Source: Methanobacteriota archaeon (GTDB taxonomy: Archaea > Thermoplasmatota > Poseidoniia > Poseidoniales > Poseidoniaceae). From it: 64,000 nt of DNA. The notes below the pieces were generated by a model. It ran no database searches. It saw nothing but the letters and a program-made list of their open reading frames with translations, and was not told the origin of the DNA. Each line of letters opens with the position of its first letter. Within the stretch, counting starts at the first letter, position 1. The stretch covers positions 29,877 to 93,876 of the forward strand of contig PBTA01000030.1 of the NCBI GenBank assembly GCA_002726395.1, written 5' to 3'. A program made the translations under genes and the position numbers. Shown here piece by piece: positions 1 to 64,000 of the stretch.

Positions 1-2367
1 GATGAACTAAATTCACACTTAGTAGATCTTGGTTGGCTGGCTAAACTAGAAACAGGAGAGCCGTGGTTAGTACAGATAATCCCATCCCCTGAAAGGCAAT
101 TTCCTGCTTCAAAAACAACTCTTGGTTTTTGGTCGGTGTCAATTCTCACCGCAACTTTGGCTGGAATGTTTTGGATAGATGGTTCTAGGCCTGAAGATGG
201 ATGGCTTTTTGAATCATTATTCCTCGATGCATTTGTTGGCTATACATTGCCAGTTTTTGCAATAATTATGTTAGCGTCTTTTGCTCAGAAATATCATGCG
301 CAAAAGCATGGTCTAAGAGTGGGTCACTTAACCCCAATACCAGAGCCATCTATCAGTTTATTCTCATTAGGGCTTATGTCAAAATCAATGTTAATTTGGC
401 CGTTTGGTATTCTGATAATACCGACACTCCCAAGAATGGATGCTAGGCCATGGAAAGATCGTGAATTACTAGGTTGGAGCGCCCTTATTGTTCCAAGTAT
501 TTTGATAATTTCTGGTATGGCTTTATGGATATTAGGATTGTTACTTACTCCTGATTTAGTAGCAGTTACCTCTATGCAATACGTTGCAGAGATGCCTTTG
601 TTAGTCAACTTATTGAGTCCAATAATCGCTGATGGTATTTCTGTAAAGATTGTTTGGGCTCACCCGTTATCTAAGGCTGGAGCAATGTTAAGTTTCTTTG
701 GTTGGGTATCCTTATTGCCTATTCCAACATTCCCTGGCGGGCGGTTGTTAATAGCTAGGACTAGCATGAATGAAGCAAGAAATTCGACCAATCAACTATT
801 TTTGTTTGCCGTAATACTTGCTTTTGCTTGGATGTTTAACGCATTTGGTAGTTTCAACATTTGGTTACCTGTTCTAGGGGTTGCATTTCCTCTCTTGTTA
901 TTTATGGGCTCAGACCGGAGGGTGCCAGTCATCCTCAATGAACCAAAAGGAATCGAGCTTGATAGTGTAAAAAAGATGGGTATGTATCTGTTTGTTATCT
1001 TTTTACTTGGCTTACCAAGTCAAATACCATTTGCCATGGATCAAGATTGGGATGAGGATATTGAATATCAATTTGATGACGATATCACTATATTGGAAGG
1101 TAATCAAACATGGTATGGTAATTTAGTGATTGATATTGTTAACCCATCATCGATTTCTCAAGACTGGCAACTAGACCTGGCTAGGATAGATGATATTGTG
1201 TCACCTGATTGGAATTTCACTTGGCAATGTAGTGATGATGACAGACCATCACTGTCAGGACTAGGTTGTGGAGACGTCATAAAACCGGGTATGAAATCTT
1301 CTGTTATACTTAATGTGACATGGAATTCCGCCAGTTACTCTCCTCATTTAGATGAGGTTTATTTGATCACATATATTGGCGATGAAGAGTATGTTTCAAT
1401 AATCGAACTAATACCAGACTTACCAATTTACCCCGGTGGTGATTGGTATCTAGATTATCGGTCAGATGAACTCAAGAGATGCATACAAGTATTTACTAAC
1501 ATAGATGGTTCTTACAATCTGACCTTCCCTAATTCGGCCAATGATTTTGATTTCCAAACCCGGATGTATTGGGTAGAAGGTAACCCTGGTTTATCAGCAG
1601 AAATCGACCATACCTCTGATGAAATTTGTATTAAGGGCCAAGATCCAGTGGTTCTGTTAAGATCGTATGTACTAGACGCTATATCACTAGACGATAATCT
1701 ATTTTACCCCAATCAACCAGAATTAAATCTACAACTTATTACTCCAGAAAATGGTACGTTAATTGATTCAACAGATGTAAGAGGATGGGGTTCTGAAATT
1801 TCTCCAGGTACTATACTCTCAGTATCGGAGTCTAATTGTAAATTAGCTAGCAAAGTCAGCACGCCGACAAAACCAGGCGATTCATCCCAATGGATTTGGA
1901 ATACTAATTACCGTAGTACTGCACTTATTCCATCGATACAAGATAATGATTCGATACTATTAGTAATCGAAGAAGGGAACAACATGACGATTTGCTCGGA
2001 CCAGTTGTATCCAGAACCATCCCTAGAAGTATCAGTCGAGTATGGTCCAGAATTGATTCTAGAAAGAAATGGTAATTTCTATCGGTTATGGACTTCTATT
2101 TGGGCATCTGCAGTAAACGGTCAACTATCTGGTAATAATCTTTCAGAATTTGTATTTCATAATCCAACTAACGAAACAATTGGAGTAAATATTGTACAGA
2201 CTACCTCTGGTAATGAATCTACAGATTGGGAAATAGTCAGTTCGACAAATTTACTTACACCAGGTGAAAACGAGTTTAAATTTACTCCACCAAACAGTGT
2301 CGTCTCTACATTATGGGTCGATTTTGAAGATGGAGAAGTTTACATCTATCTTGGTAGTTATTCGTGA
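1..2367 (+). CDS. Polytopic membrane protein with a large extracytoplasmic domain rich in N-glycosylation sequons, probably a surface glycoprotein. It is truncated at the 5' window edge, because the reading frame stays open from nt 1 in the frame of the listed 136 GTG start.
   Basis: Frame 1 has no stop from nt 1 to 2367 (DELNSHLVDLGWLAKLETGEPW... continues into the listed ORF). The N-terminal roughly 300 aa contain several hydrophobic TM helices. The C-terminal roughly 450 aa are hydrophilic with many NxS/T sequons (NQTW, NFTW, NVTW, NLTF, NGTL, NMTI, NETI, NEST). No catalytic motif was recognised. Confidence 0.45.
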   Translation, partial: DELNSHLVDLGWLAKLETGEPWLVQIIPSPERQFPASKTTLGFWSVSILTATLAGMFWIDGSRPEDGWLFESLFLDAFVGYTLPVFAIIMLASFAQKYHAQKHGLRVGHLTPIPEPSISLFSLGLMSKSMLIWPFGILIIPTLPRMDARPWKDRELLGWSALIVPSILIISGMALWILGLLLTPDLVAVTSMQYVAEMPLLVNLLSPIIADGISVKIVWAHPLSKAGAMLSFFGWVSLLPIPTFPGGRLLIARTSMNEARNSTNQLFLFAVILAFAWMFNAFGSFNIWLPVLGVAFPLLLFMGSDRRVPVILNEPKGIELDSVKKMGMYLFVIFLLGLPSQIPFAMDQDWDEDIEYQFDDDITILEGNQTWYGNLVIDIVNPSSISQDWQLDLARIDDIVSPDWNFTWQCSDDDRPSLSGLGCGDVIKPGMKSSVILNVTWNSASYSPHLDEVYLITYIGDEEYVSIIELIPDLPIYPGGDWYLDYRSDELKRCIQVFTNIDGSYNLTFPNSANDFDFQTRMYWVEGNPGLSAEIDHTSDEICIKGQDPVVLLRSYVLDAISLDDNLFYPNQPELNLQLITPENGTLIDSTDVRGWGSEISPGTILSVSESNCKLASKVSTPTKPGDSSQWIWNTNYRSTALIPSIQDNDSILLVIEEGNNMTICSDQLYPEPSLEVSVEYGPELILERNGNFYRLWTSIWASAVNGQLSGNNLSEFVFHNPTNETIGVNIVQTTSGNESTDWEIVSSTNLLTPGENEFKFTPPNSVVSTLWVDFEDGEVYIYLGSYS

Positions 2368-2375
2368 GTGGTAAT

Positions 2376-3311
2376 ATGAAAATAGCAATTTTAGGTGCAG
2401 GTTCAATTGGTAGCCTAATTGCTGCGAAATTGGCAAGTTCTAAACTTGCCCAAGTACTTGTACATGCCCGGGGTGAACACGCTGCAAAGTTGGCGTTAGA
2501 CGGGATTACGATAACTGGGCATCAAGAACTGAAAATTTCTCCAGATGCTTATGAAATATCTATTGCCGATGTGATGGTGAATGATATTTTTGACGGTGCA
2601 GCAGATTATGTTTTGATATGTAGTAAAGCCAACCAAGTTGAGAAGTTATTTGAAATCGCTAAGCGAATGTGCCACATAGACACAAAAGTTCTGGTGCTGA
2701 GTAATGGTCTTGGTCATGTTGAAAAATGTAAGGGCACTTTTGGACCACATCGTACCATCGCAGCCACTACTACACACGGCGCTTGGCGTCCTAGTCCAGG
2801 GGTAGTAAATTGGGCAGGAATTGGAGCCATTAATTTAGGAGAGTTGCCATTTGGGGCTAACTTGACAGAGATTCAGGATTTTGTAGATTTATTGGAACAG
2901 TCAGGTTTGAATCCAAATTTACAACCTGATGGTATGGCTATGATTTGGTCTAAAATATTGCTAAATATTGCGATTAATCCAATCGCTGCGATTACCGGAC
3001 TTAGCAATGGTGCATTACTTGAGAATGAGATGTTTGAGACCTGTGTTGAAGTAATGTTAGAAGGCGCTAAAATCTCAAGATTAGAAGGCATTACAACACT
3101 TGATGATGCAACCTTGATTGATAATCTTAGAGTTGTTTTACAAGCAACATCAAACAATCAATGCAGTATGTTGCAGGATGTACGGCAAGGAAGAGACACT
3201 GAAATTCAATTTCTCAACCGACAGATTGTTGATAGGGCAGAGAAATATGGTGTTTCAACTCCGTTGAACCAATTATTGAGCCAATTGGTAGAATCGATAA
3301 CATCATACTAA
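2376..3311 (+). CDS. panE: 2-dehydropantoate 2-reductase (ketopantoate reductase, ApbA/PanE family)
   Basis: N-terminal Rossmann motif MKIAILGAGSIGS. Family-typical SNGLG and overall length of about 310 aa match PanE. ATG at 2376 is preferred over the GTG at 2364. Confidence 0.65.
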   Translation: MKIAILGAGSIGSLIAAKLASSKLAQVLVHARGEHAAKLALDGITITGHQELKISPDAYEISIADVMVNDIFDGAADYVLICSKANQVEKLFEIAKRMCHIDTKVLVLSNGLGHVEKCKGTFGPHRTIAATTTHGAWRPSPGVVNWAGIGAINLGELPFGANLTEIQDFVDLLEQSGLNPNLQPDGMAMIWSKILLNIAINPIAAITGLSNGALLENEMFETCVEVMLEGAKISRLEGITTLDDATLIDNLRVVLQATSNNQCSMLQDVRQGRDTEIQFLNRQIVDRAEKYGVSTPLNQLLSQLVESITSY

Positions 3312-4931
3312 CTCTGTGTTGTAGTGAAGGCCCCGGTTTTCCTTTCTGCCAATGGCATCATTGGTTACTAAAATGGCTACTTGAATTAAATTACGTAATT
3401 CAATTATCTCTCTAGATGGGAGTGATGATTTCCAGATCATGTCGATTTCTTGGTTTAGCAGATGTAATCTTCTTGATGCACGATTTAATCGCTTAAAATT
3501 CCTGACAATTCCGACTTCTGTTGACATTGTATCTCTTAGCATTGTTAAATCATTGATGATTGGTGCATGTTCCTTAAGCTCATTTAATCCATCTGCACGC
3601 CAATCAGGCAAGGCTTTTCGTGTTCCTTTTGGATTATTTTCGATTATGTGATTGGCGGTGTTTTTAGCAAATACAACCGCTTCAAGCAGGCTATTTGATG
3701 CCAATCGATTGGCTCCATGCATTCCTGTACAAGCGACTTCGCCGATGGCATAGAGGTTGGGCAGTGGTGATTTTTTATTCCTTAATTTTGGTCTTCCATC
3801 ACGGTCAACATCCAATCCACCTACAATGTAATGTGCAGCAGGCGATATTGGTAAATTATCAATACCAAGTCGTAGATTATATTTGTCAAGATGGCTTTGC
3901 ATGTTTGGAAATGACTCTTCAAGCATTGCCTTGTCTAAATGTGAGGTTATTAGATAGACATTTTGTTCACCGGTTTTTTTGAGATTATTATCAATTGCTC
4001 TGGCAACTATATCTCGAGTTGCCATCGAACCTAATTTAGAGAATTCAAGGGTGAATGAATAATTGCTTGGCGCTGGCACTTCTTGTCCAAGTTCTCTAGC
4101 GGTTTGGCAATCATTTTGCCACATTGCTAATCCTTGTTTATCGAGAATTACTCCTCCTTCACCCCTTAGTGCTTCGGTTATCAGGAAAGGGCGGTCATTT
4201 TTGACTGTTAGAGCAGTAGGGTGAAATTGAATAAAAGCCATGTCTTTCACCGCTGCTCCACACCGATAAGCCATCGCTACGCCGTCTCCAGTTGCAACTC
4301 CTGGATTAGTTGTTTTCGACCATAATTGGCCAACTCCACCTGTCGCTATTATGACACTATCAGAATTAACGGTAATTACTTCACTAGATTTTTGATCTAA
4401 ACACCAAACTCCACACACTCCCTGTTCTGGGTTGCCATAATCTCGTTGAATCAAATCTATTGCCAGAGTGTTTCGCATCAATGAAATATTGTTGTGATTC
4501 TTTGCAGCTTCGCTCAAAGCTCGTTCAATCTCTCGGCCTGTTGCATCTTTAGCATGTAAAATCCTACGTTCAGCATGACCTCCTTCCTTGGCTAATTTAA
4601 ACTCACCATGCTGATTTTTTTCAAATTTAACTCCTATGTTTACAAGCTCAAATATGCACTCAGCAGCTCCTTCTATAACTTCTCGAACCATTTCCTCATT
4701 GCATAATCCATCTCCGGATTTTAAGGTATCTTCAATATGAGATTCTTTGGCTCCAATATCTGTTTTATCTAATATTCCAGCAATCCCACCTTGAGCCCAA
4801 TTAGTTGATGAGTCTTTGAGTCGTTGTTTGGTGATAACTGTGACATTATGTCCAGCATTAGCTAATTTGAGTGCTGAAAACAATCCAGCAATTCCACTGC
4901 CGATAATCGCAATGTTTGACATGGTAGGCAA
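3303..4931 (-). CDS. nadB: L-aspartate oxidase-like FAD flavoprotein (NadB/SdhA/FrdA family)
   Basis: N-terminal FAD dinucleotide-binding motif IAIIGSGIAGL. A HYxxGG-type motif (AAHYIVGGLDVD). The 542-aa size fits NadB better than the roughly 580-600-aa SdhA. Confidence 0.55.
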   Translation of the reverse strand: MPTMSNIAIIGSGIAGLFSALKLANAGHNVTVITKQRLKDSSTNWAQGGIAGILDKTDIGAKESHIEDTLKSGDGLCNEEMVREVIEGAAECIFELVNIGVKFEKNQHGEFKLAKEGGHAERRILHAKDATGREIERALSEAAKNHNNISLMRNTLAIDLIQRDYGNPEQGVCGVWCLDQKSSEVITVNSDSVIIATGGVGQLWSKTTNPGVATGDGVAMAYRCGAAVKDMAFIQFHPTALTVKNDRPFLITEALRGEGGVILDKQGLAMWQNDCQTARELGQEVPAPSNYSFTLEFSKLGSMATRDIVARAIDNNLKKTGEQNVYLITSHLDKAMLEESFPNMQSHLDKYNLRLGIDNLPISPAAHYIVGGLDVDRDGRPKLRNKKSPLPNLYAIGEVACTGMHGANRLASNSLLEAVVFAKNTANHIIENNPKGTRKALPDWRADGLNELKEHAPIINDLTMLRDTMSTEVGIVRNFKRLNRASRRLHLLNQEIDMIWKSSLPSREIIELRNLIQVAILVTNDAIGRKENRGLHYNTELV

Positions 4932-4992
4932 ACTTACCGAAATGATACTTCCTTTTCAAGTGTTTGAGCGATAGACATATCAAACGAATTCA

Positions 4993-5781
4993 ATGTGGGC
5001 AACCATGGGCAGCCTAAGGCGCAATCTCGCGACCATCATTGGCCTCTCTATGGTCGTATTTGTCATTGCAAATGTACAATTTGGCATGGTTGCTCCACAA
5101 ATTATTGAAGGTGCAGATACTTCAAAGGTTGACGTACTCAAAATGCTTGAACCTCATTGTGCAATTTCCGAAATTGAATCAGAATTAGCTGAAGGAAATG
5201 ATAGTTTTTGTCTAGCAGATGCTGGAGAATGGAACGGGGCAGATTTACTTCTGTTAGCCGAGGGAGTATTCATGGTGTTTGTGGGTAGATTCAAATTTCC
5301 CCAACAAGGGAGATGGGCAAAACGACTTAGAAGGCTGGCATTTATTGGCGGGTGTTCACTATTTGGTCTCGCGATATTAGATCGATTAGAAGTTTTACCG
5401 AGGTCTGTAGGCTCTAAAGGGATTGCTGAATTAATACCATTAGATGTCTCGCCATTATTTGTTCAACTAGGAATGGCGATAGTGGGGGCATTCATGATGC
5501 GTGGTCCTAAGCATTGGGAGGCTGAAGCAGTTGATTTGACCAATAAACGGTTAGAAAGTCGACGTGCAGTAGCAGATAAATTCCGTTCTAAGTATGGCAC
5601 TATTGCTAAGCCATTGCCCGAATTACACGGGAAACAACAACGTGTTGCCCGCTCGCCATTAATGCACAGAGATTCAAAATTAGCAATGCAACGTTCGACA
5701 AACTCTGTCAAGGTTAAGGCAACATGTCCTTATTGCGAAGGTGCAGGTTGTAAAACATGTAATTTTTCTGGTAATATTTAG
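4993..5781 (+). CDS. Hypothetical membrane protein with a C-terminal zinc ribbon
   Basis: Several hydrophobic helices. C-terminal CPYCEGAGCKTCNFSG (CxxC...CxxC). Confidence 0.35.
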   Translation: MWATMGSLRRNLATIIGLSMVVFVIANVQFGMVAPQIIEGADTSKVDVLKMLEPHCAISEIESELAEGNDSFCLADAGEWNGADLLLLAEGVFMVFVGRFKFPQQGRWAKRLRRLAFIGGCSLFGLAILDRLEVLPRSVGSKGIAELIPLDVSPLFVQLGMAIVGAFMMRGPKHWEAEAVDLTNKRLESRRAVADKFRSKYGTIAKPLPELHGKQQRVARSPLMHRDSKLAMQRSTNSVKVKATCPYCEGAGCKTCNFSGNI

Positions 5782-5906
5782 TCCTACACGGGTAAATTTG
5801 ACAACTAGTAAAAACGCAGTATTGAATACTCAACACTAGTATACTTTAAGACCTTTAGAAGTCCGCTCTAGAGAATAAGGTCGGAGTTTATTTTCCGCTT
5901 GAGGGA

Positions 5907-8900
5907 TTGGGTATGTATCTAAAAGCACTTGAAGTTTCAAATTTCAAATCATTCAAAGGAGAGGTAACGATACCTCTAGAGAGGGGGTTTACAGCAATTA
6001 CCGGGCCAAATGGTTCAGGTAAATCGAATTGTGGAGACGCAATTCAATTCGTATTAGGTCCTAGGTCTAACAAAACAATTCGTGCTCAAAATTCCAAAGA
6101 TTTGATTTTCAACGGAGGAAATAACAACAAACCAGCAAGATCCTGTAATGTTACTTTGGTATTTGCCAATCCGACACTGGATAATGGCCGCAGGAGGCTT
6201 CCAGTCAATCTAGATGAGGTCAGAATGTCTCGTTCGATTAGACTAACTAAAAGCGGTAATGTCGTCACCAACTATCACCTAAATGATGAGGAAAGTTCAC
6301 AAAAGTCGTTCCATCGTATCCTTGGTGCAGCAAATGCTAGACCTGACGGATATAACATTGTCTTGCAAGGAGATGTTACAAGTTTAGCAAAAATGACGGC
6401 TAAAGAACGTCGAAAGGTATTGGATAGTGTTGCTGGAGTCACATTGTATGATGATGAGATAAGAAAGGCAGACCGTCAAAAACAAAGTGTCGAAGATTAT
6501 ATTGAAAGAATCAAACTCCTAGAGGACGGCCAAAAATCAAGGCTTAAAGATCTCAAGAAACAAAAAGATCTCGCAATGAAAGTAAAAGACTTGGTGGAAG
6601 AATTAAATCAATCAAGAATTATCGCATACCAAGCAAACTATGCAAGTCAGTTGGCAGAAAAGCAATATCAAGTCGATGAACAAGCTAGGTATTTACAAGA
6701 AGCAAATGACCTAGATTTACAGGTTAAAGAAGGGTCGAAAAAGCTACTTTCTTTAGATGACCAAGTCGGTGAATTACAGAGGCAAATAGAGGAATTAACC
6801 GGTGGAGAGAACAAAGGCCTCAATAAATTAATTTTTGATTTACATTTGAAAATCGATACTAATAAAGATCGAATCTCTGACGCAGAAAGTAAAGACTTAG
6901 ATGACAAAAATGAAGTCATGGTTCTAAATGAGCAATTAGAAAATGCCGCATCTGCGTTAGAAGAGTTCATCCGAACCTTAGATTCAGCACAGACGGACCT
7001 TGAAACTTCCAAATCATCTCTAAAAGAAGCAAAATCAGAAGAATTAGCAGTGCAAGAAATAATGGAATCATCCGGAGACGAGAGTGCAAAGTTTTCCCAA
7101 CATTTGACTAAACTTCTTGGGGAATTAGGGTTAGCAAATGAAACTCTAAATGCTGCACAAACTGAGGTAAACCGTACTGCTGCCCAAGCAGAAATAATCT
7201 CAGAGCAATTATCTAATGCGCAGCAAGAATCAGAAGAGAACCGATTACTACTTGGTGAATTAGAATTACAAGGCGAAGAATTTACCGGGCCAAATTCCAC
7301 AGTAGACCGAAATAAGTTGTCAACCGATTTGATAACTGCTCAAAGGAGTGAAGGCAAATTAGTTGAGGAATCTCAATTGATAGAAAACAAACTTAGAGAA
7401 TCGGAAAGAAAGCGAGAAAGGTTACGCGCTGAAATGGAAACCTCCTCCGGCGCTAAAGGAATGGCAGGAGGGGCTGCGGCAATTATTGCAGCTCGAGATA
7501 ATGGTGAACTTACTGGTATTATTGGGAGTATTGCTGAATTATGTGCACCTGTAGATTCATCTCATGACAGCGCCTTAGCCACAGCAATAGGCGGGGGTAT
7601 GACTTCGATTATTGTGGAAAGTGATGAAGTTGCAGCAAGAGCAATAAAATGGTTGGCTGAAAGAAGAGCTGGAAGGGCAACCTTCTTGCCACTCAACAAG
7701 CTAAACAGCAACAGAACTGCAGGAAAAGCATTGATGGTTTCTAAGAAGCCCGGAGTAATTGGTTTTGCTCATGAATTATTAGATTATGATCCCAAAATAG
7801 ATATTGCGATTAAATTTGTGCTAAGGAATACGCTGATTGTAGATTCGTTATCTACGGCTAGAAGTAACATGGGAGGCGTTAGGCTAGTTACTCTGCGTGG
7901 TGATGTGACTGAAGCTGGTGGAGCTATGGTTGGAGGTTCTAAACGCAAAATGTCCGTATCATTTGGTGGTGGCATAAAAGGTGCCACTGAAGTAGAAAAA
8001 CTATCTTCTGAAATTAGTAAATTACAACTTATGTCCGAAACTGTCAATGCGGCATTATTGGAGGCTAGAAGGGAACAACAAAGGCTACGTACCAAAATCA
8101 ACGAGTTGACTGATAGTGATCATGCTGTAAAATTGCAAGAATGGCGGGCTGAATTAAAGCAAGCCAAAACAGTCTACAATAAATCATTAGGTGAAATCAC
8201 TACAATTGAAAAGAAGCTATTAGACCTTGAAGGATTAGCATCAGGCCATATAGATGAATTAGATGATGCTCAATCTGTAGTTGCAGATTTGGAATCCGCA
8301 ATATTAGCGGCCAGGGCCCAACTTGAATCTGCAAGTCCAGAACATCTCAAAGATAGAATGCATGCTGCAGAAATTAAACGTCTTGATGCAGAAGGTACAA
8401 TGTCCAAGGCCCTAGCTGCGTTAGAGAGCGGTTCTGAGCACAAAGATTTGCTAAACCAGAGAGTCCAAGACTTGGAGTCAAGAATCAGGTCTATCGATAA
8501 GGCAATTATAGAGAGAAGCGAAATGATTGATACTTTACAAGCAGCAATTGCCACGGATTCTATCGACCTAAAAGATAAGGAAGAAGAAAGAACTCAACTA
8601 CTTGAAGAGAACAAAGGTCTTGAGGATGAAAGAATAGAACTCGTCGATGAGAGGGCTAGCCTAAGGACAGAGTTGCAGCAGAAATCTACTGATTCGCAAT
8701 CACGCCGAAGATTAAGTGATGAACTTTCAAGGTCTATTGTCAATAAAGATATGGCCATTAATGAACTATATTCTGAAATGCAAAGCAATGGAGTAGAACC
8801 TGCTGAATTAGATGTTACGTTGCCCTCAGTTGGAGATGCTGATAAGAAGGTTAGGACACTTGAAAGAGCCATGGAACGTCACGGTCCAGTAAATATGCTT

Positions 8901-9797
8901 GCTATAGAACAGTATGCTGAGTGCGAGGAACGGCTAAATTCAATGAAGGATGAATTTAAGCAGTTGCAAGCCAGAAAAGCAAACCTTGTCGACATCACAG
9001 AGAAATTAGAAAGCCAAAGAAAGTCAAAGTTGATTAAAGTATTAGATAAAGTAAATGAAAATTTCAAGAACTCGTACAAGATTTTGAGCGATGGTGGAAA
9101 GGGTGAACTGTATTTAGAAAACCCTGAGGAACCATTCAAGGCAGGTCTCGAATTATGGGCTAAGCCAAAGGGTAAATCGTCTAAGGTTAACCGTTTACAA
9201 TTGTCTGGTGGAGAACAATCAATGGCTGCTTTAGCGTTGATTTTTGCCATTCAAGATTATGACCCAAGTCCGTTTTACTACTTTGATGAAGTTGACCAAA
9301 ATCTGGATGCGGTAAATGCAGAATTGATTGCTAAGATGTGTCGGCAGAGAAGTAAGAAAGCTCAATTCATTATGGTCACCTTGAGAAAGGTATCATTGAG
9401 GCTTGCAGACCATCATATTGGAATTACTCATGGTGGAGACGGCTGCAGTAGAAGAATTGTCGACTTTGATCGTGACAGAGCCATTGAATTGAGCGAAATT
9501 GAATCTGCCAAGGACAATCCACTCGATGAAAGGATCAATGCAATAAAGCTTGAAAAACAACTTGAAGCAGATTCTGACATGCCAACTGTTCCAGAACCGT
9601 TGCCACCACCTAGTAGCCTAGGTGGATTGTTAAACTATACTGAAGATGATGACATTGAAGACTCCTCAATCTCGAGTCTTGCGGATAGGGCTAGTGAACT
9701 GACTGAGGATATTGAAGAACGGCAAGAATTAGTTGAAGCGATTGAAGCAATTAATGAAGAATTAGCAAAAGAAGATGACTTGGAAGTTAAAGAATAA
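5907..9797 (+). CDS. smc: Chromosome segregation protein SMC
   Basis: N-terminal Walker A (ITGPNGSGKSN). A central hinge (GG-rich segment IIGSIAELCAPVD...GGGM). Long coiled-coil arms. C-terminal signature and Walker B (LSGGEQSMAALALIFAIQDYDPSPFYYFDEVD). About 1296 aa including an acidic C-terminal tail. Confidence 0.92.
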   Translation: MGMYLKALEVSNFKSFKGEVTIPLERGFTAITGPNGSGKSNCGDAIQFVLGPRSNKTIRAQNSKDLIFNGGNNNKPARSCNVTLVFANPTLDNGRRRLPVNLDEVRMSRSIRLTKSGNVVTNYHLNDEESSQKSFHRILGAANARPDGYNIVLQGDVTSLAKMTAKERRKVLDSVAGVTLYDDEIRKADRQKQSVEDYIERIKLLEDGQKSRLKDLKKQKDLAMKVKDLVEELNQSRIIAYQANYASQLAEKQYQVDEQARYLQEANDLDLQVKEGSKKLLSLDDQVGELQRQIEELTGGENKGLNKLIFDLHLKIDTNKDRISDAESKDLDDKNEVMVLNEQLENAASALEEFIRTLDSAQTDLETSKSSLKEAKSEELAVQEIMESSGDESAKFSQHLTKLLGELGLANETLNAAQTEVNRTAAQAEIISEQLSNAQQESEENRLLLGELELQGEEFTGPNSTVDRNKLSTDLITAQRSEGKLVEESQLIENKLRESERKRERLRAEMETSSGAKGMAGGAAAIIAARDNGELTGIIGSIAELCAPVDSSHDSALATAIGGGMTSIIVESDEVAARAIKWLAERRAGRATFLPLNKLNSNRTAGKALMVSKKPGVIGFAHELLDYDPKIDIAIKFVLRNTLIVDSLSTARSNMGGVRLVTLRGDVTEAGGAMVGGSKRKMSVSFGGGIKGATEVEKLSSEISKLQLMSETVNAALLEARREQQRLRTKINELTDSDHAVKLQEWRAELKQAKTVYNKSLGEITTIEKKLLDLEGLASGHIDELDDAQSVVADLESAILAARAQLESASPEHLKDRMHAAEIKRLDAEGTMSKALAALESGSEHKDLLNQRVQDLESRIRSIDKAIIERSEMIDTLQAAIATDSIDLKDKEEERTQLLEENKGLEDERIELVDERASLRTELQQKSTDSQSRRRLSDELSRSIVNKDMAINELYSEMQSNGVEPAELDVTLPSVGDADKKVRTLERAMERHGPVNMLAIEQYAECEERLNSMKDEFKQLQARKANLVDITEKLESQRKSKLIKVLDKVNENFKNSYKILSDGGKGELYLENPEEPFKAGLELWAKPKGKSSKVNRLQLSGGEQSMAALALIFAIQDYDPSPFYYFDEVDQNLDAVNAELIAKMCRQRSKKAQFIMVTLRKVSLRLADHHIGITHGGDGCSRRIVDFDRDRAIELSEIESAKDNPLDERINAIKLEKQLEADSDMPTVPEPLPPPSSLGGLLNYTEDDDIEDSSISSLADRASELTEDIEERQELVEAIEAINEELAKEDDLEVKE

Positions 9798-9812
9798 TCG
9801 TGAGGTGAGGGC

Positions 9813-10985
9813 TTGTCAACAAAACAATCAGTATTGGATAAATGGTTCCTTAGGCAGGATATTATCAATCAATTACTTGAATCAGGCGAGGAATCAGAAG
9901 ATGCGCTAAAGTTCGCTGAACGAATTATGCCAGTAGTTGAAGCAGAGGAATCCGAATACCAATCACTGGATGACCCATTTGACAGGTCGGTAGCCTTAGT
10001 ATTGTCATTGGTTAAAGACCAGGAACTAAACCCCTGGGACATAGATTTGTCCACTTTCTTGAAAGTATTTACTAAACGGGTTAGATCTGAATCCGATAAA
10101 CTGAATTTACCTGCATGTGGGCGTTTGATTAGGATGGCTTGGGAAGTTTTGAATCAACAAGCAATGGTGCTATTTGATAGAGTACAAAACATGGACCAAG
10201 AAGAGGATTGGGAGGATGAAATTGATTTTGGATGGGAGTCGGATTATGATGACCAGGATTATCTGTTTACTACTTCAATTCTAGAAGGGGATGTAGAACA
10301 ATTACTTCCATCATTGTTTGACGAAAGAATACGTCGAGACGAAGGTAGGCCAGTGACTTTAGGTGAACTTTTATCTGCCTTCAAAGATGCTGCAGAGGAC
10401 GCAGAAGAATTAAAAATTCGAGAAGAAAACAGGATTGCACATCAAGCAGAATTAGGTGACTATCTGAACAATGTTGGTAGTAGGATGCATAATGAAGATT
10501 TGGAAGGTGACATCTATAGATGCTGGTCAGCGCTTAGAAAGGCTTGTCAAAAATCGGGTTCAGCCAAAGTAAAAGTAATTCAGGTAATGGCTGAATTAAA
10601 TGATATCTTATTGGCTGAAAATGGTCATATTGAACAAGGCTATGAAGAAGAATCTAAAGTAGCATCATTCATAGCCAGCCTGTTTTTGACTCATCGAGGA
10701 TTTGCTCTAATAAGTCAAGATGAAGTACCCTATGGTGATATCATGTTAGAAGATTTATGGCCAGGGGTCACAGAGTTCAATGATATCAAGGAACTTATTG
10801 AGGATAAAAAGGAAGTTCAAAGCAACTCTTCAGAGAAAGAAGAGACAGGTTCAGTACAATTTGCCAAACGTCGAGCCGAAAAAATAAGAGCAAAAGAAGA
10901 GAAAGCGAGGAAACAATTCGAGCAAGAGCAAATCCAATCATCAGTGGAAGATGATTTGCCTGAGCATGATTGGTTGGTAGAGTAA
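9813..10985 (+). CDS. scpA: Segregation and condensation protein A (ScpA kleisin), a long acidic form
   Basis: Immediately 3' of smc. N-terminal ScpA-like helix (ALVLSLVKDQELNPWDIDLSTFLKVF) and a C-terminal winged-helix-like region. At 390 aa it is longer than the typical ~250-aa ScpA, owing to acidic inserts. Confidence 0.55.
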   Translation: MSTKQSVLDKWFLRQDIINQLLESGEESEDALKFAERIMPVVEAEESEYQSLDDPFDRSVALVLSLVKDQELNPWDIDLSTFLKVFTKRVRSESDKLNLPACGRLIRMAWEVLNQQAMVLFDRVQNMDQEEDWEDEIDFGWESDYDDQDYLFTTSILEGDVEQLLPSLFDERIRRDEGRPVTLGELLSAFKDAAEDAEELKIREENRIAHQAELGDYLNNVGSRMHNEDLEGDIYRCWSALRKACQKSGSAKVKVIQVMAELNDILLAENGHIEQGYEEESKVASFIASLFLTHRGFALISQDEVPYGDIMLEDLWPGVTEFNDIKELIEDKKEVQSNSSEKEETGSVQFAKRRAEKIRAKEEKARKQFEQEQIQSSVEDDLPEHDWLVE

Positions 10986-10997
10986 GGATTTGATTAC

Positions 10998-11603
10998 ATG
11001 TCAGAAATACAACTAGATACATTACTTGAAGCAACATTATTCGGCGCGGGTAGGTCGATGACAGTATCTGAGTTATGTCAGTCATTAGGCTATGATGAGG
11101 AGGAGATGTTGGATTGTTTATTCTCGCTACGTTCCACGCTCAAAAGGCGTCGCGGAGGAGCTCTACAAATCGCTGAAGTAGGTGACAGGTGGGCCATAGA
11201 AGTTAAGCCGGAAATTGCCACTCATTTGCCTAAGGGTGCTAAGACTGATCTGCCAAAAAAATTACTCAAAGCAGCATCTCTTATTGCTTACCATCAGCCA
11301 ATGTCACAATCAAGACTGGTTGAATTATTAGGTCAGAAGGCATATGATTATGTTAGAGAATTAGCTCAATATGGCATGATTGACCGTCGTAAGGACGGTA
11401 ACACCAGAAGATTAACGACCACCAGAAGATTCTCTGAAGCATTTGGTTGCCCTTATACCGACCGTAAAAAAGTCAAAGCATGGTTTAGAGAACAAGTTCA
11501 AAACACCGGTATTCTGGACGAATTAGAAACCAATGATGTGCTAAAAAGTGAAACTGAATATCAAGGGACTGTTCAAGGAACGTTACAATTTGAGGAAGAG
11601 TGA
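10998..11603 (+). CDS. scpB: Segregation and condensation protein B (ScpB)
   Basis: ScpB-like N-terminus (LEATLFGAGRSMTVSELCQSLG). About 200 aa with tandem winged-helix character. Position 3' of scpA. Confidence 0.6.
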   Translation: MSEIQLDTLLEATLFGAGRSMTVSELCQSLGYDEEEMLDCLFSLRSTLKRRRGGALQIAEVGDRWAIEVKPEIATHLPKGAKTDLPKKLLKAASLIAYHQPMSQSRLVELLGQKAYDYVRELAQYGMIDRRKDGNTRRLTTTRRFSEAFGCPYTDRKKVKAWFREQVQNTGILDELETNDVLKSETEYQGTVQGTLQFEEE

Positions 11604-12923
11604 CTATTCATCTCTTAGTTCTTCTAATAATTTCTTGACAGCAGTTTGGGTTTTTGGACCATTTAGTGCTTGTAATCTTGAAGCAACAATTTCAATTTCT
11701 TCTCCCTCTGCGCCAGCGCTTACTGCCATGTTTCTAGAATGTAATTTCATATGTCCGGCCTGAATTCCGCTGGTTGCAAGGGCTCTAAGAGCACCAAGGT
11801 TTTGCGCCAAACCAGCAGCACAAATTATTCCAGCCAGTTCGTTTGCCGATTCAACTCCAAGTATGGCAAGATTAGCTTTTGCAGTTGGGTGGACTTTTGA
11901 TGCACCGCCAACGATTCCTACTGCCATTGGTGTCTCGATACTTCCAATTAAGTTTCCAGATTCATCCCTTGACCAATTGGTCATTGAAGTATAATGATTA
12001 CTTGAGTGTGATGCCCATGCATGGCATCCAGCTTCGATAGCACGCCAGTCTTGGCCACAGGCGACAGCAACGCTGCTTATTGCGTTCATAACGCCTTTAT
12101 TGTGTGTTGTTGCCCTAAACGGGTCACTTACAGCAAAATGATGCGCCTCAATAATTCCTTGAATAACATCAAGTCCATTTTCCCTGGTACCGTCATTGGC
12201 AATCTCTTCGGGAGTGAATGTGGCAGAAACTCTCGCTAATCTGTGGGCGGCTAGATTTGATAGTATCTTCAAATGCACCCTGCCTCCAGTCATTCTTTCA
12301 ATTTCCGGAGCAATCAATTCCGCCATTGTATTAACTGCATTAGCTCCCATAGCGTCTCTGCAATCAACAATAATGTGAAGAATTAGCATTGGGCCTGACA
12401 TGGTTTCGATGATCCTAGTTTCAATTCTCTTACAGCCGCCGCCCAACTTTATCATCATAGAAGGCAGACTATTGCATAAATTGATTATTTCATCCTTTTC
12501 TTGATGTATACTTTTCATAGCCATTTCAAGATCCTCCACATCTAAAATTTGTAATTGGCCAATCATTAGTGGCGCATCATTCTGTGTCCTAAATCCGCCG
12601 TTATCTAAGCATCTCTTGGCCATGTTTGAGGCTGCAGCAACTACACTGGATTCTTCAAGGCAAAATGGGATTAGGTAGTGCTTGCTATCAATGACAAAAT
12701 TAGTTGCAATGCCTACTGGCAATGACATGGTGCCAATGACATTCTCAATCATTCGATCCGCAGCATCATCGTCTAGTTCGCCATTATTGGCAAGTGCTGC
12801 AACATGTTCATCAGAGATGCCAGATAGATTTTGTACTAGCTTTCGCCGTTCTTCAACTGATAATTTGAAGAAACCACTCAATCGACTATTCTCTACAGGC
12901 ATGTCCTCACTATTGGTACCCAT
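11604..12923 (-). CDS. hmgA: Hydroxymethylglutaryl-CoA reductase, class I, soluble catalytic domain
   Basis: DAMGANAVNTMAE (DAMGxN motif). Class I catalytic-domain architecture of about 440 aa without a membrane domain. The start is probably the Met at 12923 rather than 12944. Confidence 0.85.
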   Translation of the reverse strand: MGTNSEDMPVENSRLSGFFKLSVEERRKLVQNLSGISDEHVAALANNGELDDDAADRMIENVIGTMSLPVGIATNFVIDSKHYLIPFCLEESSVVAAASNMAKRCLDNGGFRTQNDAPLMIGQLQILDVEDLEMAMKSIHQEKDEIINLCNSLPSMMIKLGGGCKRIETRIIETMSGPMLILHIIVDCRDAMGANAVNTMAELIAPEIERMTGGRVHLKILSNLAAHRLARVSATFTPEEIANDGTRENGLDVIQGIIEAHHFAVSDPFRATTHNKGVMNAISSVAVACGQDWRAIEAGCHAWASHSSNHYTSMTNWSRDESGNLIGSIETPMAVGIVGGASKVHPTAKANLAILGVESANELAGIICAAGLAQNLGALRALATSGIQAGHMKLHSRNMAVSAGAEGEEIEIVASRLQALNGPKTQTAVKKLLEELRDE

Positions 12924-12944
12924 GGCGAGTCTGCAAATAAGCAA

Positions 12945-13108
12945 TGGGTTGTATGGATGTCAGTTTAACGGGTTTAACGCATTCATTAACGCGTTAATTA
13001 TATGTTAATTATACGTTAATTGGAGAAAATAATCTCACTGAATAAATCGATTGACGCATAATAACGGGTTTAATTGGTGCTAATTATGGTGAAATATCAA
13101 ATACCCTC
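12945..13108. promoter_or_regulatory. AT-rich divergent intergenic region with short direct repeats and a palindrome, lying between hmgA and the ATPase operon
   Basis: Direct repeats seen in sequence: ACGGGTTTAA(T/C) at about 12967 and 13064; GTTAATTATA(T/C) in tandem at about 12992 and 13004; GTTAATTGG at about 13015 and 13069. Palindrome AACGCGTT at about 12987. Confidence 0.4.
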
Positions 13109-14893
13109 TTGGTTGATGGTGCCAACATGCGTGTAGAAGGGTTACAATTTGAGATTCCTGAGTTAGCATACAATCCATTCTCAACAAGTCCATTGGAAAG
13201 TAATCAATCCAACCTTTATGTTGGCCGGCTAGGAGTAAGGGGAAGAATCTCCCAAAATATCAATTTTAGATCTAATCGTAGCATTTTAATGGTCGGCGAA
13301 CTAGGTAGCGGTAGAACATCTTTGCTTCGGTGTGCAGGCGAAGAGGCTCCAGTATACGTCCATATTGACCATATTTCGGCATCTAGACCGGATGAAAGCC
13401 TTCTACATCGTATGTATTCTAGCCTTGTTGGATATGATATACCAAAAAACTCGGTTGAACTAGTAAGTAAAATGGTTGATTTTTCTCGCTCTTTTAATAA
13501 TAAATTGCCACTTATTGTAATTGATACTCCAAATGTGGAGGGAAGCGTACTTTCTGTTGCACTTAGGGATGTATTACCGTCCTTAGAACGTCTACAGGCA
13601 GTAATTGTTGTAGTTGTAGAACCAAAACAGAGAATGAACATTCCAGATTATTTATTGAGTACATTTGCCAACGAAGTCAGTATTAACCCACTAACTGTAG
13701 ACGAAGTACAAGTATTGGTAGAACGGCGTATTTTATCGGTTACTAATCAGCCATTCAGTCTTAGCTTTGATGATGCTAAAATAATACATCAAAAAACCTC
13801 TGGAATGCCGATTAAAATCGTTAAATTCATGCGTGATGCAATAGACAACACGATGATGAACAACGTTGGAATTGATTTTTCGATTAAGAATGATGTTATA
13901 GAATCTCAGCCAGAAGTAACTCAAGACTTTGGATATGCCGAAGAAGAAACTAACTTAATAATTGATTCAATTGATGACCAAACAGTAATTGACGCATCTA
14001 TGCCATGGACTGAAAGAGATGAGTTAAGTGAACTAAGCTCGCAAATAGAAACTGCTGACCCGTTTGGTTTTGAGCTAGATTTAGACGAGTTGTCAGAATC
14101 TCAACAATTTGATGAAGAGGTTCAAGAACATACATTTTCAGCATTTCCTTCTAATGATGCTGCCATTACTGAAACAAAAAAACCACGCCCTCACATTGAT
14201 GCGGGAGCTTTTGGTGGACTGTTAGGGAGGACACGAGACTTTGCTGAAATTGAGGAGTCTGAACCAGACCATATGGTCAATGAAATGGAAACTCAGGGAG
14301 CAGAACTGTGGGTGTCCAAAGAGATGATTGAAGTAGAAGAAAAAATAGAATTTACTGCCGAAGACTCGGCAGAATTAATTCACGATGAGATCGGTATCGA
14401 GTCAAATGATGAACCGTTTGAATTGCCCCTAAATCAAACAATAGAGCGCGTAGAGGAATCTAACCATGGTCAAAATTTAGGAGTGTTGTCTAGTCAAATA
14501 GCCACATTATTGGCTCCGCTAATAAATAATAATATAATTTCAGGCGATTTTGATACAAGTTCCAATCGGTTCATAAGCGCATTAATGGGTATGTCAAATC
14601 AAAATTTTTCAGCCAAAACCGATTATCCATTAGACCCGTTGGCTCTTTCTTCATTAACCTCTAATGAATCATATGTTTTGTCAATTGCTAGATTAAGGAG
14701 ATATTCTCCTAGCGATAAAGAAATATTGACTCATCTGTCGATTAAAAGGCCTAGATTGTCACAAATAAGTAATAAGTTACTAAAATTAGGAATATTAAAT
14801 GTTAGAATGAAAGGCCGGAATCGCTATTTCGAACTTACCCAAGCAGCCAAAGCGCAATTAATTGCTTGGGGCATTATTGGAGGTGATGAATGA
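13109..14893 (+). CDS. Archaeal-type ATPase (PF01637-like AAA) with a degenerate Walker A, an acidic linker and a C-terminal winged HTH
   Basis: GRLGVRGRI...ILMVGELGSGRTSLL resembles the Arch_ATPase motif (GRxxEL...G.RRxGKTSLL) but with Arg in place of the Walker-A Lys. Walker B-like LIVIDTP. Sensor-like NPLTVDEV. A roughly 200-aa very acidic middle region. C-terminal wHTH-like segment (ILTHLSIKRPRLSQISNKLLKLGILN...RYFELT). Confidence 0.45.
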   Translation: MVDGANMRVEGLQFEIPELAYNPFSTSPLESNQSNLYVGRLGVRGRISQNINFRSNRSILMVGELGSGRTSLLRCAGEEAPVYVHIDHISASRPDESLLHRMYSSLVGYDIPKNSVELVSKMVDFSRSFNNKLPLIVIDTPNVEGSVLSVALRDVLPSLERLQAVIVVVVEPKQRMNIPDYLLSTFANEVSINPLTVDEVQVLVERRILSVTNQPFSLSFDDAKIIHQKTSGMPIKIVKFMRDAIDNTMMNNVGIDFSIKNDVIESQPEVTQDFGYAEEETNLIIDSIDDQTVIDASMPWTERDELSELSSQIETADPFGFELDLDELSESQQFDEEVQEHTFSAFPSNDAAITETKKPRPHIDAGAFGGLLGRTRDFAEIEESEPDHMVNEMETQGAELWVSKEMIEVEEKIEFTAEDSAELIHDEIGIESNDEPFELPLNQTIERVEESNHGQNLGVLSSQIATLLAPLINNNIISGDFDTSSNRFISALMGMSNQNFSAKTDYPLDPLALSSLTSNESYVLSIARLRRYSPSDKEILTHLSIKRPRLSQISNKLLKLGILNVRMKGRNRYFELTQAAKAQLIAWGIIGGDE

Positions 14894-15939
14894 TGACTTG
14901 GAGTATTTCGTGGTCATGGCAAGCACCTTCTAGAATCTCATGTATTGCAGCAGTTGAAGGTGGAGTTGTAATAAGCAATGGTCTAGAGCTACATCTATTA
15001 GAATCAGATGGAAGTAAAAGGTGGTCAATTAAAACCCCATTCAAGGTTCATTCAATTTACTATAATAATGGGATTTTAGCAGCCTTAGCAGCACATGGCT
15101 TCTATGTAATATCAACTACTGATGGAAGTATGATTCATGATGGCAGGTCTACTTATGGTGGATTTAATGATGTCATGAGTAGGCCAGGTGGGGGTTGGAT
15201 TTTATCAGGCAAGGAAGGGCAATTGCACTTATTTTCTCATGAGGGAATTGGCATTAAAAGATTTGAAACAGGCAAGGTTAGAAGATTAGTCGGTTGGTTG
15301 GACAGAGAGCATATTCTATGGCAATCAGATGATGGTTTGTTGTGGTGTGGCCGATTAGGTAATAATTACGCAAAAAGGTGTTTAGAAGATCGCATCTGGA
15401 GTTGGGTTTCTCGATTAGATAGCGGGCGTCTGGTACTTCAGACAAGTTCTGGTGAGATTTGGGAAGGTATTCCCCATCCATTTGGCTGGGATCATATTGA
15501 AAAATTACAATCCGATTCTTTGGAACCAATGGAAGGGATTCGCTGTGGAGATGGATGGTGGATTCTAGGGATTGAAGGTTTACTGTACCATCTGTCAAAT
15601 TCATCCGATAGTGAAAGCAGTCAATTAGGTAATGAAATGAATTTAGGAGATTTATTGGCAAAAATTACCAATGATAGTATGGTTACTGCAACTAGAAATG
15701 GTTTAATTCGAATGTGGAAAGCACCTCACCTAGCAAACTCAGAGCGTGAGAGTCGTTACCAAGCAGCTGCTGAAGCCGCACTAGCAAGAGATTGGGAAGA
15801 ACGTAAAGCGATATTTATTAGAGCCCAACAATCAGAAACGGAAGGAAGATTATCTCTTGCTGTTGAATTATACCAATCATTAGGCAGACAAGAGGATGTC
15901 AAGCGTTTGTTAAAACGGCAGAAGGAGGATGGAGAATGA
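14890..15939 (+). CDS. Beta-propeller (PQQ/WD40-like) repeat protein
   Basis: Repeated W/G-rich blade-like segments (GGVVIS...WSI, GILAAL...YVIS, GGWILSG...LHLF, GRLVLQTSSGEIW, GDGWWILG). The start overlaps the upstream stop (ATGA). Confidence 0.4.
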   Translation: MMTWSISWSWQAPSRISCIAAVEGGVVISNGLELHLLESDGSKRWSIKTPFKVHSIYYNNGILAALAAHGFYVISTTDGSMIHDGRSTYGGFNDVMSRPGGGWILSGKEGQLHLFSHEGIGIKRFETGKVRRLVGWLDREHILWQSDDGLLWCGRLGNNYAKRCLEDRIWSWVSRLDSGRLVLQTSSGEIWEGIPHPFGWDHIEKLQSDSLEPMEGIRCGDGWWILGIEGLLYHLSNSSDSESSQLGNEMNLGDLLAKITNDSMVTATRNGLIRMWKAPHLANSERESRYQAAAEAALARDWEERKAIFIRAQQSETEGRLSLAVELYQSLGRQEDVKRLLKRQKEDGE

Positions 15940-16235
15940 CCGATATTAACGACAAAATTAGCGAAGAAAAACTAACACATTATTTGAATTTGACCAAAGA
16001 AGCCCGTAAAAAGGCCACACCTATTCATGAAAAGGGTACTGAGCAAGATGATATGTTAGCAGTTTTGCTGAGGATGGCAGATGACTATACCAGTGATGCG
16101 CAGCATTTCATGAAAATAGGAGATTATATCAGAGCCTATGGGGCAATAAATTATGCCCATGCATGGATTGATGCAGGAGTTAAATTAAGGTTGTTAGATG
16201 GTCATGGGGATGACCGACTATTCACTCTGCCATAA
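15936..16235 (+). CDS. Hypothetical 99-aa protein, third gene of the ATPase/beta-propeller operon
   Basis: ATGA start/stop overlap with the upstream gene. No recognised motif. Confidence 0.3.
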   Translation: MTDINDKISEEKLTHYLNLTKEARKKATPIHEKGTEQDDMLAVLLRMADDYTSDAQHFMKIGDYIRAYGAINYAHAWIDAGVKLRLLDGHGDDRLFTLP

Positions 16236-16240
16236 CCGTT

Positions 16241-16669
16241 CTATAGACCTTCTATCAAATTTAGATGGTTATTCTTAACCACTTCAACAACGTCAATACC
16301 AGATTTGAATAATCTTCTTTTTAGGTCTTTGTCCACTGTCAAAACAGCTAATTGATGATTAACTGCTAAATCATAGATAATATCGTCTGTGTGCCTTAAA
16401 TCATGTGAAATATGATTTATTTCATTTGACTTTTTGGCCAGAAGTTCTAGCAGCAAGGTGTTTTTTCTTGTCCGTTTAACACTTAATCTTTCTAGTTCTT
16501 CTGTTATTTCGGGTAGTAGTATTAATTCAAAATTGCCAAATAGATGTTCCAATTCTATTTCAAAATTAATCCCAGCATCAATTATGGCCACCCAGCCACA
16601 CGCATCGATAATGATTCGTTGAGTCATTATACCGCCTATTGTATTATGCCGTATCCAATTAATCGCCAA
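16241..16669 (-). CDS. PIN-domain protein (COG1412-like) of the conserved archaeal S6e-aIF2gamma-PIN operon
   Basis: N-terminal IIIDACGWVAIIDAG (PIN Asp pocket). About 140 aa. Overlaps the 3' end of the aIF2gamma gene. Conserved archaeal gene order. Confidence 0.55.
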   Translation of the reverse strand: MAINWIRHNTIGGIMTQRIIIDACGWVAIIDAGINFEIELEHLFGNFELILLPEITEELERLSVKRTRKNTLLLELLAKKSNEINHISHDLRHTDDIIYDLAVNHQLAVLTVDKDLKRRLFKSGIDVVEVVKNNHLNLIEGL

Positions 16670-17883
16670 CGAGAACCGATTCTTCTTGAAAGTGAAACCC
16701 GTTCTCCAGAGTCAACACAGATTGGAAGCCTTAATTCTAAAGCAGTCCTTGTCTTTTCAGCGTTTCTGGTTACGCCAACAGATGTCGCAGTTGCTACATT
16801 AATCATCAACATTTCATTATTTCTTAGCGGTTGAATTTTTTCTGGTTTATCTTGATCTGAAGAAACCATTGATTCCATTAAGTGTACTGATATTTCTAAC
16901 GCAGACCTCACTTCAGGCAATTCGCCTTCTAGTGAGACCACTTGTCCCGATAAGTTATCTGAGGTGGTTATTGATGGGTCAAGTTTAGTGGCAAGCCCAC
17001 AAAGGCCTCCAGCATGCATTTTTTCTAACGCTATACCTCCACCTTGCATACTGGTAACAGTAGCAGAAATTGGTTCCCATCTAGTTTTAGATCCTTGTTC
17101 TATTTTTCTTCCAGGTCCAATAACAACCTTGTCACCAATTTTAAATTCGCCTCTAACAATACTACCACCAATCACTCCACCCAACAGCTTTGCTGGTCTG
17201 GTGCCCGGGCGATTAATGTCAAATGACCTTGCAACATGCATCAATGGCTTTTCTTTTTCATCCCGCTTTGGGGTTGGAATCGTGTTCTCTATGGCATCAA
17301 TAAGAATATCTAGATTAACATCATGGTGAGCAGACACAGGTATAATAGGTGCATTTTCTGCCACCGTGCCGCTCAAAAATTCCTTAATTTCTTGATGAGA
17401 TTCAATCGCACGCTCCCTACTGACTAGATCAATCTTATTTTGAACAACTACAATATTTTTTATCCCAGACATATTCAAAGCCATCAAATGCTCTCTAGTC
17501 TGAGGCTGGGGGCATTTTTCATTAGCAGCAACCATCAACATTGCGCCATCCATTATTGATGCGCCTGTTATCATGATTGCCATTAATGTCTCGTGCCCAG
17601 GTGCATCGACAAAGGACACAACTCTCTGTAAATCGTCAGGAGAATCTTTCTTACCTTCTGGATGTTTACCAGTAGCGTAGTAAGTGCCGTCACCAGTTTT
17701 GTAAAATGCAGTATCAGCATATCCAAGTTTAATCGATATACCTCTTTTCCTTTCTTCAGAGTGAGTGTCAGTCCAAACTCCGGAAAGAGCTTTTGTCAAA
17801 GTGGTTTTACCGTGATCTACGTGACCAACTAGTCCAATGTTTACAGTTGGCTGCTCGGGAAGTTTTCTCGCCATTCCCGTCAA
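16636..17883 (-). CDS. eif2g: Translation initiation factor aIF-2 gamma subunit
   Basis: G1 GHVDHGKTTL, G3 DAPGHE, G4 NKID. A Cys-containing zinc knuckle typical of aIF2gamma. About 415 aa. Confidence 0.9.
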   Translation of the reverse strand: MTGMARKLPEQPTVNIGLVGHVDHGKTTLTKALSGVWTDTHSEERKRGISIKLGYADTAFYKTGDGTYYATGKHPEGKKDSPDDLQRVVSFVDAPGHETLMAIMITGASIMDGAMLMVAANEKCPQPQTREHLMALNMSGIKNIVVVQNKIDLVSRERAIESHQEIKEFLSGTVAENAPIIPVSAHHDVNLDILIDAIENTIPTPKRDEKEKPLMHVARSFDINRPGTRPAKLLGGVIGGSIVRGEFKIGDKVVIGPGRKIEQGSKTRWEPISATVTSMQGGGIALEKMHAGGLCGLATKLDPSITTSDNLSGQVVSLEGELPEVRSALEISVHLMESMVSSDQDKPEKIQPLRNNEMLMINVATATSVGVTRNAEKTRTALELRLPICVDSGERVSLSRRIGSRWRLIGYGIIQ

Positions 17884-17910
17884 CCCCTACTACGAAAACC
17901 CTCTCGGGAT

Positions 17911-18402
17911 TCACTCCGATGTTTCCTCGCTTTCCGAAGCAAGAATGTCAGATAGTGCTTTCTTGCCAGACTCGATAACTTTGAGGTTAACTTGCCTAGT
18001 GTCTTGAGTAATAGTGTTGCCACGGAAGTTTCTACGCTTCCTTAGACCGTCTGGTTTGTAGCGGAATCGCTTCTTCTCTCCGCCTTTATTCTTGAATACT
18101 AAACTATGACCTTTGAAGCCAGTTGAAGCAGTAACTAGGATTGACTGGCGAGAGCCGCCTTCTAGATCTCTTCTAAGCGGAGTTCCAGTTTTGTCAGAGC
18201 CCCCAGTAATTTGTAGTTTGTAACCAGAAAGAGTTTGGTCACCTTCTCCGACAAAAATACCATCGACAACATCGCCAATTTTCTTGCCAAGTAATTGAGA
18301 GTGATTGTTACCACTTATTTTCACTGAATAGGCTTTGCCGTTACTCTTTGGGTTTGTGTCATTTACGACAGCAACGAGTTCTCCTTGTTGACCAGTAGCC
18401 AT
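17911..18402 (-). CDS. rps6e: 30S ribosomal protein S6e
   Basis: MATGQQGELVAVVNDTNPKSNGKAYSV...GFKGHSLVFKNKGGEKKRFRYKPDGLRKRRNFRGNTITQDTRQVNLKVIE matches the S6e family. The start is probably the Met at 18402; the ORF track extends to 18453. Confidence 0.8.
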   Translation of the reverse strand: MATGQQGELVAVVNDTNPKSNGKAYSVKISGNNHSQLLGKKIGDVVDGIFVGEGDQTLSGYKLQITGGSDKTGTPLRRDLEGGSRQSILVTASTGFKGHSLVFKNKGGEKKRFRYKPDGLRKRRNFRGNTITQDTRQVNLKVIESGKKALSDILASESEETSE

Positions 18403-18481
18403 ATTAACGCCTCTAAGACAGGTTGCCGAACAGTGACCTGTATTTATGCTCACCGCATAAACCGTTGACTAGAATTTGCCA

Positions 18482-19726
18482 TCAGAATTGTTTTTTCACC
18501 AACATTTCTAATCTCTTAGCAATGTCACTGGGTAAGAAATGCGGCATTGAAAGATGGGTAGTTCTTCCTCTTCCACCGGTAACTGTAGATATTCTGGTGA
18601 CGATTAATTGTCGCTTCTCGAGTTCTTTGAGATACTTCCATAATGTGGTGTGGCTCTTCATTTTTTCATCATATTCTTCACAAACTACGGCGTATAGGTT
18701 TTCTACATCTCCAGTAGTCATAGAACTCTCTTTTCTAAGTCTTCGACAAATTGCTAAAAGAACCAACATTGCGTGGGGTTGAAGATTTTCCAACGCATCA
18801 ATTTCGCTAACAATATCAACTGAAAGTTCTTTGTCTTTTGAGTGTACATCATCGGCACTAATTTCCCTTAGTGTGTGATCATCTTGTCTTATTTCACAAG
18901 CCTCTGCTGCGGCTTTTAGTAACTCGATTGCCAATCTAGCATCGCCTATTGGAGCAGATTTTTGTGCTATAAGTCTAATTATGTCATCTGAGCATGAGCC
19001 ATTTGCCAAAGATAAATCAGCTCTCTGTTTACTAATTTTATACAACTCATCTTCATTATATGACGGGATTTGAATCAAGTTGGTTTTCCCCATTCTTGAT
19101 AGGACTGCAGTCTCTAAAACATCGATAATTTGTTCCTGGCTAATTAGAATTAGTGACAGAGTACCTTTGCCTTCTTGGTCTTCATCAATTCGGAGTAGTT
19201 GATACAGAATATCGTCTCCCGATTTTCTCAACATGTGGTCAACTTCATCTAATATCACGATTAAATGAGCAGAATTTCGCCTGGTTAGCTTTCTTAAACT
19301 GAGTAGTAACTCTCCCATAGATAGCCCTCTATCTGGGTGTCCTGGGTCTATTGCGTGTAGTATTCGTTGAACAACCCTAGTGCTAGTTGATGCGTTACGG
19401 CAGTTAACATGAGCTATGCGAATCTCTCTTCTATTGGCTAAATGTCGTTTAAGGTCACGGCAGAAGGTTTTGACAAGAACAGTTTTACCACTCCCTACTG
19501 GACCTGATATGACTGCTCTGCAACTAGTCTCTGGCTTGTCTATAGAAGAAAATCTAGCAGCCAACTTATTTTGAAAATCTTCTCTTCCAACAATGTTTTC
19601 TGGTACATAATCAAAATCTAAAGGTCCTGGGTCTTTGATTACGTAACCGGCACCAATTCGGTCAAGATAGCCACTCATAACATCGGAAGGGTTACGCCAA
19701 CCGTTATTGAATATACGCTTTAACAA
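18482..19726 (-). CDS. cdc6: Orc1/Cdc6 replication initiator
   Basis: AAA+ Walker A VISGPVGSGKTVLV. Walker B ILDEVD. C-terminal winged helix. About 414 aa. Confidence 0.85.
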   Translation of the reverse strand: MLKRIFNNGWRNPSDVMSGYLDRIGAGYVIKDPGPLDFDYVPENIVGREDFQNKLAARFSSIDKPETSCRAVISGPVGSGKTVLVKTFCRDLKRHLANRREIRIAHVNCRNASTSTRVVQRILHAIDPGHPDRGLSMGELLLSLRKLTRRNSAHLIVILDEVDHMLRKSGDDILYQLLRIDEDQEGKGTLSLILISQEQIIDVLETAVLSRMGKTNLIQIPSYNEDELYKISKQRADLSLANGSCSDDIIRLIAQKSAPIGDARLAIELLKAAAEACEIRQDDHTLREISADDVHSKDKELSVDIVSEIDALENLQPHAMLVLLAICRRLRKESSMTTGDVENLYAVVCEEYDEKMKSHTTLWKYLKELEKRQLIVTRISTVTGGRGRTTHLSMPHFLPSDIAKRLEMLVKKQF

Positions 19727-19751
19727 CGACTAATTATTGATATTTTCTCAG

Positions 19752-20861
19752 TCAAGGTATCTCATCAAACATATATCCAGTTTCCCATTTCTTCTCGCCT
19801 AGAGCCACTTCTAATTCAAATGGGGTAATCAGAGGTTTTCGATATCTCACCGCATCATCAATCGCAATTCTAGGGCATGCAGTATTGACAAATGCGTCAA
19901 CGGGATAGAAATCAATTAGGTCAGGTCCAATATGTTCAAGTGCTAACAAATAGCCCTTTTTTCCATGCTTTTCCAATAATCTTTTCATTCTCAAAGCAAG
20001 TGTTCTTCTCATCTGACCCGGTTTTTCACCGATTAATATGCCAAAAGACTGACAATCTTGGCTAGACATTATCAAACCAAACCGTTGTCTAAGTATTCTT
20101 TCAATCCGTTCAAATGACATTTCTTTTGCATCACCTGAGTATGGGTCGAGCATTGCTAATGGTTTTCCAGTATGCAGAACTAGGCCGATTGGATGAAAAT
20201 CTCCGGACCCCAAAAATAGGTAATGTCCGATACTTGGATCATCTCCAGAATAATTACAGCCGAGTACTTGACCTGGGAAGGATAGTCTTGCTCCACCAAT
20301 TGGAATAGTAACATCATAGCCTGCGGCTTCAAGTCTATCGTGGAAGTCAGGCAGTAGGTGTAAGTGCTGTATTGAACCGACCAAGCCAAGTTTTGTATCA
20401 GTTAGCGGAGCCATTCTACCAACAGCGTCCATGAATTTTTCTTGTGCAGCTTCTTCTGAGAGCATTGTATTCTCATGCTGATTTGCCATTCTTTCTCTAG
20501 CCATGGCAAGATGTCTGTTTAGAGTCGGTATTACAGGTTTTAACTCTGGGTCACCATCATACGTAACATCGATGAATTCTGTTGGCATGCCTGAATCTAT
20601 GTTCATTTGGGAATGGCCCATGTGAGCAACTAGTTCAACTCCCATCATTTGCATTTTATCATGCACTAAATCACAAGCACCGTAACATGGGTCTGCAGCC
20701 AAGATCACTTTTGCACTGGTTTCAGTTTCTATTTCGTCCATCATTTCAAGAGCTTGCATTTTAAGCCCTTCAGGCACTTGCAAAGCGATTAGACGGTTAT
20801 CGTTTTCTTTAATTTTATCAACTAAATCATTCAGTTTAAAATCATGTCTAGATAGGTCCAA
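19752..20861 (-). CDS. dph2: 2-(3-amino-3-carboxypropyl)histidine synthase (diphthamide biosynthesis, Dph2)
   Basis: ALQVPEGLK...DPCYGACDL...HMGHS motifs typical of archaeal Dph2 radical-SAM-like enzymes. About 369 aa. Confidence 0.7.
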   Translation of the reverse strand: MDLSRHDFKLNDLVDKIKENDNRLIALQVPEGLKMQALEMMDEIETETSAKVILAADPCYGACDLVHDKMQMMGVELVAHMGHSQMNIDSGMPTEFIDVTYDGDPELKPVIPTLNRHLAMARERMANQHENTMLSEEAAQEKFMDAVGRMAPLTDTKLGLVGSIQHLHLLPDFHDRLEAAGYDVTIPIGGARLSFPGQVLGCNYSGDDPSIGHYLFLGSGDFHPIGLVLHTGKPLAMLDPYSGDAKEMSFERIERILRQRFGLIMSSQDCQSFGILIGEKPGQMRRTLALRMKRLLEKHGKKGYLLALEHIGPDLIDFYPVDAFVNTACPRIAIDDAVRYRKPLITPFELEVALGEKKWETGYMFDEIP

Positions 20862-20873
20862 TTAATCACTTCC

Positions 20874-21464
20874 TTATTCAATTATGACAACTTTTTCGCC
20901 ATCCATTTCTAGTTTTACCAAAGAATCAAACCTTATTTCTGGATAATCCTTCTGAAGAGTTGCCATACCAGGACCTTTTTCAACAACCACTACGATGTTT
21001 TGAATCACTGCACCTGTTTTCTTTACGCCTTCGATGACCGATCTGATTGTTCCACCAGTTGATAATACGTCATCTATAATCACTAAATTTTCACCTTGCT
21101 TGATATCGTTAAGGAATATACTTCCTTTTGAATAACCGGTTTCTTGATTAATTTCGATCTCACCTGTAAGTCCATATTGACGTTTTCGTGCAATCACCAT
21201 AGGAATTCCAGTTCGCATTGAGAGTGGCGCCATCAAAGGAAGTCCCATAGCTTCAATTCCCAGAATCAGATCAACACTTTGCCAGTCGATTAACGGAACT
21301 GAGAGTTCAATTACCGCCTTGAGAACGTCCGGTTCTAATCTTGGAACGCCATCTGTAATAGGATGGATAAAATAAGGATAATCGCCTTTCCAAATGATCG
21401 GGGCATTGATTAAACTCTGCTTCAAAATGTCAATTTCGTTCATGATGGTCACCTTTGCCATCAA
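20874..21464 (-). CDS. hpt: Archaeal hypoxanthine/guanine phosphoribosyltransferase
   Basis: YFIHPITDGVP...EAMG.P...IARK..YGL.GE...Q.TGYS.G......VIIDDVLSTGGT (PRPP-binding loop) matches my recollection of the archaeal Hpt family closely. About 196 aa. Confidence 0.7.
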   Translation of the reverse strand: MMAKVTIMNEIDILKQSLINAPIIWKGDYPYFIHPITDGVPRLEPDVLKAVIELSVPLIDWQSVDLILGIEAMGLPLMAPLSMRTGIPMVIARKRQYGLTGEIEINQETGYSKGSIFLNDIKQGENLVIIDDVLSTGGTIRSVIEGVKKTGAVIQNIVVVVEKGPGMATLQKDYPEIRFDSLVKLEMDGEKVVIIE

Positions 21465-21907
21465 AGTTCTGCGAGATACTCAACATATTCATCAGGGTCT
21501 AGTAGTAATTCTAAATCTAAATTATGAGGCTCTAGTATGATAATCCAGCCAAGGTCATAGGCAGAGTCATTAGCCAAATCTGGATTGATTTCGACTTCTC
21601 CATTAACTTCGGCTATTAGTCCAGAGAATGGGGCAGGGAATGGCTTCTTTTCTTCAGCAGTCCATATTGAAAACATCCCATCGCCTTCATCGACCTCAGT
21701 CTCGGCTTGGGGCAAAATTATTCTCAGTACTTCTCCAATCTCTAATTTTAGGAATTCACTCACACCAATCATCAAACGGTCATCTTTCTCTTGATACCAT
21801 AAGTGTTCAGTCGAGTATTTCCTATTATGTGCTACATTAAATTCAACGGTTTCTTCATCCAAAATGATTCCTCCTAAACGCGGCTCATGGGCATCATATA
21901 TGAACAA
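21461..21907 (-). CDS. Glycine-cleavage H-protein-like protein (GcvH-like), non-canonical lipoyl site
   Basis: YSTEHLWYQEKDDRLMIGVSEF...GEV...FSIWTAEEKKPFPAPFSGLIAEVN...DLGWIIIL follows the GcvH fold pattern (Y..EHeW, E..K...aP.sG.v.evN, gWl). The lysines sit 4-5 residues before AP rather than the canonical 8. Confidence 0.45.
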   Translation of the reverse strand: MFIYDAHEPRLGGIILDEETVEFNVAHNRKYSTEHLWYQEKDDRLMIGVSEFLKLEIGEVLRIILPQAETEVDEGDGMFSIWTAEEKKPFPAPFSGLIAEVNGEVEINPDLANDSAYDLGWIIILEPHNLDLELLLDPDEYVEYLAEL

Positions 21908-21980
21908 TTTGGGAAAAACGCCAATTTGTCAAAGCAAACGGGTTAAGTGAGTTGGCCTTTTGGAGGCATTGGGGAGAGTC

Positions 21981-23150
21981 ATGGATTACGCAGAAAGCGA
22001 TGAACAACAAATGATTAGAGAACTAGTTAGAGATTTTGCGGAAACGGTTTTGGCGCCTACGGTCGAACACAGAGATAGCACTCAACAACCACCATCAGAA
22101 GAGTGGCAACAATTTCTAGAATATGGTCTACAAGGTGTAACCATTCCCGAAGATTACGGCGGTTCTCCAGTCGACGATATCTCGGAATCTATAATCGTGG
22201 AAGAATTATCAAGAGTTGATCCATCCTTTGGCGTTATGTTTTGTGTCCATGTCGGCCTATGCGCAAAAACCATCTCGCTACATGGTAACGAAGAACAGAA
22301 ATCAAAGTATTTACCAAGGCTTGCAGCTGGAGAAGTAGGCGCTTATTCACTATCTGAAGCGGGCGCAGGTACCGATGCAGCGGCAATGATTTGTAAGGCA
22401 AAACTATCTGAAGATGGCTCACACTTTATTTTGAACGGCGAAAAGATGTGGGTTACTAACGGTGCTCAAGCCAAAATCCTAGTTCTGTTTGCTAAGGATG
22501 TCAATCATCCTGATTATGGCATAAAGAGGCACGGTGGAACAACCGCATTTATCGTAGAATCAACCTTTGAAGGATTTACCGTTGGTAAGAAAGAGGATAA
22601 GTTAGGTATTAGGTCATCTGACACATGCACTTTGGTACTTAATGATTGTAAGGTGCCTGTTGAAAATGTCTTGAAGGGTATCGGCAATGGATTCCCAATT
22701 GCGATGAATGCCTTGGATAACAGTAGAATCGGTATTGCAGCCCAAGCACTAGGAATTGCTCAAGGGGCTTACGAATCCGCACTTAATTACGCTCATGAAA
22801 GAGAAGCATTTGGTAAACCAATAGCTCACCACCAAATGATAATGTCTTATTTGGCGGACATGGCAACTAGGATAGAAGCTGCCAGACAACTAGTTTATCG
22901 AGCATCCTGGGCTAAACAGGAACACTATGAACACGGTGGCAAACGACATACTCAAGAGGCTAGTATGGCTAAATTGTATGCTGGTGATACCGCAATGTGG
23001 GTATCAGAAAGAGCCATACAAGTGCTTGGAGGTTATGGCTATACCAAGGAATTCCCAGTTGAAAGGTTCTTCCGTGATGCGAAAATAACTCAAATTTACG
23101 AGGGTACCCAAGAAGTACAAAGGATTGTAATTGCTCGTTCGCTAAAATAA
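21981..23150 (+). CDS. Acyl-CoA dehydrogenase (short/medium-chain type)
   Basis: C-terminal YEGTxEVQRIVIAR and the ACAD N/M/C domain pattern. About 390 aa. ATG at 21981 is preferred, preceded by a GGAGG...GGGGAGAG SD-like stretch. Confidence 0.85.
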   Translation: MDYAESDEQQMIRELVRDFAETVLAPTVEHRDSTQQPPSEEWQQFLEYGLQGVTIPEDYGGSPVDDISESIIVEELSRVDPSFGVMFCVHVGLCAKTISLHGNEEQKSKYLPRLAAGEVGAYSLSEAGAGTDAAAMICKAKLSEDGSHFILNGEKMWVTNGAQAKILVLFAKDVNHPDYGIKRHGGTTAFIVESTFEGFTVGKKEDKLGIRSSDTCTLVLNDCKVPVENVLKGIGNGFPIAMNALDNSRIGIAAQALGIAQGAYESALNYAHEREAFGKPIAHHQMIMSYLADMATRIEAARQLVYRASWAKQEHYEHGGKRHTQEASMAKLYAGDTAMWVSERAIQVLGGYGYTKEFPVERFFRDAKITQIYEGTQEVQRIVIARSLK

Positions 23151-23152
23151 AC

Positions 23153-24232
23153 TTACTTTATTTGCAAGCCGGTGCCTTTCAGTTTCGCCTGTCTAAGGCC
23201 ACTTGACCAGTCATGTAATTTTCCAGTAAAGTGGGCTGTTTTACCGGCTGAATTTTCTATTATCTCGTTGTACTCAGGTTCAAACAATACGGCTACGGTA
23301 TAAGGTCCATTATCCAAAATTCCAACAATTGTCATCCCTCCACGATAATTATCCATTACCATAAGATTTCTCTCAACTCTCTGGATGCTCAGGGTGCAGT
23401 TACCAGGTTCTGATGTGTCGATCACCGATTTTGCTTCGCTATGAAGTCTAGTTGAGTACAAACTCTCAATTAATTTCTCTATAGAGGTTGTTACAGAGGC
23501 AATTTGTTCCTGTTGTTCAACTTCTGGTTGTTCTAGTGTAGCTTCATCTATAACATTAGTTTCTGGCAAAATAATCTCATCCTCTGCCTCAGCAGGTGCA
23601 ACTTCAATCTCATCAAGCATTTCTTCAAACTCTTCTTCGTCTATTGATTGTTTAATTTCTTCTTCCTCGATAATAGGGTCTACTATGACTGGCGTTGCAA
23701 AACCAATAGATTCCAGATAAGTCCATAACTCCGAGACTTCAATAACCCCATTACCGTCTGAGTCTAATATCGATATGACAGTATCAGATACCCATTCTGG
23801 TGGTTGACTCCCGGATAAATTCTCGATGAAATTATTTAACTCGTTGCGGCTCAGCATTCCATCACTATTGGTGTCAATTTTCGAGGTGATCTCTGCAGTT
23901 GACAGCCCAGAGTTTTGTAACCATTGACCAAATTGCTGCTTAATCATTTGAGCCATTCTGGGGTCTACATTAGCAACCATTTGTGACACTTTTTCTTGCC
24001 CAGCCGTTTTCGCTTTATCAGCCAATTTAGAGCGCCAGGCGGTGATTTCAGGCTGCTGTGAAAGGATTTGAATTACCGTTTCTCTTGGAACATGCGAAGG
24101 TGGTGCATCGCCAACAAACTCAATAGCTAATTGTGATAACTCAGAATCACTTAGTGAGGTTAAATCACCTCTTTCCGCAATTTTATTTTCAATTTGCTTA
24201 GCAACCATTTCTGAGATTCGTCCACTGAACAT
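23153..24232 (-). CDS. Acidic protein with two canonical EF-hand Ca-binding loops
   Basis: DTNSDGMLSRNE and DSDGNGVIEVSE both fit the 12-residue EF loop (D1, D/N3, D/N5, E12). A very acidic C-terminal half. Confidence 0.45.
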   Translation of the reverse strand: MFSGRISEMVAKQIENKIAERGDLTSLSDSELSQLAIEFVGDAPPSHVPRETVIQILSQQPEITAWRSKLADKAKTAGQEKVSQMVANVDPRMAQMIKQQFGQWLQNSGLSTAEITSKIDTNSDGMLSRNELNNFIENLSGSQPPEWVSDTVISILDSDGNGVIEVSELWTYLESIGFATPVIVDPIIEEEEIKQSIDEEEFEEMLDEIEVAPAEAEDEIILPETNVIDEATLEQPEVEQQEQIASVTTSIEKLIESLYSTRLHSEAKSVIDTSEPGNCTLSIQRVERNLMVMDNYRGGMTIVGILDNGPYTVAVLFEPEYNEIIENSAGKTAHFTGKLHDWSSGLRQAKLKGTGLQIK

Positions 24233-24271
24233 GATATCCCGTGCTAATTCATCTTATTCAATTTGGTGCCT

Positions 24272-25621
24272 TCATATCAGTGATAGTCTTGGCCATGAAT
24301 GGAAATTTTCATCCAACCATTGAATCTTACAAAGTAATTCACTAACCTCGTGTATTGTTGATAAGTCATGTTCAATTTGCAATCGATACATCCACTCCTT
24401 TAGGCGACCTAAACGTTCCCCTTTCGGTAAATTTGTCGCAGCCATTAACCAGTGTCCGTCGATTATTTGGCGCTCTTTTTTCAATGGCTTCAATTTTTGA
24501 ATTTCATCAATAATGGCAATAACTTGCAAATAATCTACTCCATCGGTATTTGTCAACAAATTTTTGCTAATAATTAATTCATATTGCAATTGTTGCATGT
24601 AGCGTTCAGATAATAGGTGTCGAAATAATCTTAATTCAGGCTTTTCTATACTTGGTAATCTGCCTTGATAATCTAACATTTTTCTAATTATTCTTAGGTC
24701 CTTGTTTGGTAATTTTAGTGATTGACATATTTGGATAACTTCTTTATTTGGCATGCTATTAAGAATCACAACTAGAAGCGAGCGATAATCTAGGAGTCTA
24801 CTATCATTAAGAGCATTTTTCAGATGTGACTTATTTGCAATTTGGCAATCAAAAATATGGTCAAGGATGTCATTTTCTAGCATTTGTTCAACTATCTCAC
24901 ATGCCACATTTGAGTTTAGTATTTTCTTGAGTTCCTGCCATATCCTCTCCCTAGCTAAATCTTTCATTAAGAAAGAGTTATTCTTTATTGCAGTTTTAAG
25001 TTGATTCTCTAGTTGCCATACTTTATTTCCTCGGTGGCCTAGAAATCGGTATGCTCTGAGCATTCTTAAGGCATCCTCTGAAATCCTTTGCATCGGAATT
25101 CCAACACATCGAATAATTTTGTTATCTAAGTCAATCAAGCCTTTGTGTGGGTCGTAGAGAATTCGCCTTGCCACATCAATTGCCATTGCGTTGATAGTAA
25201 AGTCGCGCCGTTCTAAGTCACTTTTCAACGAGGTTTCCCAATTAACCGAATTTGGTCTTCTATTATCTGAGTAATTTTCTTCTGACCTTAATGTTGTAGT
25301 TTGAAAATGATATTCTCCTGATCTGATTGTTATTGTGCCAAATGCAATGCCAGTCTCTATTGCGTTAGGAAAAATAGTTAGTAATCTAGCAGGTTCAAGG
25401 TCGGTCGCAATATCGATATCATTCGGATATATTCCCAATGCAGCGTCTCTAACAGCACCCCCCACTAACCAGACTCCACCATTAGCCAAAGAAATTTTAT
25501 TGAGGACAGAGGTAAGTTCATTCGGTAGTTTATCAACAAAATCACTGATACTATCGGTTAATGGCATCCCCGTTAAATCAGATTCTTTGCCGAACTCATA
25601 ATTTTGCAAACTTATCTCCAT
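24272..25621 (-). CDS. Class II (bacterial/eukaryotic-type) tRNA nucleotidyltransferase / poly(A) polymerase family protein
   Basis: GGAVRDAALG...DIDIAT head motif and RRDFTINAM. About 449 aa. Archaea normally carry the class I CCA enzyme. Confidence 0.65.
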   Translation of the reverse strand: MEISLQNYEFGKESDLTGMPLTDSISDFVDKLPNELTSVLNKISLANGGVWLVGGAVRDAALGIYPNDIDIATDLEPARLLTIFPNAIETGIAFGTITIRSGEYHFQTTTLRSEENYSDNRRPNSVNWETSLKSDLERRDFTINAMAIDVARRILYDPHKGLIDLDNKIIRCVGIPMQRISEDALRMLRAYRFLGHRGNKVWQLENQLKTAIKNNSFLMKDLARERIWQELKKILNSNVACEIVEQMLENDILDHIFDCQIANKSHLKNALNDSRLLDYRSLLVVILNSMPNKEVIQICQSLKLPNKDLRIIRKMLDYQGRLPSIEKPELRLFRHLLSERYMQQLQYELIISKNLLTNTDGVDYLQVIAIIDEIQKLKPLKKERQIIDGHWLMAATNLPKGERLGRLKEWMYRLQIEHDLSTIHEVSELLCKIQWLDENFHSWPRLSLI

Positions 25622-25672
25622 TCCCTTTGGTTCCTGCCAAAGTATTATCCTTGAAATACTGTTCGAAGTTCT

Positions 25673-26080
25673 ATGTGGACTGAAGAGGACGTACGGTTAG
25701 TGCCTGTGAAGTGGCTTAAACCACATGAAGAAATTAAGATTAAGCCAAGAGATAAACTCCTTGATATGACAAATAGGTGGGGTGGCTTTACCAAACCAAT
25801 ATTGGTAGACACTAACACCGGTGCTTTACTTGATGGACATCACCGGTTATCGGTCGCAAAAGAACTTGGATTGAAATTAATACCAGCAATTTGCCTTGAT
25901 TATCTCAATTCAGAGTTAATTAGCTTAGAATTGTGGCCTAATGCCAATATTGAATCAGTCGATAAGGCAGATGTCATAGAGATGTGTTTGGGTAATGAAC
26001 TATATCCTCCAAAAACCACTAAACATGTGGTAATCTACGACCTTCCGCCAATTTTGGTTGCCTTAGAGGAACTAGCCTAG
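25673..26080 (+). CDS. ParB-like nuclease domain (ParBc/sulfiredoxin fold) protein
   Basis: LLDGHHRLSVAKELG (DGHHR). Preceding KP-HE-like segment. 135 aa. Confidence 0.5.
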   Translation: MWTEEDVRLVPVKWLKPHEEIKIKPRDKLLDMTNRWGGFTKPILVDTNTGALLDGHHRLSVAKELGLKLIPAICLDYLNSELISLELWPNANIESVDKADVIEMCLGNELYPPKTTKHVVIYDLPPILVALEELA

Positions 26081-27897
26081 ATTCTTGAAGAAATGTAATC
26101 TCGCCACTTTTTATTGCCTTTCCCAGAAACCTTACTTTTTAGGTCTGGTTCTACTCTTAGGCTAATTATATCGGTTTTAACAATCCCTTCATGAGTATAG
26201 CACAACTCTACATGTTCAGGTTCTAAATTCGATAATATACTCTTCATTGATTTGATGGTTTTCAGTCTAATTTTGTTGATAGAAATCAGTTCATCACCAG
26301 GCATGATTAGATTTCTCAATGGCGATTCATTTTGATGAGATGTTACCATCATTCGGTTATTCTTAACTGCTAGATTTAACCCTAGCCAAGCAGATGACAA
26401 CTTGTCATTTGTTGATTTCTTTGAGGATAATTCCAGTCCATAGAAAGCAAACGCATGGGCTAAATCAGGGACCTGTTTATCAAAAATCAGTTTATCCAAC
26501 TGCATCCCCAGATTTCTACCGCCTTCCATAGAAACCAATTCTTTACGAATATCTTGATAATCGATGCCTATCCGTTCAACATTTGGATAACCGATGGCAT
26601 ATTTTTCACATAGTCTTACCATGAGGTCGCAAATTCCGTATTTGCCTTTTGATCGCTTCCTTAACTCCGCATCAATACAAAATATTGCTAATTCTCCTTC
26701 AAGGTAGTATGAAATTTGTATTTCTCTAGAGAAGCTATGGCTTCTATAGAGGTGTATCCAAGCATCGTGGCTGGATTCTGCCAGAGATTCATGAGCCATA
26801 CCGTTTCTTACTGTGTGGCGGCCAAGTTTTCTCTCCATGTCTTTTCGCCAATCCTCTTCTGACCATGCCCCAGATCTAACGCATAACATGTCTCCAAGCC
26901 AAGAAGTACATCCCTCAAACCACCATAATAAAGTAGTGTGAACTTCTTGTTGTAAATCATAGTCGACAAAATTCTTAGGTCTTAATCTCTTAACGTTCCA
27001 TTGATGTAAGTATTCATGGCTAAATAGGCTAACTAAGTCCCTATATTCATCTTCATGGCCTGATATTAAACAATTTCTTGGTAGCATTGAGGTTTGTGAG
27101 TTGAGATGTTCTAAGCCACCTCTGGAAGATTCTGTCAGTTGCAATATTACTACATAATCACCCCAATCAGGTGTTTGGAAAAGAGCATGATACTCTTTGA
27201 CAATTTTAATCATATCATCAACAAACTTGGTGACCATTTCTTCATCAGGTTGGTACCCCCCGCTATCCCATAATTTCAAAATGTGAGTTCGTCCATCTAC
27301 TGAGAAAGAAATATTATCCCTTGCATTTGTTTCGATAATACCATCTAATAATTCGTCTCGATTTCCGGCTTGTAATCTATATGTATCGCCTTTTAATGAG
27401 TTTATGCTAAGACAATTTTCTTGGCTACTTAATATCGTTAATTGAGTTGCTGGTGTCCATCCACTCGGTGCATGTAATGAGATATTGTGCGGCAAATTCA
27501 TTCTTGCATCATCAATTCCAGATGTCGGTAGTAAGAAGGTAAATGGTGGCATCATGTGCAAGTGGCTATTATCGATATGTGTCGACCTAACAGATAATTC
27601 AATTCCGAGGATTTTGTAATTTACCACGATATTTTGCTTGTTGTTTACATGTTTTATTGAAACAGCATCAACATCTTTTCTGACAAATTTCAAAATTGTT
27701 TCACCTTGTATACAGTTTATGTCGGTCAGGTATTGCATAGGTTCTCTAATAAAGTATGATCCAGGCACCCATCTGGGAAACTTTAGTTCTAGTTTACTTT
27801 TAGTAAAAGGCGGCTCAATCTCTATTTGTACATTTAGAAATCGTGTTTCGCCTTTCGTCGCATCCAGTCGGAAGGTTAGACCAGAACTGTCAGTCAT
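26077..27897 (-). CDS. M61-like zinc metallopeptidase with C-terminal PDZ domain (COG3975-type)
   Basis: HEYLHQWN HExxH motif. A C-terminal PDZ-like segment (LGLNLAVKNNRMMVTSHQNESPLRNLIMPGDELISIN). About 606 aa. Confidence 0.55.
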   Translation of the reverse strand: MTDSSGLTFRLDATKGETRFLNVQIEIEPPFTKSKLELKFPRWVPGSYFIREPMQYLTDINCIQGETILKFVRKDVDAVSIKHVNNKQNIVVNYKILGIELSVRSTHIDNSHLHMMPPFTFLLPTSGIDDARMNLPHNISLHAPSGWTPATQLTILSSQENCLSINSLKGDTYRLQAGNRDELLDGIIETNARDNISFSVDGRTHILKLWDSGGYQPDEEMVTKFVDDMIKIVKEYHALFQTPDWGDYVVILQLTESSRGGLEHLNSQTSMLPRNCLISGHEDEYRDLVSLFSHEYLHQWNVKRLRPKNFVDYDLQQEVHTTLLWWFEGCTSWLGDMLCVRSGAWSEEDWRKDMERKLGRHTVRNGMAHESLAESSHDAWIHLYRSHSFSREIQISYYLEGELAIFCIDAELRKRSKGKYGICDLMVRLCEKYAIGYPNVERIGIDYQDIRKELVSMEGGRNLGMQLDKLIFDKQVPDLAHAFAFYGLELSSKKSTNDKLSSAWLGLNLAVKNNRMMVTSHQNESPLRNLIMPGDELISINKIRLKTIKSMKSILSNLEPEHVELCYTHEGIVKTDIISLRVEPDLKSKVSGKGNKKWRDYISSRI

Positions 27898-27905
27898 ATT
27901 TCCTG

Positions 27906-28901
27906 CTAAGAGCCGGCGGTTGAAAGGTTCTGCGCTGTAATTCTAATCAATTCGCTGGTAGAATTGTTAGCAATCTTTTCCGCTTGTTCAATAATTTCTG
28001 GCTCATCTGCCCTAGAGAACAAACGTTCAATTAACCGACATCTTTCGATTTCATTTACTTCATCACGGGCAATAATTTTCCACCTAAGTGAGTCGACTTT
28101 CTCGCCTCGTTTACCTTGTAACCATCGCCCAATAATCTCATATTCATGTTTGTTAATCAGAATTTGAATTATATCATCTTCAACTTCAGTAAATCTTTTT
28201 CTTAGGTATTTAACAAAGTCCTTTGTTCCGTTAGAATCAAGGGATTTCACTAGAGTCATGACAATATTTTGTTCATTAGCAAGTGCATGTGGGATAATCA
28301 ATTTAGGATCTACACCATTTTCAAGCATTGATTTAATTGATTTTGATGATAATTTAATATTGCCATCCTGCAATTTTTTCAATGCCGCTTGGACGACATT
28401 GGTAGATTCATCTTCAAGCATGTTTTCAACTATTTTTGAATCAGCGTATTGGCTATTTAATGCTATGACTCTTATTTTTGGGGATTCATGATTTTGGACA
28501 AGGGTAAAAAATTCACTTTGGTTCTCACATTTTAAGATATATTCACAAGATTTTATTTTACACAATAAGTCATCTTTCTCAAATAAAATCTTGGCCAACT
28601 TAGAGTCCTCCGGCTTGAATGATAGGAGCATATTTGCAGCAACACGGTTATACGCTATTTTTTTATGATTAATTAATACCTCTAGTATCGATATATCCCT
28701 TCGTTTAGCCCAAGTTTTGAAAGCATCTAGGGCCTTGGTTTGGTACCAATTGTCTTTATCATTTAACAGTGGAATAAAAGATTCCAAATTTCCTTCATTG
28801 TCGATTTCAAACAATTCTCTTATCGCCCGTCGCTTCTTTCGGTCATCTCGGCTTTTGAGATGTTGTAATGCCATTGCAGAGCGACCGGCCAATCTAATCA
28901 C
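27906..28901 (-). CDS. Alpha-helical HEAT/ARM-like repeat protein
   Basis: Repetitive helical-pair pattern. No catalytic motif. First gene of a minus-strand operon. Confidence 0.3.
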   Translation of the reverse strand: MIRLAGRSAMALQHLKSRDDRKKRRAIRELFEIDNEGNLESFIPLLNDKDNWYQTKALDAFKTWAKRRDISILEVLINHKKIAYNRVAANMLLSFKPEDSKLAKILFEKDDLLCKIKSCEYILKCENQSEFFTLVQNHESPKIRVIALNSQYADSKIVENMLEDESTNVVQAALKKLQDGNIKLSSKSIKSMLENGVDPKLIIPHALANEQNIVMTLVKSLDSNGTKDFVKYLRKRFTEVEDDIIQILINKHEYEIIGRWLQGKRGEKVDSLRWKIIARDEVNEIERCRLIERLFSRADEPEIIEQAEKIANNSTSELIRITAQNLSTAGS

Positions 28902-29938
28902 CAGTCGATATCTTGGTCTTCATCATGGCCATCCATATTATTGTACTCAAAGTTGGCAATCATTGGGTGTAACATAACTTGAATTATTGGCCACAGCCTT
29001 AGGAAAGATGGAGAATAATGCCATAATAATTTGACCATTGGGTGCTGTGAAATCGGTATTCCCCCCTCGCCAATTGGGGGGGTATCGTCAGGTAAATTGT
29101 TTAATCTAGCAACCAAATCTTGCAGACTTTGCATTTCATCAAAGTCAATTATCTCAAGCTCTTCACAGGTTTCAATTGATAATTCAATCAAGTCTGCTAA
29201 TTCTTTGGGATGTAAGTGTGGGTCTATTTGAGAATCTACATCGATTGGACCAAAACAGACATTGCCTAGGTCAGTTTCTAGCTCGTGTTGGTCTTGATAC
29301 TCTATCTTCATCAGTTTTTGGGAATCTAAATCGCCTAATGGTGCAACAATAAAACCGCCGTCTGAGATTCGTGACTTGACCCACTCTGGGATAACCTCAA
29401 TTTGCCCAGTCATAATTACTCGGTTAAATTCTCCTGGAAATGCGACTGGTGCAACAGATAAATCCTCGATTCGTCTGATATCAACAGTTGGCCAATGTGA
29501 TAGTCTTTCTTTAGTATAATCTACCACTTCAGAAGATGGATCTAAAACATTTACTCGACCTTTTTCACCAACAATAGTTGCTATTAATGCCGCTAAATAG
29601 CCGCCTTTACATCCAATTACTATCACTTCTTGGTCATGATTCAATTCCATATGATGCAATAGACTGATAATCATATGTGGCGCAGAGATTGTTTTGATAT
29701 TACCAGAATTAGATTCTATGTAGGGTACAGGTCTATCGGCATAAAATGGCGAGGCATCATAATCAGTAAAATCTTCTAGATCGACTTTTAGCATTGCTAT
29801 TCTAATATGTTTTGGGACCTCTATACCCTCTTTGGACAGGCGTCGAAGCAACTCGGCTGTCCGGGTCATGCAACTGGTATAACCTCGTATCTTGTAAATA
29901 GTCCCATTATTTTGAAGAGGCCTTGAGTTTTTCCTCAA
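28898..29938 (-). CDS. Protein-L-isoaspartate O-methyltransferase (PIMT)-like protein with a degenerate SAM motif and a ~130-aa acidic C-terminal extension
   Basis: PIMT fold pattern: RIAMLKVDLEDF, YADRPVPI, TISAPHMIISLL, then VIVIGCKGGYLAALIA in place of the canonical VLEIGTGSGY, then the PIMT-like tail (GGFIVAPLG). Confidence 0.5.
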   Translation of the reverse strand: MRKNSRPLQNNGTIYKIRGYTSCMTRTAELLRRLSKEGIEVPKHIRIAMLKVDLEDFTDYDASPFYADRPVPYIESNSGNIKTISAPHMIISLLHHMELNHDQEVIVIGCKGGYLAALIATIVGEKGRVNVLDPSSEVVDYTKERLSHWPTVDIRRIEDLSVAPVAFPGEFNRVIMTGQIEVIPEWVKSRISDGGFIVAPLGDLDSQKLMKIEYQDQHELETDLGNVCFGPIDVDSQIDPHLHPKELADLIELSIETCEELEIIDFDEMQSLQDLVARLNNLPDDTPPIGEGGIPISQHPMVKLLWHYSPSFLRLWPIIQVMLHPMIANFEYNNMDGHDEDQDIDW

Positions 29939-30824
29939 TCACATCATCGATATAACTCAGATTTTCTTGATGCTCTTTGACAGCCAATTCGATCATTTCC
30001 TCACCAGTAATTCCTTCATACAAATCCTCAGTTAAATTACTCAATTGAGTTTGGATTGATTGTTTGATATTATTTAGGATATGAATCATGTTATCAGTAA
30101 TATCAAGTTCTTCATTTTCGGATTCTAGTACAACGGTTTCCATAAGGTTTTTCACAACTTTTGGGTCTGTATATAGTTCATCAAAAGATGAGAACATGTC
30201 ATCCATCAAGATTGATTCGATTCTAGCTAAGTGTTCTGAAATTGTTGCCCTAGCCAACCCGATCTCAACTGCTAAATCAGAAATCCTTGTCCGTTTGGGG
30301 ATGTCAAAATAACCTCTGTCATAAGCAAATTTTGCCAATTTTAATTGTTTTGTATTAAGCACAGAGCGGTCTAAAGTAGAATTGAAATCTAAACTTCTAG
30401 CGCTGATTCGGTCCGGCTGGGATATTAACCTTGCCAAGGTAGAAACCAAACGTAATTTCAGCGGCGGTCCTTGAATTATGTAAGTTAGTCCTTCTCCATC
30501 TAATCTACAACCAGGTACTGCACTTGTTCCGTTAGTTCTAGCATTCAAATTAGATACTGAGTGGTTTAATTTAACTAATATTATGTAGCTATCAGAGTTG
30601 TCTTTTGGCTCAAGAATAACCTCTAGTAATTCCAAGAAATGAAGGTCTTCTATGTCTTGAGGTGAACGTCCTTCACAAAAATTTGCCTTCAAAATGATTC
30701 TGATATCTTTTGGGACTCTTTTGACATAAGATATAAACTCTAGTTGAGTAAATACATCGACAATACCTCCTATGTCTAGGTTGGCAAGGCGTGTTCTTTT
30801 CCAAAACAGGGTCACTTCGCGCAT
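29907..30824 (-). CDS. HTH_10 (bacterio-opsin activator-type) DNA-binding regulator
   Basis: AYDRGYFDIPKRTRISDLAVEIGLARATISEHLARIE matches the HTH_10 signature (GYFD.PR...L.ELA..LG.S.ST.S.HLR.AE). Overlaps the PIMT-like gene by 32 nt. Confidence 0.6.
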   Translation of the reverse strand: MREVTLFWKRTRLANLDIGGIVDVFTQLEFISYVKRVPKDIRIILKANFCEGRSPQDIEDLHFLELLEVILEPKDNSDSYIILVKLNHSVSNLNARTNGTSAVPGCRLDGEGLTYIIQGPPLKLRLVSTLARLISQPDRISARSLDFNSTLDRSVLNTKQLKLAKFAYDRGYFDIPKRTRISDLAVEIGLARATISEHLARIESILMDDMFSSFDELYTDPKVVKNLMETVVLESENEELDITDNMIHILNNIKQSIQTQLSNLTEDLYEGITGEEMIELAVKEHQENLSYIDDVIEEKLKASSK

Positions 30825-30873
30825 GACTCACCTAATTATAGAGGATAAATAATATCTATTGAACTTAGTTTAT

Positions 30874-31557
30874 TCAGTTTCTCATCTCTAGCCATGCTAA
30901 AAAGGAAACAATTGGTAGTAATATCAACAGCATTCTGTTTAATTTATTTTGATAAGCATTGTACTCATGTGAGGCTATAGGGTTCACTTCTATAGATTTT
31001 GCTTTACGGGATCTTCGCAAAACACCTACTTTGTCTTCGACTATTTTTAAGACACGGTTTCTAAGTTCTGGTGAAGAACTCTTGTGGTTTCCTCTGCCAA
31101 CAATAAATTTTACCGTAGTTGTTTCAGCAATATCCAGTGCAGCATCAACTACTCCCTCCACATTAGTAAGATTGTGCATATCGATTCTTAGGTTCATTCC
31201 ATCACTTGAGATATGACTTAGAGTACGCCATTTTCCTTGTCCTTCATTATACTTGGATAATTTTTCCCTAGCTTCAATAAGCGGCTCTTTGGTTAATATT
31301 ACTGGTTTTCTTCTTCTCGATAGGAATGGCCCAAGCAAGAGGGAAAACAAAAATGGTGGAATGCACATTAAAGAAATAGTTCTTTGAACATTTTCAGCGT
31401 CGGTAAGAACAGAGATAGTTGCGAGAGAAAAACCGAGGTAAAGGCCAATCAAGCCACCGGCTTGAAACCCCATGGTGAGTCCAACCGGCTCTCCAACTTC
31501 ATCTGCCATGTTATGGCCAAAGCCGGATTGTAGAAGAATACTTTGACATGAATTCAT
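30874..31557 (-). CDS. Membrane-anchored Smr (small MutS-related) domain protein
   Basis: Three N-terminal TM helices. C-terminal IDMHNLTNVEGVVDAALDIAE...FIVGRGNHKSS...LRNRV matches the Smr domain pattern (DLHG...A.....I.G.G.HS). Confidence 0.45.
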   Translation of the reverse strand: MNSCQSILLQSGFGHNMADEVGEPVGLTMGFQAGGLIGLYLGFSLATISVLTDAENVQRTISLMCIPPFLFSLLLGPFLSRRRKPVILTKEPLIEAREKLSKYNEGQGKWRTLSHISSDGMNLRIDMHNLTNVEGVVDAALDIAETTTVKFIVGRGNHKSSSPELRNRVLKIVEDKVGVLRRSRKAKSIEVNPIASHEYNAYQNKLNRMLLILLPIVSFLAWLEMRN

Positions 31558-31578
31558 TATAAGTCGTTTCTTGTTAGC

Positions 31579-32304
31579 GTGTATGTGAACAAGAATGGAT
31601 TAGCCTCTCGTGACCGAGAGAAGAAAGTTGGGAACTGGGTGTTTTATGTCTCAGCTTTCTTTTTCATTTCTTTTTTTCTTGCACCAATAATAGTAGGTAC
31701 CGGAGAAGTCCCGCCTTTAGAAGCAAGAGCAAATGCCTTTGATTATGCAACCAGTGACGGCATGTGGTCTTCAGGTAATGATAACTTAGAAGATGACTTT
31801 GCCTGGACTGAATTAGATCCATACTCGGCGTTGATTTACGGGTTTGGAGACCTCAACTGTCATCAAAAATATGAGCGTTCTTGGATAATAAACGACAATC
31901 AAATGCCAGTTTGCACTAGAGACGTTGGAATCTTTTTCGGACTTGCTGTTGGGGGTTTTTGGTTTTCAAGAAAGGGATACAATCGTTGGACTGTAAAAGA
32001 CACTTGTCTTTCTTTACTACCCGATAGATGGTTACTTAACACCTATCTAAAAAATCGTAGAACCTTAGTTTGGCTTTTGTGCGGCTTAGCCCTTTGTTTA
32101 CCATTGATCATCGATGGTTTCACTCAATTATTAACTTCCTACGAATCAAATAACATTACTCGCCCGCTTACAGGAATTGGATTTGGAGTTGGATTGGGGG
32201 TACTAATTAGTGCTACTTATTCGGCTAAGTCAAAATATTTCAAATCAGCATCACAAGTTAGTTTGCCGGGTGGGATGAAGTTTCAGCTCGTCGAAGAAGA
32301 GTGA
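31579..32304 (+). CDS. Hypothetical polytopic membrane protein
   Basis: Multiple hydrophobic helices. No motif recognised. Confidence 0.3.
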   Translation: MYVNKNGLASRDREKKVGNWVFYVSAFFFISFFLAPIIVGTGEVPPLEARANAFDYATSDGMWSSGNDNLEDDFAWTELDPYSALIYGFGDLNCHQKYERSWIINDNQMPVCTRDVGIFFGLAVGGFWFSRKGYNRWTVKDTCLSLLPDRWLLNTYLKNRRTLVWLLCGLALCLPLIIDGFTQLLTSYESNNITRPLTGIGFGVGLGVLISATYSAKSKYFKSASQVSLPGGMKFQLVEEE

Positions 32305-32305
32305 A

Positions 32306-33664
32306 TTAAGGCGGAAGTGTTTTCCACCAAACGATTAGTTCTTCTATGCTACTAGGTACTGGGCATTCACGATGTCCGCTAGTCAGTATTACTAATCTCT
32401 CTGTGACATCTTTAATACATTTTTTTAGTTGATAAGCCGGTAATTTTGCTGGATTTTTTTGAATAATTTCTTCTAGACATATTTCCCACTCACTACTTGG
32501 ATTTGCCCTACGCCATGATGATATTGACGTTCTCAATGGCCACATTGCTAGAGCAAGTCTACCAAAACCAAGACGCTCTTCTCTAAGTTTGAAGACTTTC
32601 GCTTCAGAGAATGGTATGTGATTGAACTGTTTATTAATCCACTTTTCTTCTTCCAACCATTTGACTAAACGTTGTGTATGTCTCCTAGTGATCATTCTGT
32701 GAGGGCCAAGAAGTTTATGCAATTTTGGTACTTCAGTTGATCCACCAATAAGGGATAGAGAACCAAGAATTGACCACGAGGATAATGAAAAAGGATTAAT
32801 TGGGACATCGAATTCCTTAGCAGATTTTTGAGGCCAATTATCTTCGGCGAATTTCATCCATTTTGCAGGAGAGTTTTTCGCCAACCAACCCTCGTGTATA
32901 GCAGTCATATTCTTCGGGGCGCCAGGCAGTCTTGTTTGAGTTTCTAGATTGCCGATCATTTTAGAAAGTAAGTACCTATCTACTTTGTCGCTGTCTACAT
33001 TTAATGGCGCTGGTTTTTTGTTAAAGAAAGTTCTAAGAGTATCACTTAATTTTTTCTTTAATTCATCTAGTCCAGATTCATTCAAAATAGGTCCAACAAC
33101 CTGGCATTTATCAAATGGCTCAGGTACCTTGATTTTGCCTGATAATAAAGCTCTAAAACCCTTGCGGATTTGCTTTTGAATTTCAGTAGTTTCAAAATAT
33201 TCCTGCTTATTGCTGGTCATTCTCAATGTACCGGAACGGATCCTTTTCATTGCTTTTACAGGGTCGCAATCAATCCAAATTACTAAATCAGGTATCATTG
33301 CTGCAGCATTCATTTTAACTACGTCATCAATTCCTAGTTCGCCGACTATACCTTGGTAAATCATTGATGAATGTATATTTCGGTCAGATACCACTATCTG
33401 CCCTTTCTCAAGTAAAGGTTTGATGATAGTATGAGAATGGTCTAAGCGGTCTGCTGCGAATAAACCAGCCTCTTGTAGTGGCGTTTTGTCGCCTTTCATT
33501 ACTGATTCTAGGGCTAATTTGCCTAATTCACTATGTCGTCTAGGTTCGTGTGTCGAATGTATTTTTGGAAACGGGAAGTCATTCAAAATTTCACCAATTA
33601 TCCTAGCAGCCTCTCCTTTGCCAGAACCATCTCCTCCTTCGACTGAAATGAGGTACATCTTCAA
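32306..33664 (-). CDS. Thymidylate kinase-like protein with a non-canonical P-loop and a ~250-aa C-terminal domain of unknown function
   Basis: YLISVEGGDGSGKGE (P-loop with GKGE in place of GKT/ST). LFAADRLDHSHTIIKPLLEKGQIVVSDRNIHSSMIYQG matches the TMK DRxxH/DRY region. LID-like KAMKRIRSG. Residues about 200-452 have no recognised fold. Confidence 0.55.
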   Translation of the reverse strand: MKMYLISVEGGDGSGKGEAARIIGEILNDFPFPKIHSTHEPRRHSELGKLALESVMKGDKTPLQEAGLFAADRLDHSHTIIKPLLEKGQIVVSDRNIHSSMIYQGIVGELGIDDVVKMNAAAMIPDLVIWIDCDPVKAMKRIRSGTLRMTSNKQEYFETTEIQKQIRKGFRALLSGKIKVPEPFDKCQVVGPILNESGLDELKKKLSDTLRTFFNKKPAPLNVDSDKVDRYLLSKMIGNLETQTRLPGAPKNMTAIHEGWLAKNSPAKWMKFAEDNWPQKSAKEFDVPINPFSLSSWSILGSLSLIGGSTEVPKLHKLLGPHRMITRRHTQRLVKWLEEEKWINKQFNHIPFSEAKVFKLREERLGFGRLALAMWPLRTSISSWRRANPSSEWEICLEEIIQKNPAKLPAYQLKKCIKDVTERLVILTSGHRECPVPSSIEELIVWWKTLPP

Positions 33665-34506
33665 TCCTCTAAGTAATCTTCATACTGATCCTTTACTAAC
33701 GAATTTAACGCCATACCAGCCAGTATCAAAATGGGACCAATCCAAATAAGACCACGGCTAAATAAACTAATTCCAGCAAGGTATTGTGTCCTTCTGTATC
33801 GACTAGCCCTTCTAGTTTCTACTGATGCTTGTATGCCAACAAATCCAGTTATAATGGTCATCACTCCAAGGAATGTTGATAATGCAACAGCTGCTTCAAG
33901 AGACCATCCCCCTTCACTATCTACGAAGTCTTCTTGGATTATAATTGATGGATTACCAGTTTTCATGGTAAACGGACTCATTAACCCATCCTCAGCAATA
34001 AATGTACGCTCAAGGCTGCTATAACCATCTTTTACGACTCTTATTGTCATCGTTTCGGGTTTGACATTATCCAACTGGAAGTATCCGTTATCATTGGTAA
34101 GGACTGTCTGAATTACTGAATTTGAATTATCTTCGTACAGTTCTATACTTGCGTTATTTATGGCAACGCCGTCATCGGTTAGTACTTGACCAGTCAAGTC
34201 CACTGTTTCTGCCTCGTTAAATAAGGAAGAATTTAGCAAATCGCCTGGATTGCCTTGCAGCAAGATTCCACCACTAATTATGCCTAAGATACTGCCTACC
34301 AGTATTGCAATGGCTGCAATCATGCGCAGTTTAGATCGTTCATCATAGTCTAAATCAATCATCGGTTTTACAACAATATCCTGTTGAATATTTTCTTCAT
34401 TTTCAGTTAAGTCAGAATAATGTATTGCTTCATTTGGGGAATCAATTTGTGATTGAACACGCTTCCGAAGTTCAGCCCTGCGCTGCTCAAAACTTTTCCC
34501 AGTCAT
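33661..34506 (-). CDS. Membrane protein with an extracytoplasmic carboxypeptidase-regulatory-like (CarbopepD_reg) beta-sandwich domain
   Basis: GQVLTDDGVAINNASIELYEDNSNSVIQTVLTNDNGYFQL between TM helices. ATGA overlap with the TMK-like gene. Confidence 0.4.
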   Translation of the reverse strand: MTGKSFEQRRAELRKRVQSQIDSPNEAIHYSDLTENEENIQQDIVVKPMIDLDYDERSKLRMIAAIAILVGSILGIISGGILLQGNPGDLLNSSLFNEAETVDLTGQVLTDDGVAINNASIELYEDNSNSVIQTVLTNDNGYFQLDNVKPETMTIRVVKDGYSSLERTFIAEDGLMSPFTMKTGNPSIIIQEDFVDSEGGWSLEAAVALSTFLGVMTIITGFVGIQASVETRRASRYRRTQYLAGISLFSRGLIWIGPILILAGMALNSLVKDQYEDYLED

Positions 34507-34536
34507 TACAGGCCCTCCATGTAGTTACGATATAGT

Positions 34537-34571
34537 GCGCGGATAATACCTCTTCCCTTGTTTGTCCGCGC
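34537..34571. other. Inverted repeat (7-bp perfect stem GCGCGGA/TCCGCGC, 21-nt loop) in the 97-bp spacer between two co-directional minus-strand genes
   Basis: Seen directly in sequence. It lies 3' of the M28 peptidase gene and 5' of the membrane-protein gene. Confidence 0.3.
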
Positions 34572-34603
34572 TTAATATTACCTTTAGAGAGAAATATCTG
34601 CAA

Positions 34604-35914
34604 CTAATTCATATTATTCTTTATTTGATTCTCCCACCAACTATTACTCTCATCTTGTTCAGAATCTTTATCCGAGTGTAAATCTTCTTTTTGTTTAGTA
34701 ATCAAACCAAAGATTAACACCACTAAGCCAAAGACTGAAAAGCCAAAGACTGAAATAACAATCAACAATGAAATATACTTCTTATACCCATAATCTGAAT
34801 TTGCTGAATTATCACTGTTAGTGTTACTGCTTTCTGTATTGTTGATATTTTCTTTATTTGTAATGTCATCTACCAAATTCCAAGCAGATGTCCTCAAACC
34901 AAGTTCAAGAATAGATCCAATGTAGTTAAGCGACTGTGAACTTACTTTGTCTGCAGTATCATTCTGGGTATGCCAATGCCCTCCAAAAGAAGGTGCATTT
35001 TCACCGTAATTTATGTCGATAAAATTAATCGCAGGGATTCCCGCATTGTGTGCTGCGACATGGTCGTCTATCACTCCTCTCTCATCATTTGGATCTGGAT
35101 TGTAGATGTCTTGGCCGTTATTGCCATTACAGTCCAGCTCACCATCTATCATACCAAGTGCGGCTGTTATTGGGGTTATTGTTTCCCAAAGCCTATCAGA
35201 GGTGCTGGTAACTCTGGTGAAGTCAAGGTAAATATCCCCTATCATGTCTATTACGATATATGCAGAGATATTTGCTTTGTAATCATTGGTCAAATTACTA
35301 ACCCAAGCATCTGCGCCGTAAGACCAAGTATTTGCTTTGTAAGGTTGTCCTTGATCTTCAGCATCAGTAAAAAATAGAGTAACATCATGATTAATTTGTA
35401 ACGATGGTATTATTCTTCCAAGTTCGATTAGTACAGCAACACCACTTGCTCCATCATTTGCCCCTAAAATTGGCTGGTTTCTTTTTGATTCATCAGCATC
35501 CCTGTCCGCTATGTACCTACTATCATAATGAGCGACGAATATCACATTTTGTCCCGTTGTATTATCAGGGCTGTAAGTGCCGACTAGATTTGTTAGAGTA
35601 AAATTAGCTCTTTGATGCGATGATTCTGTAAATGACCATTCTGTGAGGTTTTCCGTGACAGATTGGCGAAGTTCTGCCGAAGCATCAGACCCGGGTAAAC
35701 GATATCCTAGACTAGTTTGCCAAGAGACCGACTGATTGGCTTTTGTAGCGTTAAACTGTAATTCAGAAATTGAATCACAGGGGTCGCTTCCCAGATATAT
35801 CTGTTGAGAGTTATTTGAAGAAATAGTGGTTGACAGCATCAAAATAAAGACGATAAATACGCTCGATATGACCCTGAGTTTCAGGTTATTGTCATGCGGT
35901 TTGACAATGAGCAT
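34604..35914 (-). CDS. M28-family zinc aminopeptidase, secreted with a C-terminal TM anchor
   Basis: FVAHYDSR, GANDGASGVAVLIELGR and FFTDAEDQG (M28 Zn ligand blocks). N-terminal signal peptide. C-terminal hydrophobic helix followed by an acidic tail. Confidence 0.7.
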   Translation of the reverse strand: MLIVKPHDNNLKLRVISSVFIVFILMLSTTISSNNSQQIYLGSDPCDSISELQFNATKANQSVSWQTSLGYRLPGSDASAELRQSVTENLTEWSFTESSHQRANFTLTNLVGTYSPDNTTGQNVIFVAHYDSRYIADRDADESKRNQPILGANDGASGVAVLIELGRIIPSLQINHDVTLFFTDAEDQGQPYKANTWSYGADAWVSNLTNDYKANISAYIVIDMIGDIYLDFTRVTSTSDRLWETITPITAALGMIDGELDCNGNNGQDIYNPDPNDERGVIDDHVAAHNAGIPAINFIDINYGENAPSFGGHWHTQNDTADKVSSQSLNYIGSILELGLRTSAWNLVDDITNKENINNTESSNTNSDNSANSDYGYKKYISLLIVISVFGFSVFGLVVLIFGLITKQKEDLHSDKDSEQDESNSWWENQIKNNMN

Positions 35915-36000
35915 TACTGACTCCTAACAGACGGACACTTAAATAGTTCTTTTTCACTGCTTAATTTGAATGCAAGGTTGCATTTAGTTGGGTCCCTCTC

Positions 36001-39000
36001 ATGTCGGAAAAACGCTCTACAAAATCACTGTTTTTAATTGGCCTGATGGTAATTTCTTTTTTGACCCCAGTTTTGTCCTCGGCATCGGCTGATGAACAGT
36101 TAGACGGCCAGGATGATGAGTATGATGCACAAGGAATAATTATCGGCGATTTAACAGAGTTTGATCCTGCCGACGGTCGAGAGTATTTGTTGATTGAAGA
36201 AGACACTGCGGTCGTATCAGCATATGGTTTCATGAAGCAGGCATGGATTGACTCAGGAAGGCCTGGAGTTGATGATATGAAATATGAACCAGTAACTCAC
36301 GGCAGAGCAAGTGGTAGAGTCTGTACGCCCCACTTAACTGGAGACGCCCTTACAGTTCCAATTTCAGGTGGTTCTATTGATGCATATGTCGCAAAGACTA
36401 CCAACACTGTGGCGTTTATTGTTCAAACAGGCAGAACTCTATCATCAACTGTTTTAAATAATCTAGCATCGTCTTGGGATTCAACAATTTACCCAACAAT
36501 GACCACTTACTACGGGAAAGATTACGGTGACGGACGTGGACTTGCTGCTCCAGATATAGACAACAATTGTCAAGTGCAAATCATAGTATACGATATTGAT
36601 GGGGCATTCAATACTGGTGGTTACTTTGCTCCATCATTTGCTAGTGTAAGGGAGTCTGTTTTCATAGACTTTGCCGACATTACCCTTAACTGGGGCAAAT
36701 CAATAATTGCTCACGAATTGCAGCATTTACTGCACAATGCCCAGGATCCTTATGAAAATTTATGGATTGATGAAGGCAATGCAGATGTAGCAATATATCT
36801 CTGCTTTGGCCCTGACTCAACACTGGTTAGTCATCTAAATCAATGGACAGAAGCTCCTGAATTGTCCATAAGATGGTGGAATCAAAGATTTGCAGACTAC
36901 GGTGCAGGATTTATTTTCACAATGTATTTGGCCGATCATTTAGGTGGCGGCCCAGCAGTAAGACAATTGGTTCAAGACTCGGCTACTGGCGGGGTAAGTG
37001 TTCAAAATCTAGCATTATCGCCTCCTTCGGGCTCCTCTGGTGCGATTGGCCGGACCATGGGAGAGATTTTTGCTAATTTCTCAGTCGCAGCATTTTTGGA
37101 TTCAGAACAAGGGATTTACGGGTTTTCGAATCTAGACTTAACTCCAGTTTGTAGTTCGAATTCTTTCTGTCGTGCCCAGCCAACTGAAGTAAATAGTGAT
37201 TGGAGCACTCCATGGTCATCAACTGGTAACAGCGTTGAAGGATGGGGACTTAGAGGATTTAAATTCACTCCTGGCTCATCATCTCCAGCACCTTTGACAA
37301 TTAGGTTAACTGCGGATGTAAGCCAATTTGACGGCGTTATTGTTAGCAAATCAATGGTTGATGGTCTACTTTCAGTAACAGACTTGACATTCCAAAATAA
37401 TGTTGCTACTGCTCTTGTTCCTGGTTTTGGTAATTTGACAGATGAAGTTTGGGCAATAACTTGGTATGCAAGCACAGTAGCAGATTGCGATTACACTTCT
37501 TGCGGCTCATCTTACCCCCAAGGAACGGTTGATGTTGAAGCTGCAAGAATAACTTCCCCTGCTAGTTTGACTATCAATAACTCAGTTTTATCAGATAGAG
37601 ATGGCGATAGTAATGATGACACTGTTCAAGTAAACTTTGATGTTTTCTCTAACGCCTTTTTCGAAGATTTAGATGTTGATATCAGCATTTTAGATTCTAG
37701 TGGTAACATAATTGACGAGAAGACTTCTAGAATTTCAGCCGGTGGTGGTGTTAACTCAAACAGCAATATTTGGTTTACTGCGCCAAATGATGGTCAGTAT
37801 ACGGTCAAGTTTGACATGTACGATATGATTGGAACTCTTGTTGACAGTGTTTCAACCCAAGCTTGGGCTTTATCCAATATGCGTCCAACTGCAAATGCAT
37901 CAGTTTCTACTAATGTGTCTCAAACATGGGAAAACATACAATTTGTCGGTGACGGATTTGATGCTTGGGGTTTGTCCCTAGACAATAATACCTTGCCATA
38001 CCTAGACCAACCGGTTGCTTATGCATGGGACTTTGGTGATTCAGTCACTTCTAATTTGAAATCCCCAACACGTTCTTATCAAAATGCTGGATTGTATAAC
38101 GCAACGTTGCGAATAATGGATCAAGGGAATACCTGGTCTGAAACAGATGTTGTTCAAATAAATGTTACAGATGATTCAGTGCCAATTCCAGTTATTACAG
38201 TAAATAACGTTGTCATTACAGACAATATTAGTATCTTGACAGAGCAAACAATTCAATTTTCTGCTTCTCGGACTGTGGACAATGTTCCTTTGAGTAATTT
38301 AGATTTCCAATGGGAGTGGGGTGATGGAACATTAGATTCTGACACAGGTAAATATCTAGTCCAGCATAAATGGGATGCAATCAATCAAGAAGTAGAAGAG
38401 TACAATTTGACTCTGTCGGTATTTGATGGCTTCAATACTGGTACTGTTTCGATTAGTGTATTTGTCAATAATAGAGTTCCATATCAAATCTTTTCAGATA
38501 ATTTGACCACTTACACATACACTTCAGTCCCAATGCCAGATGTATTTGCTGATGACGATGGAACAATTGTTTCATATGATTGGGTATTTCCAGAAGGTGT
38601 TAACCTAAATGGTGGGATTACCGATCAAGGAGACGACTTTTTACAGACCACTTCAAGTGATACTTATCCTAACCCCTCTTGGGATTCTCCTGGAATAAAA
38701 ATCGTAACTCTGACAGTTACCGATGATGACGGTAGCCAATCTACTACACAATTATTTGTTAATGTGTTAAATCAAATTCCTGTAGCAGACTTCATTGTAA
38801 GGATTACAGAGAACGGCGAGACTTCGGCTATAGACTTTAGAGCCGAGGATGGTTTTGTTGATGTCCCATACACATTTGATGGAATCTCTTCTTATGACAT
38901 AGATTCAACTACTGGCGATTCTGCTGGATTAATTTATAATTGGTCATTTGGTAGTGATGAATTCAGTGAAAATGCCATTACTACATACACCTTCACCGAA

Positions 39001-40212
39001 CCTGGAACCCACGAAGTCTCACTATTTGTGACGGATGAAAACGGTGCGGATAGCACAGTTAAGAAAATCATTGTTAGGGTTCAAAACCCACTGCCAATAA
39101 TTTCCGTTCAAATATTGGATGGATGGGTCGATGGGCAACAAATGGACAAAAATACCCCTCGTCCAGAAGGTTTCTTACCTGATTCTTGGACTCATACCTT
39201 TGATGAAGCAGAAAATACCTATACAGCCCCTAATTTGATGCTATATTTTGACTCAGAGGGTACAAGAGATGGGGATCGGAGGTATGAGGGCAAATACTCT
39301 CCTGTAAACGATGAAAATAATGATCAATGGAATGGTATTGTAGAATATACTTGGGATTTCGGTGATGCAACACCACTATCAAAACAAGCTTCGCCATGGC
39401 ATTATTATGATACGCCGGGGGCCTACACTGTTACGCTAACTGTCAGGGATTCATACGGGACTGGAGACGTAAGTAAGCAAGTCTTTACTATAGTCGTTGA
39501 TGAGCCGCCGGAAATCAAAAAGATCGAAATTCCGGATGATATAATCATTGAGGAAAAAGCCTATTTAAGCGCAAATATTACTGATTTTGAAGTCGCTAAC
39601 AATATCCTATTATATCGTGACTTGAATATCGAAGATGGGTCATTATTCGACCGAGATGAATCGCTAAATCCCGATCTTGTAGTAAGATGGGATATTGACA
39701 TTTACAAAGACTCAAACAAAAATGGGATATTGGAAGATGATTATATTACTCCTCAACCTAACGCAGTCAATTATCGAATTGAGAGTTTGTGGAATGAATC
39801 GGGCAGTTACACTATTATTGTGGAAGCATGTGATAGTTTAGGGATATGTACCTCTATGGAAGAAACCTTGCAAGTTTCACCTAAACCAGATCCTGAACCA
39901 TCATTATCAGATTTTGAACTAGAAGATTGGACTTCATGGGTTAAAGATGCAGGCTCTGATCTTGCAACCTACTTTGCATTAATTGCCGTTGCCTTGATTC
40001 TAGGCTGGTTAGTATTGAGGGAATCATCAGAGTTAGAAGATGAGGCTAAACAAGCTGCAGAAACATACACCGACGTGGAGCACGTTGAAGTTCAAGGTGG
40101 CTTGCTTGGTATGGACCAACATACTCCTCCACCGGCCCCGGGGATATTATCTAAAGAAGAGCGTAGAAGTGAAGATAGTGGTTACGTAAGGCCATTAAGA
40201 AGAAGAATTTGA
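36001..40212 (+). CDS. Large surface protein: N-terminal MA-clan zinc metallopeptidase domain followed by multiple PKD/Ig-like domains, a C-terminal TM anchor and a charged tail
   Basis: Signal peptide. HELQHLLHNAQDPYENLWIDEGNAD (HExxH plus downstream WxxEGxA gluzincin pattern). Repeated roughly 90-aa modules with W.FGDG-type PKD signatures (AWDFGDSVTS, EWGDGTLD, NWSFGSDEF, TWDFGDATP). TM helix ALIAVALILGWLVL near the C-terminus. Confidence 0.6.
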   Translation: MSEKRSTKSLFLIGLMVISFLTPVLSSASADEQLDGQDDEYDAQGIIIGDLTEFDPADGREYLLIEEDTAVVSAYGFMKQAWIDSGRPGVDDMKYEPVTHGRASGRVCTPHLTGDALTVPISGGSIDAYVAKTTNTVAFIVQTGRTLSSTVLNNLASSWDSTIYPTMTTYYGKDYGDGRGLAAPDIDNNCQVQIIVYDIDGAFNTGGYFAPSFASVRESVFIDFADITLNWGKSIIAHELQHLLHNAQDPYENLWIDEGNADVAIYLCFGPDSTLVSHLNQWTEAPELSIRWWNQRFADYGAGFIFTMYLADHLGGGPAVRQLVQDSATGGVSVQNLALSPPSGSSGAIGRTMGEIFANFSVAAFLDSEQGIYGFSNLDLTPVCSSNSFCRAQPTEVNSDWSTPWSSTGNSVEGWGLRGFKFTPGSSSPAPLTIRLTADVSQFDGVIVSKSMVDGLLSVTDLTFQNNVATALVPGFGNLTDEVWAITWYASTVADCDYTSCGSSYPQGTVDVEAARITSPASLTINNSVLSDRDGDSNDDTVQVNFDVFSNAFFEDLDVDISILDSSGNIIDEKTSRISAGGGVNSNSNIWFTAPNDGQYTVKFDMYDMIGTLVDSVSTQAWALSNMRPTANASVSTNVSQTWENIQFVGDGFDAWGLSLDNNTLPYLDQPVAYAWDFGDSVTSNLKSPTRSYQNAGLYNATLRIMDQGNTWSETDVVQINVTDDSVPIPVITVNNVVITDNISILTEQTIQFSASRTVDNVPLSNLDFQWEWGDGTLDSDTGKYLVQHKWDAINQEVEEYNLTLSVFDGFNTGTVSISVFVNNRVPYQIFSDNLTTYTYTSVPMPDVFADDDGTIVSYDWVFPEGVNLNGGITDQGDDFLQTTSSDTYPNPSWDSPGIKIVTLTVTDDDGSQSTTQLFVNVLNQIPVADFIVRITENGETSAIDFRAEDGFVDVPYTFDGISSYDIDSTTGDSAGLIYNWSFGSDEFSENAITTYTFTEPGTHEVSLFVTDENGADSTVKKIIVRVQNPLPIISVQILDGWVDGQQMDKNTPRPEGFLPDSWTHTFDEAENTYTAPNLMLYFDSEGTRDGDRRYEGKYSPVNDENNDQWNGIVEYTWDFGDATPLSKQASPWHYYDTPGAYTVTLTVRDSYGTGDVSKQVFTIVVDEPPEIKKIEIPDDIIIEEKAYLSANITDFEVANNILLYRDLNIEDGSLFDRDESLNPDLVVRWDIDIYKDSNKNGILEDDYITPQPNAVNYRIESLWNESGSYTIIVEACDSLGICTSMEETLQVSPKPDPEPSLSDFELEDWTSWVKDAGSDLATYFALIAVALILGWLVLRESSELEDEAKQAAETYTDVEHVEVQGGLLGMDQHTPPPAPGILSKEERRSEDSGYVRPLRRRI

Positions 40213-40260
40213 TAGTTACAATATAGAACTGGTTAGTAGTGGCATAAATGGTGGTAAGGC

Positions 40261-41358
40261 ATGAGTAAGAAAGTAGTAATCTTCATGATAATAGTTTTCA
40301 TGGTGCCTATGTTTGCTACCGGTGCCCCTAATTATTATCTAGTTGGTAATGCGTCTGCTGCTGACGCTTGTAATGGAGATATAGAGCCAGTGTTGTGGAA
40401 TCAAACTGTCGGAAGATCTGCTTTAGTGCCGCATTATAATTATTATGACATGTATTGGGGATTTGGCGATTATGATGATGATGATGGCAAAAGGGGTAGA
40501 GATCATGAGTCACAACAATTCCCATCCGAGGCAAGGGAGCCTACTGAACTGAATCCCGAAGAAGAGTGGATGTATCGATACTGGGACGGAGGATCTCAAC
40601 TAGAGCCGCTTACTTCTAATCATCATGCTACTATGTTGGTAGGCAATGATAGTATAGGTGCATTAAGAGTTAACTTATCTGCGCAGCATCGTACAACTAT
40701 CTGTATCTCTCTACAATCTCTAAATGAAACAGACAATGACTATTCAGCCGATGTTTATTTGATGACCACTTCAGAATATGAACGTTATACTGAATTGTAT
40801 TATTCTTATCATTCTGAAAATAGTTTTTATTGGGATATAGCTGATTCATTGAGTGATGTTTCTCCAGAATGGAGGAGTATGGATTTCACCGGCTGGAGAA
40901 CTTACCGAGATGCACACCAATATGAGTCGGTTGATGAGATTAATTTCGCACTAAATCTAGATGGTCCAGAGTCCTATACTCCAATATTTGGCTCCGAGCA
41001 GTGGCAAAATTTCTACATAGTGATAGATACTTGGGATAATAATCATGATAGTGATTCTCCTGCACCAGGCGTTGTAACTGCGGCTGATGTAACAATTATA
41101 ACAACTGAGCGATCATTTATTTTGCCAAATTATACTGTTGCATTGGTCTTTTTGCTAATGATGATTGGCGTTGTAATATTCCCATTCATTTTGAATGCAA
41201 GGTATATGAAATCAGGCATGGAGCAAGCGGAAAATATGCCAAATAGTGGCCTAGTTCCTTCTTTGGAGCGGCCAGCAGAATTGCCGCCAATAACGGGTGA
41301 TGAGCAGCCAGAAGAGCAGAAATCTTATCCTAGCATAGAACTCGATAAAGAAACTTAA
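40261..41358 (+). CDS. Hypothetical secreted protein with a C-terminal TM anchor
   Basis: N-terminal signal-like helix, C-terminal helix VALVFLLMMIGVVIFPFIL, acidic tail. Co-oriented 48 bp 3' of the large surface protein. Confidence 0.35.
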   Translation: MSKKVVIFMIIVFMVPMFATGAPNYYLVGNASAADACNGDIEPVLWNQTVGRSALVPHYNYYDMYWGFGDYDDDDGKRGRDHESQQFPSEAREPTELNPEEEWMYRYWDGGSQLEPLTSNHHATMLVGNDSIGALRVNLSAQHRTTICISLQSLNETDNDYSADVYLMTTSEYERYTELYYSYHSENSFYWDIADSLSDVSPEWRSMDFTGWRTYRDAHQYESVDEINFALNLDGPESYTPIFGSEQWQNFYIVIDTWDNNHDSDSPAPGVVTAADVTIITTERSFILPNYTVALVFLLMMIGVVIFPFILNARYMKSGMEQAENMPNSGLVPSLERPAELPPITGDEQPEEQKSYPSIELDKET

Positions 41359-42156
41359 TCAGTATTCCATCAGTGCCCATGCATCTCTAAGGTCTCTGAC
41401 ATTTATCAGTCCCTTGTCAGATAGTCTGAAACTATTCTGCATTGTTGCGTAAACCATTTCTTGGCCAAGTACTGGTGCGTGGAGGCGAACCCAATCGCCA
41501 CCATTTCCTAGTCCCATTAAGCAGTGAGATGACTCCTCTCCAACCAGTGAATTTGCCGCTTCAAGGATTTGCAATGCATCTCTATGGTTGCTTACAAAGG
41601 AGCAGAATTTCACGATATCTCCGTTATCCTTATTGTCCTTTACCAAATTTACAATCTCTTTGGCATTAGGTGTCGCTTTTGTTTCGTGTATCGAGGCAAT
41701 TACCTTTGAGTTTGATTTCTCAGCAGACTTCATTAGTTTATTCCTGTCTTTGGTGTCAATCGATAATTCAATGTCGACAAATGTTACATCTGAATGGATT
41801 GCTTTTTCTAGAATGTCCAGTCTTTGTGATTCGTTTCCTGCAAAGAAACCACCTTCTCGAACAGATCTAACGGTAAATACTACCGGTACCGGGATTCCAT
41901 CCTTTAACTTTGAAATAGCAGCATCGATATCGATTTCTGAGAAATCTTTGACGCCCCATTCTTCGATGGGTGGTATCTTGGATATTTCTTCTCCGTCGTC
42001 ATTAACGGAAATTATTGGTTCCGGCTTATTCAGATATAATTTGTCAAACCTTACCTCGACATAATCTGCACCTGCAATATTTGCTCTTGTTGCTTCATCA
42101 ATCATCTCTTCTACAGAGATTGCTTCAAGCGACACACATACTTTCGGTTCAGCCAT
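41359..42156 (-). CDS. aroD: 3-dehydroquinate dehydratase, type I
   Basis: KVCVSLEAISVEEMIDEA...AGADYVEVRFDKL matches the type I DHQase N-terminal pattern (C.pl...e....GaD.vElR.D). A TIM-barrel-length protein. Confidence 0.55.
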   Translation of the reverse strand: MAEPKVCVSLEAISVEEMIDEATRANIAGADYVEVRFDKLYLNKPEPIISVNDDGEEISKIPPIEEWGVKDFSEIDIDAAISKLKDGIPVPVVFTVRSVREGGFFAGNESQRLDILEKAIHSDVTFVDIELSIDTKDRNKLMKSAEKSNSKVIASIHETKATPNAKEIVNLVKDNKDNGDIVKFCSFVSNHRDALQILEAANSLVGEESSHCLMGLGNGGDWVRLHAPVLGQEMVYATMQNSFRLSDKGLINVRDLRDAWALMEY

Positions 42157-42427
42157 GACTTGGCCAATTAGGAGTCGTTATTAATGCTCACGGCTGTAAA
42201 TTCTTTCCAAAACTCTCTATTTCGTCATACTGAGGTGGTTATTTTTGTCTAATAATCAGCACTAAAAACACTCCAATTGCAGTACCTTAAAGTACCCCCT
42301 TCTCCGATTCCAATTGGTAGGGGAGGGGACAAGTAGTATTCGTTAGACAGCGGCTCATTTTCGGGCAAAAAAAGCGAAAATCATAACCCTACAAAATACG
42401 AAATGAATTTATTCAATTCTTTACCAT

Positions 42428-47113
<4,686 letters not shown>

Positions 47114-47148
47114 TTGATAAATCGACGACTTCAAATTGAATAACGCCT

Positions 47149-48441
47149 GTGGTTGAAATAACCGAGTGTCTAGAGGTGATACCCATGAATACGAATAAAT
47201 TAATTTATGATTGGAATGTTATCGATTATGAGATTAATCGTAACCCAGCAAATCACCCTCACGATGTATGGTTCGATGATGAAACATTGAGGGATGGATT
47301 ACAGAGCCCAAGCGCTAGAAATCCGTCTATAGAACAAAAGATTGAACTTCTTTCTTACATGGAAAGGCTGGGTATTCAAAAAGTCGATTTAGGCCTACCA
47401 GGTGCGGGCCCATTTCATCGAGAACACATTAGTGCAATGCTTGCGCATATATCTGAGAACGATTACCAAATTAGGCCCGGTGCTGCGGTTAGGACATTAA
47501 TGAATGACATTGAACCGCTGGTGCAGATGCAACAACAACACGGAATGGAAATCCAAGCTTCTGCATTTTTAGGTACTAGTCCTATTAGGCAATATACCGA
47601 AGGATGGACAATGGAAAAACTAATCTCCACAATGGAGAAAGCAGTCTCATATGCAGTAGAAAATGAAGTGCCAGTTATGTTTGTGACTGAAGACACTACA
47701 CGGTCAAATCCAGAAGATGTGAAAGCAATCTATCAAAGGGCTATGGAGCTTGGTGTAAGAAGACTTTGTGTTTGTGATACTTGCGGGCATGTAACTCCAA
47801 ATGGAGTTAAGAAATTACTGAATTTTATTGATGAGGAAGTCATCAAAGACGGTGGTTATCAAAGAAACCAAATCGAGGTTAACTGGCATGGTCACCAAGA
47901 TCGTGGTCTAGGTGTTGCTAACAATATCGCTGCAGTTGAGGCAGGTGCAGACGTGATTCATGGAACGGCTCTTGGTGTAGGGGAAAGAGCAGGAAATGCC
48001 CCAATTGATCAAACGTTGGTCAATCTCAAATTAATGGGTGTAATAGACAATGATTTGACTTTACTAGATGAATATACTAGAATGGCGAATAAGTACATTG
48101 AAGTTCCACTGCCCAGAAATTATCCAATATTTGGTACAGATGCGTTTGAAACCGGTACTGGAGTTCATGCTTCAGCAGTTATCAAAGCAATGCGAAAAGG
48201 TGATGATTGGCTTGCAGACAGGGTATATTCAGGTGTTCCAGCTGGTGATTTTGGGCTTAAACAGGTAATTCGTATCGGTCACATGGCCGGTCGCTCGAAC
48301 ATAATCTGGTGGCTTGAACAAAACGGCTACGAGGTTTCAGATGCACTGGTAGCGCACATGTTTGAGGTCGCTAAAAGCCAAAGTAGGAATATGACTGATG
48401 CAGAGATTGAATCCGAAGTGGCTCAATATTTGAATAGTTGA
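47149..48441 (+). CDS. HMGL-like pyruvate carboxyltransferase family synthase (2-isopropylmalate/citramalate/homocitrate synthase-like), lacking a C-terminal regulatory domain
   Basis: VWFDDETLRDGLQSP (DRE-TIM barrel start). HGHQDRGLGVANNIAAVEAGADVIHGTALGVGERAGNAPIDQ (metal/substrate-binding HxH block). About 420 aa. The start is possibly the Met at 47185. Confidence 0.6.
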   Translation: MVEITECLEVIPMNTNKLIYDWNVIDYEINRNPANHPHDVWFDDETLRDGLQSPSARNPSIEQKIELLSYMERLGIQKVDLGLPGAGPFHREHISAMLAHISENDYQIRPGAAVRTLMNDIEPLVQMQQQHGMEIQASAFLGTSPIRQYTEGWTMEKLISTMEKAVSYAVENEVPVMFVTEDTTRSNPEDVKAIYQRAMELGVRRLCVCDTCGHVTPNGVKKLLNFIDEEVIKDGGYQRNQIEVNWHGHQDRGLGVANNIAAVEAGADVIHGTALGVGERAGNAPIDQTLVNLKLMGVIDNDLTLLDEYTRMANKYIEVPLPRNYPIFGTDAFETGTGVHASAVIKAMRKGDDWLADRVYSGVPAGDFGLKQVIRIGHMAGRSNIIWWLEQNGYEVSDALVAHMFEVAKSQSRNMTDAEIESEVAQYLNS

Positions 48442-49755
48442 TTACTCAAATTCCCGGTAAGTATCTGGATTGGTTTGGTTAGAATTCGAGTTAACCCACT
48501 CGCTATCAACACTTCCACCACTCCATTCACCATCTACTGCAACTTCGTCAACATCAACTTCGTCTCGCCATGACGGTTCTTCATCGGAACCACACACAAT
48601 GAAATAGCCATTTTTATCTATCTGCTGTTCTAATAGTGTTATATGTTTTGCAACTGGTAAAAAGTGTCCAACAGGCATTCCAGAGGCCGTAAATGGATTA
48701 GTTGCAGCGCCAACTAATAATCCATCTTCTGGGGCGACAATATCGACAGTAAGTCCCGGAGTTGCTGGATCAGATATAGTTGCTATAACTTCGCCTTCTC
48801 TCATTACAGAGCCCGAGGATACAAACATGTCAAGTAATCCTCCTTCACTAGCTCTAAGCCATCTTGAACCACTTGCAAGCATCCTAAATCTAGGTCTGTT
48901 TGGAGCTCCAGGCACCATTCTTAACGACCTGAGTATATTCATTACCCCATGTATTGCCACCTTTACGGTAGTATTATCAATCAAATTTGCTCCTCCTCCC
49001 TCATAAGTAATTGACGGTATGTCTTGTTCATTTGCTACTTTTCTAAGAGAACCCTTTGGCGGTTTGGAGTCAAGTAAGATTTCAATTCCAAAGGCCTTTG
49101 CTAGTATGTTAGAACTGGCATGAGCTAAATCAACTCTAATCTGGGGCATATTAGAGCGGCCTTTTGCTGCGCTGTGCAAATCGATAATGGCATCACTATC
49201 ATTGAGTAAGTATTTCCATACTTGCGCTGCAACTCGCTTTGTCGTGGAGCCTTTAAAATCTCCAGGAAAATTTCTATTCAAATCTCTACCATCGGGGAAG
49301 TATCTCGATTTACTTCGGTATCCAGGTAGATTGACAACTGGAACAATTCTCAAAGTTCCTGCCATTTGAGTTGGGTCTAATGATTTACCAATGTCGGTAA
49401 ATGCATTTGACAAAAGATGCGTACATGCTGAAGCACCAGTTAATTCATCTCCGTGAATACCCCCTAGTACCGTGATTGTTGGTCCCGGTCTTACTCCATG
49501 TATTACGGTAACAGGAATTGGCCATGGGTCTCCAAGATCAACTTCCAAAAGCGGGAGTGAAATGGTTCTTATCGTTCCTGGTTTGATTATTTTACGAAAC
49601 AGCCTAATATTGCCCCATTCTGCTCCACGATCCCACTCAGGACGGTCTTCTGTTTGATGTGCAGCTAAAGCTTCTTGAATTGCCATTCTACGACGTTTTG
49701 GTAACTCATGGGCAACTCTTACTTTGGTCTTTTTGACCTTTTTACCCTTGCCCAT
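48442..49755 (-). CDS. Succinylglutamate desuccinylase/aspartoacylase (AstE/AspA) family zinc hydrolase with a lysine-rich N-terminal extension
   Basis: GIHGDELTG (Zn-binding HxxE block). Family-typical size core. N-terminal MGKGKKVKKTKVRVAHELPKRRR basic segment of about 60 aa. Confidence 0.6.
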   Translation of the reverse strand: MGKGKKVKKTKVRVAHELPKRRRMAIQEALAAHQTEDRPEWDRGAEWGNIRLFRKIIKPGTIRTISLPLLEVDLGDPWPIPVTVIHGVRPGPTITVLGGIHGDELTGASACTHLLSNAFTDIGKSLDPTQMAGTLRIVPVVNLPGYRSKSRYFPDGRDLNRNFPGDFKGSTTKRVAAQVWKYLLNDSDAIIDLHSAAKGRSNMPQIRVDLAHASSNILAKAFGIEILLDSKPPKGSLRKVANEQDIPSITYEGGGANLIDNTTVKVAIHGVMNILRSLRMVPGAPNRPRFRMLASGSRWLRASEGGLLDMFVSSGSVMREGEVIATISDPATPGLTVDIVAPEDGLLVGAATNPFTASGMPVGHFLPVAKHITLLEQQIDKNGYFIVCGSDEEPSWRDEVDVDEVAVDGEWSGGSVDSEWVNSNSNQTNPDTYREFE

Positions 49756-49840
49756 GACAGACCCAATCAGTCATCGTCAATGAATTGTACTGCTGAAAAA
49801 TAGTCGCAATAAACAAAGACGTCTAACACTTGGAACATCC

Positions 49841-50308
49841 ATGCCTGACCTAGGTGTTCAACAGATGTACGCACCAAACTCTATTTGTTTTGGTTGTGGG
49901 CCAGCAAATGAAAAAGGATTGAGGATTTCCAGTCACCGCATTGAAAATGGATTGTCAATGGAATTCCAGCCAAGTGACTTTCATCAAGCATTCCCCGGCA
50001 TGATTAATGGTGGTATTATTGGGACATTGCTTGATTGTCACGGCAATTGGACTGCTGCGGTAGCACTTATGGATCACAATTCTTTGGATGAACCACCTTG
50101 TACTGTTACTGCTTCTTATTCTGTTAAACTGAGAAGGCCAACCCCAGTAGGTTGCAAACTTATCGTTACCAGTCAAATCATTGAGTTAGACGGAAACAAA
50201 GTAAAAGTCGAATTATTGCTCGAGGCTAATGGTAAAATTTGCGCCACAGGAGAAGGATTATTTGTAGCAGTCAAAGAAGGTCATCCTGCATATCATAGGT
50301 GGAATTAG
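49841..50308 (+). CDS. Hotdog-fold thioesterase (PaaI/YbgC-like)
   Basis: CFGCGPANEKGL...MINGGIIGTLLDCHG pattern of PaaI-type thioesterases. 155 aa. Confidence 0.5.
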   Translation: MPDLGVQQMYAPNSICFGCGPANEKGLRISSHRIENGLSMEFQPSDFHQAFPGMINGGIIGTLLDCHGNWTAAVALMDHNSLDEPPCTVTASYSVKLRRPTPVGCKLIVTSQIIELDGNKVKVELLLEANGKICATGEGLFVAVKEGHPAYHRWN

Positions 50309-50312
50309 ATTA

Positions 50313-50843
50313 ATGGCCAAACCTTCTAAACAACAATTAGACCAATTAGCAAAGCTAAGAGTGATAGTTGTTGAAATTATGAAGGATATGGCAATATGGC
50401 AAAATTTTGATTTGGATTTATTATACGAAATACCACTTGCAGTGCTAAATAAAAACGCAACCCAGCGTCACGGAGCAACAAAATGGGAAAGAGGAATATC
50501 TAGAGAACAATTGGGTTTAGAATTTGTCGAAGTAATCGAATTGCATCCTGAATTGTTGTCGGGTGATTGGAATGCGTATGCCGCTTTTGTACTGCACCAT
50601 GAGTTTATTCACGCTTTGGGATTCCATAACCATGATGCAAAATTTAGACATTTAGAGTATTCTTGGCCAGGGATTGAGGCAGGTATGATTGGGCCTGAGT
50701 TTACAGAATACCTACGAAGAAAGTCTGCTAAATGGTTGTGGACATGTTCGACATGCTCGAAAAGCTTCCCGAGGAAAAAGCCCAGTAAAGGGAAGTATAA
50801 GTGCAGAAATTGTTCAACTATTCTAACGGATGTTCAAACTTGA
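50313..50843 (+). CDS. Small metzincin-motif protein with a C-terminal Cys4 zinc ribbon (archaemetzincin/SprT-like candidate)
   Basis: HEFIHALGFH fits HExxHxxGxxH exactly. C-terminal CSTCSKSF...KYKCRNCS. 176 aa. Confidence 0.4.
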   Translation: MAKPSKQQLDQLAKLRVIVVEIMKDMAIWQNFDLDLLYEIPLAVLNKNATQRHGATKWERGISREQLGLEFVEVIELHPELLSGDWNAYAAFVLHHEFIHALGFHNHDAKFRHLEYSWPGIEAGMIGPEFTEYLRRKSAKWLWTCSTCSKSFPRKKPSKGKYKCRNCSTILTDVQT

Positions 50844-51479
50844 TTACTTTTTCGAGTTTTTCTTTCCTTTACCTTTTTTGGCTTTCTGTTCTGCTTTTTC
50901 AATCACTTCTTCAACGTCCATGTTTGCATCTTGAGCAACCCTTTCAATCGTAGATTTTTCTGCTTCAGAAATTTCACCATCTTTGGCTGCAGATTTGACT
51001 GCTGCCTCAACATTCATTCGTGCAGCATCTTCATCAGATATTCCTAGGGCAGCCTGGAAAGATTTCAAGTCTTGAAGTTCTTCTTCCGTGATTACTCCGT
51101 CAGACCATGCTGTTTCGTAAGCATCTAGCAAGAAGTCCTTGTATGCTTGAGGATTTAGCAACACATCTCTAATCAAACCATGATTTGGCGATGAATCAAT
51201 TGACTCCGACATGTCTAATATCGCAATAGAGCGTCTAACTTCCTTGACAGCCATATCTTTTAGCCCATGTCCAGCCCATACTGCACCGGCTGCAACAACT
51301 GCAGCTGCGAACCATCGCATAATGCTCTGGTCAACTAAATCCCCTGGCTCAATTAAGTGAAAGATACCTAATACTGCCATAGCGGCACCACACATGACCT
51401 CAACCCAATCGTTTAGATCTGGTTCATCATCAAAAACCGATAACCTTTCTTCAATTATCGAATCCATATCGTCGCTCAT
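50844..51479 (-). CDS. Membrane protein with a TerB-like, DjlA-N-like helical domain
   Basis: Two TM helices. C-terminal repeated DG.I.E.E patterns (DGVITEEELQDL, DGEISEAEKSTIE) reminiscent of TerB. Lysine-rich tail. Confidence 0.3.
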   Translation of the reverse strand: MSDDMDSIIEERLSVFDDEPDLNDWVEVMCGAAMAVLGIFHLIEPGDLVDQSIMRWFAAAVVAAGAVWAGHGLKDMAVKEVRRSIAILDMSESIDSSPNHGLIRDVLLNPQAYKDFLLDAYETAWSDGVITEEELQDLKSFQAALGISDEDAARMNVEAAVKSAAKDGEISEAEKSTIERVAQDANMDVEEVIEKAEQKAKKGKGKKNSKK

Positions 51480-51570
51480 GTTAGTTATGCAGTAACCGAA
51501 GGGTTTTATTGATGTCGGAATTATAATTTCATGCGTTGTCCTTTTGGACTATTGACATCACAGTCAACAC

Positions 51571-54144
51571 ATGGCAGGCCAAGTTGTGTCGATAGATGAC
51601 TTGGTTTTACCCGACAAGGCTAAGAAATTCTTCATAGAACACTGGGGAATTACCAAACTACATCCGCCTCAAGCACAATCTATGGAGGCAGTCTTCTCCA
51701 ATCGTAGTGCGTTAATTGCAATACCCACTGCAAGCGGTAAGTCACTTATTGCATATATCGCGATTTTGCGTAAGTTACTACTCGAGGACATCGGTTCTAA
51801 AGCCATCTACATTGTACCACTCAAAGCCTTAGCTTCTGAGAAGTTTGAAGATTTTAAGGCGCTTGGTAAGGCATTGAATCTAACTATTGGTTTAGGTATA
51901 GGTGATTCATCATCCGAAGCAAAAAGGATTGATGAGTGTGACATACTAGTATGTACTTCTGAAAAATTAGATTCAATAATTAGAAACCGTTCCCAGTCGA
52001 TGTCTAATGTCTCAATTATTGTATCAGATGAATTTCATCTGTTAAATGACGCATCTAGGGGTCCAACTTTGGAAATTAATTTAACCAAATTACGTTATCT
52101 AAGACCTAATGCTCAGATTATCGCTCTATCTGCCACAGTGGGTAATTGCGAACAACTTTCAAATTGGCTCGATGCTGAATTGATAATTTCAAATTGGCGG
52201 CCAGTTGCTTTAGAATATAGTACATTTCATGATTTACATTTGGAGCCTAGAATGGTGCAGTCTGCTAATTTATCAGCTAAAGCAGATTTACTTAATCCAC
52301 CAAGAGATCTCGAAGGTCCAAAATCACAACCTACTTGGGTTGTATTGAATGATACAATAGACGCTTCTGGCCAATTACTAATCTTTGTCGGGACTAGGAA
52401 AAGTGCTGAATCTGAGGCGGTAAAATTAGCCAAAAGAGTGTCAAAAAAACTTTCCACACAAGACGTTGATAGAATTGCTAAATTAGATGATGTGGCAACT
52501 TCTATAGAGGGCGGACGTCAATCTGCAATGGGTGAGAAATTAGTGCAATGTATTCGAGGAGGAACAGCCTTTCATCATGCGGGATTGACTCATAATCAAA
52601 GAAAAGTAGTTGAAAATGCCTTCAAAGAAGGAATTTTGACTTGTTTATCTGCAACACCTACCTTGGCTGCGGGGGTAAATCTGCCAGCAAGAAGAGTATT
52701 AGTTAGAGACATCAAAAGGTGGGATGACGGAATGAGTCGACCTTTGCCGGTTATGGAGGTTAGGCAAATGCTAGGTAGAGCCGGTAGGCCAAAATATGAC
52801 GATTTTGGCGAGGCTTGGGTTCTATGCAAAGGCACTGACGGCTGGGAGGTTGCAGATATGGTTAGTGAGAAGTACTTTTTTGGAGATGTGGAGCCGATAA
52901 ATTCCAAGTTAGCAGGCGAGCCTGCTTTGCGCACCCACATTCTTTCAATTATATCGACAGGCGGAATTCAGCATAGGGGAGAAATAGGAGATTTCTTTGC
53001 CGCAACATTTCTCGGATTTTCGACTCCAAAACATATCTTGAAAGAAAAGATTGATCAAACTCTTACATGGTTAACTGAGGAACGTTTCATTAGAAAAGTA
53101 GGAGTTGACAAATCTTATTCTGAGGCACGTGCAGATAAATTCGTAGATAGTGATGACTGGGATGACAACGTTCCTGCTTGGGCAATGGTTGCAAAATCCA
53201 CTCAAGGTGTCGAGATGAATGGTGAAAATAATTCCAATACGAACAACAAAATAACAGCACATAATAAACCAGTATTAGGGTTTAATCTCGCATCTGAATT
53301 GAGCTCTATTGGTGCATGGCATTCAAATGATTTGGATGAATTTTCAGGTATGAAATATGAGGCTACGTTAATGGGCGAGAGGATAACCCAACTGTACCTT
53401 GACCCATTGTCAGCATCTATCATTAGAACAGGACTTAGAAGAGCGATAAGAAGAATTGTCAAGGACATTGCCCCAGTAACCAATTTTGGACTTTTACACC
53501 TAGCAACATCAACTCCAGATTTCACTTCATTGTGGGCGAAAAACTCAGAGATGGAGCCAAATTCAAAGTTATGGATAAAAACTAACTCTGTCGAAGATGA
53601 ATTATTATCGGATTCCAGTTATGATGAAATGCTACTTTCCAATGTTAAATCTGCATGGATGGTTGAAATGTGGTGTGAAGAATCAAACATCCGTTCTATA
53701 GAGAAAGATTTAGACGTTAACCCTGGTGATATTAACTATCGAGTTGATATTATGGCATGGCTGATACATTCTTCACGAGAAATAATTTTGACGGATGATG
53801 TATTCTCTGATGAACACATGCCGCAGATTGCTGAACTGATCAAACAATTAGACGTATTGCGTTTGCGGGTAAGACACGGTTGCAAAGAAGATTTACTTAC
53901 CTTGGTAAATATTCCAAATGTCGGTCGATATAGGGCACGTGAGTTATCTAAACTTGATATAAGAACTCCTCACCATGTGGCAAATATGACCAAAAAGAAA
54001 AGGGATCAGATTTTAAAAATACGTGGTTGGGGTCCTCAGTTATTGGATAAAATAATGCTTGAGGTAGCTAAAGTGATAGAACCTTCCAAGCAGCAAAAAC
54101 GAAAGGTTCGTCTTGATGACATACCCTTAGATGATGAAATTTGA
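51571..54144 (+). CDS. hel308: Hel308/Ski2-like ATP-dependent DNA helicase
   Basis: Motif I AIPTASGKS, DEAH-type motif II SDEFHLL, motif VI GRAGRP. C-terminal winged-helix, ratchet and HhH domains. About 857 aa, typical for Hel308. Confidence 0.85.
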   Translation: MAGQVVSIDDLVLPDKAKKFFIEHWGITKLHPPQAQSMEAVFSNRSALIAIPTASGKSLIAYIAILRKLLLEDIGSKAIYIVPLKALASEKFEDFKALGKALNLTIGLGIGDSSSEAKRIDECDILVCTSEKLDSIIRNRSQSMSNVSIIVSDEFHLLNDASRGPTLEINLTKLRYLRPNAQIIALSATVGNCEQLSNWLDAELIISNWRPVALEYSTFHDLHLEPRMVQSANLSAKADLLNPPRDLEGPKSQPTWVVLNDTIDASGQLLIFVGTRKSAESEAVKLAKRVSKKLSTQDVDRIAKLDDVATSIEGGRQSAMGEKLVQCIRGGTAFHHAGLTHNQRKVVENAFKEGILTCLSATPTLAAGVNLPARRVLVRDIKRWDDGMSRPLPVMEVRQMLGRAGRPKYDDFGEAWVLCKGTDGWEVADMVSEKYFFGDVEPINSKLAGEPALRTHILSIISTGGIQHRGEIGDFFAATFLGFSTPKHILKEKIDQTLTWLTEERFIRKVGVDKSYSEARADKFVDSDDWDDNVPAWAMVAKSTQGVEMNGENNSNTNNKITAHNKPVLGFNLASELSSIGAWHSNDLDEFSGMKYEATLMGERITQLYLDPLSASIIRTGLRRAIRRIVKDIAPVTNFGLLHLATSTPDFTSLWAKNSEMEPNSKLWIKTNSVEDELLSDSSYDEMLLSNVKSAWMVEMWCEESNIRSIEKDLDVNPGDINYRVDIMAWLIHSSREIILTDDVFSDEHMPQIAELIKQLDVLRLRVRHGCKEDLLTLVNIPNVGRYRARELSKLDIRTPHHVANMTKKKRDQILKIRGWGPQLLDKIMLEVAKVIEPSKQQKRKVRLDDIPLDDEI

Positions 54145-54718
54145 GCGGATTATTGAAAAGCCAGTTCACCTGCCGATAATTATGGAGATGCCTCAATTCC
54201 CTTGTGTCAAGTTGGATATCTCCAATCATAGCAGTGATTTTATCGACGAATTTCTCCAGCATAGAGAAAATGATAGTTGGTTATTAATGTCACATTATGC
54301 TGCACAAGGTCAGCAACAACTGTGGACTGCTTGGCTCTTGGCAAAGCGAGCATTTTCCAATAATAAGGCGCTTGCAAGATCATTAGATGCTGAATTTTTG
54401 CGATATATTGCTGGAACACATCACGTTTCAGAAGCTTTCAAAAAAGCGGGAATACATAAAGAAGATGATAGCGCATGGTTGATATTCTTGCCAAACCATG
54501 TTGCGGATTTAGATGAGATAATACCATCATTTTCTTTGGATGAGTTTAATTCTGGAGTAGCAACATTGATTGAAAAATTAAATCTCAAAATGATCGAAGG
54601 TAAACCAGAGATCAATGTTGAAGGAATTAAGAAAATGGGCATTCCGTTACCAGAATCAAAACTAAATTTAATGGATTCTATAATTGGTCATATTATATCT
54701 TCAGACCTAAACTCTTGA
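54131..54718 (+). CDS. Hypothetical protein, possibly Cgi121-like (KEOPS accessory subunit), overlapping the hel308 3' end
   Basis: Size of about 190 aa. Segment ALARSLDAEFLRYIAGTHHVSEAFKKAGIHK resembles the Cgi121 core helix pattern. Weak call. Confidence 0.25.
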   Translation: MMKFERIIEKPVHLPIIMEMPQFPCVKLDISNHSSDFIDEFLQHRENDSWLLMSHYAAQGQQQLWTAWLLAKRAFSNNKALARSLDAEFLRYIAGTHHVSEAFKKAGIHKEDDSAWLIFLPNHVADLDEIIPSFSLDEFNSGVATLIEKLNLKMIEGKPEINVEGIKKMGIPLPESKLNLMDSIIGHIISSDLNS

Positions 54719-54722
54719 GTCA

Positions 54723-56207
54723 TTGGAAAGAAGTATTCAAACACCACCGCTTGTTGGGGTGGATATGGTCCTAGTTAAGACTCCAGATTCAATGGTATCC
54801 GGAAACAGCAACAGATATCTAGATGTAGATAAAATCAATAAAAGTTTAGATTTAGTAACCTGCAACGGTGCAACATACGCTGAAGTAAGGTTAGTTGCAT
54901 TAACTGATTATTCTGTGGCTATGCGCGACGGAAAATTAGAGAGAGCAATCCCCGGGCAAGAAATTGGTGCAACTATTAGAGTGCTGGCTGATGGAGCTTG
55001 GGGTGTTCACTCAACTACTGATATATCGTCGTTACAAGAACAAATGTCACCTACTTTGAAATTAGCCCAATCAGTTGCTGCAAGGAGGTCTGCCAAAGAT
55101 CAGCCAATAAAATTAGCAGAAGTTCCAATCATTGAAGACAGTATTCATTGGGTGCCTAAAAAAGATGTTAGAAATACTGAATTATCCCAGCGTCTTGAAC
55201 ATTTGAAGGTAATGAATTCAACTGCATCAGAACACGAAAATATCGTATCTGTTACCTGCGGTTGGCATGATGAAAACATTCACACTGAGTTTTTGAGCAG
55301 TGAGGGGATGAATCGAACATGGAGTTTTCAAAGATCGTTAATCAACGGCATGGTCACCGCTAGAGATGGTGGCAATGTTGTTTCCTACCGTACACGTTTT
55401 GGTGGCGAAGGAGGATTAGAACTGATAGAATCATGCGATGTTGATGCTCTTGGGGAGAATGCTAGAATCTCAGCATTAAGATTACTAAAAGCGCAAAGGG
55501 CCCCATCAGGAAAAATGCCACTTATTGCTGACCGCGACTTGACAGGCGTTTACATTCACGAAGCCTTAGGTCATCCTTGTGAAGCAGATTTAGTGGCTGC
55601 TGGTGATTCTTGTTTGGATGGTAAATTAGGCGAAAAAATAGGCAGTGATTTAGTGACTGTTATCGATGATCCAACAATTCGTGGAGGTTATGGGGCTCAC
55701 CCGGTAGATGACGAAGGACTTGATACTACAGAAAAATGCTTAATCAAAAATGGTGTGTTGACTGAATATCTTAACCATAGGGAGACTGCAGAACATTTCG
55801 GTATCAAACCCAATGCTGGAGCCAGGGCTCAAGACGGCTTGCATCACCCACTGGTTAGGATGTCAAACACATTAATTCACGGAGGTACACACAACGACTT
55901 AGATGATCTTGTCGATGATGTTGAGTATGGTGTCTATGCATGTGGTTCCCGTGGCGGGCAAGTAGATACCGGCAGAGGTTCATTCCAATTCGCTGCACAA
56001 GAAGCTTGGTTAATCGAAAATGGTGAAATAACTACTCCGTTAAAGGATGTAAGTGTCAGTGGACTAACCTTACAGATACTGAACGATGTTGACGGATTGA
56101 CCAAAGATTCCAGGTTGGCCGCACCAGGATTTTGCGGTAAAGGGCAAACAGTTCCAGTTGGTGATGGCGGTCCAATTATGCGAATAAGTGAAGCTTTGGT
56201 GGGATGA
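54723..56207 (+). CDS. tldD: Metalloprotease TldD
   Basis: HEALGHPCEAD (HExxxH). GGxVD-type C-terminal glycine-rich motifs. About 490 aa. Confidence 0.85.
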   Translation: MERSIQTPPLVGVDMVLVKTPDSMVSGNSNRYLDVDKINKSLDLVTCNGATYAEVRLVALTDYSVAMRDGKLERAIPGQEIGATIRVLADGAWGVHSTTDISSLQEQMSPTLKLAQSVAARRSAKDQPIKLAEVPIIEDSIHWVPKKDVRNTELSQRLEHLKVMNSTASEHENIVSVTCGWHDENIHTEFLSSEGMNRTWSFQRSLINGMVTARDGGNVVSYRTRFGGEGGLELIESCDVDALGENARISALRLLKAQRAPSGKMPLIADRDLTGVYIHEALGHPCEADLVAAGDSCLDGKLGEKIGSDLVTVIDDPTIRGGYGAHPVDDEGLDTTEKCLIKNGVLTEYLNHRETAEHFGIKPNAGARAQDGLHHPLVRMSNTLIHGGTHNDLDDLVDDVEYGVYACGSRGGQVDTGRGSFQFAAQEAWLIENGEITTPLKDVSVSGLTLQILNDVDGLTKDSRLAAPGFCGKGQTVPVGDGGPIMRISEALVG

Positions 56208-57613
56208 ATTTGTTGCCAGACGGTGCATTAGACCGACTTCAAGACGGGTGTAGAATTATTGGTTCTCGGTGCAATCAATTAGGTATCAGTCAATGGGAAG
56301 TAGTTGCTACCCAGTCATACGGTCACCAAATAGACATCGAAGGCGGCAAAATCTCTCTTGCCGGTGGTGGTGGAGAAGGTGGATATGGAATAAGGGTGTT
56401 AGAAGATGGTAAATTTGGTTTTGCTTATCTTGTTGATGTTAAATCAGCGGATGAAGCAATCAATAGCGCAATTTCAATTGCCCGTATGTCACCTTCAATA
56501 GAGGGGTTTGTCCTTCCATCGGAGCAAAGTGCACAACAAGTAGCAGGATTATTTGATAAATCTATTATCGATTTAGATTCCGAATTTCTCCTTAACCAAG
56601 CAGATGCTATAATTTCAGAGGTTGCTTCCTTAGATTCACGAGCTGTTGTTACTGGAGGAGGTATCGGAGTTAGTGCTAATGCAGCATCAATTCTTACTAG
56701 TGAAGGTATTGAGTCAGGAGGTTTAACTACTTCGCATGGAGTCGGTGTACAAATTTCTATAGAGGAAAACGGCCAACTGACTAGTTCCTGGCAAAGTAAA
56801 TCTGCCAAAAGTCAACTCCCAAATGTCCCTCAGTGTATTGAAAGAGCGGTTGAATGGGCTCAACTAACTAGAGATCCAATCAAAGTCGAAGCACCGGAAG
56901 ATGATTCGCCAATATTGATGACTAGTGAAGGTTTTTCTCCTTTGTTTTCAGTAGTTGTTCCGACAGCAGTGAAAGGAGAAAAATTAGTCCGTAATGAATC
57001 TTTTTGGTCAGGTAAGATGTCTCAAAATGTGATTAGTTCTGAACTGTCAATAATCGATGATGCAACAGTTGAAGCCGGTAAGTCATCAGGTTCACGGGAT
57101 GACGAAGGAGTACCATCGAGGCAAAATGTGTTAATCCAAGATGGTAAGTTAACAGGTTCCTTGTGGTCAACCAGAGACTCTGCACAGCAAATTTCAGAGG
57201 GGCGAATTGACTCTGCACATACCACCGGTTCAGCGATAAGATCTGGTCACCAATCCCCACCTATTTCAGGGTGCAGCAACCTGTTTTTGTCTTCTTCCAA
57301 AAAATCTCATAATTTTGAATCCATGCTTGAAGTGATGGGAGATGGATTCGTAATCAATAGTGTCATGGGCGCTCATACAGCCAACCCTACTAGCGGAGAC
57401 TTTTCTGTCACTTCCAGTTCAATACTGCGTGTGGAAAATGGTGAAATAATTGGTGCTGTTAAACAAGCCGGAGTATCAGGTAATATGGCTAAAGCATTAC
57501 AAAAAGGAGTTTACCTTGGTGATGATGTTAGGCCACAGGGGTCTTACTCATCTGGAACTATGTACGTACCAAATGTATTATTGACTAAAGGAATAAGAGT
57601 TAATCCCGTTTAA
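56204..57613 (+). CDS. pmbA: Metalloprotease PmbA/TldE, partner of TldD
   Basis: TldD/PmbA family fold without the HExxxH, 4-nt overlap with tldD, 469 aa. Confidence 0.8.
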   Translation: MNLLPDGALDRLQDGCRIIGSRCNQLGISQWEVVATQSYGHQIDIEGGKISLAGGGGEGGYGIRVLEDGKFGFAYLVDVKSADEAINSAISIARMSPSIEGFVLPSEQSAQQVAGLFDKSIIDLDSEFLLNQADAIISEVASLDSRAVVTGGGIGVSANAASILTSEGIESGGLTTSHGVGVQISIEENGQLTSSWQSKSAKSQLPNVPQCIERAVEWAQLTRDPIKVEAPEDDSPILMTSEGFSPLFSVVVPTAVKGEKLVRNESFWSGKMSQNVISSELSIIDDATVEAGKSSGSRDDEGVPSRQNVLIQDGKLTGSLWSTRDSAQQISEGRIDSAHTTGSAIRSGHQSPPISGCSNLFLSSSKKSHNFESMLEVMGDGFVINSVMGAHTANPTSGDFSVTSSSILRVENGEIIGAVKQAGVSGNMAKALQKGVYLGDDVRPQGSYSSGTMYVPNVLLTKGIRVNPV

Positions 57614-57761
57614 TCGATTTTTCAATGGGATAATTTATGTTCCGCCGACGCTGGTATTACATTACTGGAGGAAAAGGGAGTGTATTGTCTAAACCAAACC
57701 GCACAGAGGCCCGCATCCGTTCCAAATTATGGAAACGGCAAACTGAATATTATTTGTACAG

Positions 57762-59456
57762 GTGTTTCATATGTCTGATGACAAATACGAATCGCACGTT
57801 AAGGCAGTTTTATCAGAATGCCCTGATGCGAATGTTGATGATGTCAAAGCTTCATTTAAGAAATATGAAGAAGAATTCTATATTCCTCCACAAGATGCAC
57901 TTAGATCAATCGTTAGAAGATTCCAAGGTGAACAACAAACTACATCACCGAATAGGGCTAATAACCAACCAAGGAATACTAAGAAAGTAAAGTCGCTATC
58001 TGAACTTTCAGGGACCGACAAGGATGTTGAGATAGAAGTAGAAATCATCTCTCATAATGTTAGAGAGCAAACAATTAGAGGTGAGGAGAAGAAAATCGCC
58101 TTCGGATTACTTGAAGATAATCCGTGGGATGATGGCTCAGAAAGAGTTCGTTGGGAATACAAGGATTGGGGGCCAAACTCGAACATAACACCTGGTTCTG
58201 TAGTCCGAATTGAAGGTGCATCAGTCAATGAGTATCAAGGAAAAATGTCGCTAAACATAAATCAAGGGGCAAGAATCGCGGTACTGAGAGAGGGAACAAG
58301 ACCTGTTAATGCTCCTGGTGAGCCAATAGATATCAGTAATATTCCAAAAGACGGCTATATTTGTATTGTTGGCAGAGTACTTTCATGCAGGGAAGACCAA
58401 ATTCACCGTAAAGATGGTTCTGGATCTATCGATGTGGTAAGGGGTAGAATTGCCGATGAATCTGGCACCATTGGTTTTCTTTCATGGGAACCATTCGAAC
58501 ATGAGATTGGTAGTTTGGTAAAAATAGATGGGGCACAGGTTAAGACCTTTAGAGATACTCCAGAATTGAATTTTGGTAGAACAACTAAGATCGAAACCTT
58601 TCACGACGCCAATTTTGCAGATACAGAAAAACTAAACAGCCAAAATATGAAAACAGTATCTCAACTTACCGATGGTTCAAGAGATGTAGAAATTATTGTA
58701 CAAATTACTGAATGGCAGAAGCGTTCTTTTACTAAAGATGGAGTCGAAAAGCATCTTTGGTCAGGGCAAATAGCAGATTTGACCGGAAGATGCCGTATGA
58801 GTGCCTGGGAAGAATTGCCTATAGACGAAAATAAATTACCGTTAACCGTTAAACTGTCCGGCGTTAGGGTAAGAGCTTGGCAGGGCATTCCTGACATAAC
58901 GGTTGATAGTGCAAAGCAAGTAGAATTTCTTGACAAAACTCCTTGGGATGAATCAATCAATCTAGAGGACCATGTTGTCGAAGTTGACTTGACTGAATTA
59001 ACTACTTCGTCTAGTAGAGTTGGAATATCTACCGAAGGAACAATAGTTAGTGTGCGAGATGATTCTGGAATTATAATGCGTTGTTTAGGATGTCGTCGAG
59101 TGCTTCGCGATGGCGAATGTTCATCTTGTGATTCGACAGAATCTCAACAAGATGTTAGATTGAGGTTAGTAATAGATAACGGTGAAAACACCGCTTCTTT
59201 ATTGATAAATAAGGCAGCATCAATCAAACTAACAGGTTTAGATGAAGATAAGATGGCTAAAAAAATAGCATCCGATGGGAAAATGGAATTTGTCCAATCA
59301 CTAAGGGATATGATGCTTGGAAGAATAATAAAAGCCAACGGTCGTACAATAGTTGACGAACAAGGCGCAATGATTCTTGCTGACCATGTTGAATTAAATG
59401 ACGGTGATGCAGGCCTTTTAGCCACTGAAGTAAGGTCTAAATGGGGGGTTAACTAA
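57762..59456 (+). CDS. rpa: Replication protein A (RPA) large subunit: ssDNA-binding protein with multiple OB folds and a C4 zinc finger
   Basis: Tandem OB-fold-like modules. CLGCRRVLRDGECSSCDS zinc ribbon typical of euryarchaeal RPA41/RPA1. Confidence 0.7.
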   Translation: MFHMSDDKYESHVKAVLSECPDANVDDVKASFKKYEEEFYIPPQDALRSIVRRFQGEQQTTSPNRANNQPRNTKKVKSLSELSGTDKDVEIEVEIISHNVREQTIRGEEKKIAFGLLEDNPWDDGSERVRWEYKDWGPNSNITPGSVVRIEGASVNEYQGKMSLNINQGARIAVLREGTRPVNAPGEPIDISNIPKDGYICIVGRVLSCREDQIHRKDGSGSIDVVRGRIADESGTIGFLSWEPFEHEIGSLVKIDGAQVKTFRDTPELNFGRTTKIETFHDANFADTEKLNSQNMKTVSQLTDGSRDVEIIVQITEWQKRSFTKDGVEKHLWSGQIADLTGRCRMSAWEELPIDENKLPLTVKLSGVRVRAWQGIPDITVDSAKQVEFLDKTPWDESINLEDHVVEVDLTELTTSSSRVGISTEGTIVSVRDDSGIIMRCLGCRRVLRDGECSSCDSTESQQDVRLRLVIDNGENTASLLINKAASIKLTGLDEDKMAKKIASDGKMEFVQSLRDMMLGRIIKANGRTIVDEQGAMILADHVELNDGDAGLLATEVRSKWGVN

Positions 59457-60379
59457 TGCAATCAACAGGGCGCGTAAAGCGACAATCTGCGGTACACATA
59501 TTTGCTTCGGAATATGGTGAATCTACCTTAAGCGAGAAAGGATCTGGCGAATTTGATCCATCATTTGTAATAACAAAGTTAGGTTCGAGGATTAATCGAG
59601 TAATAGTTGCAGGTTTATTAGAACGTATTGAAGGCAGAGATGTTTCAAACGGTTCGGTAATTTATCAAGGTCAGTTAAGGGATCCATCTGGAGTTAACTA
59701 TTTTTCAGTCGGAGATTATGTTTCTGATTCAGTAAAAGAACTAACAATACAATTGACCGAAAAATTAGAAACAGGTGAACCAATATTGCTGATGATGGTC
59801 GCTAAAACACGATTATATCAAACCGACGAAGGTGCTGTCTATACCTCGCTTAGGCCGGAAGAAATGTGTGTTATCGATTCGGCTAGATATGCTAATTGGC
59901 TTGCTAAGACATCAGATCATATGATGACACGAATGTCAAATTATATGACTAGTTTAGATTTTGATGCTAACATTGAATCAATGTCTAAATCAGATTTTAC
60001 CGAACATCAACAACTCGGCTTAGTTGCTGCTAGGAATCATTACGGAGAATTAGATCTAGAACATTATCGATTGAATGTGATGCAAGCACTGGACATTGCT
60101 GAAGGGAAATTAGAATCTGCTTCTAAACCAGCACCTCAACGATTAGAATCAACTATGGATGAAGATAATTCGTCAGAGGAAAAAGCAAGTGATGTTGAGC
60201 AGGCAATAACCGATATCATCAATACTCTTGATCAAGGAGACGGAGTGGATTTTGAGACAATTATAGTAAATGCAGAAGCTAGAGGCTTCCAGCGCTCCAT
60301 AACCGAAGAAAAAATCGAGGAAATGTCAGATAGTGGTATTGTTCATGAGCCAGCATTTGGTTGGTTTAGATTAGTTTAG
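59456..60379 (+). CDS. RPA-associated OB-fold protein (RPA32/Rpa2-like)
   Basis: 1-nt stop/start overlap with rpa. OB-fold-like RVIVAGLLERIEGRDVSNGSVIYQGQLRDPSG. Acidic C-terminus. Confidence 0.45.
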   Translation: MQSTGRVKRQSAVHIFASEYGESTLSEKGSGEFDPSFVITKLGSRINRVIVAGLLERIEGRDVSNGSVIYQGQLRDPSGVNYFSVGDYVSDSVKELTIQLTEKLETGEPILLMMVAKTRLYQTDEGAVYTSLRPEEMCVIDSARYANWLAKTSDHMMTRMSNYMTSLDFDANIESMSKSDFTEHQQLGLVAARNHYGELDLEHYRLNVMQALDIAEGKLESASKPAPQRLESTMDEDNSSEEKASDVEQAITDIINTLDQGDGVDFETIIVNAEARGFQRSITEEKIEEMSDSGIVHEPAFGWFRLV

Positions 60380-60414
60380 ATTAGCAATAACTCCCAACAC
60401 ATTCAAGTTCTTAG

Positions 60415-60795
60415 TTGACTGTGCTCGGTATAGGTGGAGACGTGTCAGGAATGGATTTTTTTATCCGCCCCGCAACGGGAACAAGTAGCTCAGACTGGGT
60501 TAGGATACCAAATGCCGATATTAAGGTGAAGTCTGCTAGAAGAATAACTCGAACAATTGTGAGGGGTCAAGAAGGCGACAATCTTCATGATGAAGGCTCT
60601 GAGTCTACTCTTTATACTGTTTCAGGGGAAATGAAAATAGATGAGTATAAGAAAATATTATCCATGTACAAATCTGGGCAACCATGCATTCATGACCCAT
60701 TTGAAGAAAGGGATGTGAAAGTGGTATTTGCATCAATGGAGTATGATGGTTCTAATGAATCATTCATTTTTGAATTCATAGAAGATATTATTTGA
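60415..60795 (+). CDS. Hypothetical small protein at the head of the FlaJ/FlaI-like cluster
   Basis: The listed ORF starts at TTG. An internal ATG at 60451 gives a 114-aa protein (MDFFIRPATG...). No motif recognised. Confidence 0.3.
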   Translation: MTVLGIGGDVSGMDFFIRPATGTSSSDWVRIPNADIKVKSARRITRTIVRGQEGDNLHDEGSESTLYTVSGEMKIDEYKKILSMYKSGQPCIHDPFEERDVKVVFASMEYDGSNESFIFEFIEDII

Positions 60796-60796
60796 G

Positions 60797-61387
60797 GTGT
60801 TTTTTTTGAGAAAACTCGATGAGAAGAAAGAGATTCTCTATGTTATTAGGACCTTAGATGTATTGATGTCTTCAGGTGTTGGTCTGGAGGCTGCCTTACA
60901 CACGATTGGCAAAGGTGGCTATGGAATTATTTCCAAGGACTTCTCTTCATTAATGACAAAATTAAGTGCAGGTAAATCAAGAGGATTAGAATTTGAAGTT
61001 AAAGCATTGATGAACAAAGCCGAATCGGATGGCTACCGAAGATTACTGAATACTATGTATACTAATTTGACTCAAAATACCGATTTGATAGATACTCTTA
61101 GAAAACAGGGTAAGAGAATGGAAGAAGATCGTAGTGAATCGGTAAATAAGTACATCGAAGAACTCGGCGGAGTACCTGAAACCTTGCTTTCGATTGGTAT
61201 GATAGGCCCGATAATTCTAGCAATTGTCGGACTTGTTCCTCAAATACTTGGAGATGGAGCTGAAGCAATAATCGGTACCATTGACCAAGGATTGATTAAT
61301 TCTATAGTAAATGGTGGACTGATGTTTACCTTGGTAGGAATGATGCTGATTGGTCTAAAGGCACATACAAAAGATCCGGGGTTGTGA
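60797..61387 (+). CDS. T2SF-domain membrane protein (half of a FlaJ/TadB-TadC-like platform)
   Basis: Cytoplasmic segment LDVLMSSGVGLEAALHTIGKGGYGIISKDFSSLMTKLSAGKS fits the GspF/T2SF domain pattern (L..G.sl.eAL.........l...l..v...l..G). Two C-terminal TM helices. Confidence 0.5.
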   Translation: MFFLRKLDEKKEILYVIRTLDVLMSSGVGLEAALHTIGKGGYGIISKDFSSLMTKLSAGKSRGLEFEVKALMNKAESDGYRRLLNTMYTNLTQNTDLIDTLRKQGKRMEEDRSESVNKYIEELGGVPETLLSIGMIGPIILAIVGLVPQILGDGAEAIIGTIDQGLINSIVNGGLMFTLVGMMLIGLKAHTKDPGL

Positions 61388-61388
61388 A

Positions 61389-62120
61389 ATGATATTTGAT
61401 TTCCTTGAGGCGTTTAATGAAAACTCATTAGTGCTCTATTTATTTGTTATAGGCATTGCTTGCGCAGCAGGTGGTATTCCTCCAATGATTGAGAGAAATA
61501 GGCGGCGAGGTATTGAAAATCAATTACCTGGCTTACTTGAATCACTTTCTGATGCAGTTGGTGCAGGAAGAGGCTTACAAGAAGCAATGTTAGAACAAGG
61601 TAGGAATACTCCAGGTATTCTGGGAAAACTCTTAAGTGAAACACTTGAAAGTAGCCATGCATCTTCATTTGATGCAGCACTTTCTGCCTTTGCCTCAAAA
61701 ACTCGCTCATCTCAAGTACAGAGGGTTGTTGTTTTAATTGATACAGCAATGGAGCAAGATGCTCCTTTGCAAAGTATTCTCTCAGATTTGGCTATGGATT
61801 ATGAAAGATTAAATGATTTAATGAATAAAAGAGAAACAGAATTAGCTGGCAGAGGCATTCTTATCATCCTATTCGTCTGTATTGGCCTACCAGTACTAAT
61901 CGCCTTTATCGTTGGTTTATTTGCTCCTGCAGCATCAGGATTTCAAATTGCTAACTTCAATTCGACATTCTCAACCTTTTTCGCTTTGGCTTCAGCAACA
62001 GGTGCCATGGTTTCGGGAAGGATGATGGGTCGCGCAAGGGACATGCTTTGGTGGATACCGCTATGGATGTCAACTTCTATGTTACTCTATCTTGGAGCAG
62101 TGAAAATGATTGGAGGATGA
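61389..62120 (+). CDS. T2SF-domain membrane protein (second half of a FlaJ/TadB-TadC-like platform)
   Basis: TM1, then LLESLSDAVGAGRGLQEAMLEQGRNTPGILGKLL (T2SF-like), then three further TM helices. A 1-nt gap from the upstream gene. Confidence 0.5.
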   Translation: MIFDFLEAFNENSLVLYLFVIGIACAAGGIPPMIERNRRRGIENQLPGLLESLSDAVGAGRGLQEAMLEQGRNTPGILGKLLSETLESSHASSFDAALSAFASKTRSSQVQRVVVLIDTAMEQDAPLQSILSDLAMDYERLNDLMNKRETELAGRGILIILFVCIGLPVLIAFIVGLFAPAASGFQIANFNSTFSTFFALASATGAMVSGRMMGRARDMLWWIPLWMSTSMLLYLGAVKMIGG

Positions 62121-62123
62121 AAA

Positions 62124-63362
62124 ATGTCTGAAAAAATAATAGAACAATACGGCAGAGTAACGATTTATACTGAACCAAACCACCCTTCACCAATCTATCA
62201 TGTTGATGGCTCGATTGATCCAAACCCATACGGAGATTTAGCAGTTTTACTAGAAGATGACAATTTGGAAGAGGTAATGTATAATGGTGGCACACAATGT
62301 GTCAAAATTGCCCATAGAGAGCACGGTATGTGTAGAACTAATGTTTGGATAGACGATGACAGTGGAATTCAGATAGCTAAAAACATCGCATCTTTTACCA
62401 ATGTCCCATTAGGAGACGGACCGGGATTAGTGCCAATATTTGATGGACGTTTACCAGACGGATCAAGAGTAAACGGTACTATTCCGCCAATATCACCAGA
62501 CGGGCCGACGTTGACAATTAGAAAGTTTAGAGAAGATCCTCTTACAATGCTAGACCTAGTTAAATTTGGTACAGTAAACTCACGGCTTGCCGCAATGATG
62601 TGGGTCTGGATTGAAGGCCTTGATAGTCGGCCAGCCAATTTTGTAATCGCTGGAGGTACCGGTTCTGGTAAAACTACGACCCTAAATTGCTTAGGTATGT
62701 ATATACCATGGGATAGAAGGTTGCTGACTGTCGAAGACACAGCTGAATTACAAGTTTACCATGACCACTGGTTACGTATGGAAACCAGGAGGGAAAGACC
62801 AGACGGGACTCCTGAAGTGGACATGAATGACTGTCTAAAATCAAGTCTCAGAATGAGGCCAGACAGAATAATTGTGGGAGAGGTAAGAGGGCCAGAAGCT
62901 GCAACTCTACTTACTGCTATGAATACCGGTCACGATGGTTCCTTTGGTTCTCTGCACGCTAATACAGCCCAAGAAACAGTAACTAGAATGATTAATCCTC
63001 CAATGTTGGTTCCGCCAATTATGCTAACGGGATTAGACTTAATCATTATCCAAGCCAGACTTCATGTCAATGGGAAGACTGCAAGGAAAATAACTGAAGT
63101 AGCAGAAATTGCTGGAATGGAAGGAACTAAACCAAGGCTGAACATTATTTGGAAATACAATCCAGCGAATGATCGAATTGAGGAAACAGGAATACCATCT
63201 AAGATGCGAGAAACGATTTGTCAAGCAGCAGGAGTTACGCCAGACGTGTTTGAGAAGCATGTATCTCAAAGGCAACAGATTCTAGAGGATTTGATAAATA
63301 GAGATATTAGAGATATTCAAACAGTAACTCAAGTTATACAAAACTTCTACGCAACTAGGTAA
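62124..63362 (+). CDS. FlaI/VirB11/CpaF-family type II/IV secretion ATPase
   Basis: RLPDGSRVNGTIPPISPDGPTLTIRKF, Walker A VIAGGTGSGKTTTLN, Asp box TVEDTAEL, Walker B and His box LRMRPDRIIVGEVRGPEA...NTGHDGSFGSLHAN. 412 aa. Confidence 0.8.
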   Translation: MSEKIIEQYGRVTIYTEPNHPSPIYHVDGSIDPNPYGDLAVLLEDDNLEEVMYNGGTQCVKIAHREHGMCRTNVWIDDDSGIQIAKNIASFTNVPLGDGPGLVPIFDGRLPDGSRVNGTIPPISPDGPTLTIRKFREDPLTMLDLVKFGTVNSRLAAMMWVWIEGLDSRPANFVIAGGTGSGKTTTLNCLGMYIPWDRRLLTVEDTAELQVYHDHWLRMETRRERPDGTPEVDMNDCLKSSLRMRPDRIIVGEVRGPEAATLLTAMNTGHDGSFGSLHANTAQETVTRMINPPMLVPPIMLTGLDLIIIQARLHVNGKTARKITEVAEIAGMEGTKPRLNIIWKYNPANDRIEETGIPSKMRETICQAAGVTPDVFEKHVSQRQQILEDLINRDIRDIQTVTQVIQNFYATR

Positions 63363-63364
63363 TC

Positions 63365-64000
63365 TTAACCTCTTAGCCGTGCTAATACGTCATCTATGTG
63401 GTCAATCTTTTCTTTGGCAGATTTAACCCTCTCACCTGCATTGGTTAAGTCGCTATCACCTGATATAATCTCTTCAAGTTTACTCTCTGATTTTGGCTTG
63501 AAGTCTTGGGCTAGGGCTTTTAGTTGAACTATTATTGAATCGACTTCACTTTCAGAAACAATTACTCCTGGAGCAATTCTTGGAATCTCACTTGGAGATA
63601 TGAAACCTAACTCAGCGCCTATTATTCCAGAACAAGCCAAAACTTTAGGTCTTAAATCTGGAGTGTTCACATCGTAACCTCTAGATTCAAGGAATCTAAT
63701 GATCAGTGATTGTTGAGAATCATTAAACTCTCCTTCCGAGGTTTCCATCACAGTTTCAACAAGTTGTTCAAATCCAACTATATTTTTCTCCAATCTTTCA
63801 ATAGTTCTTCTTTCTTCTGAGCTGATATGGATTGAACCGTGGTGTAAAATCTTGAGGACACGATTTCTTCTGGCAATATTAGGGTCTTGTAAACCTTCTA
63901 CCTCCGAAAGATCCACATGCAGGTCAAATAGTGCATGTAGCCTACCAGAAATACTTGGAATCCTTAAGTCAAGGTCCATCGACTTTGCAATTTCCTCGAA
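63365..64000 (-). CDS. Hypothetical protein. The reading frame stays open to the window edge (…FEEIAKS before the listed Met at 63979), so it may be 5'-truncated.
   Basis: The minus-strand frame has no stop between 63979 and 64000. No motif recognised. Confidence 0.3.
   Translation of the reverse strand, partial: FEEIAKSMDLDLRIPSISGRLHALFDLHVDLSEVEGLQDPNIARRNRVLKILHHGSIHISSEERRTIERLEKNIVGFEQLVETVMETSEGEFNDSQQSLIIRFLESRGYDVNTPDLRPKVLACSGIIGAELGFISPSEIPRIAPGVIVSESEVDSIIVQLKALAQDFKPKSESKLEEIISGDSDLTNAGERVKSAKEKIDHIDDVLARLRG

Follow-up and report, generated by a model that had tools for sequence, protein, structure and literature searches.

A conserved array of TTAACG half-sites, located between hmgA and a three-gene operon, is the new finding of this analysis. 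It is the strongest functional clue to the operon and was overlooked in the earlier note on this DNA. Because the strongly conserved array lies just upstream of the operon, a lineage-specific gene-regulatory complex is the most likely product of these genes, not an enzyme. The reading preferred here, and advanced tentatively, is a MalT-like, nucleotide-switched, propeller-assisted regulator that would bind the TTAACG array. The window was the whole 64-kb stretch of DNA that was analysed, and its relevant features were as follows.

11604..12902, minus strand: hmgA (HMG-CoA reductase), divergent neighbour; Pfam HMG-CoA_red on orthologues.
12965..13019, no strand assigned: symmetric six-half-site array; TTAACG at 12965, 12974 and 12986, CGTTAA at 12992, TGTTAA at 13003, CGTTAA at 13014.
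13051..13066, plus strand: two more half-sites as a direct repeat with 10-bp spacing; TTGACG at 13051, ATAACG at 13061.
13091..13105, plus strand: conserved GAAAnATCAAATACC element, a putative BRE/TATA-like core promoter; eight invariant columns in alignment A6.
13127..14893, plus strand: ORF1, 588 aa.
ORF1 residues 11-24: NPF motif.
ORF1 residues ~30-245: AAA_16/AAA_22-type (ORC/STAND-like) P-loop module plus lid.
13295..13321, plus strand: ORF1 Walker A GELGSGRTS, residues 57-65; R63 is AGA at 13313-13315.
13505..13525, plus strand: ORF1 Walker B LPLIVID, ending at D133, with no Glu after D133.
ORF1 residues 246-500: acidic disordered linker with islands IDASMPW, FGFELDLDEL, AFGGLLGRTR, GAELW and SAELIHDEIG.
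ORF1 residues 501-588: winged helix, ArsR/MarR-like.
14879..14893, plus strand: coupling junction 1 (ORF1/ORF2), Shine-Dalgarno GGAGGTGA at 14879-14886, then ATGA.
14890..15939, plus strand: ORF2, 349 aa; seven-bladed beta-propeller (residues 1-278) and four helices (279-347).
15924..15939, plus strand: coupling junction 2 (ORF2/ORF3), Shine-Dalgarno GGAGG at 15924-15928, then ATGA.
15936..16235, plus strand: ORF3, 99 aa; DUF357 (PF04010 / arCOG01224).

The spacer between the divergent hmgA and ORF1 genes contained eight TTAACG half-sites, six of which formed the 55-bp symmetric array. Neighbouring half-sites on the same side of this array had starts 9-12 bp apart. Its centre was a perfect palindrome, TTAACGCGTTAA (12986-12997), with a single occurrence in the 64-kb window, and the array was the densest TAACG cluster of the window (6 per 150 bp; shuffled sequences reached 5 at most). 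Half-site columns were invariant or nearly so across 13 Poseidoniales loci spanning 39-62% GC, and the half-sites were invariant in lineages where ORF1 identity had fallen to 25-37%. For the half-sites at 13051 and 13061, the AC and TAAC columns were invariant in alignment A6. The array sits between two divergent promoters, those of hmgA and ORF1. N-terminal comparison assigned the start of hmgA to ATG 12902 (MPVENSRL) rather than TTG 12944, and that of ORF1 to ATG 13127 rather than TTG 13109; the ORF1 orthologues all open with MRV or MRA. The GAAAnATCAAATACC element is centred approximately 26 nt before ATG 13127, a spacing from which we infer a leaderless ORF1 mRNA, and the archaeal TATA-to-start distance used for this reading is well established. 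Transcription of the operon is probably driven by this conserved TATA-like element and yields a leaderless mRNA. Clusters of a different half-site, TGAAC/GTTCA, were observed upstream of remote ORF1 relatives of approximately 400 aa in unrelated surroundings; the half-site statistics for these relatives are biased because the motif was picked after viewing the sequence.

The three genes are all encoded on the plus strand, neighbouring genes overlap by ATGA, and a Shine-Dalgarno motif was present at both ORF junctions. The ORF1/ORF2 junction reads GGAGGTGATGA-ATGA, with the ORF2 ATG at 14890 and the ORF1 TGA at 14891-14893. The ORF2/ORF3 junction reads GGAGGATGGAGA-ATGA, with the ORF3 ATG at 15936 and the ORF2 TGA at 15937-15939. 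With coordinates approximated from tblastn, 4-nt overlaps were found between ORF1 and ORF2 in 27/31 related loci and between ORF2 and ORF3 in 23/24. The three-gene operon with ATGA coupling that had been proposed earlier is thus borne out by the ORFs, the Shine-Dalgarno motifs and the recurrent overlaps.

An AF2 model of ORF2 (pLDDT 88.4) contained 27 strands in residues 5-277, arranged as about seven blades, followed by four C-terminal helices that look TPR-like in the model. Foldseek matches comprised BamB, Lis1, beta'-COP and WDR5 (E about 1e-12). Searches of Pfam and NCBIfam with ORF2 gave no match, and WD40 and PQQ were unmatched at E<=1. Of the earlier designation as a PQQ/WD40-like propeller, the fold was therefore upheld by AF2 and Foldseek as seven-bladed, and the Pfam WD40/PQQ models were not matched. 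The partnership with a propeller had been called undescribed, and no description was found in the literature searched. ORF3, previously listed as an unknown 99-aa protein, is a clear member of DUF357, near-universal in archaea (72.4 bits against a Pfam cut-off of 29.4, E 3.1e-20), and it matched the DUF357 structures PDB 2PMR and 2OO2 (E about 2e-5). DUF357/arCOG01224 occurs in 463/524 archaeal genomes, is ranked among the top-priority uncharacterised archaeal proteins and is linked in other archaea to DUF555 and a TagD-like cytidylyltransferase (PMC6393860). In contrast to that linkage, ORF3 is translationally coupled to a propeller gene here, and neither DUF555 nor a TagD-like cytidylyltransferase adjoins it at this locus.

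Homologues numbered 328 for ORF1 and 140 for ORF2, and every ORF2 homologue with a source name came from Poseidoniales or Thermoplasmatota. ORF1 and ORF2 had the same narrow distribution, and homology searches detected no homologues beyond it. As judged from these searches, the ORF1-ORF2 family is restricted to Poseidoniales (Marine Group II archaea). Thirty-nine loci (3 metagenome loci and 36 GTDB species genomes) were compared to the window, and gene order was identical at each locus with sufficient flank. Even the most divergent loci (L043, L044) had retained both the gene order and the overlap of ORF1 with ORF2, and hmgA adjoined ORF1 in all loci examined. Each locus carried a single operon copy, in constant position beside housekeeping genes; scpB lay approximately 1.5 kb and orc1/cdc6 approximately 3.6 kb away in all genomes compared. 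The loci examined suggest one fixed position for the operon without sign of lateral transfer. The operon is inherited vertically and is specific to Poseidoniales.

The 12-kb neighbourhood was syntenic as a whole across Poseidoniales, with the order of the ScpB-to-Orc1 block kept throughout. Conserved adjacency alone is therefore no proof of functional linkage, above all for DUF357. The same block-wide synteny would be expected if the three genes were mere neighbours frozen in a syntenic core, with ORF1 acting elsewhere, ORF2 and DUF357 independent of it, and the array belonging to an unrelated hmgA regulator. The array could indeed serve a different hmgA regulator, the contact between ORF1 and ORF2 is one that we infer, and other archaea conserve different partners for DUF357 (PMC6393860). 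Such an arrangement would, however, leave aside the 4-nt overlaps and internal Shine-Dalgarno motifs at both junctions, which are kept in most loci, the narrow distribution shared by ORF1 and ORF2 with homologues outside undetected, and the half-site clusters that also occur upstream of remote ORF1 relatives. It was judged unlikely, at roughly one chance in a handful.

The earlier note had described ORF1 as a P-loop ATPase relative, and profile and PDB alignments agreed. At E<=0.01, AAA_16 was matched by 35/38 family members, AAA_22 by 21/38 and PF01637 by 3/38; nSTAND1 was matched weakly by 16/38. The window protein itself gave E 0.028 with Pfam AAA_22 (15.2 bits, cut-off 27) and no match to PF01637 even at E<=1, and DUF234 was unmatched by the window protein and by family members. 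Its best NCBIfam match was TIGR03015 (ExeA-like; E 3.5e-5, residues 58-239), at 23 bits against a cut-off of 324. The PF01637 (Arch_ATPase/ATPase_2) identity first suggested for ORF1 was rejected: it was not the best match, AAA_16 and AAA_22 were commoner, DUF234 was absent and a winged helix was found instead. Residues 246-450 (205 residues) contained 27% Asp+Glu with a net charge of -46 and a pI of 4.05, as expected of the acidic linker of approximately 200 aa noted before, and short conserved islands were found within the predicted disordered acidic linker. The final 88 residues had a pI of 10.3. The winged helix was the best-conserved segment of ORF1. The C-terminal profile matched ArsR-family structures (BigR 3pqj, E 1.7e-4; ArsR 3f6v, E 2.4e-4), and the secondary structure in the predicted model was helix-helix-helix-strand-strand, so the winged-helix C-terminus reported earlier holds. 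The NCBIfam BigR match of ORF1 (E 0.0019) was far under the family cut-off, and Cdc6_C was weakly matched by 4/18 C-terminal domains of the family.

Alignment of the ORF1 and Orc1/Cdc6 profiles with hhalign gave 85% probability over 114 columns around the P-loop only, with VGR aligned and GSGRT placed on GSGKT. The longest PDB sequence alignment was to Cdc6 (7jgr_G, residues 23-286), and the best Foldseek matches were Orc1/Cdc6, ORC1, TnsC and Hda, a ranking that is indicative only because the ORF1 model was poor (pLDDT 48). These closest structural and profile neighbours, together with scpB and orc1/cdc6 close by in all genomes, would suit a chromosome-organisation or replication nucleoprotein complex of ORF1 and ORF2 that takes no part in gene regulation; its ORC-derived pseudo-ATPase would assemble close to smc-scpAB and orc1, on a loading site or one that resembles a centromere. 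Inverted arrays of short repeats approximately one helical turn apart also resemble initiator or partition sites. However, no AT-rich unwinding element was found beside the array, the spacers of high-GC lineages are rich in GC, and the sites are unlike the known archaeal origin recognition boxes. Approximately 3.6 kb from the operon lies a gene for a bona fide Orc1/Cdc6, with GSGKT; the array is the only one found in the 64 kb, and a site between divergent promoters is typical for an operator. We consider this complex improbable. More improbable still is a more specific form, in which the eight-site array, located between smc-scpAB and orc1, would be a single chromosomal site marked by ORF1-ORF2, an ORC-derived, hydrolysis-dead nucleoprotein machine. 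That machine would serve Marine Group II archaea as centromere or SMC-loading platform, functionally analogous to ParB/parS, with DUF357 as co-factor. If that were true, it would provide the first functional context for the DUF357 family.

Profile and PDB alignments placed R63 of ORF1 on the Walker A lysine, and no canonical GK[ST] was found elsewhere in the protein, which confirms the Arg substitution reported earlier. Across 38 family sequences (mean identity 21%), G57, G60, G62, S65 and D133 were invariant. Position 63 was occupied only by Lys or Arg, with Lys in 7/38 aligned members and Arg in most. R63 was conserved among close orthologues but is not fixed in the family as a whole. Lys forms branched basally in the tree and also occurred nested among Arg forms, indicating several switches; two Lys-bearing lineages that were inspected had the same gene order as the window. 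No family member carried an acidic residue after the Walker B D133. The family motifs were GxxGSG[R/K][TS] for Walker A and hhhhD for Walker B, as distinct from the standard GxxxxGK[ST] and hhhhD[DE]. Since the P-loop glycines and D133 are invariant and only Lys or Arg occurs at position 63, the pocket is under selection. Its sequence suggests a site that binds nucleotide but does not hydrolyse it efficiently, rather than a dead one. The "inactivated P-loop" of the earlier note was accordingly too strong, given invariant glycines, S65 and D133; the "nucleotide-sensing regulator or scaffold" proposed alongside it is close to the binding and switch role preferred here.

The strict conservation of the P-loop and Walker B Asp, and the existence of Lys-bearing orthologues, could be expected of a working ATPase in which Arg stands in for Lys, a motor or remodeller with the propeller as its substrate adaptor. 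Slow hydrolysis is still conceivable with a Walker A Arg. Against this, the Walker B Asp is never followed by a catalytic Glu in any member, and the ORF1 lid reads G-x-P where the neighbouring Orc1/Cdc6 has a GDAR-type sensor 2. Substitution of Arg for the Walker A Lys usually abolishes hydrolysis while binding is kept, as in RuvB K64R, whose PDB entry 1in6 was among the PDB and Foldseek matches of ORF1. A working motor is accordingly quite doubtful. A STAND-type anti-virus defence module, with NTPase and WD40 sensor on two separate genes, is scarcely credible: it could draw on the weak nSTAND1 matches in 16/38 members and the defence-island-like surroundings of remote ORF1 relatives, but PADLOC gave no match for ORF1, ORF2 or ORF3, an effector domain is absent, and the position among housekeeping genes is fixed in all genomes compared, whereas a patchy, mobile distribution is typical of defence systems.

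In the preferred reading of a nucleotide-switched regulator, ORF1 would be a DNA-binding switch or scaffold protein with an N-terminal ORC/STAND-type AAA+ module. It most likely binds nucleotide, because the phosphate-binding loop and Walker B Asp are intact, residue 63 is Arg or Lys and the catalytic Glu is missing. Bound nucleotide would control self-association instead of doing work. The winged helix would recognise TTAACG half-sites. In the hmgA-ORF1 spacer, cooperative assembly of several ORF1 molecules may take place on the symmetric array of eight sites, in the way that Escherichia coli MalT assembles on its arrays of MalT boxes. Two promoters would be under the control of this assembly, that of its own operon and the divergent one of the HMG-CoA reductase gene. 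The ORF2 propeller may dock on at least one of the conserved short motifs in the acidic linker, where it would supply input or modulate ORF1 assembly. DUF357 (ORF3) would be co-expressed with the putative ORF1-ORF2 complex.

Poseidoniales, which are uncultured, rank with the most abundant archaea of the surface ocean. A lineage-specific putative DNA-binding complex, encoded in all loci examined beside the key lipid-synthesis gene hmgA, therefore offers a handle on the regulation of core physiology. In vitro work on the predicted contact between a small winged helix and a 12-bp palindrome requires no culture of the organism. The ORF1 family also shows a naturally occurring AAA+-type pocket that has stayed under selection while its catalytic residues relaxed, and the operon gives DUF357 a new genomic context.

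Among known systems, four uncharacterised metagenome ATPase-wHTH proteins (P0370, P0373, P0385 and P0391) were found by the ORF1 family profile at E 1e-9 to 1e-12, and P0370 exceeds the Pfam AAA_16 cut-off. They share with ORF1 the NPF lead-in, the motif order, an RPR-x-SQI recognition helix and half-site clusters upstream. They differ in length (approximately 400 aa), in a canonical GxGK[ST] and a DE or DD Walker B, and in the lack of an acidic linker; the neighbouring gene encodes a HerA/DUF87-like or AAA_16/DUF4062 ATPase, with no propeller and no DUF357. The ExeA/GspA-like AAA_22 family (TIGR03015, PEP-CTERM-associated ATPase) is the best NCBIfam match of ORF1, far under cut-off, and shares the "x-P-F ... 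hhVGR" lead-in and the "GG-x-P-R" lid motif. Unlike ORF1, ExeA-type proteins have neither winged helix nor acidic linker, and their gene surroundings are different. Orc1/Cdc6 resembles ORF1 in VGR followed by GSG(K/R)T and in its layout of AAA+, lid and C-terminal winged helix. The hhalign match is, however, limited to the N-terminal P-loop region, the Orc1/Cdc6 winged helix directly follows the lid whereas ORF1 has a linker of approximately 250 residues between them, and ORF1 lacks the sensor 2 Arg and Walker B Glu; it is not a member of Orc1/Cdc6.

Compared with MalT/LAL STAND regulators, the present system has its NTPase and sensor on separate genes: in MalT/LAL the NTPase, sensor repeats and HTH lie on one polypeptide, whereas here the propeller is a separate gene and ORF1 has no repeats. 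The MalT/LAL arm is a helical super-structure and its HTH is LuxR-type, whereas the ORF1 arm carries short conserved motifs in an acidic, disordered linker and its HTH is ArsR/MarR-like. ORF1 further differs in the Walker A Arg of most members, a Walker B without Glu and an archaeal host. Both systems combine an N-terminal AAA_16-type P-loop with a C-terminal DNA-binding domain in a single chain, and both have an associated repeat-type protein-interaction module. The TTAACG array resembles MalT boxes in that short asymmetric sites, some direct and some inverted, lie upstream of promoters.

Three genes were found head to tail on the plus strand: ORF1 (a 588-aa P-loop/winged-helix protein), ORF2 (a 349-aa beta-propeller) and ORF3 (a 99-aa DUF357 protein). 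The smc, probable scpA and scpB genes lie upstream on the same strand, hmgA (HMG-CoA reductase) is divergent from ORF1 on the minus strand, and minus-strand genes for a PIN_9 protein, aIF2-gamma, S6e and Orc1/Cdc6 converge with the trio. The features were located as follows.

12902, minus strand: ATG, true start of hmgA (conserved MPVENSRL in five other lineages)
12965, 12974 and 12986, hmgA-ORF1 spacer: half-sites TTAACG (sequence)
12992, hmgA-ORF1 spacer: half-site CGTTAA (sequence)
13003, hmgA-ORF1 spacer: half-site TGTTAA (sequence)
13014, hmgA-ORF1 spacer: half-site CGTTAA (sequence)
13051 and 13061, hmgA-ORF1 spacer: half-sites TTGACG and ATAACG (sequence)
13091-13105: conserved block GAAAnATCAAATACC, centred about 26 nt 5' of ATG 13127 (sequence and conservation)
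13127-14893, plus strand: ORF1, open frame from 13109 (ORF call and orthologue starts)
13313-15, plus strand: R63 (AGA), Walker A lysine position of ORF1 (sequence, profile and PDB alignments)
14879-14886, plus strand: Shine-Dalgarno GGAGGTGA, ORF1/ORF2 junction (sequence)
14890-15939, plus strand: ORF2 (ORF call)
15924-15928, plus strand: Shine-Dalgarno GGAGG, ORF2/ORF3 junction (sequence)
15936-16235, plus strand: ORF3 (ORF call)

Both junctions are ATGA overlaps with a Shine-Dalgarno motif 5' of the overlap. The 4-nt overlap was kept at ORF1/ORF2 in 27 of 31 loci and at ORF2/ORF3 in 23 of 24, which bears out the coupled three-gene operon proposed in the earlier note. Its start for ORF1, TTG 13109, was corrected to ATG 13127, since all ORF1 orthologues begin with MRV or MRA. 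The hmgA ORF extends to TTG 12944; a Shine-Dalgarno-like GTGAGGA precedes ATG 12902.

Named database matches place the source of the window in the Poseidoniaceae, within the Poseidoniales (Marine Group II). Synteny was compared in 3 metagenome loci and 36 GTDB species genomes, named as Poseidoniales or more broadly as Thermoplasmatota, Methanobacteriota or Euryarchaeota. The order ScpB, hmgA (minus), ORF1, ORF2, ORF3, PIN (minus), aIF2-gamma (minus), S6e (minus), Orc1 (minus) was found at every locus with enough flank, including the most divergent members (among them a Thalassarchaeaceae sequence and a 62% GC contig). The patterns used to scan the genome collection, based on a shallow ORF1 alignment (A1), could recover Poseidoniales only, so the operon's absence outside this order is a result of the protein searches. 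ORF1 evolves faster than its neighbours; at the same loci, identity to the window was 36-58% for ORF1, 62-85% for ORF2 and 79-90% for aIF2-gamma. With the whole gene block frozen, adjacency taken by itself says little about function; the gene overlaps and the narrow distribution common to ORF1 and ORF2 are stronger evidence. Simple co-location, with the upstream array serving another factor, would account for the adjacency and is considered improbable beside those overlaps.

Some variation was seen within the block. In three loci (L001:9451-9912, L045:11151-11555, L046:11025-11444) an extra minus-strand gene of 134-153 aa, found in some Poseidoniales lineages and giving no Pfam match, lies between the DUF357 and PIN_9 genes; the window lacks it, and ORF3 and the PIN gene converge 5 bp apart. 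On a 1.5-Mb contig (L003:9734-10782) the propeller gene was called in two pieces (227 and 136 aa), which could reflect a frameshift, a misassembly or a gene that is truly split. The window PIN_9 (16241-16669, minus) and aIF2-gamma (16636-17883, minus) genes overlap by 34 nt as listed (16636-16669); a later PIN start codon may reduce this.

The 224-bp hmgA-ORF1 spacer contains eight half-sites. Of these, the first six make up a near-symmetric array of 55 bp centred on a perfect palindrome, TTAACGCGTTAA, and the starts of adjacent array half-sites are 9-12 bp apart. In a 13-locus alignment the half-site columns were invariant or nearly so, while the intervening spacers varied freely. The array was kept from 39% to 62% genomic GC, also in lineages whose ORF1 bears the Walker A lysine. 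Within the 64-kb window the palindrome occurs once and the array is the densest TAACG cluster; a second cluster at 58840, inside a coding region, was dismissed as chance. GAAAnATCAAATACC is centred about 26 nt from the start codon, the spacing that an archaeal TATA box should have when the mRNA is leaderless, and the block may be the TATA box of a leaderless ORF1 mRNA. No family reached its gathering score in an Rfam scan of the whole window (1-64000). In one more distant lineage (L001:5337-5931; ORF1 31% identical to that of the window) the spacer measures 595 bp, and G/T-rich repeats resembling GGTGATG lie in it upstream of the array.

A metagenome scan for TTAACGCGTTAANNNNGCGTTAA was uninformative as a regulon search, as 107 of the 120 matches listed belonged to an unrelated repeat family. 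In these the sequence is part of an abundant repeat (…GATTAATCGCGATTAAT…TTAACGCGTTAATCGCGCGTTAACTGCGATTAATCTGCAGCCCTA…; L047-L166, e.g. L047:18-180), probably a mobile-element end in non-archaeal, possibly eukaryotic, DNA. Neither archaeal hmgA nor ORF1 was present on any of the 107 repeat-bearing contigs among the matches listed.

ORF1 had been described as PF01637-like (Arch_ATPase), an assignment that was abandoned. Profile searches of Pfam and NCBIfam with the window protein gave no PF01637 or DUF234 match and only weak matches to AAA_22 (E 0.028) and TIGR03015 (ExeA-like, E 3.5e-5). A profile search run exhaustively over 1.84 billion representatives returned only 186 relatives; the full-length family members (n=38) matched AAA_16 (35), AAA_22 (21), nSTAND1 (16) and PF01637 (3). 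The longest PDB alignment of the family profile was to Cdc6 (7jgr_G, residues 23-286, E 0.0017), and hhalign against a local Orc1/Cdc6 profile gave 85% probability, with VGR aligned and GSGRT placed onto GSGKT. An AF2 model built from A1 was poor (pLDDT 48); Foldseek with this model ranked Orc1/Cdc6, ORC1, TnsC and Hda first. On these results ORF1 was treated as an ORC/STAND-like AAA+-type P-loop protein.

This ORC likeness, together with the smc/orc1 neighbourhood, would suit a role in chromosome organisation, to which we give only a small chance. An origin of replication was rejected, as the array has no adjacent AT-rich unwinding element. The orc1/cdc6 gene itself (18482-19752) is bona fide (GSGKT, DEVD, GDAR) and is followed after only about 25 bp by a diphthamide synthase gene; this upstream spacer is too short to hold an origin, so none lies directly beside orc1. 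Cumulative GC skew of the window peaks near 16 kb and is lowest near 36 kb, both at gene-strand switches.

R63 is invariant in ORF1 orthologues down to 52% identity. In the wider family this position holds Arg in most members, Lys in seven representatives and nothing else, so the Walker A substitution first noticed stands for close orthologues and not for the whole family. The two Lys-bearing lineages looked up have exactly the gene order of the window and are therefore orthologues; in a rough NJ tree GIGKT forms branch basally, with further Lys forms nested within Arg forms. G57, G60, G62, S65 and the Walker B D133 never vary in the family, whose mean identity is 21%, and the lid reads G-x-P at the position of Orc1/Cdc6 GDAR. 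To call the P-loop inactivated was too strong: the invariant residues point to a pocket under selection, and what is absent throughout the family is an acidic residue following D133. Conservation suggests a pocket kept for nucleotide binding with catalysis relaxed. That ORF1 is an active ATPase, as the intact pocket might imply, is improbable given the missing acidic residue.

The other parts of ORF1 agreed with the earlier description. Residues 246-450 form an acidic linker (27% Asp+Glu, net charge -46, predicted disordered) with conserved islands, notably AFGGLLGRTR, GAELW and FGFELDLDEL. IDASMPW and SAELIHDEIG are further linker motifs. The C-terminal 88 residues, basic at pI 10.3, are the protein's best-conserved part, and a profile built from them matched winged-helix structures of the ArsR family (BigR 3pqj, E 1.7e-4). 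For ORF2 the proposed PQQ/WD40-like propeller was upheld as a fold and not as a family: no Pfam or NCBIfam match was obtained, but a confident model (pLDDT 88.4) shows about seven blades of four strands each, with four helices after them, and Foldseek returned the generic propellers BamB, Lis1, beta'-COP and WDR5 (E about 1e-12). None of the 140 ORF2 homologues falls below 42% identity, and wherever a source is named it is Poseidoniales or Thermoplasmatota. ORF3, initially assigned to no known family, clearly belongs to DUF357 (72.4 bits; 2PMR and 2OO2 matches). According to PMC6393860, 463 of 524 archaeal genomes encode DUF357/arCOG01224, a priority unknown whose usual genomic partners are DUF555 and a cytidylyltransferase.

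Four remote metagenomic relatives of ORF1 (P0370, P0373, P0385, P0391; ~400 aa) share its NPF lead-in, motif order and RPR-x-SQI recognition helix, but lack the linker and carry GxGK[ST] with a DE/DD Walker B. The three looked up (P0370, P0385, P0391) have a HerA/DUF87-like or AAA_16/DUF4062 ATPase as neighbour, in a setting that resembles a defence island, with no propeller or DUF357 gene beside them. Given these compact relatives with canonical motifs, the Poseidoniales family looks like a derived branch that gained the acidic linker and propeller partner and lost catalytic residues. A defence role for the trio itself was rejected as very improbable: PADLOC gave no match for its proteins, and its position among housekeeping genes is fixed.

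At three loci (L040:8001-10861, L041:8001-11520, L042:5538-9072) a compact relative (~400 aa, GxGKT, DE/DD Walker B, winged helix) has 3' of it, at near or overlapping junctions, a HerA/DUF87-like ATPase (766-779 aa) or an AAA_16/DUF4062 protein, and the two genes together may make up an undescribed module. Close by are PIN toxins, an Mrr-NACHT-WD40 protein and an SLFN/AlbA_2 protein. TGAAC/GTTCA, a pentamer different from that of the window array, formed the densest cluster of each locus within 160 bp 5' of the relative's gene (n=3). Counts were 7 (L041) and 5-6 (L042), where shuffles reached at most 5 and 4; the L040 cluster was not significant. These clusters are no more than suggestive, the motif having been chosen after viewing the sequences.

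The reading we favour, tentatively and at somewhat less than even chances, is a four-part regulator. The winged helix of ORF1 would bind the half-sites; ORF1 would multimerise under nucleotide control; the assembled complex would regulate its own operon and hmgA; and the ORF2 propeller would contact the conserved linker motifs as a sensing or modulating subunit. No published description of the trio was found in the searched literature, in line with the earlier view of the propeller partnership as undescribed, and for Poseidoniales ATPase-winged helix proteins, DUF357 and arCOG01224 only the arCOG dark-matter survey was recovered. Taken singly, each part belongs to a known kind: a propeller, DUF357 and an AAA_16-type NTPase that carries a winged helix. 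Four features appear undescribed: the eight-site array conserved order-wide, the acidic linker bearing motifs, the pocket that tolerates Lys or Arg and has no Walker B Glu, and the split architecture. Among known systems the proposed regulator is likened to the MalT/LAL-type STAND regulators, which multimerise on arrays of short sites.

Follow-up and report, generated by a model that had tools for sequence, protein, structure and literature searches.

dTMP kinase is needed by every cell, and thymidylate kinases (TMKs) have been solved from, among others, S. aureus (4DWJ), T. thermophilus (5X7J) and T. maritima (3HJN). Enzymes that double as regulators through a helix-turn-helix (HTH) domain are known from bacteria, namely NadR and BirA, where occupancy by substrate or product controls DNA binding. 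For proteins of this type, including RbkR of archaea, the regulator gene belongs to its own regulon. RbkR consists of a winged helix-turn-helix (wHTH) domain and a CTP-dependent riboflavin kinase, the substrate and product of which modulate how it binds DNA (PMC5397151).

The window analysed here is a stretch of 64,000 nt of a Methanobacteriota archaeon (GCA_002726395.1, contig PBTA01000030.1, positions 29,877 to 93,876, forward strand), placed by GTDB in Archaea; Thermoplasmatota; Poseidoniia; Poseidoniales (Marine Group II); Poseidoniaceae. It encodes a protein with a TMK domain followed by a family-specific C-terminal domain. The ORF finder call for this gene is 32306..33664(-), extended to a TTG at 33664 (452 aa). 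All homologues begin with MYLISVEGG, so the real start is taken to be the ATG at 33658, giving a protein of 450 aa. Residue numbers below follow the 452-aa numbering, counted from the TTG. The features discussed are as follows:

31579..32304 (+), DUF2085 membrane-protein gene, convergent; it ends 1 nt from the TMK stop and is a conserved neighbour
32306..33658 (-), gene of the fusion, encoding 450 aa when read from the ATG at 33658 to the stop codon at 32306-32308
32309..33016 (-), C-terminal family-specific domain, residues ~217-452, basic and Trp-rich
32585..32785 (-), winged helix-turn-helix unit, residues 294-360, from the secondary structure of both models
32648..32686 (-), putative recognition helix RRHTQRLVKWLEE, from conservation
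33017..33658 (-), thymidylate kinase domain, residues 3 to ~216, from PF02223, TIGR00041, PDB TMKs and Foldseek
33611..33637 (-), P-loop G10-G-D-G-S-G-K16-G17-E18; Gly takes the position at which Ser/Thr is usual in TMKs
33661..34506 (-), upstream gene, coding for a membrane protein of 281 aa that has a CarboxypepD_reg beta-sandwich; 2 nt separate its stop from the TMK ATG
34537..34571 (-), intergenic palindrome GCGCGGA-N21-TCCGCGC, 30 nt upstream of the CarboxypepD_reg ATG
34604..35914 (-), M28 peptidase gene, head of the same-strand cluster

Like RbkR, NadR and BirA, this protein carries a small-molecule kinase/ligase domain and a (w)HTH in one chain, a likeness of architecture and not of descent. 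It differs from them in that its enzyme is of another family and N-terminal, while operator, regulon and effector response are only putative here. We favour, with moderate confidence, the reading that it is a catalytically competent Poseidoniales dTMP kinase fused to a nucleic-acid-binding, MarR-like winged helix, which would make it an enzyme-DNA-binding protein comparable to RbkR, NadR and BirA. In an abundant marine archaeal order, this enzyme carries Gly in place of the textbook Walker-A Ser/Thr and has a winged-helix domain attached.

The thymidylate kinase domain and its P-loop

The fusion is distributed across the order Poseidoniales. Relatives are encoded in 428 stretches of species-representative genomes; the best 80 of these were all full-length Poseidoniales-type loci, and a distant cluster is labelled Thalassarchaeaceae. 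Public annotation names every relative 'dTMP kinase', ignoring half of the protein.

Assignment of the N-terminal domain to the TMK family, already proposed when the sequence alone was read, was borne out by a match to Pfam family PF02223 (Thymidylate_kin; residues 8-175, 9e-31, 107 bits versus a cut-off of 27) and by a score of 114 bits to the TIGR00041 equivalog (cut-off 83), by which the dTMP-kinase threshold is passed. TMK sequences in the PDB match the domain at an E value of 7e-12. Its AlphaFold2 (AF2) model superposes in Foldseek on about 50 or more solved TMK chains, including those of S. aureus, human and T. maritima (TMt 0.75-0.85, ~215 columns, E about 1e-8). The motifs EPRR, LFAADR, SDRN and SSxxYQG, together with R141/R148, are invariant in 74 sequences and are kept at 37-43% identity. 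The invariant residues (E40-P41-R42-R43, F69, R73, D94-R95, S99-S100, Y103-Q104, R141 and R148) align with motifs for dTMP binding and for the lid in the enzymes of T. thermophilus and S. aureus, and in solved TMKs their equivalents stack on or hydrogen-bond thymine and bind phosphate.

Compared with 4DWJ, 5X7J and 3HJN, the domain has the complete fold and length, the EGxDGxGK frame, the EPxx, FxxDR, DRx and SSxxYQG motifs and the lid arginines, and scores over the curated cut-offs. The protein departs from TMKs in having GKG in place of the Walker-A Ser/Thr, in being ~235 residues longer and in possessing a winged-helix domain absent from solved or described TMKs.

The P-loop, GGDGSGKGE, was confirmed to carry Gly at the Walker-A Ser/Thr position: G17 follows K16 and departs from the GxxGxGK[ST] consensus, while the remaining loop (EGxDGxGK) is canonical. 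Among the 120 best homologues listed, 119 have EGGDGSGKGE and the other has GKGA. GKG is therefore found in all 120 of the close homologues listed, as well as in every distant one (36-43% identity), across both Poseidoniales families. This family-wide conservation rules out a sequencing error. The same GxxGxGKG frame within an NMP-kinase fold is seen in adenylate kinase (GxPGxGKGT; E. coli Adk, 1AKE/4AKE), and the P-loop of E. coli Adk, GAPGAGKGT, shows GKG to be native to a catalytically active enzyme. Since adenylate kinase shares this frame, phosphoryl transfer can be efficient with a Gly following the Lys. The resemblance ends there: no ADK family match was obtained, the NMP-binding and lid regions are TMK-type, and GKG is followed by Glu or a variable residue and not by Thr. 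By analogy with adenylate kinase, Mg2+ may be held by water and phosphates instead of a Ser/Thr hydroxyl, and the domain would phosphorylate dTMP despite its GKG P-loop.

The sequence-only reading had called this P-loop aberrant and proposed a kinase fold repurposed for another substrate or as a nucleotide sensor, with a canonical tmk elsewhere supplying dTDP. Gly does replace the Walker-A Ser/Thr throughout the family, and the neighbouring genes encode membrane proteins and a peptidase and not nucleotide metabolism, as such a reading would have it. GKG is no evidence of repurposing, however, because GxxGxGKGT serves adenylate kinase and every motif of dTMP binding and of the lid is invariant. 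Moreover, the residues corresponding to those that contact thymine and phosphate in solved TMKs do not vary, the equivalog cut-off is exceeded, hundreds of Poseidoniales-type genome stretches carry the protein, and tblastn found no second or canonical tmk in the 64-kb window. Repurposing is consequently regarded as unsupported and quite improbable. The fusion is probably still the dTMP kinase of the cell, and may be the only one.

The C-terminal winged-helix domain

The C-terminal domain (~235-250 aa, 11 Trp) returned no match in Pfam, NCBIfam or PDB sequences for residues ~217-452, and a profile of the domain was equally without match in PDB sequences. No known TMK-associated C-terminal domain was found in the Pfam, NCBIfam and PDB searches or in the literature searched. 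A phmmer search of the domain against 1.84 billion cluster representatives gave 49 matches, all of them the same fusion or its fragments. As judged from these searches, the domain is previously undescribed and is covered by no database family. The earlier description of a fused domain without a recognisable sequence family holds; its further statement that this half has no recognisable fold does not, as the domain models as a MarR-like winged helix.

AlphaFold modelling of the fusion returned a TMK fold and a confident C-terminal model (pLDDT 86.1, pTM 0.79), so that a modelled fold is available for both halves. The full-length model has a pTM of 0.55, from which no defined interdomain contact is predicted. 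The modelled wHTH is laid out as helices 294-303 and 312-319, a recognition helix at 327-339 and a beta-hairpin wing at 343-346 and 357-360. The most conserved residues of the domain sit in the HTH turn and the recognition helix, with wing residues conserved as well: G320, P321, R323 and R328 are invariant even at 37-43% identity, and R328-H-T-Q-R332 is invariant in 74/74 closer members. A metal site at H431/C434 was considered and dismissed, as conservation of the two residues does not extend to distant members.

The best Foldseek matches of the domain in the PDB are DNA-bound MarR-family regulators (probability about 1.0), with which its model shares the topology of helix, HTH, wing and two helices (PF01047; 7KFQ, PefR 7DVS, PecS 8YLI and ST1710 3GFJ). 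It is unlike them in showing no significant sequence or profile similarity, in having extra helices on both sides and in lying C-terminal to an enzyme. The superpositions reach a TMt of only 0.43-0.50 over ~155-160 columns (E about 0.013-0.1, none <= 0.001; rmsd ~9 Å). PF01047 was not matched by the C-terminal domain of the query in Pfam and was matched weakly by 2/23 members (E 0.011). Homology to MarR by profile was rejected (hhalign versus E. coli MarR, probability 0.4%). Given the Foldseek E value of ~0.013, the rmsd of ~9 Å and the hhalign result, the likeness to MarR is structural only.

The pI of the domain is 8-11 in 22/23 members, whereas most TMK halves are computed at ~5-6. We infer that the basic MarR-like winged helix would serve as a module that binds DNA or RNA. 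If DNA is bound, the fusion would be a new case of an enzyme acting as regulator, through which an uncultured lineage would tie gene expression or the chromosome to its supply of thymidylate. Without DNA binding, the protein would still offer a new domain family and an example of GKG P-loops working in TMKs.

Winged helices mediate protein-protein contacts too. The protein could accordingly be a plain housekeeping dTMP kinase in which the domain is a structural, oligomerisation or protein-protein module without a nucleic-acid or regulatory role. All of the TMK evidence (PF02223, TIGR00041, PDB, Foldseek) fits this reading equally, the MarR likeness is at the level of the fold, the invariant surface is largely Trp and hydrophobic in a domain with 11 Trp, and no regulon was found in the window, in the fetched loci or among the metagenome matches listed. 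It is nevertheless considered rather unlikely, for the domain is consistently basic and its conservation peaks on the HTH turn, the recognition helix (R323, R328-R332) and the wing, a pattern to be expected where a helix contacts a ligand. The favoured fusion of a dTMP kinase to a nucleic-acid-binding winged helix is possibly an enzyme-regulator like RbkR, an analogy in which occupancy of the kinase site by dTMP, dTDP or ATP would modulate the binding of nucleic acid.

Gene neighbourhood and the upstream palindrome

The gene upstream of the fusion encodes a membrane protein with a CarboxypepD_reg match (1.5e-11) flanked by hydrophobic segments. The tight coupling of the two genes that had been proposed stands: in 77/77 loci whose TMK start could be recognised, the same upstream position is taken by a homologous ORF, the end of which lies between -1 and +3 nt of the TMK ATG. 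The CarboxypepD_reg gene adjoins the TMK gene in distant members too. The ATGA overlap previously described at this junction was an error, as it reads GAT TGA AG ATG, a stop followed by 2 nt and the start. A TTGA overlap with the upstream stop would arise only from the unlikely TTG start at 33664.

The palindrome upstream of this operon has GC-rich arms and a core that is purine-rich/TATTAT (TATA-like). It occurs once in the window (0.01 expected by chance) and is found upstream of the operon in 80 of ~83 Poseidoniaceae loci, where the flanking sequence has diverged; its 3' block is invariant in 36/36. Neither the window nor the fetched loci (one copy per locus) with their ±6-10 kb flanks yielded a further copy, and the palindrome was not found in loci L085-L089 of the distant clades. 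A metagenome scan gave mostly GC-rich noise among the matches listed, and the 4 low-GC matches were all the orthologous site. As a known RNA the palindrome was rejected, with no Rfam match, an RNA fold z-score of only -2.3 and no covariation, the last following from the invariance of the 3' arm.

The palindrome may serve as promoter and operator, or may form a hairpin in RNA. A plain promoter would also fit, because the 3' arm and the TATA-like core are more conserved than the 5' arm. Nothing ties the palindrome to the TMK fusion; as a site around the TATA-like core in front of the fusion's own operon, it would be a possible target of the winged helix. For dimeric, MarR-type binding to palindromic DNA, the basic domain and this conserved palindrome are circumstantial evidence only. 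An extension of the favoured reading is that the protein is a dTMP/dTDP-sensing enzyme-transcription factor whose MarR-like domain binds the GTGCGCGGA-N20-TCCGCGCAC palindrome around its own promoter, and perhaps other sites; we regard this as unlikely. Were it true, Poseidoniales would gain a protein-based feedback on dTTP supply in which the kinase domain reads the thymidylate pool. It would also be the first description from archaea of a one-component regulator based on a nucleotide kinase, and would belong to an archaeal group that ranks among the most abundant in the surface ocean.

The neighbourhood of the fusion is conserved. The same chromosomal region also holds orc1/cdc6, SMC/ScpB and gyrBA. 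Together with the basic C-terminal domain, the presence of these genes could suggest an active TMK that is tethered non-specifically to DNA or the replisome through its winged helix, with dTDP/dTTP made at DNA synthesis and no transcriptional role. The invariant L-x-x-W-W at the C-terminus is similar to the hydrophobic portion with which a PIP box ends. The terminal EELIVWW is an unlikely, atypical PIP box, however, since it lacks a conserved Gln and, in the model, folds into a helix that is well packed (pLDDT ~90). Gene neighbourhood is weak support for localisation, and the invariant recognition helix suggests a specific target, which makes tethering highly improbable. The M28 peptidase gene stands at the head of the same-strand cluster; in its place, some distant clades have a gene for glutaminyl cyclase.

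The kinase domain and its P-loop

The TMK fusion is encoded on the minus strand, directly downstream of a putative membrane protein:

32306-33664, minus strand: TMK fusion ORF, 452 aa counted from a TTG codon
33661-34506, minus strand: upstream ORF, Pfam CarboxypepD_reg beta-sandwich (1.5e-11) flanked by hydrophobic segments

As all homologues begin with MYLISVEGG, the real start is probably the ATG at 33658 (protein of 450 aa) and the ORF-finder's TTG at 33664 wrong; residue numbers here follow the 452-aa ORF. The junction of the two genes, proposed earlier to be an ATGA overlap, reads GAT-TGA-AG-ATG (window 33656-33664), that is, stop, two nucleotides, start. Otherwise, the sequence-only reading of this locus was borne out: a TMK-like ORF with the P-loop G10-G-D-G-S-G-K16-G17-E18, preceded by a membrane protein with a beta-sandwich. 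Residues 8-175 match Pfam Thymidylate_kin (9e-31); against TIGR00041, the NCBIfam dTMP-kinase equivalog (cut-off 83), the full sequence reaches 114 bits. Residues 5 to ~170 match solved TMKs of T. thermophilus, S. aureus, T. maritima, E. coli and human (E down to 7e-12), and the N-terminal half as modelled by AlphaFold gives target-normalised TM-scores of 0.75-0.85 against ~50 TMK chains (~215 columns).

Searching 5.8 billion clustered proteins for homologues gave 701 relatives, of which the best 120 share 64-99% identity, 118 of them full-length (~450 aa) and two truncated; where named, these are 'dTMP kinase' from Poseidoniaceae, Poseidoniales or Euryarchaeota MAGs, the only name that public records give the fusion. 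Among these 120, EGGDGSGKGE is found in 119 and GKGA in one. Distant full-length members (36-43% identity), obtained by exhaustive search with the C-terminal half, all keep EG(G/P)DG(S/T)GKG, followed by E, L, I, T, A or V. The GKG motif is thus common to close and distant homologues, and a sequencing error masking a canonical GKT is ruled out.

The unusual P-loop had been taken as the mark of a repurposed kinase, distinct from the housekeeping tmk. However, the deposited E. coli adenylate kinase sequence carries the same GKG (GAPGAGKGT). Adenylate kinases hold Mg2+ via waters and phosphate oxygens and not through a Walker-A hydroxyl, so that glycine after the P-loop lysine is compatible with fast phosphoryl transfer in the NMP-kinase fold. 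Residues of dTMP recognition (E40-P41-R42-R43, F69, R73, D94-R95, S99-S100, Y103-Q104) and lid residues R141 and R148 are invariant in 74 sequences, are all kept at 37-43% identity and align with the matching motifs of T. thermophilus and S. aureus TMKs. With this precedent, intact dTMP recognition and a model that superposes on TMKs, repurposing appears quite improbable.

One distant cluster is labelled Thalassarchaeaceae, the second Poseidoniales family. Relatives are encoded by 428 stretches of GTDB data with one genome per species; of these, the best 80 represent full-length loci of the Poseidoniales type. Judged by these sequences, close and distant, both the fusion and the GKG loop within it are an order-wide feature of Poseidoniales. 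No second TMK was found within the 64-kb window; from the equivalog score, intact active site and order-wide presence, we infer that the fusion is the sole, housekeeping TMK.

Two of the best 80 loci, L078 (CALDQY010000065.1) and L079 (CAXQWT010000032.1), sit in MAGs with alphaproteobacterial labels ('Rhodobiaceae bacterium' and 'Salipiger bermudensis'). Both have the Poseidoniaceae-type CarboxypepD_reg/TMK-fusion locus and are probably mis-binned archaeal contigs.

A predicted winged helix in the C-terminal half

Beyond residue ~217, neither single-sequence nor profile searches of Pfam, NCBIfam and PDB sequences give a match, and no known TMK-associated domain was found there. With residues 201-452 as query, phmmer returned only 49 proteins from 1.84 billion representatives clustered at 50% identity, each either ~380-455 aa with the match starting from ~residue 200 or a short fragment; in none does the domain have another N-terminal partner. 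The half had been described as lacking a recognisable fold, but AlphaFold2, using an alignment of 23 C-terminal halves (distant clades included), gave a confident, mostly helical model (pLDDT 86.1, pTM 0.79) with a winged helix-turn-helix (HTH) at its centre:

Elements of the AlphaFold2 model
Residues 294-303 and 312-319: HTH helices
Residues 327-339: recognition helix (RRHTQRLVKWLEE)
Residues 343-346 and 357-360: beta-hairpin wing
After the wing: two helices, as in MarR proteins, then three more

The full-length model has a pTM of 0.55, and therefore no fixed interdomain arrangement is predicted. Foldseek against the PDB gave no match at E <= 0.001; the best matches are mainly MarR-family regulators, several solved on DNA (7KFQ, PefR, PecS, ST1710), with probability ~1.0, TMt 0.43-0.50, ~155-160 columns and 11-17% identity. 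Profile-sequence comparison with E. coli MarR was not significant (probability 0.4%), the sole stretch aligned being recognition helix on recognition helix. From these comparisons, the modelled domain resembles MarR in fold and not in family.

The pI of this domain is 8-11 in 22 of 23 members, against 5-6 for most TMK halves computed. Residues conserved family-wide (G320, P321, R323, R328) are concentrated in the HTH turn and at the N-terminal end of the recognition helix, and R328-H-T-Q-R332 is invariant in the closer 74 sequences. Basic charge and HTH conservation point to a nucleic-acid ligand; a purely structural or interaction domain that binds no nucleic acid, to which the fold by itself might also be suited, is possible but doubtful. 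Tethering of the fusion to DNA or the replisome in a non-specific manner, to which the charge may lend itself more than the conserved HTH residues, is improbable. The present observations are compatible with both of these readings as well as with the preferred one given below.

The fusion is most likely an active dTMP kinase joined to a nucleic-acid-binding winged-helix module: the kinase would handle Mg2+ as adenylate kinases do, and the module would bind nucleic acid. Bacterial analogues of enzyme-regulators are NadR and BirA. The most economical functional model would make the fusion such an enzyme-regulator, by analogy with archaeal RbkR, a wHTH-riboflavin kinase in which substrate and product modulate DNA binding (PMC5397151). 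Taken singly, TMKs, P-loops of GKG type and fusions of an enzyme with a wHTH are known already. Neither the combination of a GKG-type TMK with a winged helix nor the C-terminal domain is described in Pfam, the PDB or searchable literature.

Gene neighbourhood

In all 77 loci with a recognisable start, the end of a CarboxypepD_reg homologue (at least 40% identity) falls between -1 and +3 nt of the TMK ATG, and the wider gene order is kept at 68% identity:

Conserved order, from PKD giant protein to HEAT
PKD giant protein (divergent)
M28 peptidase
CarboxypepD_reg
TMK fusion
DUF2085 (convergent)
227-aa protein
HTH_10
PCMT
HEAT

In distant members, CarboxypepD_reg and DUF2085 also adjoin the fusion, and in L085, L088 and L089 (loci of distant clades) an M28 or glutaminyl cyclase gene precedes the CarboxypepD_reg/TMK-fusion pair. 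In one distant clade CarboxypepD_reg is convergent with the fusion gene, and on one contig an RND pump lies upstream instead; the linkage is thus old but not absolute. No functional logic tying a dTMP kinase to the neighbouring membrane proteins was seen.

The 227-aa neighbour (30874-31557, minus strand), syntenic at 68% identity, has hydrophobic segments at both termini and no Pfam match even at E <= 1. The PKD giant protein (36001-40212, plus strand; 1403 aa, secreted or anchored) has PKD repeats matched in orthologous loci, and its divergent pairing with the M28 peptidase gene is kept in distant clades (L085, L088).

The window is ordinary core chromosome, also encoding eIF2-gamma and S6e, with no tRNA or Rfam matches. 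A replication origin may lie near orc1/cdc6.

Chromosome-maintenance genes
5907-11603: SMC and ScpB
18482-19726: Orc1/Cdc6
42442-47113: gyrB-gyrA
51571-54144: Hel308-like helicase

A conserved palindrome upstream

34537-34571, minus strand: inverted repeat GCGCGGA-caaacaaGGGAAGAGGTATTA-TCCGCGC, between the M28 and CarboxypepD_reg genes

Thirty nucleotides separate the end of the repeat from the CarboxypepD_reg ATG, an SD-like GGAGGG follows it, and it occurs once in the window (0.01 expected by chance). Versions lie at the equivalent position in 80 of ~83 Poseidoniaceae loci (76 distinct sequences, flanks diverged); the position is shared by L001, L004-L083, L096, L099, L124 and L143. The general form is (G)TGCGCGGA-N20-23-TCCGCGCA(C) around a purine-rich/TATTAT core, and the CarboxypepD_reg-TMK genes begin ~30-45 nt downstream. 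The block GGTATTATCCGCGCA is invariant in 36/36 aligned sequences of the main clade, and a divergent clade keeps the arms GTGCGCGGATA...TCGCGCAC with a changed spacer.

Either a promoter with an operator or a hairpin between cistrons would fit the palindrome. As RNA its stability is modest (-12.1 kcal/mol, z -2.3) and it matches no Rfam family; covariation supporting an RNA helix is absent, since the few changes in the 5' arm are uncompensated and the 3' arm never varies. The purine-rich run and TATTAT look like an archaeal BRE/TATA, which would make the surrounding palindrome a candidate repressor operator. The reading of the fusion as a transcription factor that senses thymidylate and works at this site is unlikely. 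No counterpart was found in the distant loci, and a factor binding the palindrome may equally be another protein, e.g. the nearby HTH_10. A second copy was found neither in the window nor within ±6-10 kb around the fetched loci. Four low-GC matches among those listed in a metagenome scan all represent the orthologous site, the rest being GC-rich noise.

Nine-bp-arm repeats GTGCGCGGA-N19-22-TCCGCGCAC occur on unrelated contigs of 60-80% GC, often several per contig (among the listed metagenome matches L090-L169); other organisms presumably carry them as repeated palindromic elements, unrelated to the TMK fusion locus. In the clade of L086 and L087 the fusion gene is preceded by an upstream region of its own. 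There another short inverted repeat, GACAGT-N15-ACTGTC, surrounds a TATA-like TTTATCC immediately 5' of the gene (L086 3715-3785, L087 1250-1318), a layout that, in this one sequence, recalls the Poseidoniaceae palindrome.

Follow-up and report, generated by a model that had tools for sequence, protein, structure and literature searches.

We found that the window, a 64-kb stretch of Poseidoniaceae DNA, encodes a four-gene operon that probably represents the core of a euryarchaeal type IV pilus assembly machine resembling the Tad, Epd, and CdiP systems. The operon itself is undescribed in Poseidoniales, but it is a pilus assembly module of an ordinary type. The initial annotation of this DNA had proposed that a two-gene platform and its ATPase serve a type IV filament other than the archaellum, and both the domain content of the proteins and precedents in other archaea support this proposal. 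It had also regarded a platform divided between two genes, the order of the genes, and the absence of a pilin gene in cis as undescribed; for these, precedents are found in epdJKL, CdiP, and PilB3C3. What is new here is the unusually high conservation of the ATPase and the predicted tail-tube/Hcp fold of the product of the small first gene (117 aa).

All four genes lie on the + strand. The first, which we refer to as p117, occupies 60442..60795 and is followed by two platform genes, half a (193 aa; 60806..61387) and half b (243 aa; 61389..62120), and by a secretion/pilus-assembly ATPase gene (412 aa; 62124..63362). As part of the overall reading that we favor, these four genes would form one translationally coupled operon. 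Spacers of 1-3 nt had been claimed throughout; this holds for the last two, which measure 1 nt (half a to half b) and 3 nt (half b to ATPase), but p117 and half a are separated by 10 nt. A GAGGTG Shine-Dalgarno sequence ahead of half a overlaps the p117 stop codon, and is conserved in about 60 distinct loci. The start of p117 is a GTG at 60442, where its relatives have ATG. Because this start replaces the one at 60415, the gap between p117 and the gene upstream, formerly given as 35 bp, is 62 nt.

The products of the two platform genes had been described as membrane proteins with a single T2SF domain each, and profile searches gave exactly one PF00482 (T2SSF) domain in half a (41.7 bits) and one in half b (33.3 bits), against a cut-off of 25.2. 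The length of the first, however, had been given as 196 aa; with its start at the TTG at 60806, half a has 193 aa. In the numbering of the 196-aa ORF, its cytoplasmic T2SSF domain is followed by two C-terminal TM helices at residues 129-147 and 167-187, whereas half b has an N-terminal TM helix, the T2SSF domain, and C-terminal TM helices. Both halves thus belong to the T2SSF family and carry at least two hydrophobic segments each. Half a is TadB/EpdJ/CdiPFa-like and half b, whose alignment to the UpsF model covers its C-terminal half (model positions 279-454 of 484), is TadC/EpdK/CdiPFb-like; the two are 25% identical to each other. The arrangement of two platform genes adjoining one ATPase gene is kept in all related loci.

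The ATPase is a PF00437 (T2SSE) protein of the CpaF/TadA/afGspE2 type (141 bits vs. 24.9, E 5e-41), and its motifs are intact: Walker A (GGTGSGKT), the Asp box (EDTAE), Walker B (IIVGE), and the His box (HDGSFGSLHA). Its closest matches among solved structures are 2oap, the A. fulgidus GspE2 (231 bits), and CpaF (217 bits), with FlaI behind them (153 bits); compared with FlaI and afGspE2, it is missing about 95-130 residues at the N terminus. Across Poseidoniaceae its median identity is about 91%, compared to about 64% for RPA. Because the operon proteins are better conserved than the products of neighboring genes, we consider the operon to be a functional, selected unit.

Several described systems share this layout. 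In M. maripaludis, epdJ-epdK-epdL encode two PilC paralogues and then the ATPase (PMC4371748, PMC10133366), and are essential for piliation (PMC4371748). The Epd genes resemble the Poseidoniales operon in having a co-regulated PilC pair followed by an ATPase, in the order platform-platform-ATPase, and in having pilin genes elsewhere, but they belong to the fast-evolving "clade 1" and are accompanied by many extra components and their own peptidase, EppA (PMC4858521). In Cuniculiplasma, cdiPFa and cdiPFb make up a split platform, the pilins are encoded 500 kb away, and the pilus was imaged by cryo-EM (PMC12448462). Compared by gene layout, CdiP and the Poseidoniales locus both have N-half and C-half platform genes beside the ATPase, with remote pilins, but CdiP has two ATPase genes rather than one, and no p117-like gene is reported for it. 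The CdiP host belongs to the Thermoplasmatales, and NCBI labels some close relatives of the window ATPase and pilin "Thermoplasmatota". CdiP is an adhesive, non-twitching pilus, a character that the Poseidoniales pilus would share. No filament is known for Poseidoniales, whereas cryo-EM has visualized that of CdiP, and the roles of Epd in piliation and transformation have been shown by experiment.

Members of euryarchaeal clades 1 and 2 commonly have "two tadC-like genes", and in Haloferax, PilB3C3 assembles PilA pilins in trans (PMC4858521). This PilB3-PilC3/PilA1-6 system ("clade 2") is similar to the Poseidoniales operon in that an ATPase/platform module without cis pilins is combined with stand-alone PilA-type pilins. 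The Poseidoniales ATPase is shorter than Haloferax PilB3, and Haloferax PilC3 is a single long protein, unlike the split Poseidoniales platform. Bacterial Tad/Cpa systems likewise pair two single-domain T2SSF proteins with one ATPase, and CpaF is the second-best solved match of the window ATPase. They differ in that the gene order is reversed, in that the window lacks genes for a Flp pilin, TadZ/CpaE, and a secretin, and in that the ATPase scores below the cut-off of the TadA model (TIGR03819; 208.9 bits vs. 373). The initial annotation was therefore right that the order is the reverse of bacterial Tad, but this order is not undescribed, as epdJKL have it too.

A Pfam scan of all ORFs of at least 110 aa found no archaellin, FlaF/G/H, or A24 peptidase in the 64-kb window, and two scans for class III signal peptides gave no candidate there, which bears out the claim that the window holds no pilin and no FlaFGH. 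Past the end of the window this absence held only in part: 4.8 kb downstream of the ATPase, the same contig carries a stand-alone gene for a PilA-type Pilin_N protein (PF07790, 34.5 bits). Of the 86 Poseidoniaceae loci compared, 58 encode a Pilin_N protein with the class III motif EA|VSPVIATVLLLAITV at a distance of 4.8-7 kb downstream, and NCBI names its family "type IV pilin". Its processing site and H-domain, EAVSPVIATVLL, are of the same kind as the DAVS/RAVS processing sites of Haloferax PilA (PMC4858521, PMC4371748). We infer that this protein is the pilin of the module. The prepilin peptidase is presumed to be present in the family, given the archaellum operon reported there (PMC6461757).

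By homology, the operon would assemble a filament. Pilins encoded elsewhere, in Poseidoniaceae by the one stand-alone gene 4.8 kb downstream, would first be processed by the class III signal peptidase of the cell. The hexameric ATPase would dock on a heteromeric platform made of the two T2SSF halves, and ATP-driven movement of the platform would lift PilA-type pilins from the membrane into a surface filament, whose likely role would be adhesion to particles or cells. To our knowledge, pili have not been observed in Poseidoniales, none of which is in culture.

The operon lies downstream of two genes that had been recognized as an RPA module in the same orientation, and we could identify both on the same strand. 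The large RPA subunit (561 aa; 57771..59456, +) has an ATG start according to gene callers on identical contigs; its longest ORF, of 564 aa, begins at a GTG at 57762, but 57771 is probably the true start. This 564-aa ORF matches NCBIfam PRK07218 (E 6e-71) and other replication factor A models. The second gene (307 aa; 59456..60379, +) overlaps the RPA stop codon, and in a phmmer search of the PDB residues 220-306 of its product match P. abyssi RPA32 (Pyrococcus abyssi; 8oej_B/9f26_C, E 4e-4). The C-terminal winged helix of MCM is matched weakly as well, and inspection of the sequence by eye points to an OB region followed by a C-terminal winged helix. The RPA gene is a neighbor of the pilus operon, outside the operon proper, and along with the pilus reading we consider it likely that RPA and RPA32 are a separate housekeeping unit upstream. 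The product of p117 was considered as an RPA14-like third subunit of an RPA heterotrimer, and was rejected, as it has a predicted tail-tube-like fold and no OB fold.

This arrangement raises the alternative that the operon encodes a DNA uptake or export machine, or a competence pilus, with RPA and RPA32 coating the incoming or outgoing single strand. We find this unlikely. We found the adjacency in 80 Poseidoniaceae species genomes and one Thalassarchaeaceae contig, with the same operon in both families, and the two units remain adjacent and co-oriented even where different genes lie upstream of RPA. In addition, DNA-metabolism genes abound nearby (Hel308, with MutS/MutL further on), natural transformation of M. 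maripaludis requires type IV-like pili, epdJ, epdK, and epdL included, and an OB-fold protein was also found in that transformation screen (PMC10133366). However, Poseidoniaceae genomes are collinear over the entire 20-kb region that extends from Cgi121 to the pilin gene, so that the RPA junction does not exceed other junctions in conservation. In the ATPase clade that forms the nearest outgroup, the three core genes are conserved at 55% identity, but at its 68 loci they are situated between Frag1 and an AIR-synthase-like (AIRS-domain) gene, with neither RPA nor RPA32 beside them. The adjacency thus stands as a feature of both Poseidoniales families and does not extend to the outgroup; it looks like an inherited, lineage-specific gene order that arose in the Poseidoniales ancestor. 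The functional link between RPA and DNA transport that had been drawn from it is not upheld by the differing outgroup neighbors or by the unremarkable junction within a collinear block. RPA and RPA32 resemble general archaeal replication proteins, with nothing that marks a competence-specific paralogue, and the operon contains no nuclease or channel candidate. The pilus itself may nonetheless have a role in DNA uptake.

The 62-nt gap also parts the RPA unit from the operon. When 63 distinct versions of this gap from Poseidoniaceae were aligned, the best-conserved block was CCAACACATTCAAGT (60394..60408, +), a 15-nt motif with the core ACATTSAA that occurs once in the window, about 36 nt before the p117 start. 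The Thalassarchaeaceae locus has a degenerate counterpart, ACCTTCAT, at an equal distance. The motif resembles no recognizable TATA box, and a shared TTCAAR promoter element tested within the window was not significant. The motif is a candidate promoter or operator, through which the pilus operon would probably have a promoter or regulator site separate from that of RPA, and it is this conserved block that suggests transcription separate from RPA.

A second alternative is that the operon encodes a pilin-independent translocation device, in which a ring of p117, the hexameric ATPase, and a minimal platform would move a macromolecule. Three structure searches agree on a predicted fold for p117 of the phage tail-tube, tube initiator, and T6SS Hcp type, and all Poseidoniales loci show tight coupling of p117 to the platform gene. 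Furthermore, the ATPase combines a trimmed N terminus with very high conservation, and within 8-10 kb of the module neither the Thalassarchaeaceae locus nor the outgroup loci yielded a pilin. On the other hand, genuine pili such as PilB3C3 and CdiP normally have modules with no pilin gene nearby, and ring formation by p117 is hypothetical. The protein is soluble and acidic (pI 4.8), with no signal peptide or TM helix, and its relatives elsewhere are found in unrelated gene contexts. Because outgroup loci have the three core genes without p117, the ATPase/platform core works without it. We consider such a device improbable, and suggest that p117, to which nothing in described pilus systems corresponds, is a cytoplasmic accessory specific to this lineage, tail-tube-like in fold and possibly ring-forming. 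Although the predicted fold is common to p117 and phage tail tube/Hcp proteins, p117 is smaller than most tube proteins, has no Pfam, NCBIfam, or PHROG match, and has no sheath, baseplate, tape-measure, or T6SS partner genes near it. Still less probable is a combination of the two alternatives, in which a p117 ring, the Tad-like core, and RPA/RPA32 would constitute a pilin-independent or competence-type conduit that takes up or passes on ssDNA. If true, the most abundant archaea of the plankton would have a DNA-transfer machine of a kind not known before in archaea.

The remaining alternatives are very improbable indeed. JGI calls the ATPase protein cluster "flagellar protein FlaI", and the FlaI model is its top-scoring NCBIfam match, which could hint at an archaellum motor composed of FlaI/ArlI and a split FlaJ/ArlJ. 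The match to that equivalog model (NF058587), however, reaches only 253.7 bits against a cut-off of 550 and covers model positions 147-518 only, with the FlaI N-terminal domain absent, and solved FlaI is more distant than afGspE2 or CpaF. The ATPase had been called clearly FlaI/CpaF-type; its T2SSE membership and the CpaF half of that label stand, while the FlaI half is imprecise. Together with the lack of archaellin, FlaF/G/H, or FlaX/CDE in the window or within 10 kb downstream of the module, and with the separate archaellum operon with FlaAGHIJ reported in Poseidoniaceae (PMC6336850, PMC6461757), this score all but refutes the archaellum reading. Lastly, a virus or mobile-element remnant, to which the predicted tail-tube fold of p117 and weak ATPase matches to VirB11/TrbB models (below their cut-offs) and to two PHROGs of unknown function might point, is at odds with the fixed position of the operon in a housekeeping block across the whole order, the even base composition of the region, the lack of other virion, integrase, or conjugation genes in the window (including VirB4, HerA, and TraG domains, so that it is classed neither as a conjugative T4SS nor as Ced/Ted), the lack of p117 matches in GenBank phages or IMG/VR, and the T2SSF partners, which point to a pilus-type rather than a conjugation-type system.

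The pilus operon is followed by a convergent gene for a 607-aa protein with a coiled coil, the C-terminal part of which lies in the window (63365..64000, - strand). A counterpart in another locus has 560 aa according to gene calls, and the 607-aa protein has a weak SAP-like match (Pfam SAP_new25, E 0.013), below the cut-off. Its stop codon is 2 nt from that of the ATPase, and this position is kept in both Poseidoniales families.

The window closes with a run of forward-strand genes that starts at a Hel308-type helicase (51571-54144), continues through Cgi121, TldD and PmbA, and reaches the RPA large subunit (57771-59456) and a 307-aa RPA32-like protein (59456-60379). Because the large protein matches NCBIfam replication factor A models (PRK07218, E 6e-71) and the 307-aa one has Pyrococcus abyssi RPA32 as a match (8oej_B, E 4e-4), the naming of this pair in the initial annotation as RPA and an RPA-associated gene is right. 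Four genes follow on the same strand: p117 (60442-60795; 117 aa, MAGMDFF...), platform half a (60806-61387; 193 aa, M-RKLDEK...), platform half b (61389-62120; 243 aa) and an ATPase (62124-63362; 412 aa). The start of p117, a GTG here and an ATG in relatives, was set by comparison with those relatives and is preceded by the ribosome-binding site AGGTGGAG/AGGGGT. Platform half a starts with TTG, and its GAGGTG site overlaps the p117 stop codon, an arrangement that recurs in about 60 distinct loci. With these corrected starts, the spacers are 62 nt from the RPA32 gene to p117 and then 10, 1 and 3 nt within the operon. The tight packing noted initially thus holds for the last two spacers, but the gap to the RPA32 gene is 62 nt rather than 35 and that between p117 and the platform is 10 nt. 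Altogether, the four genes have the look of a single operon with translational coupling, from which the RPA pair is set apart by the 62-nt gap. Between the p117 stop and the platform start, the window has a T8 run (60800-60807) where otherwise near-identical contigs, such as L001, which extends past the window's end, have T7; this shifts the apparent longest ORF and misleads an ORF-based start call.

The RPA32-p117 gap contains CCAACACATTCAAGT (60394-60408), the best-conserved non-coding block of the region among 63 distinct Poseidoniaceae sequences. It is unique in the window, and a degenerate counterpart lies at equal distance in a Thalassarchaeaceae locus. The block holds no recognisable TATA box. 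It lies about 36 nt upstream of the p117 start codon and precedes the ribosome-binding site, a placement compatible with a promoter or operator. We considered whether it might be a general promoter box of this genome, but 4 of 24 upstream regions contain TTCAAR where about 1.9 would be expected, a difference that is not significant, and we leave the block as a locus-specific element.

The protein families initially assigned to the operon were confirmed. Each membrane protein carries a single T2SSF domain (41.7 and 33.3 bits; Pfam cut-off 25.2), and the ATPase carries a T2SSE domain (Pfam, 141 bits) with intact Walker A, Asp box, Walker B and His box motifs. The platform halves are paralogous (25% identical), and half b aligns with the C-terminal half of the UpsF model; neither matched any PDB sequence at E up to 10. 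The description of the ATPase as FlaI-like is imprecise. With the FlaI equivalog model it reaches 254 bits, below the cut-off of 550, over model positions 147-518 only, and Archaeoglobus fulgidus GspE2 (231 bits) and Caulobacter CpaF (217 bits) are closer than Sulfolobus FlaI (153 bits) among solved structures. Pfam searches found no archaellin, FlaF/G/H or prepilin peptidase among all window ORFs of at least 110 aa, which bears out the absence of FlaF/G/H first noted, and metagenomic contigs identical to the window add none in the next 10 kb. The archaellum operon reported for Poseidoniaceae carries its own FlaAGHIJ (PMC6336850, PMC6461757), and the present locus is therefore, as judged from its genes, a second type IV filament module distinct from the archaellum. 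The ATPase (protein cluster P0008/P0014) is named "flagellar protein FlaI" by JGI and "CpaF family protein" by NCBI. Because one pipeline names it FlaI, surveys that tally "flagellar" genes in Marine Group II by KO or ortholog could include this locus and so give inflated counts.

We also asked where the pilins of such a module might be. A scan for small ORFs down to 40 aa gave no pilin inside the window, as the initial annotation had it, but past the window's end, where it had asked for a search, contigs identical to the window encode a 164-aa Pilin_N protein (PF07790, 34.5 bits; NCBI family name "type IV pilin") 4.8 kb past the ATPase and about 4 kb outside the window. Its N-terminus reads MVTDIYHEDEA|VSPVIATVLLLAITV, a motif comparable in type to DAVS/RAVS of Haloferax PilA, and the motif occurs at the same place in 58 of 86 Poseidoniaceae loci. 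In the Thalassarchaeaceae locus and in loci of the outgroup, the next ATPase clade, the 8-10 kb around the module yielded no class III pilin motif.

The arrangement had been put forward as undescribed, yet its features have precedents. Loci of euryarchaeal clades 1 and 2 commonly carry a pair of tadC-like genes (Makarova, Koonin and Albers; PMC4858521), and ATPase/TadC modules often lack pilins and are served in trans by stand-alone PilA pilins, as in Haloferax PilB3-C3 (PMC4858521), which resembles the present locus in having no pilins within the module. Methanococcus maripaludis epdJ-epdK-epdL likewise comprises two co-regulated PilC paralogues and an ATPase away from pilins (PMC4371748), and there the role is shown by experiment, all three genes being essential for piliation (PMC4371748) and natural transformation (PMC10133366). 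In Cuniculiplasma divulgatum (Thermoplasmatales), the platform is split, as here, into N-terminal-half and C-terminal-half genes, and the pilins lie 500 kb from the machinery (PMC12448462). The Cuniculiplasma pilus has been solved by cryo-EM (PMC12448462), whereas that of Poseidoniales is predicted from genes. By homology, the ATPase hexamer would drive a heteromeric platform of halves a and b, which would pull peptidase-processed PilA-type pilins from the membrane and add them to a surface filament; adhesion would be the likely function, as for Haloferax and Cuniculiplasma pili.

The initial annotation had joined the operon to its RPA neighbours and put forward DNA uptake or export, or another non-archaellum type IV filament role, as plausible. 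The names borne by near-identical proteins and by 80 related genome contigs assign the window to Candidatus Poseidoniaceae (Marine Group IIa). We found the whole stretch to be collinear in 80 Poseidoniaceae species genomes, in the order Cgi121, TldD, PmbA, RPA, RPA32, p117, platform a, platform b and ATPase, followed by a convergent 607-aa gene, a 385-aa gene, a polyprenyl synthase and the pilin gene, with a 167-aa gene after the 607-aa gene in most, but not all, of these loci. A Thalassarchaeaceae contig (ATPase 73% identical) keeps the block from RPA to polyprenyl synthase, with different genes upstream of RPA, which traces the adjacency back to the order's ancestor. Within the block, conservation at the RPA junction does not exceed that at the other junctions. 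In the outgroup (ATPase 55% identical; marine metagenomes), about 30 of 68 loci are long enough to judge neighbours. In these, the same platform-platform-ATPase trio follows PPDK and is flanked by genes for a Frag1-family membrane protein and an AIR-synthase-domain protein, and RPA, RPA32 and p117 are absent. The adjacency is thus kept across both Poseidoniales families and missing outside the order, the latter being what the initial annotation had named as counting against its idea. A pilus contribution to DNA uptake, by analogy with M. maripaludis, is possible, with nothing here beyond the gene neighbourhood speaking for it. A metatranscriptome paper on these archaea (PMC9723583) makes no mention of pili, secretion or RPA. 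The observation stood and its interpretation did so in part, and the suggested link to single-stranded DNA handling should not be taken further without transcript evidence. The window also encodes SMC, a 390-aa protein without Pfam match and ScpB (5907-11603), Orc1/Cdc6 (18482-19726) and gyrase B and A (42442-47113); with so many chromosome-maintenance genes, DNA-related neighbours of a pilus operon are not unusual.

The convergent gene (reverse strand, window 63365-64000; complete at L001:11242-13065) has its stop 2 nt from that of the ATPase and directly follows the ATPase in both Poseidoniales families (560 aa in the Thalassarchaeaceae contig). Its product gives a SAP-like match near the N-terminus that is weak and below cut-off, with further such repeats by eye; it also contains a long coiled coil and belongs to no firm family.

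The first gene of the operon was harder to place. The p117 protein, which is acidic and without signal peptide or transmembrane helix, has no Pfam, NCBIfam or PHROG match, and only 66 relatives emerged when 1.84 billion representative proteins were searched exhaustively with a profile. A confident AlphaFold2 model (pLDDT 86, pTM 0.76; 22-sequence alignment) shows a long beta-hairpin (residues 20-39 and 48-63), one helix (66-78) and further strands, and three structure searches concur on a predicted phage tail-tube-like fold (Foldseek against the PDB, E 2e-5; the same answer against BFVD). A PilZ-type regulator is less well matched, with PilZ structures appearing only at lower Z (about 7) and the conserved RRxTR differing by eye from the RxxxR...DxSxxG signature. 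A third RPA subunit (RPA14) is rejected because the fold is not OB, and relatives elsewhere do not follow RPA genes. Viral origin finds no tblastn match in 50,697 phage records, no IMG/VR relative and no PHROG match. Distant archaeal relatives of 100-136 aa lie after PheT, near ribosomal protein S3Ae or after membrane-protein pairs; none of the six contigs places them next to RPA, and none has a T2SSF gene downstream where sequence suffices, three of the six ending within about 120 nt. In every Poseidoniales locus p117 is coupled to the platform gene, which speaks for this tail-tube-like protein working with the module; that the outgroup trio lacks it speaks for an accessory rather than a core part. 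Proteins P0302, P0304 and P0305 (745-3359 aa) each show 4-6 matches to the hairpin region of p117 (E ~1e-4), which may reflect repeated beta-hairpin modules or noise. In another archaeal MAG (GCA_036138275.1, L165:3633-7960), a tandem duplication lies upstream of the p117 homologue, each copy comprising a polytopic membrane protein of about 450 aa and an acidic protein of about 250 aa, neither with a Pfam match.

To compare rates of evolution, we took median identities to the window proteins over 67 Poseidoniaceae genomes of other species. The ATPase stands at 91%, a figure bounded from below because loci were picked by ATPase identity, followed by TldD and p117 (72% each), platform half b (70%), platform half a (69%), RPA and the pilin (64% each), PmbA (61%) and RPA32 (53%). 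The Thalassarchaeaceae comparison gives 73% for the ATPase versus 32-49% for the others, and the contrast is seen again inside the outgroup clade. The operon is under strong purifying selection. Noteworthy at the locus are the tail-tube-fold first gene, the conserved upstream motif and the unusually slow-evolving ATPase; p117 and the ATPase's very slow evolution are starting points for structural work.

Among the archaea of the surface ocean, Poseidoniales predominate, and none is known to be in culture. Their attachment to particles is not known to have been argued from anything but the archaellum operon. The locus would add a second, order-wide filament-assembly operon, which receives no mention in Rinke 2018, Tully 2019 or Damashek 2021. 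Elsewhere in the window, a candidate surface adhesin of 1403 aa (36001-40212) combines several PKD domains with a hydrophobic, anchor-like segment at its C-terminus. Finally, repeated TTAAC/GTTAA units (AATTAACGTATAATTAACATATAATTAACGCGTTAATGAATGCGTTAAACCCGTTAAAC) crowd the 164 nt (12945-13108) that separate the divergently oriented HMG-CoA reductase gene and a 594-aa gene of no assigned function.
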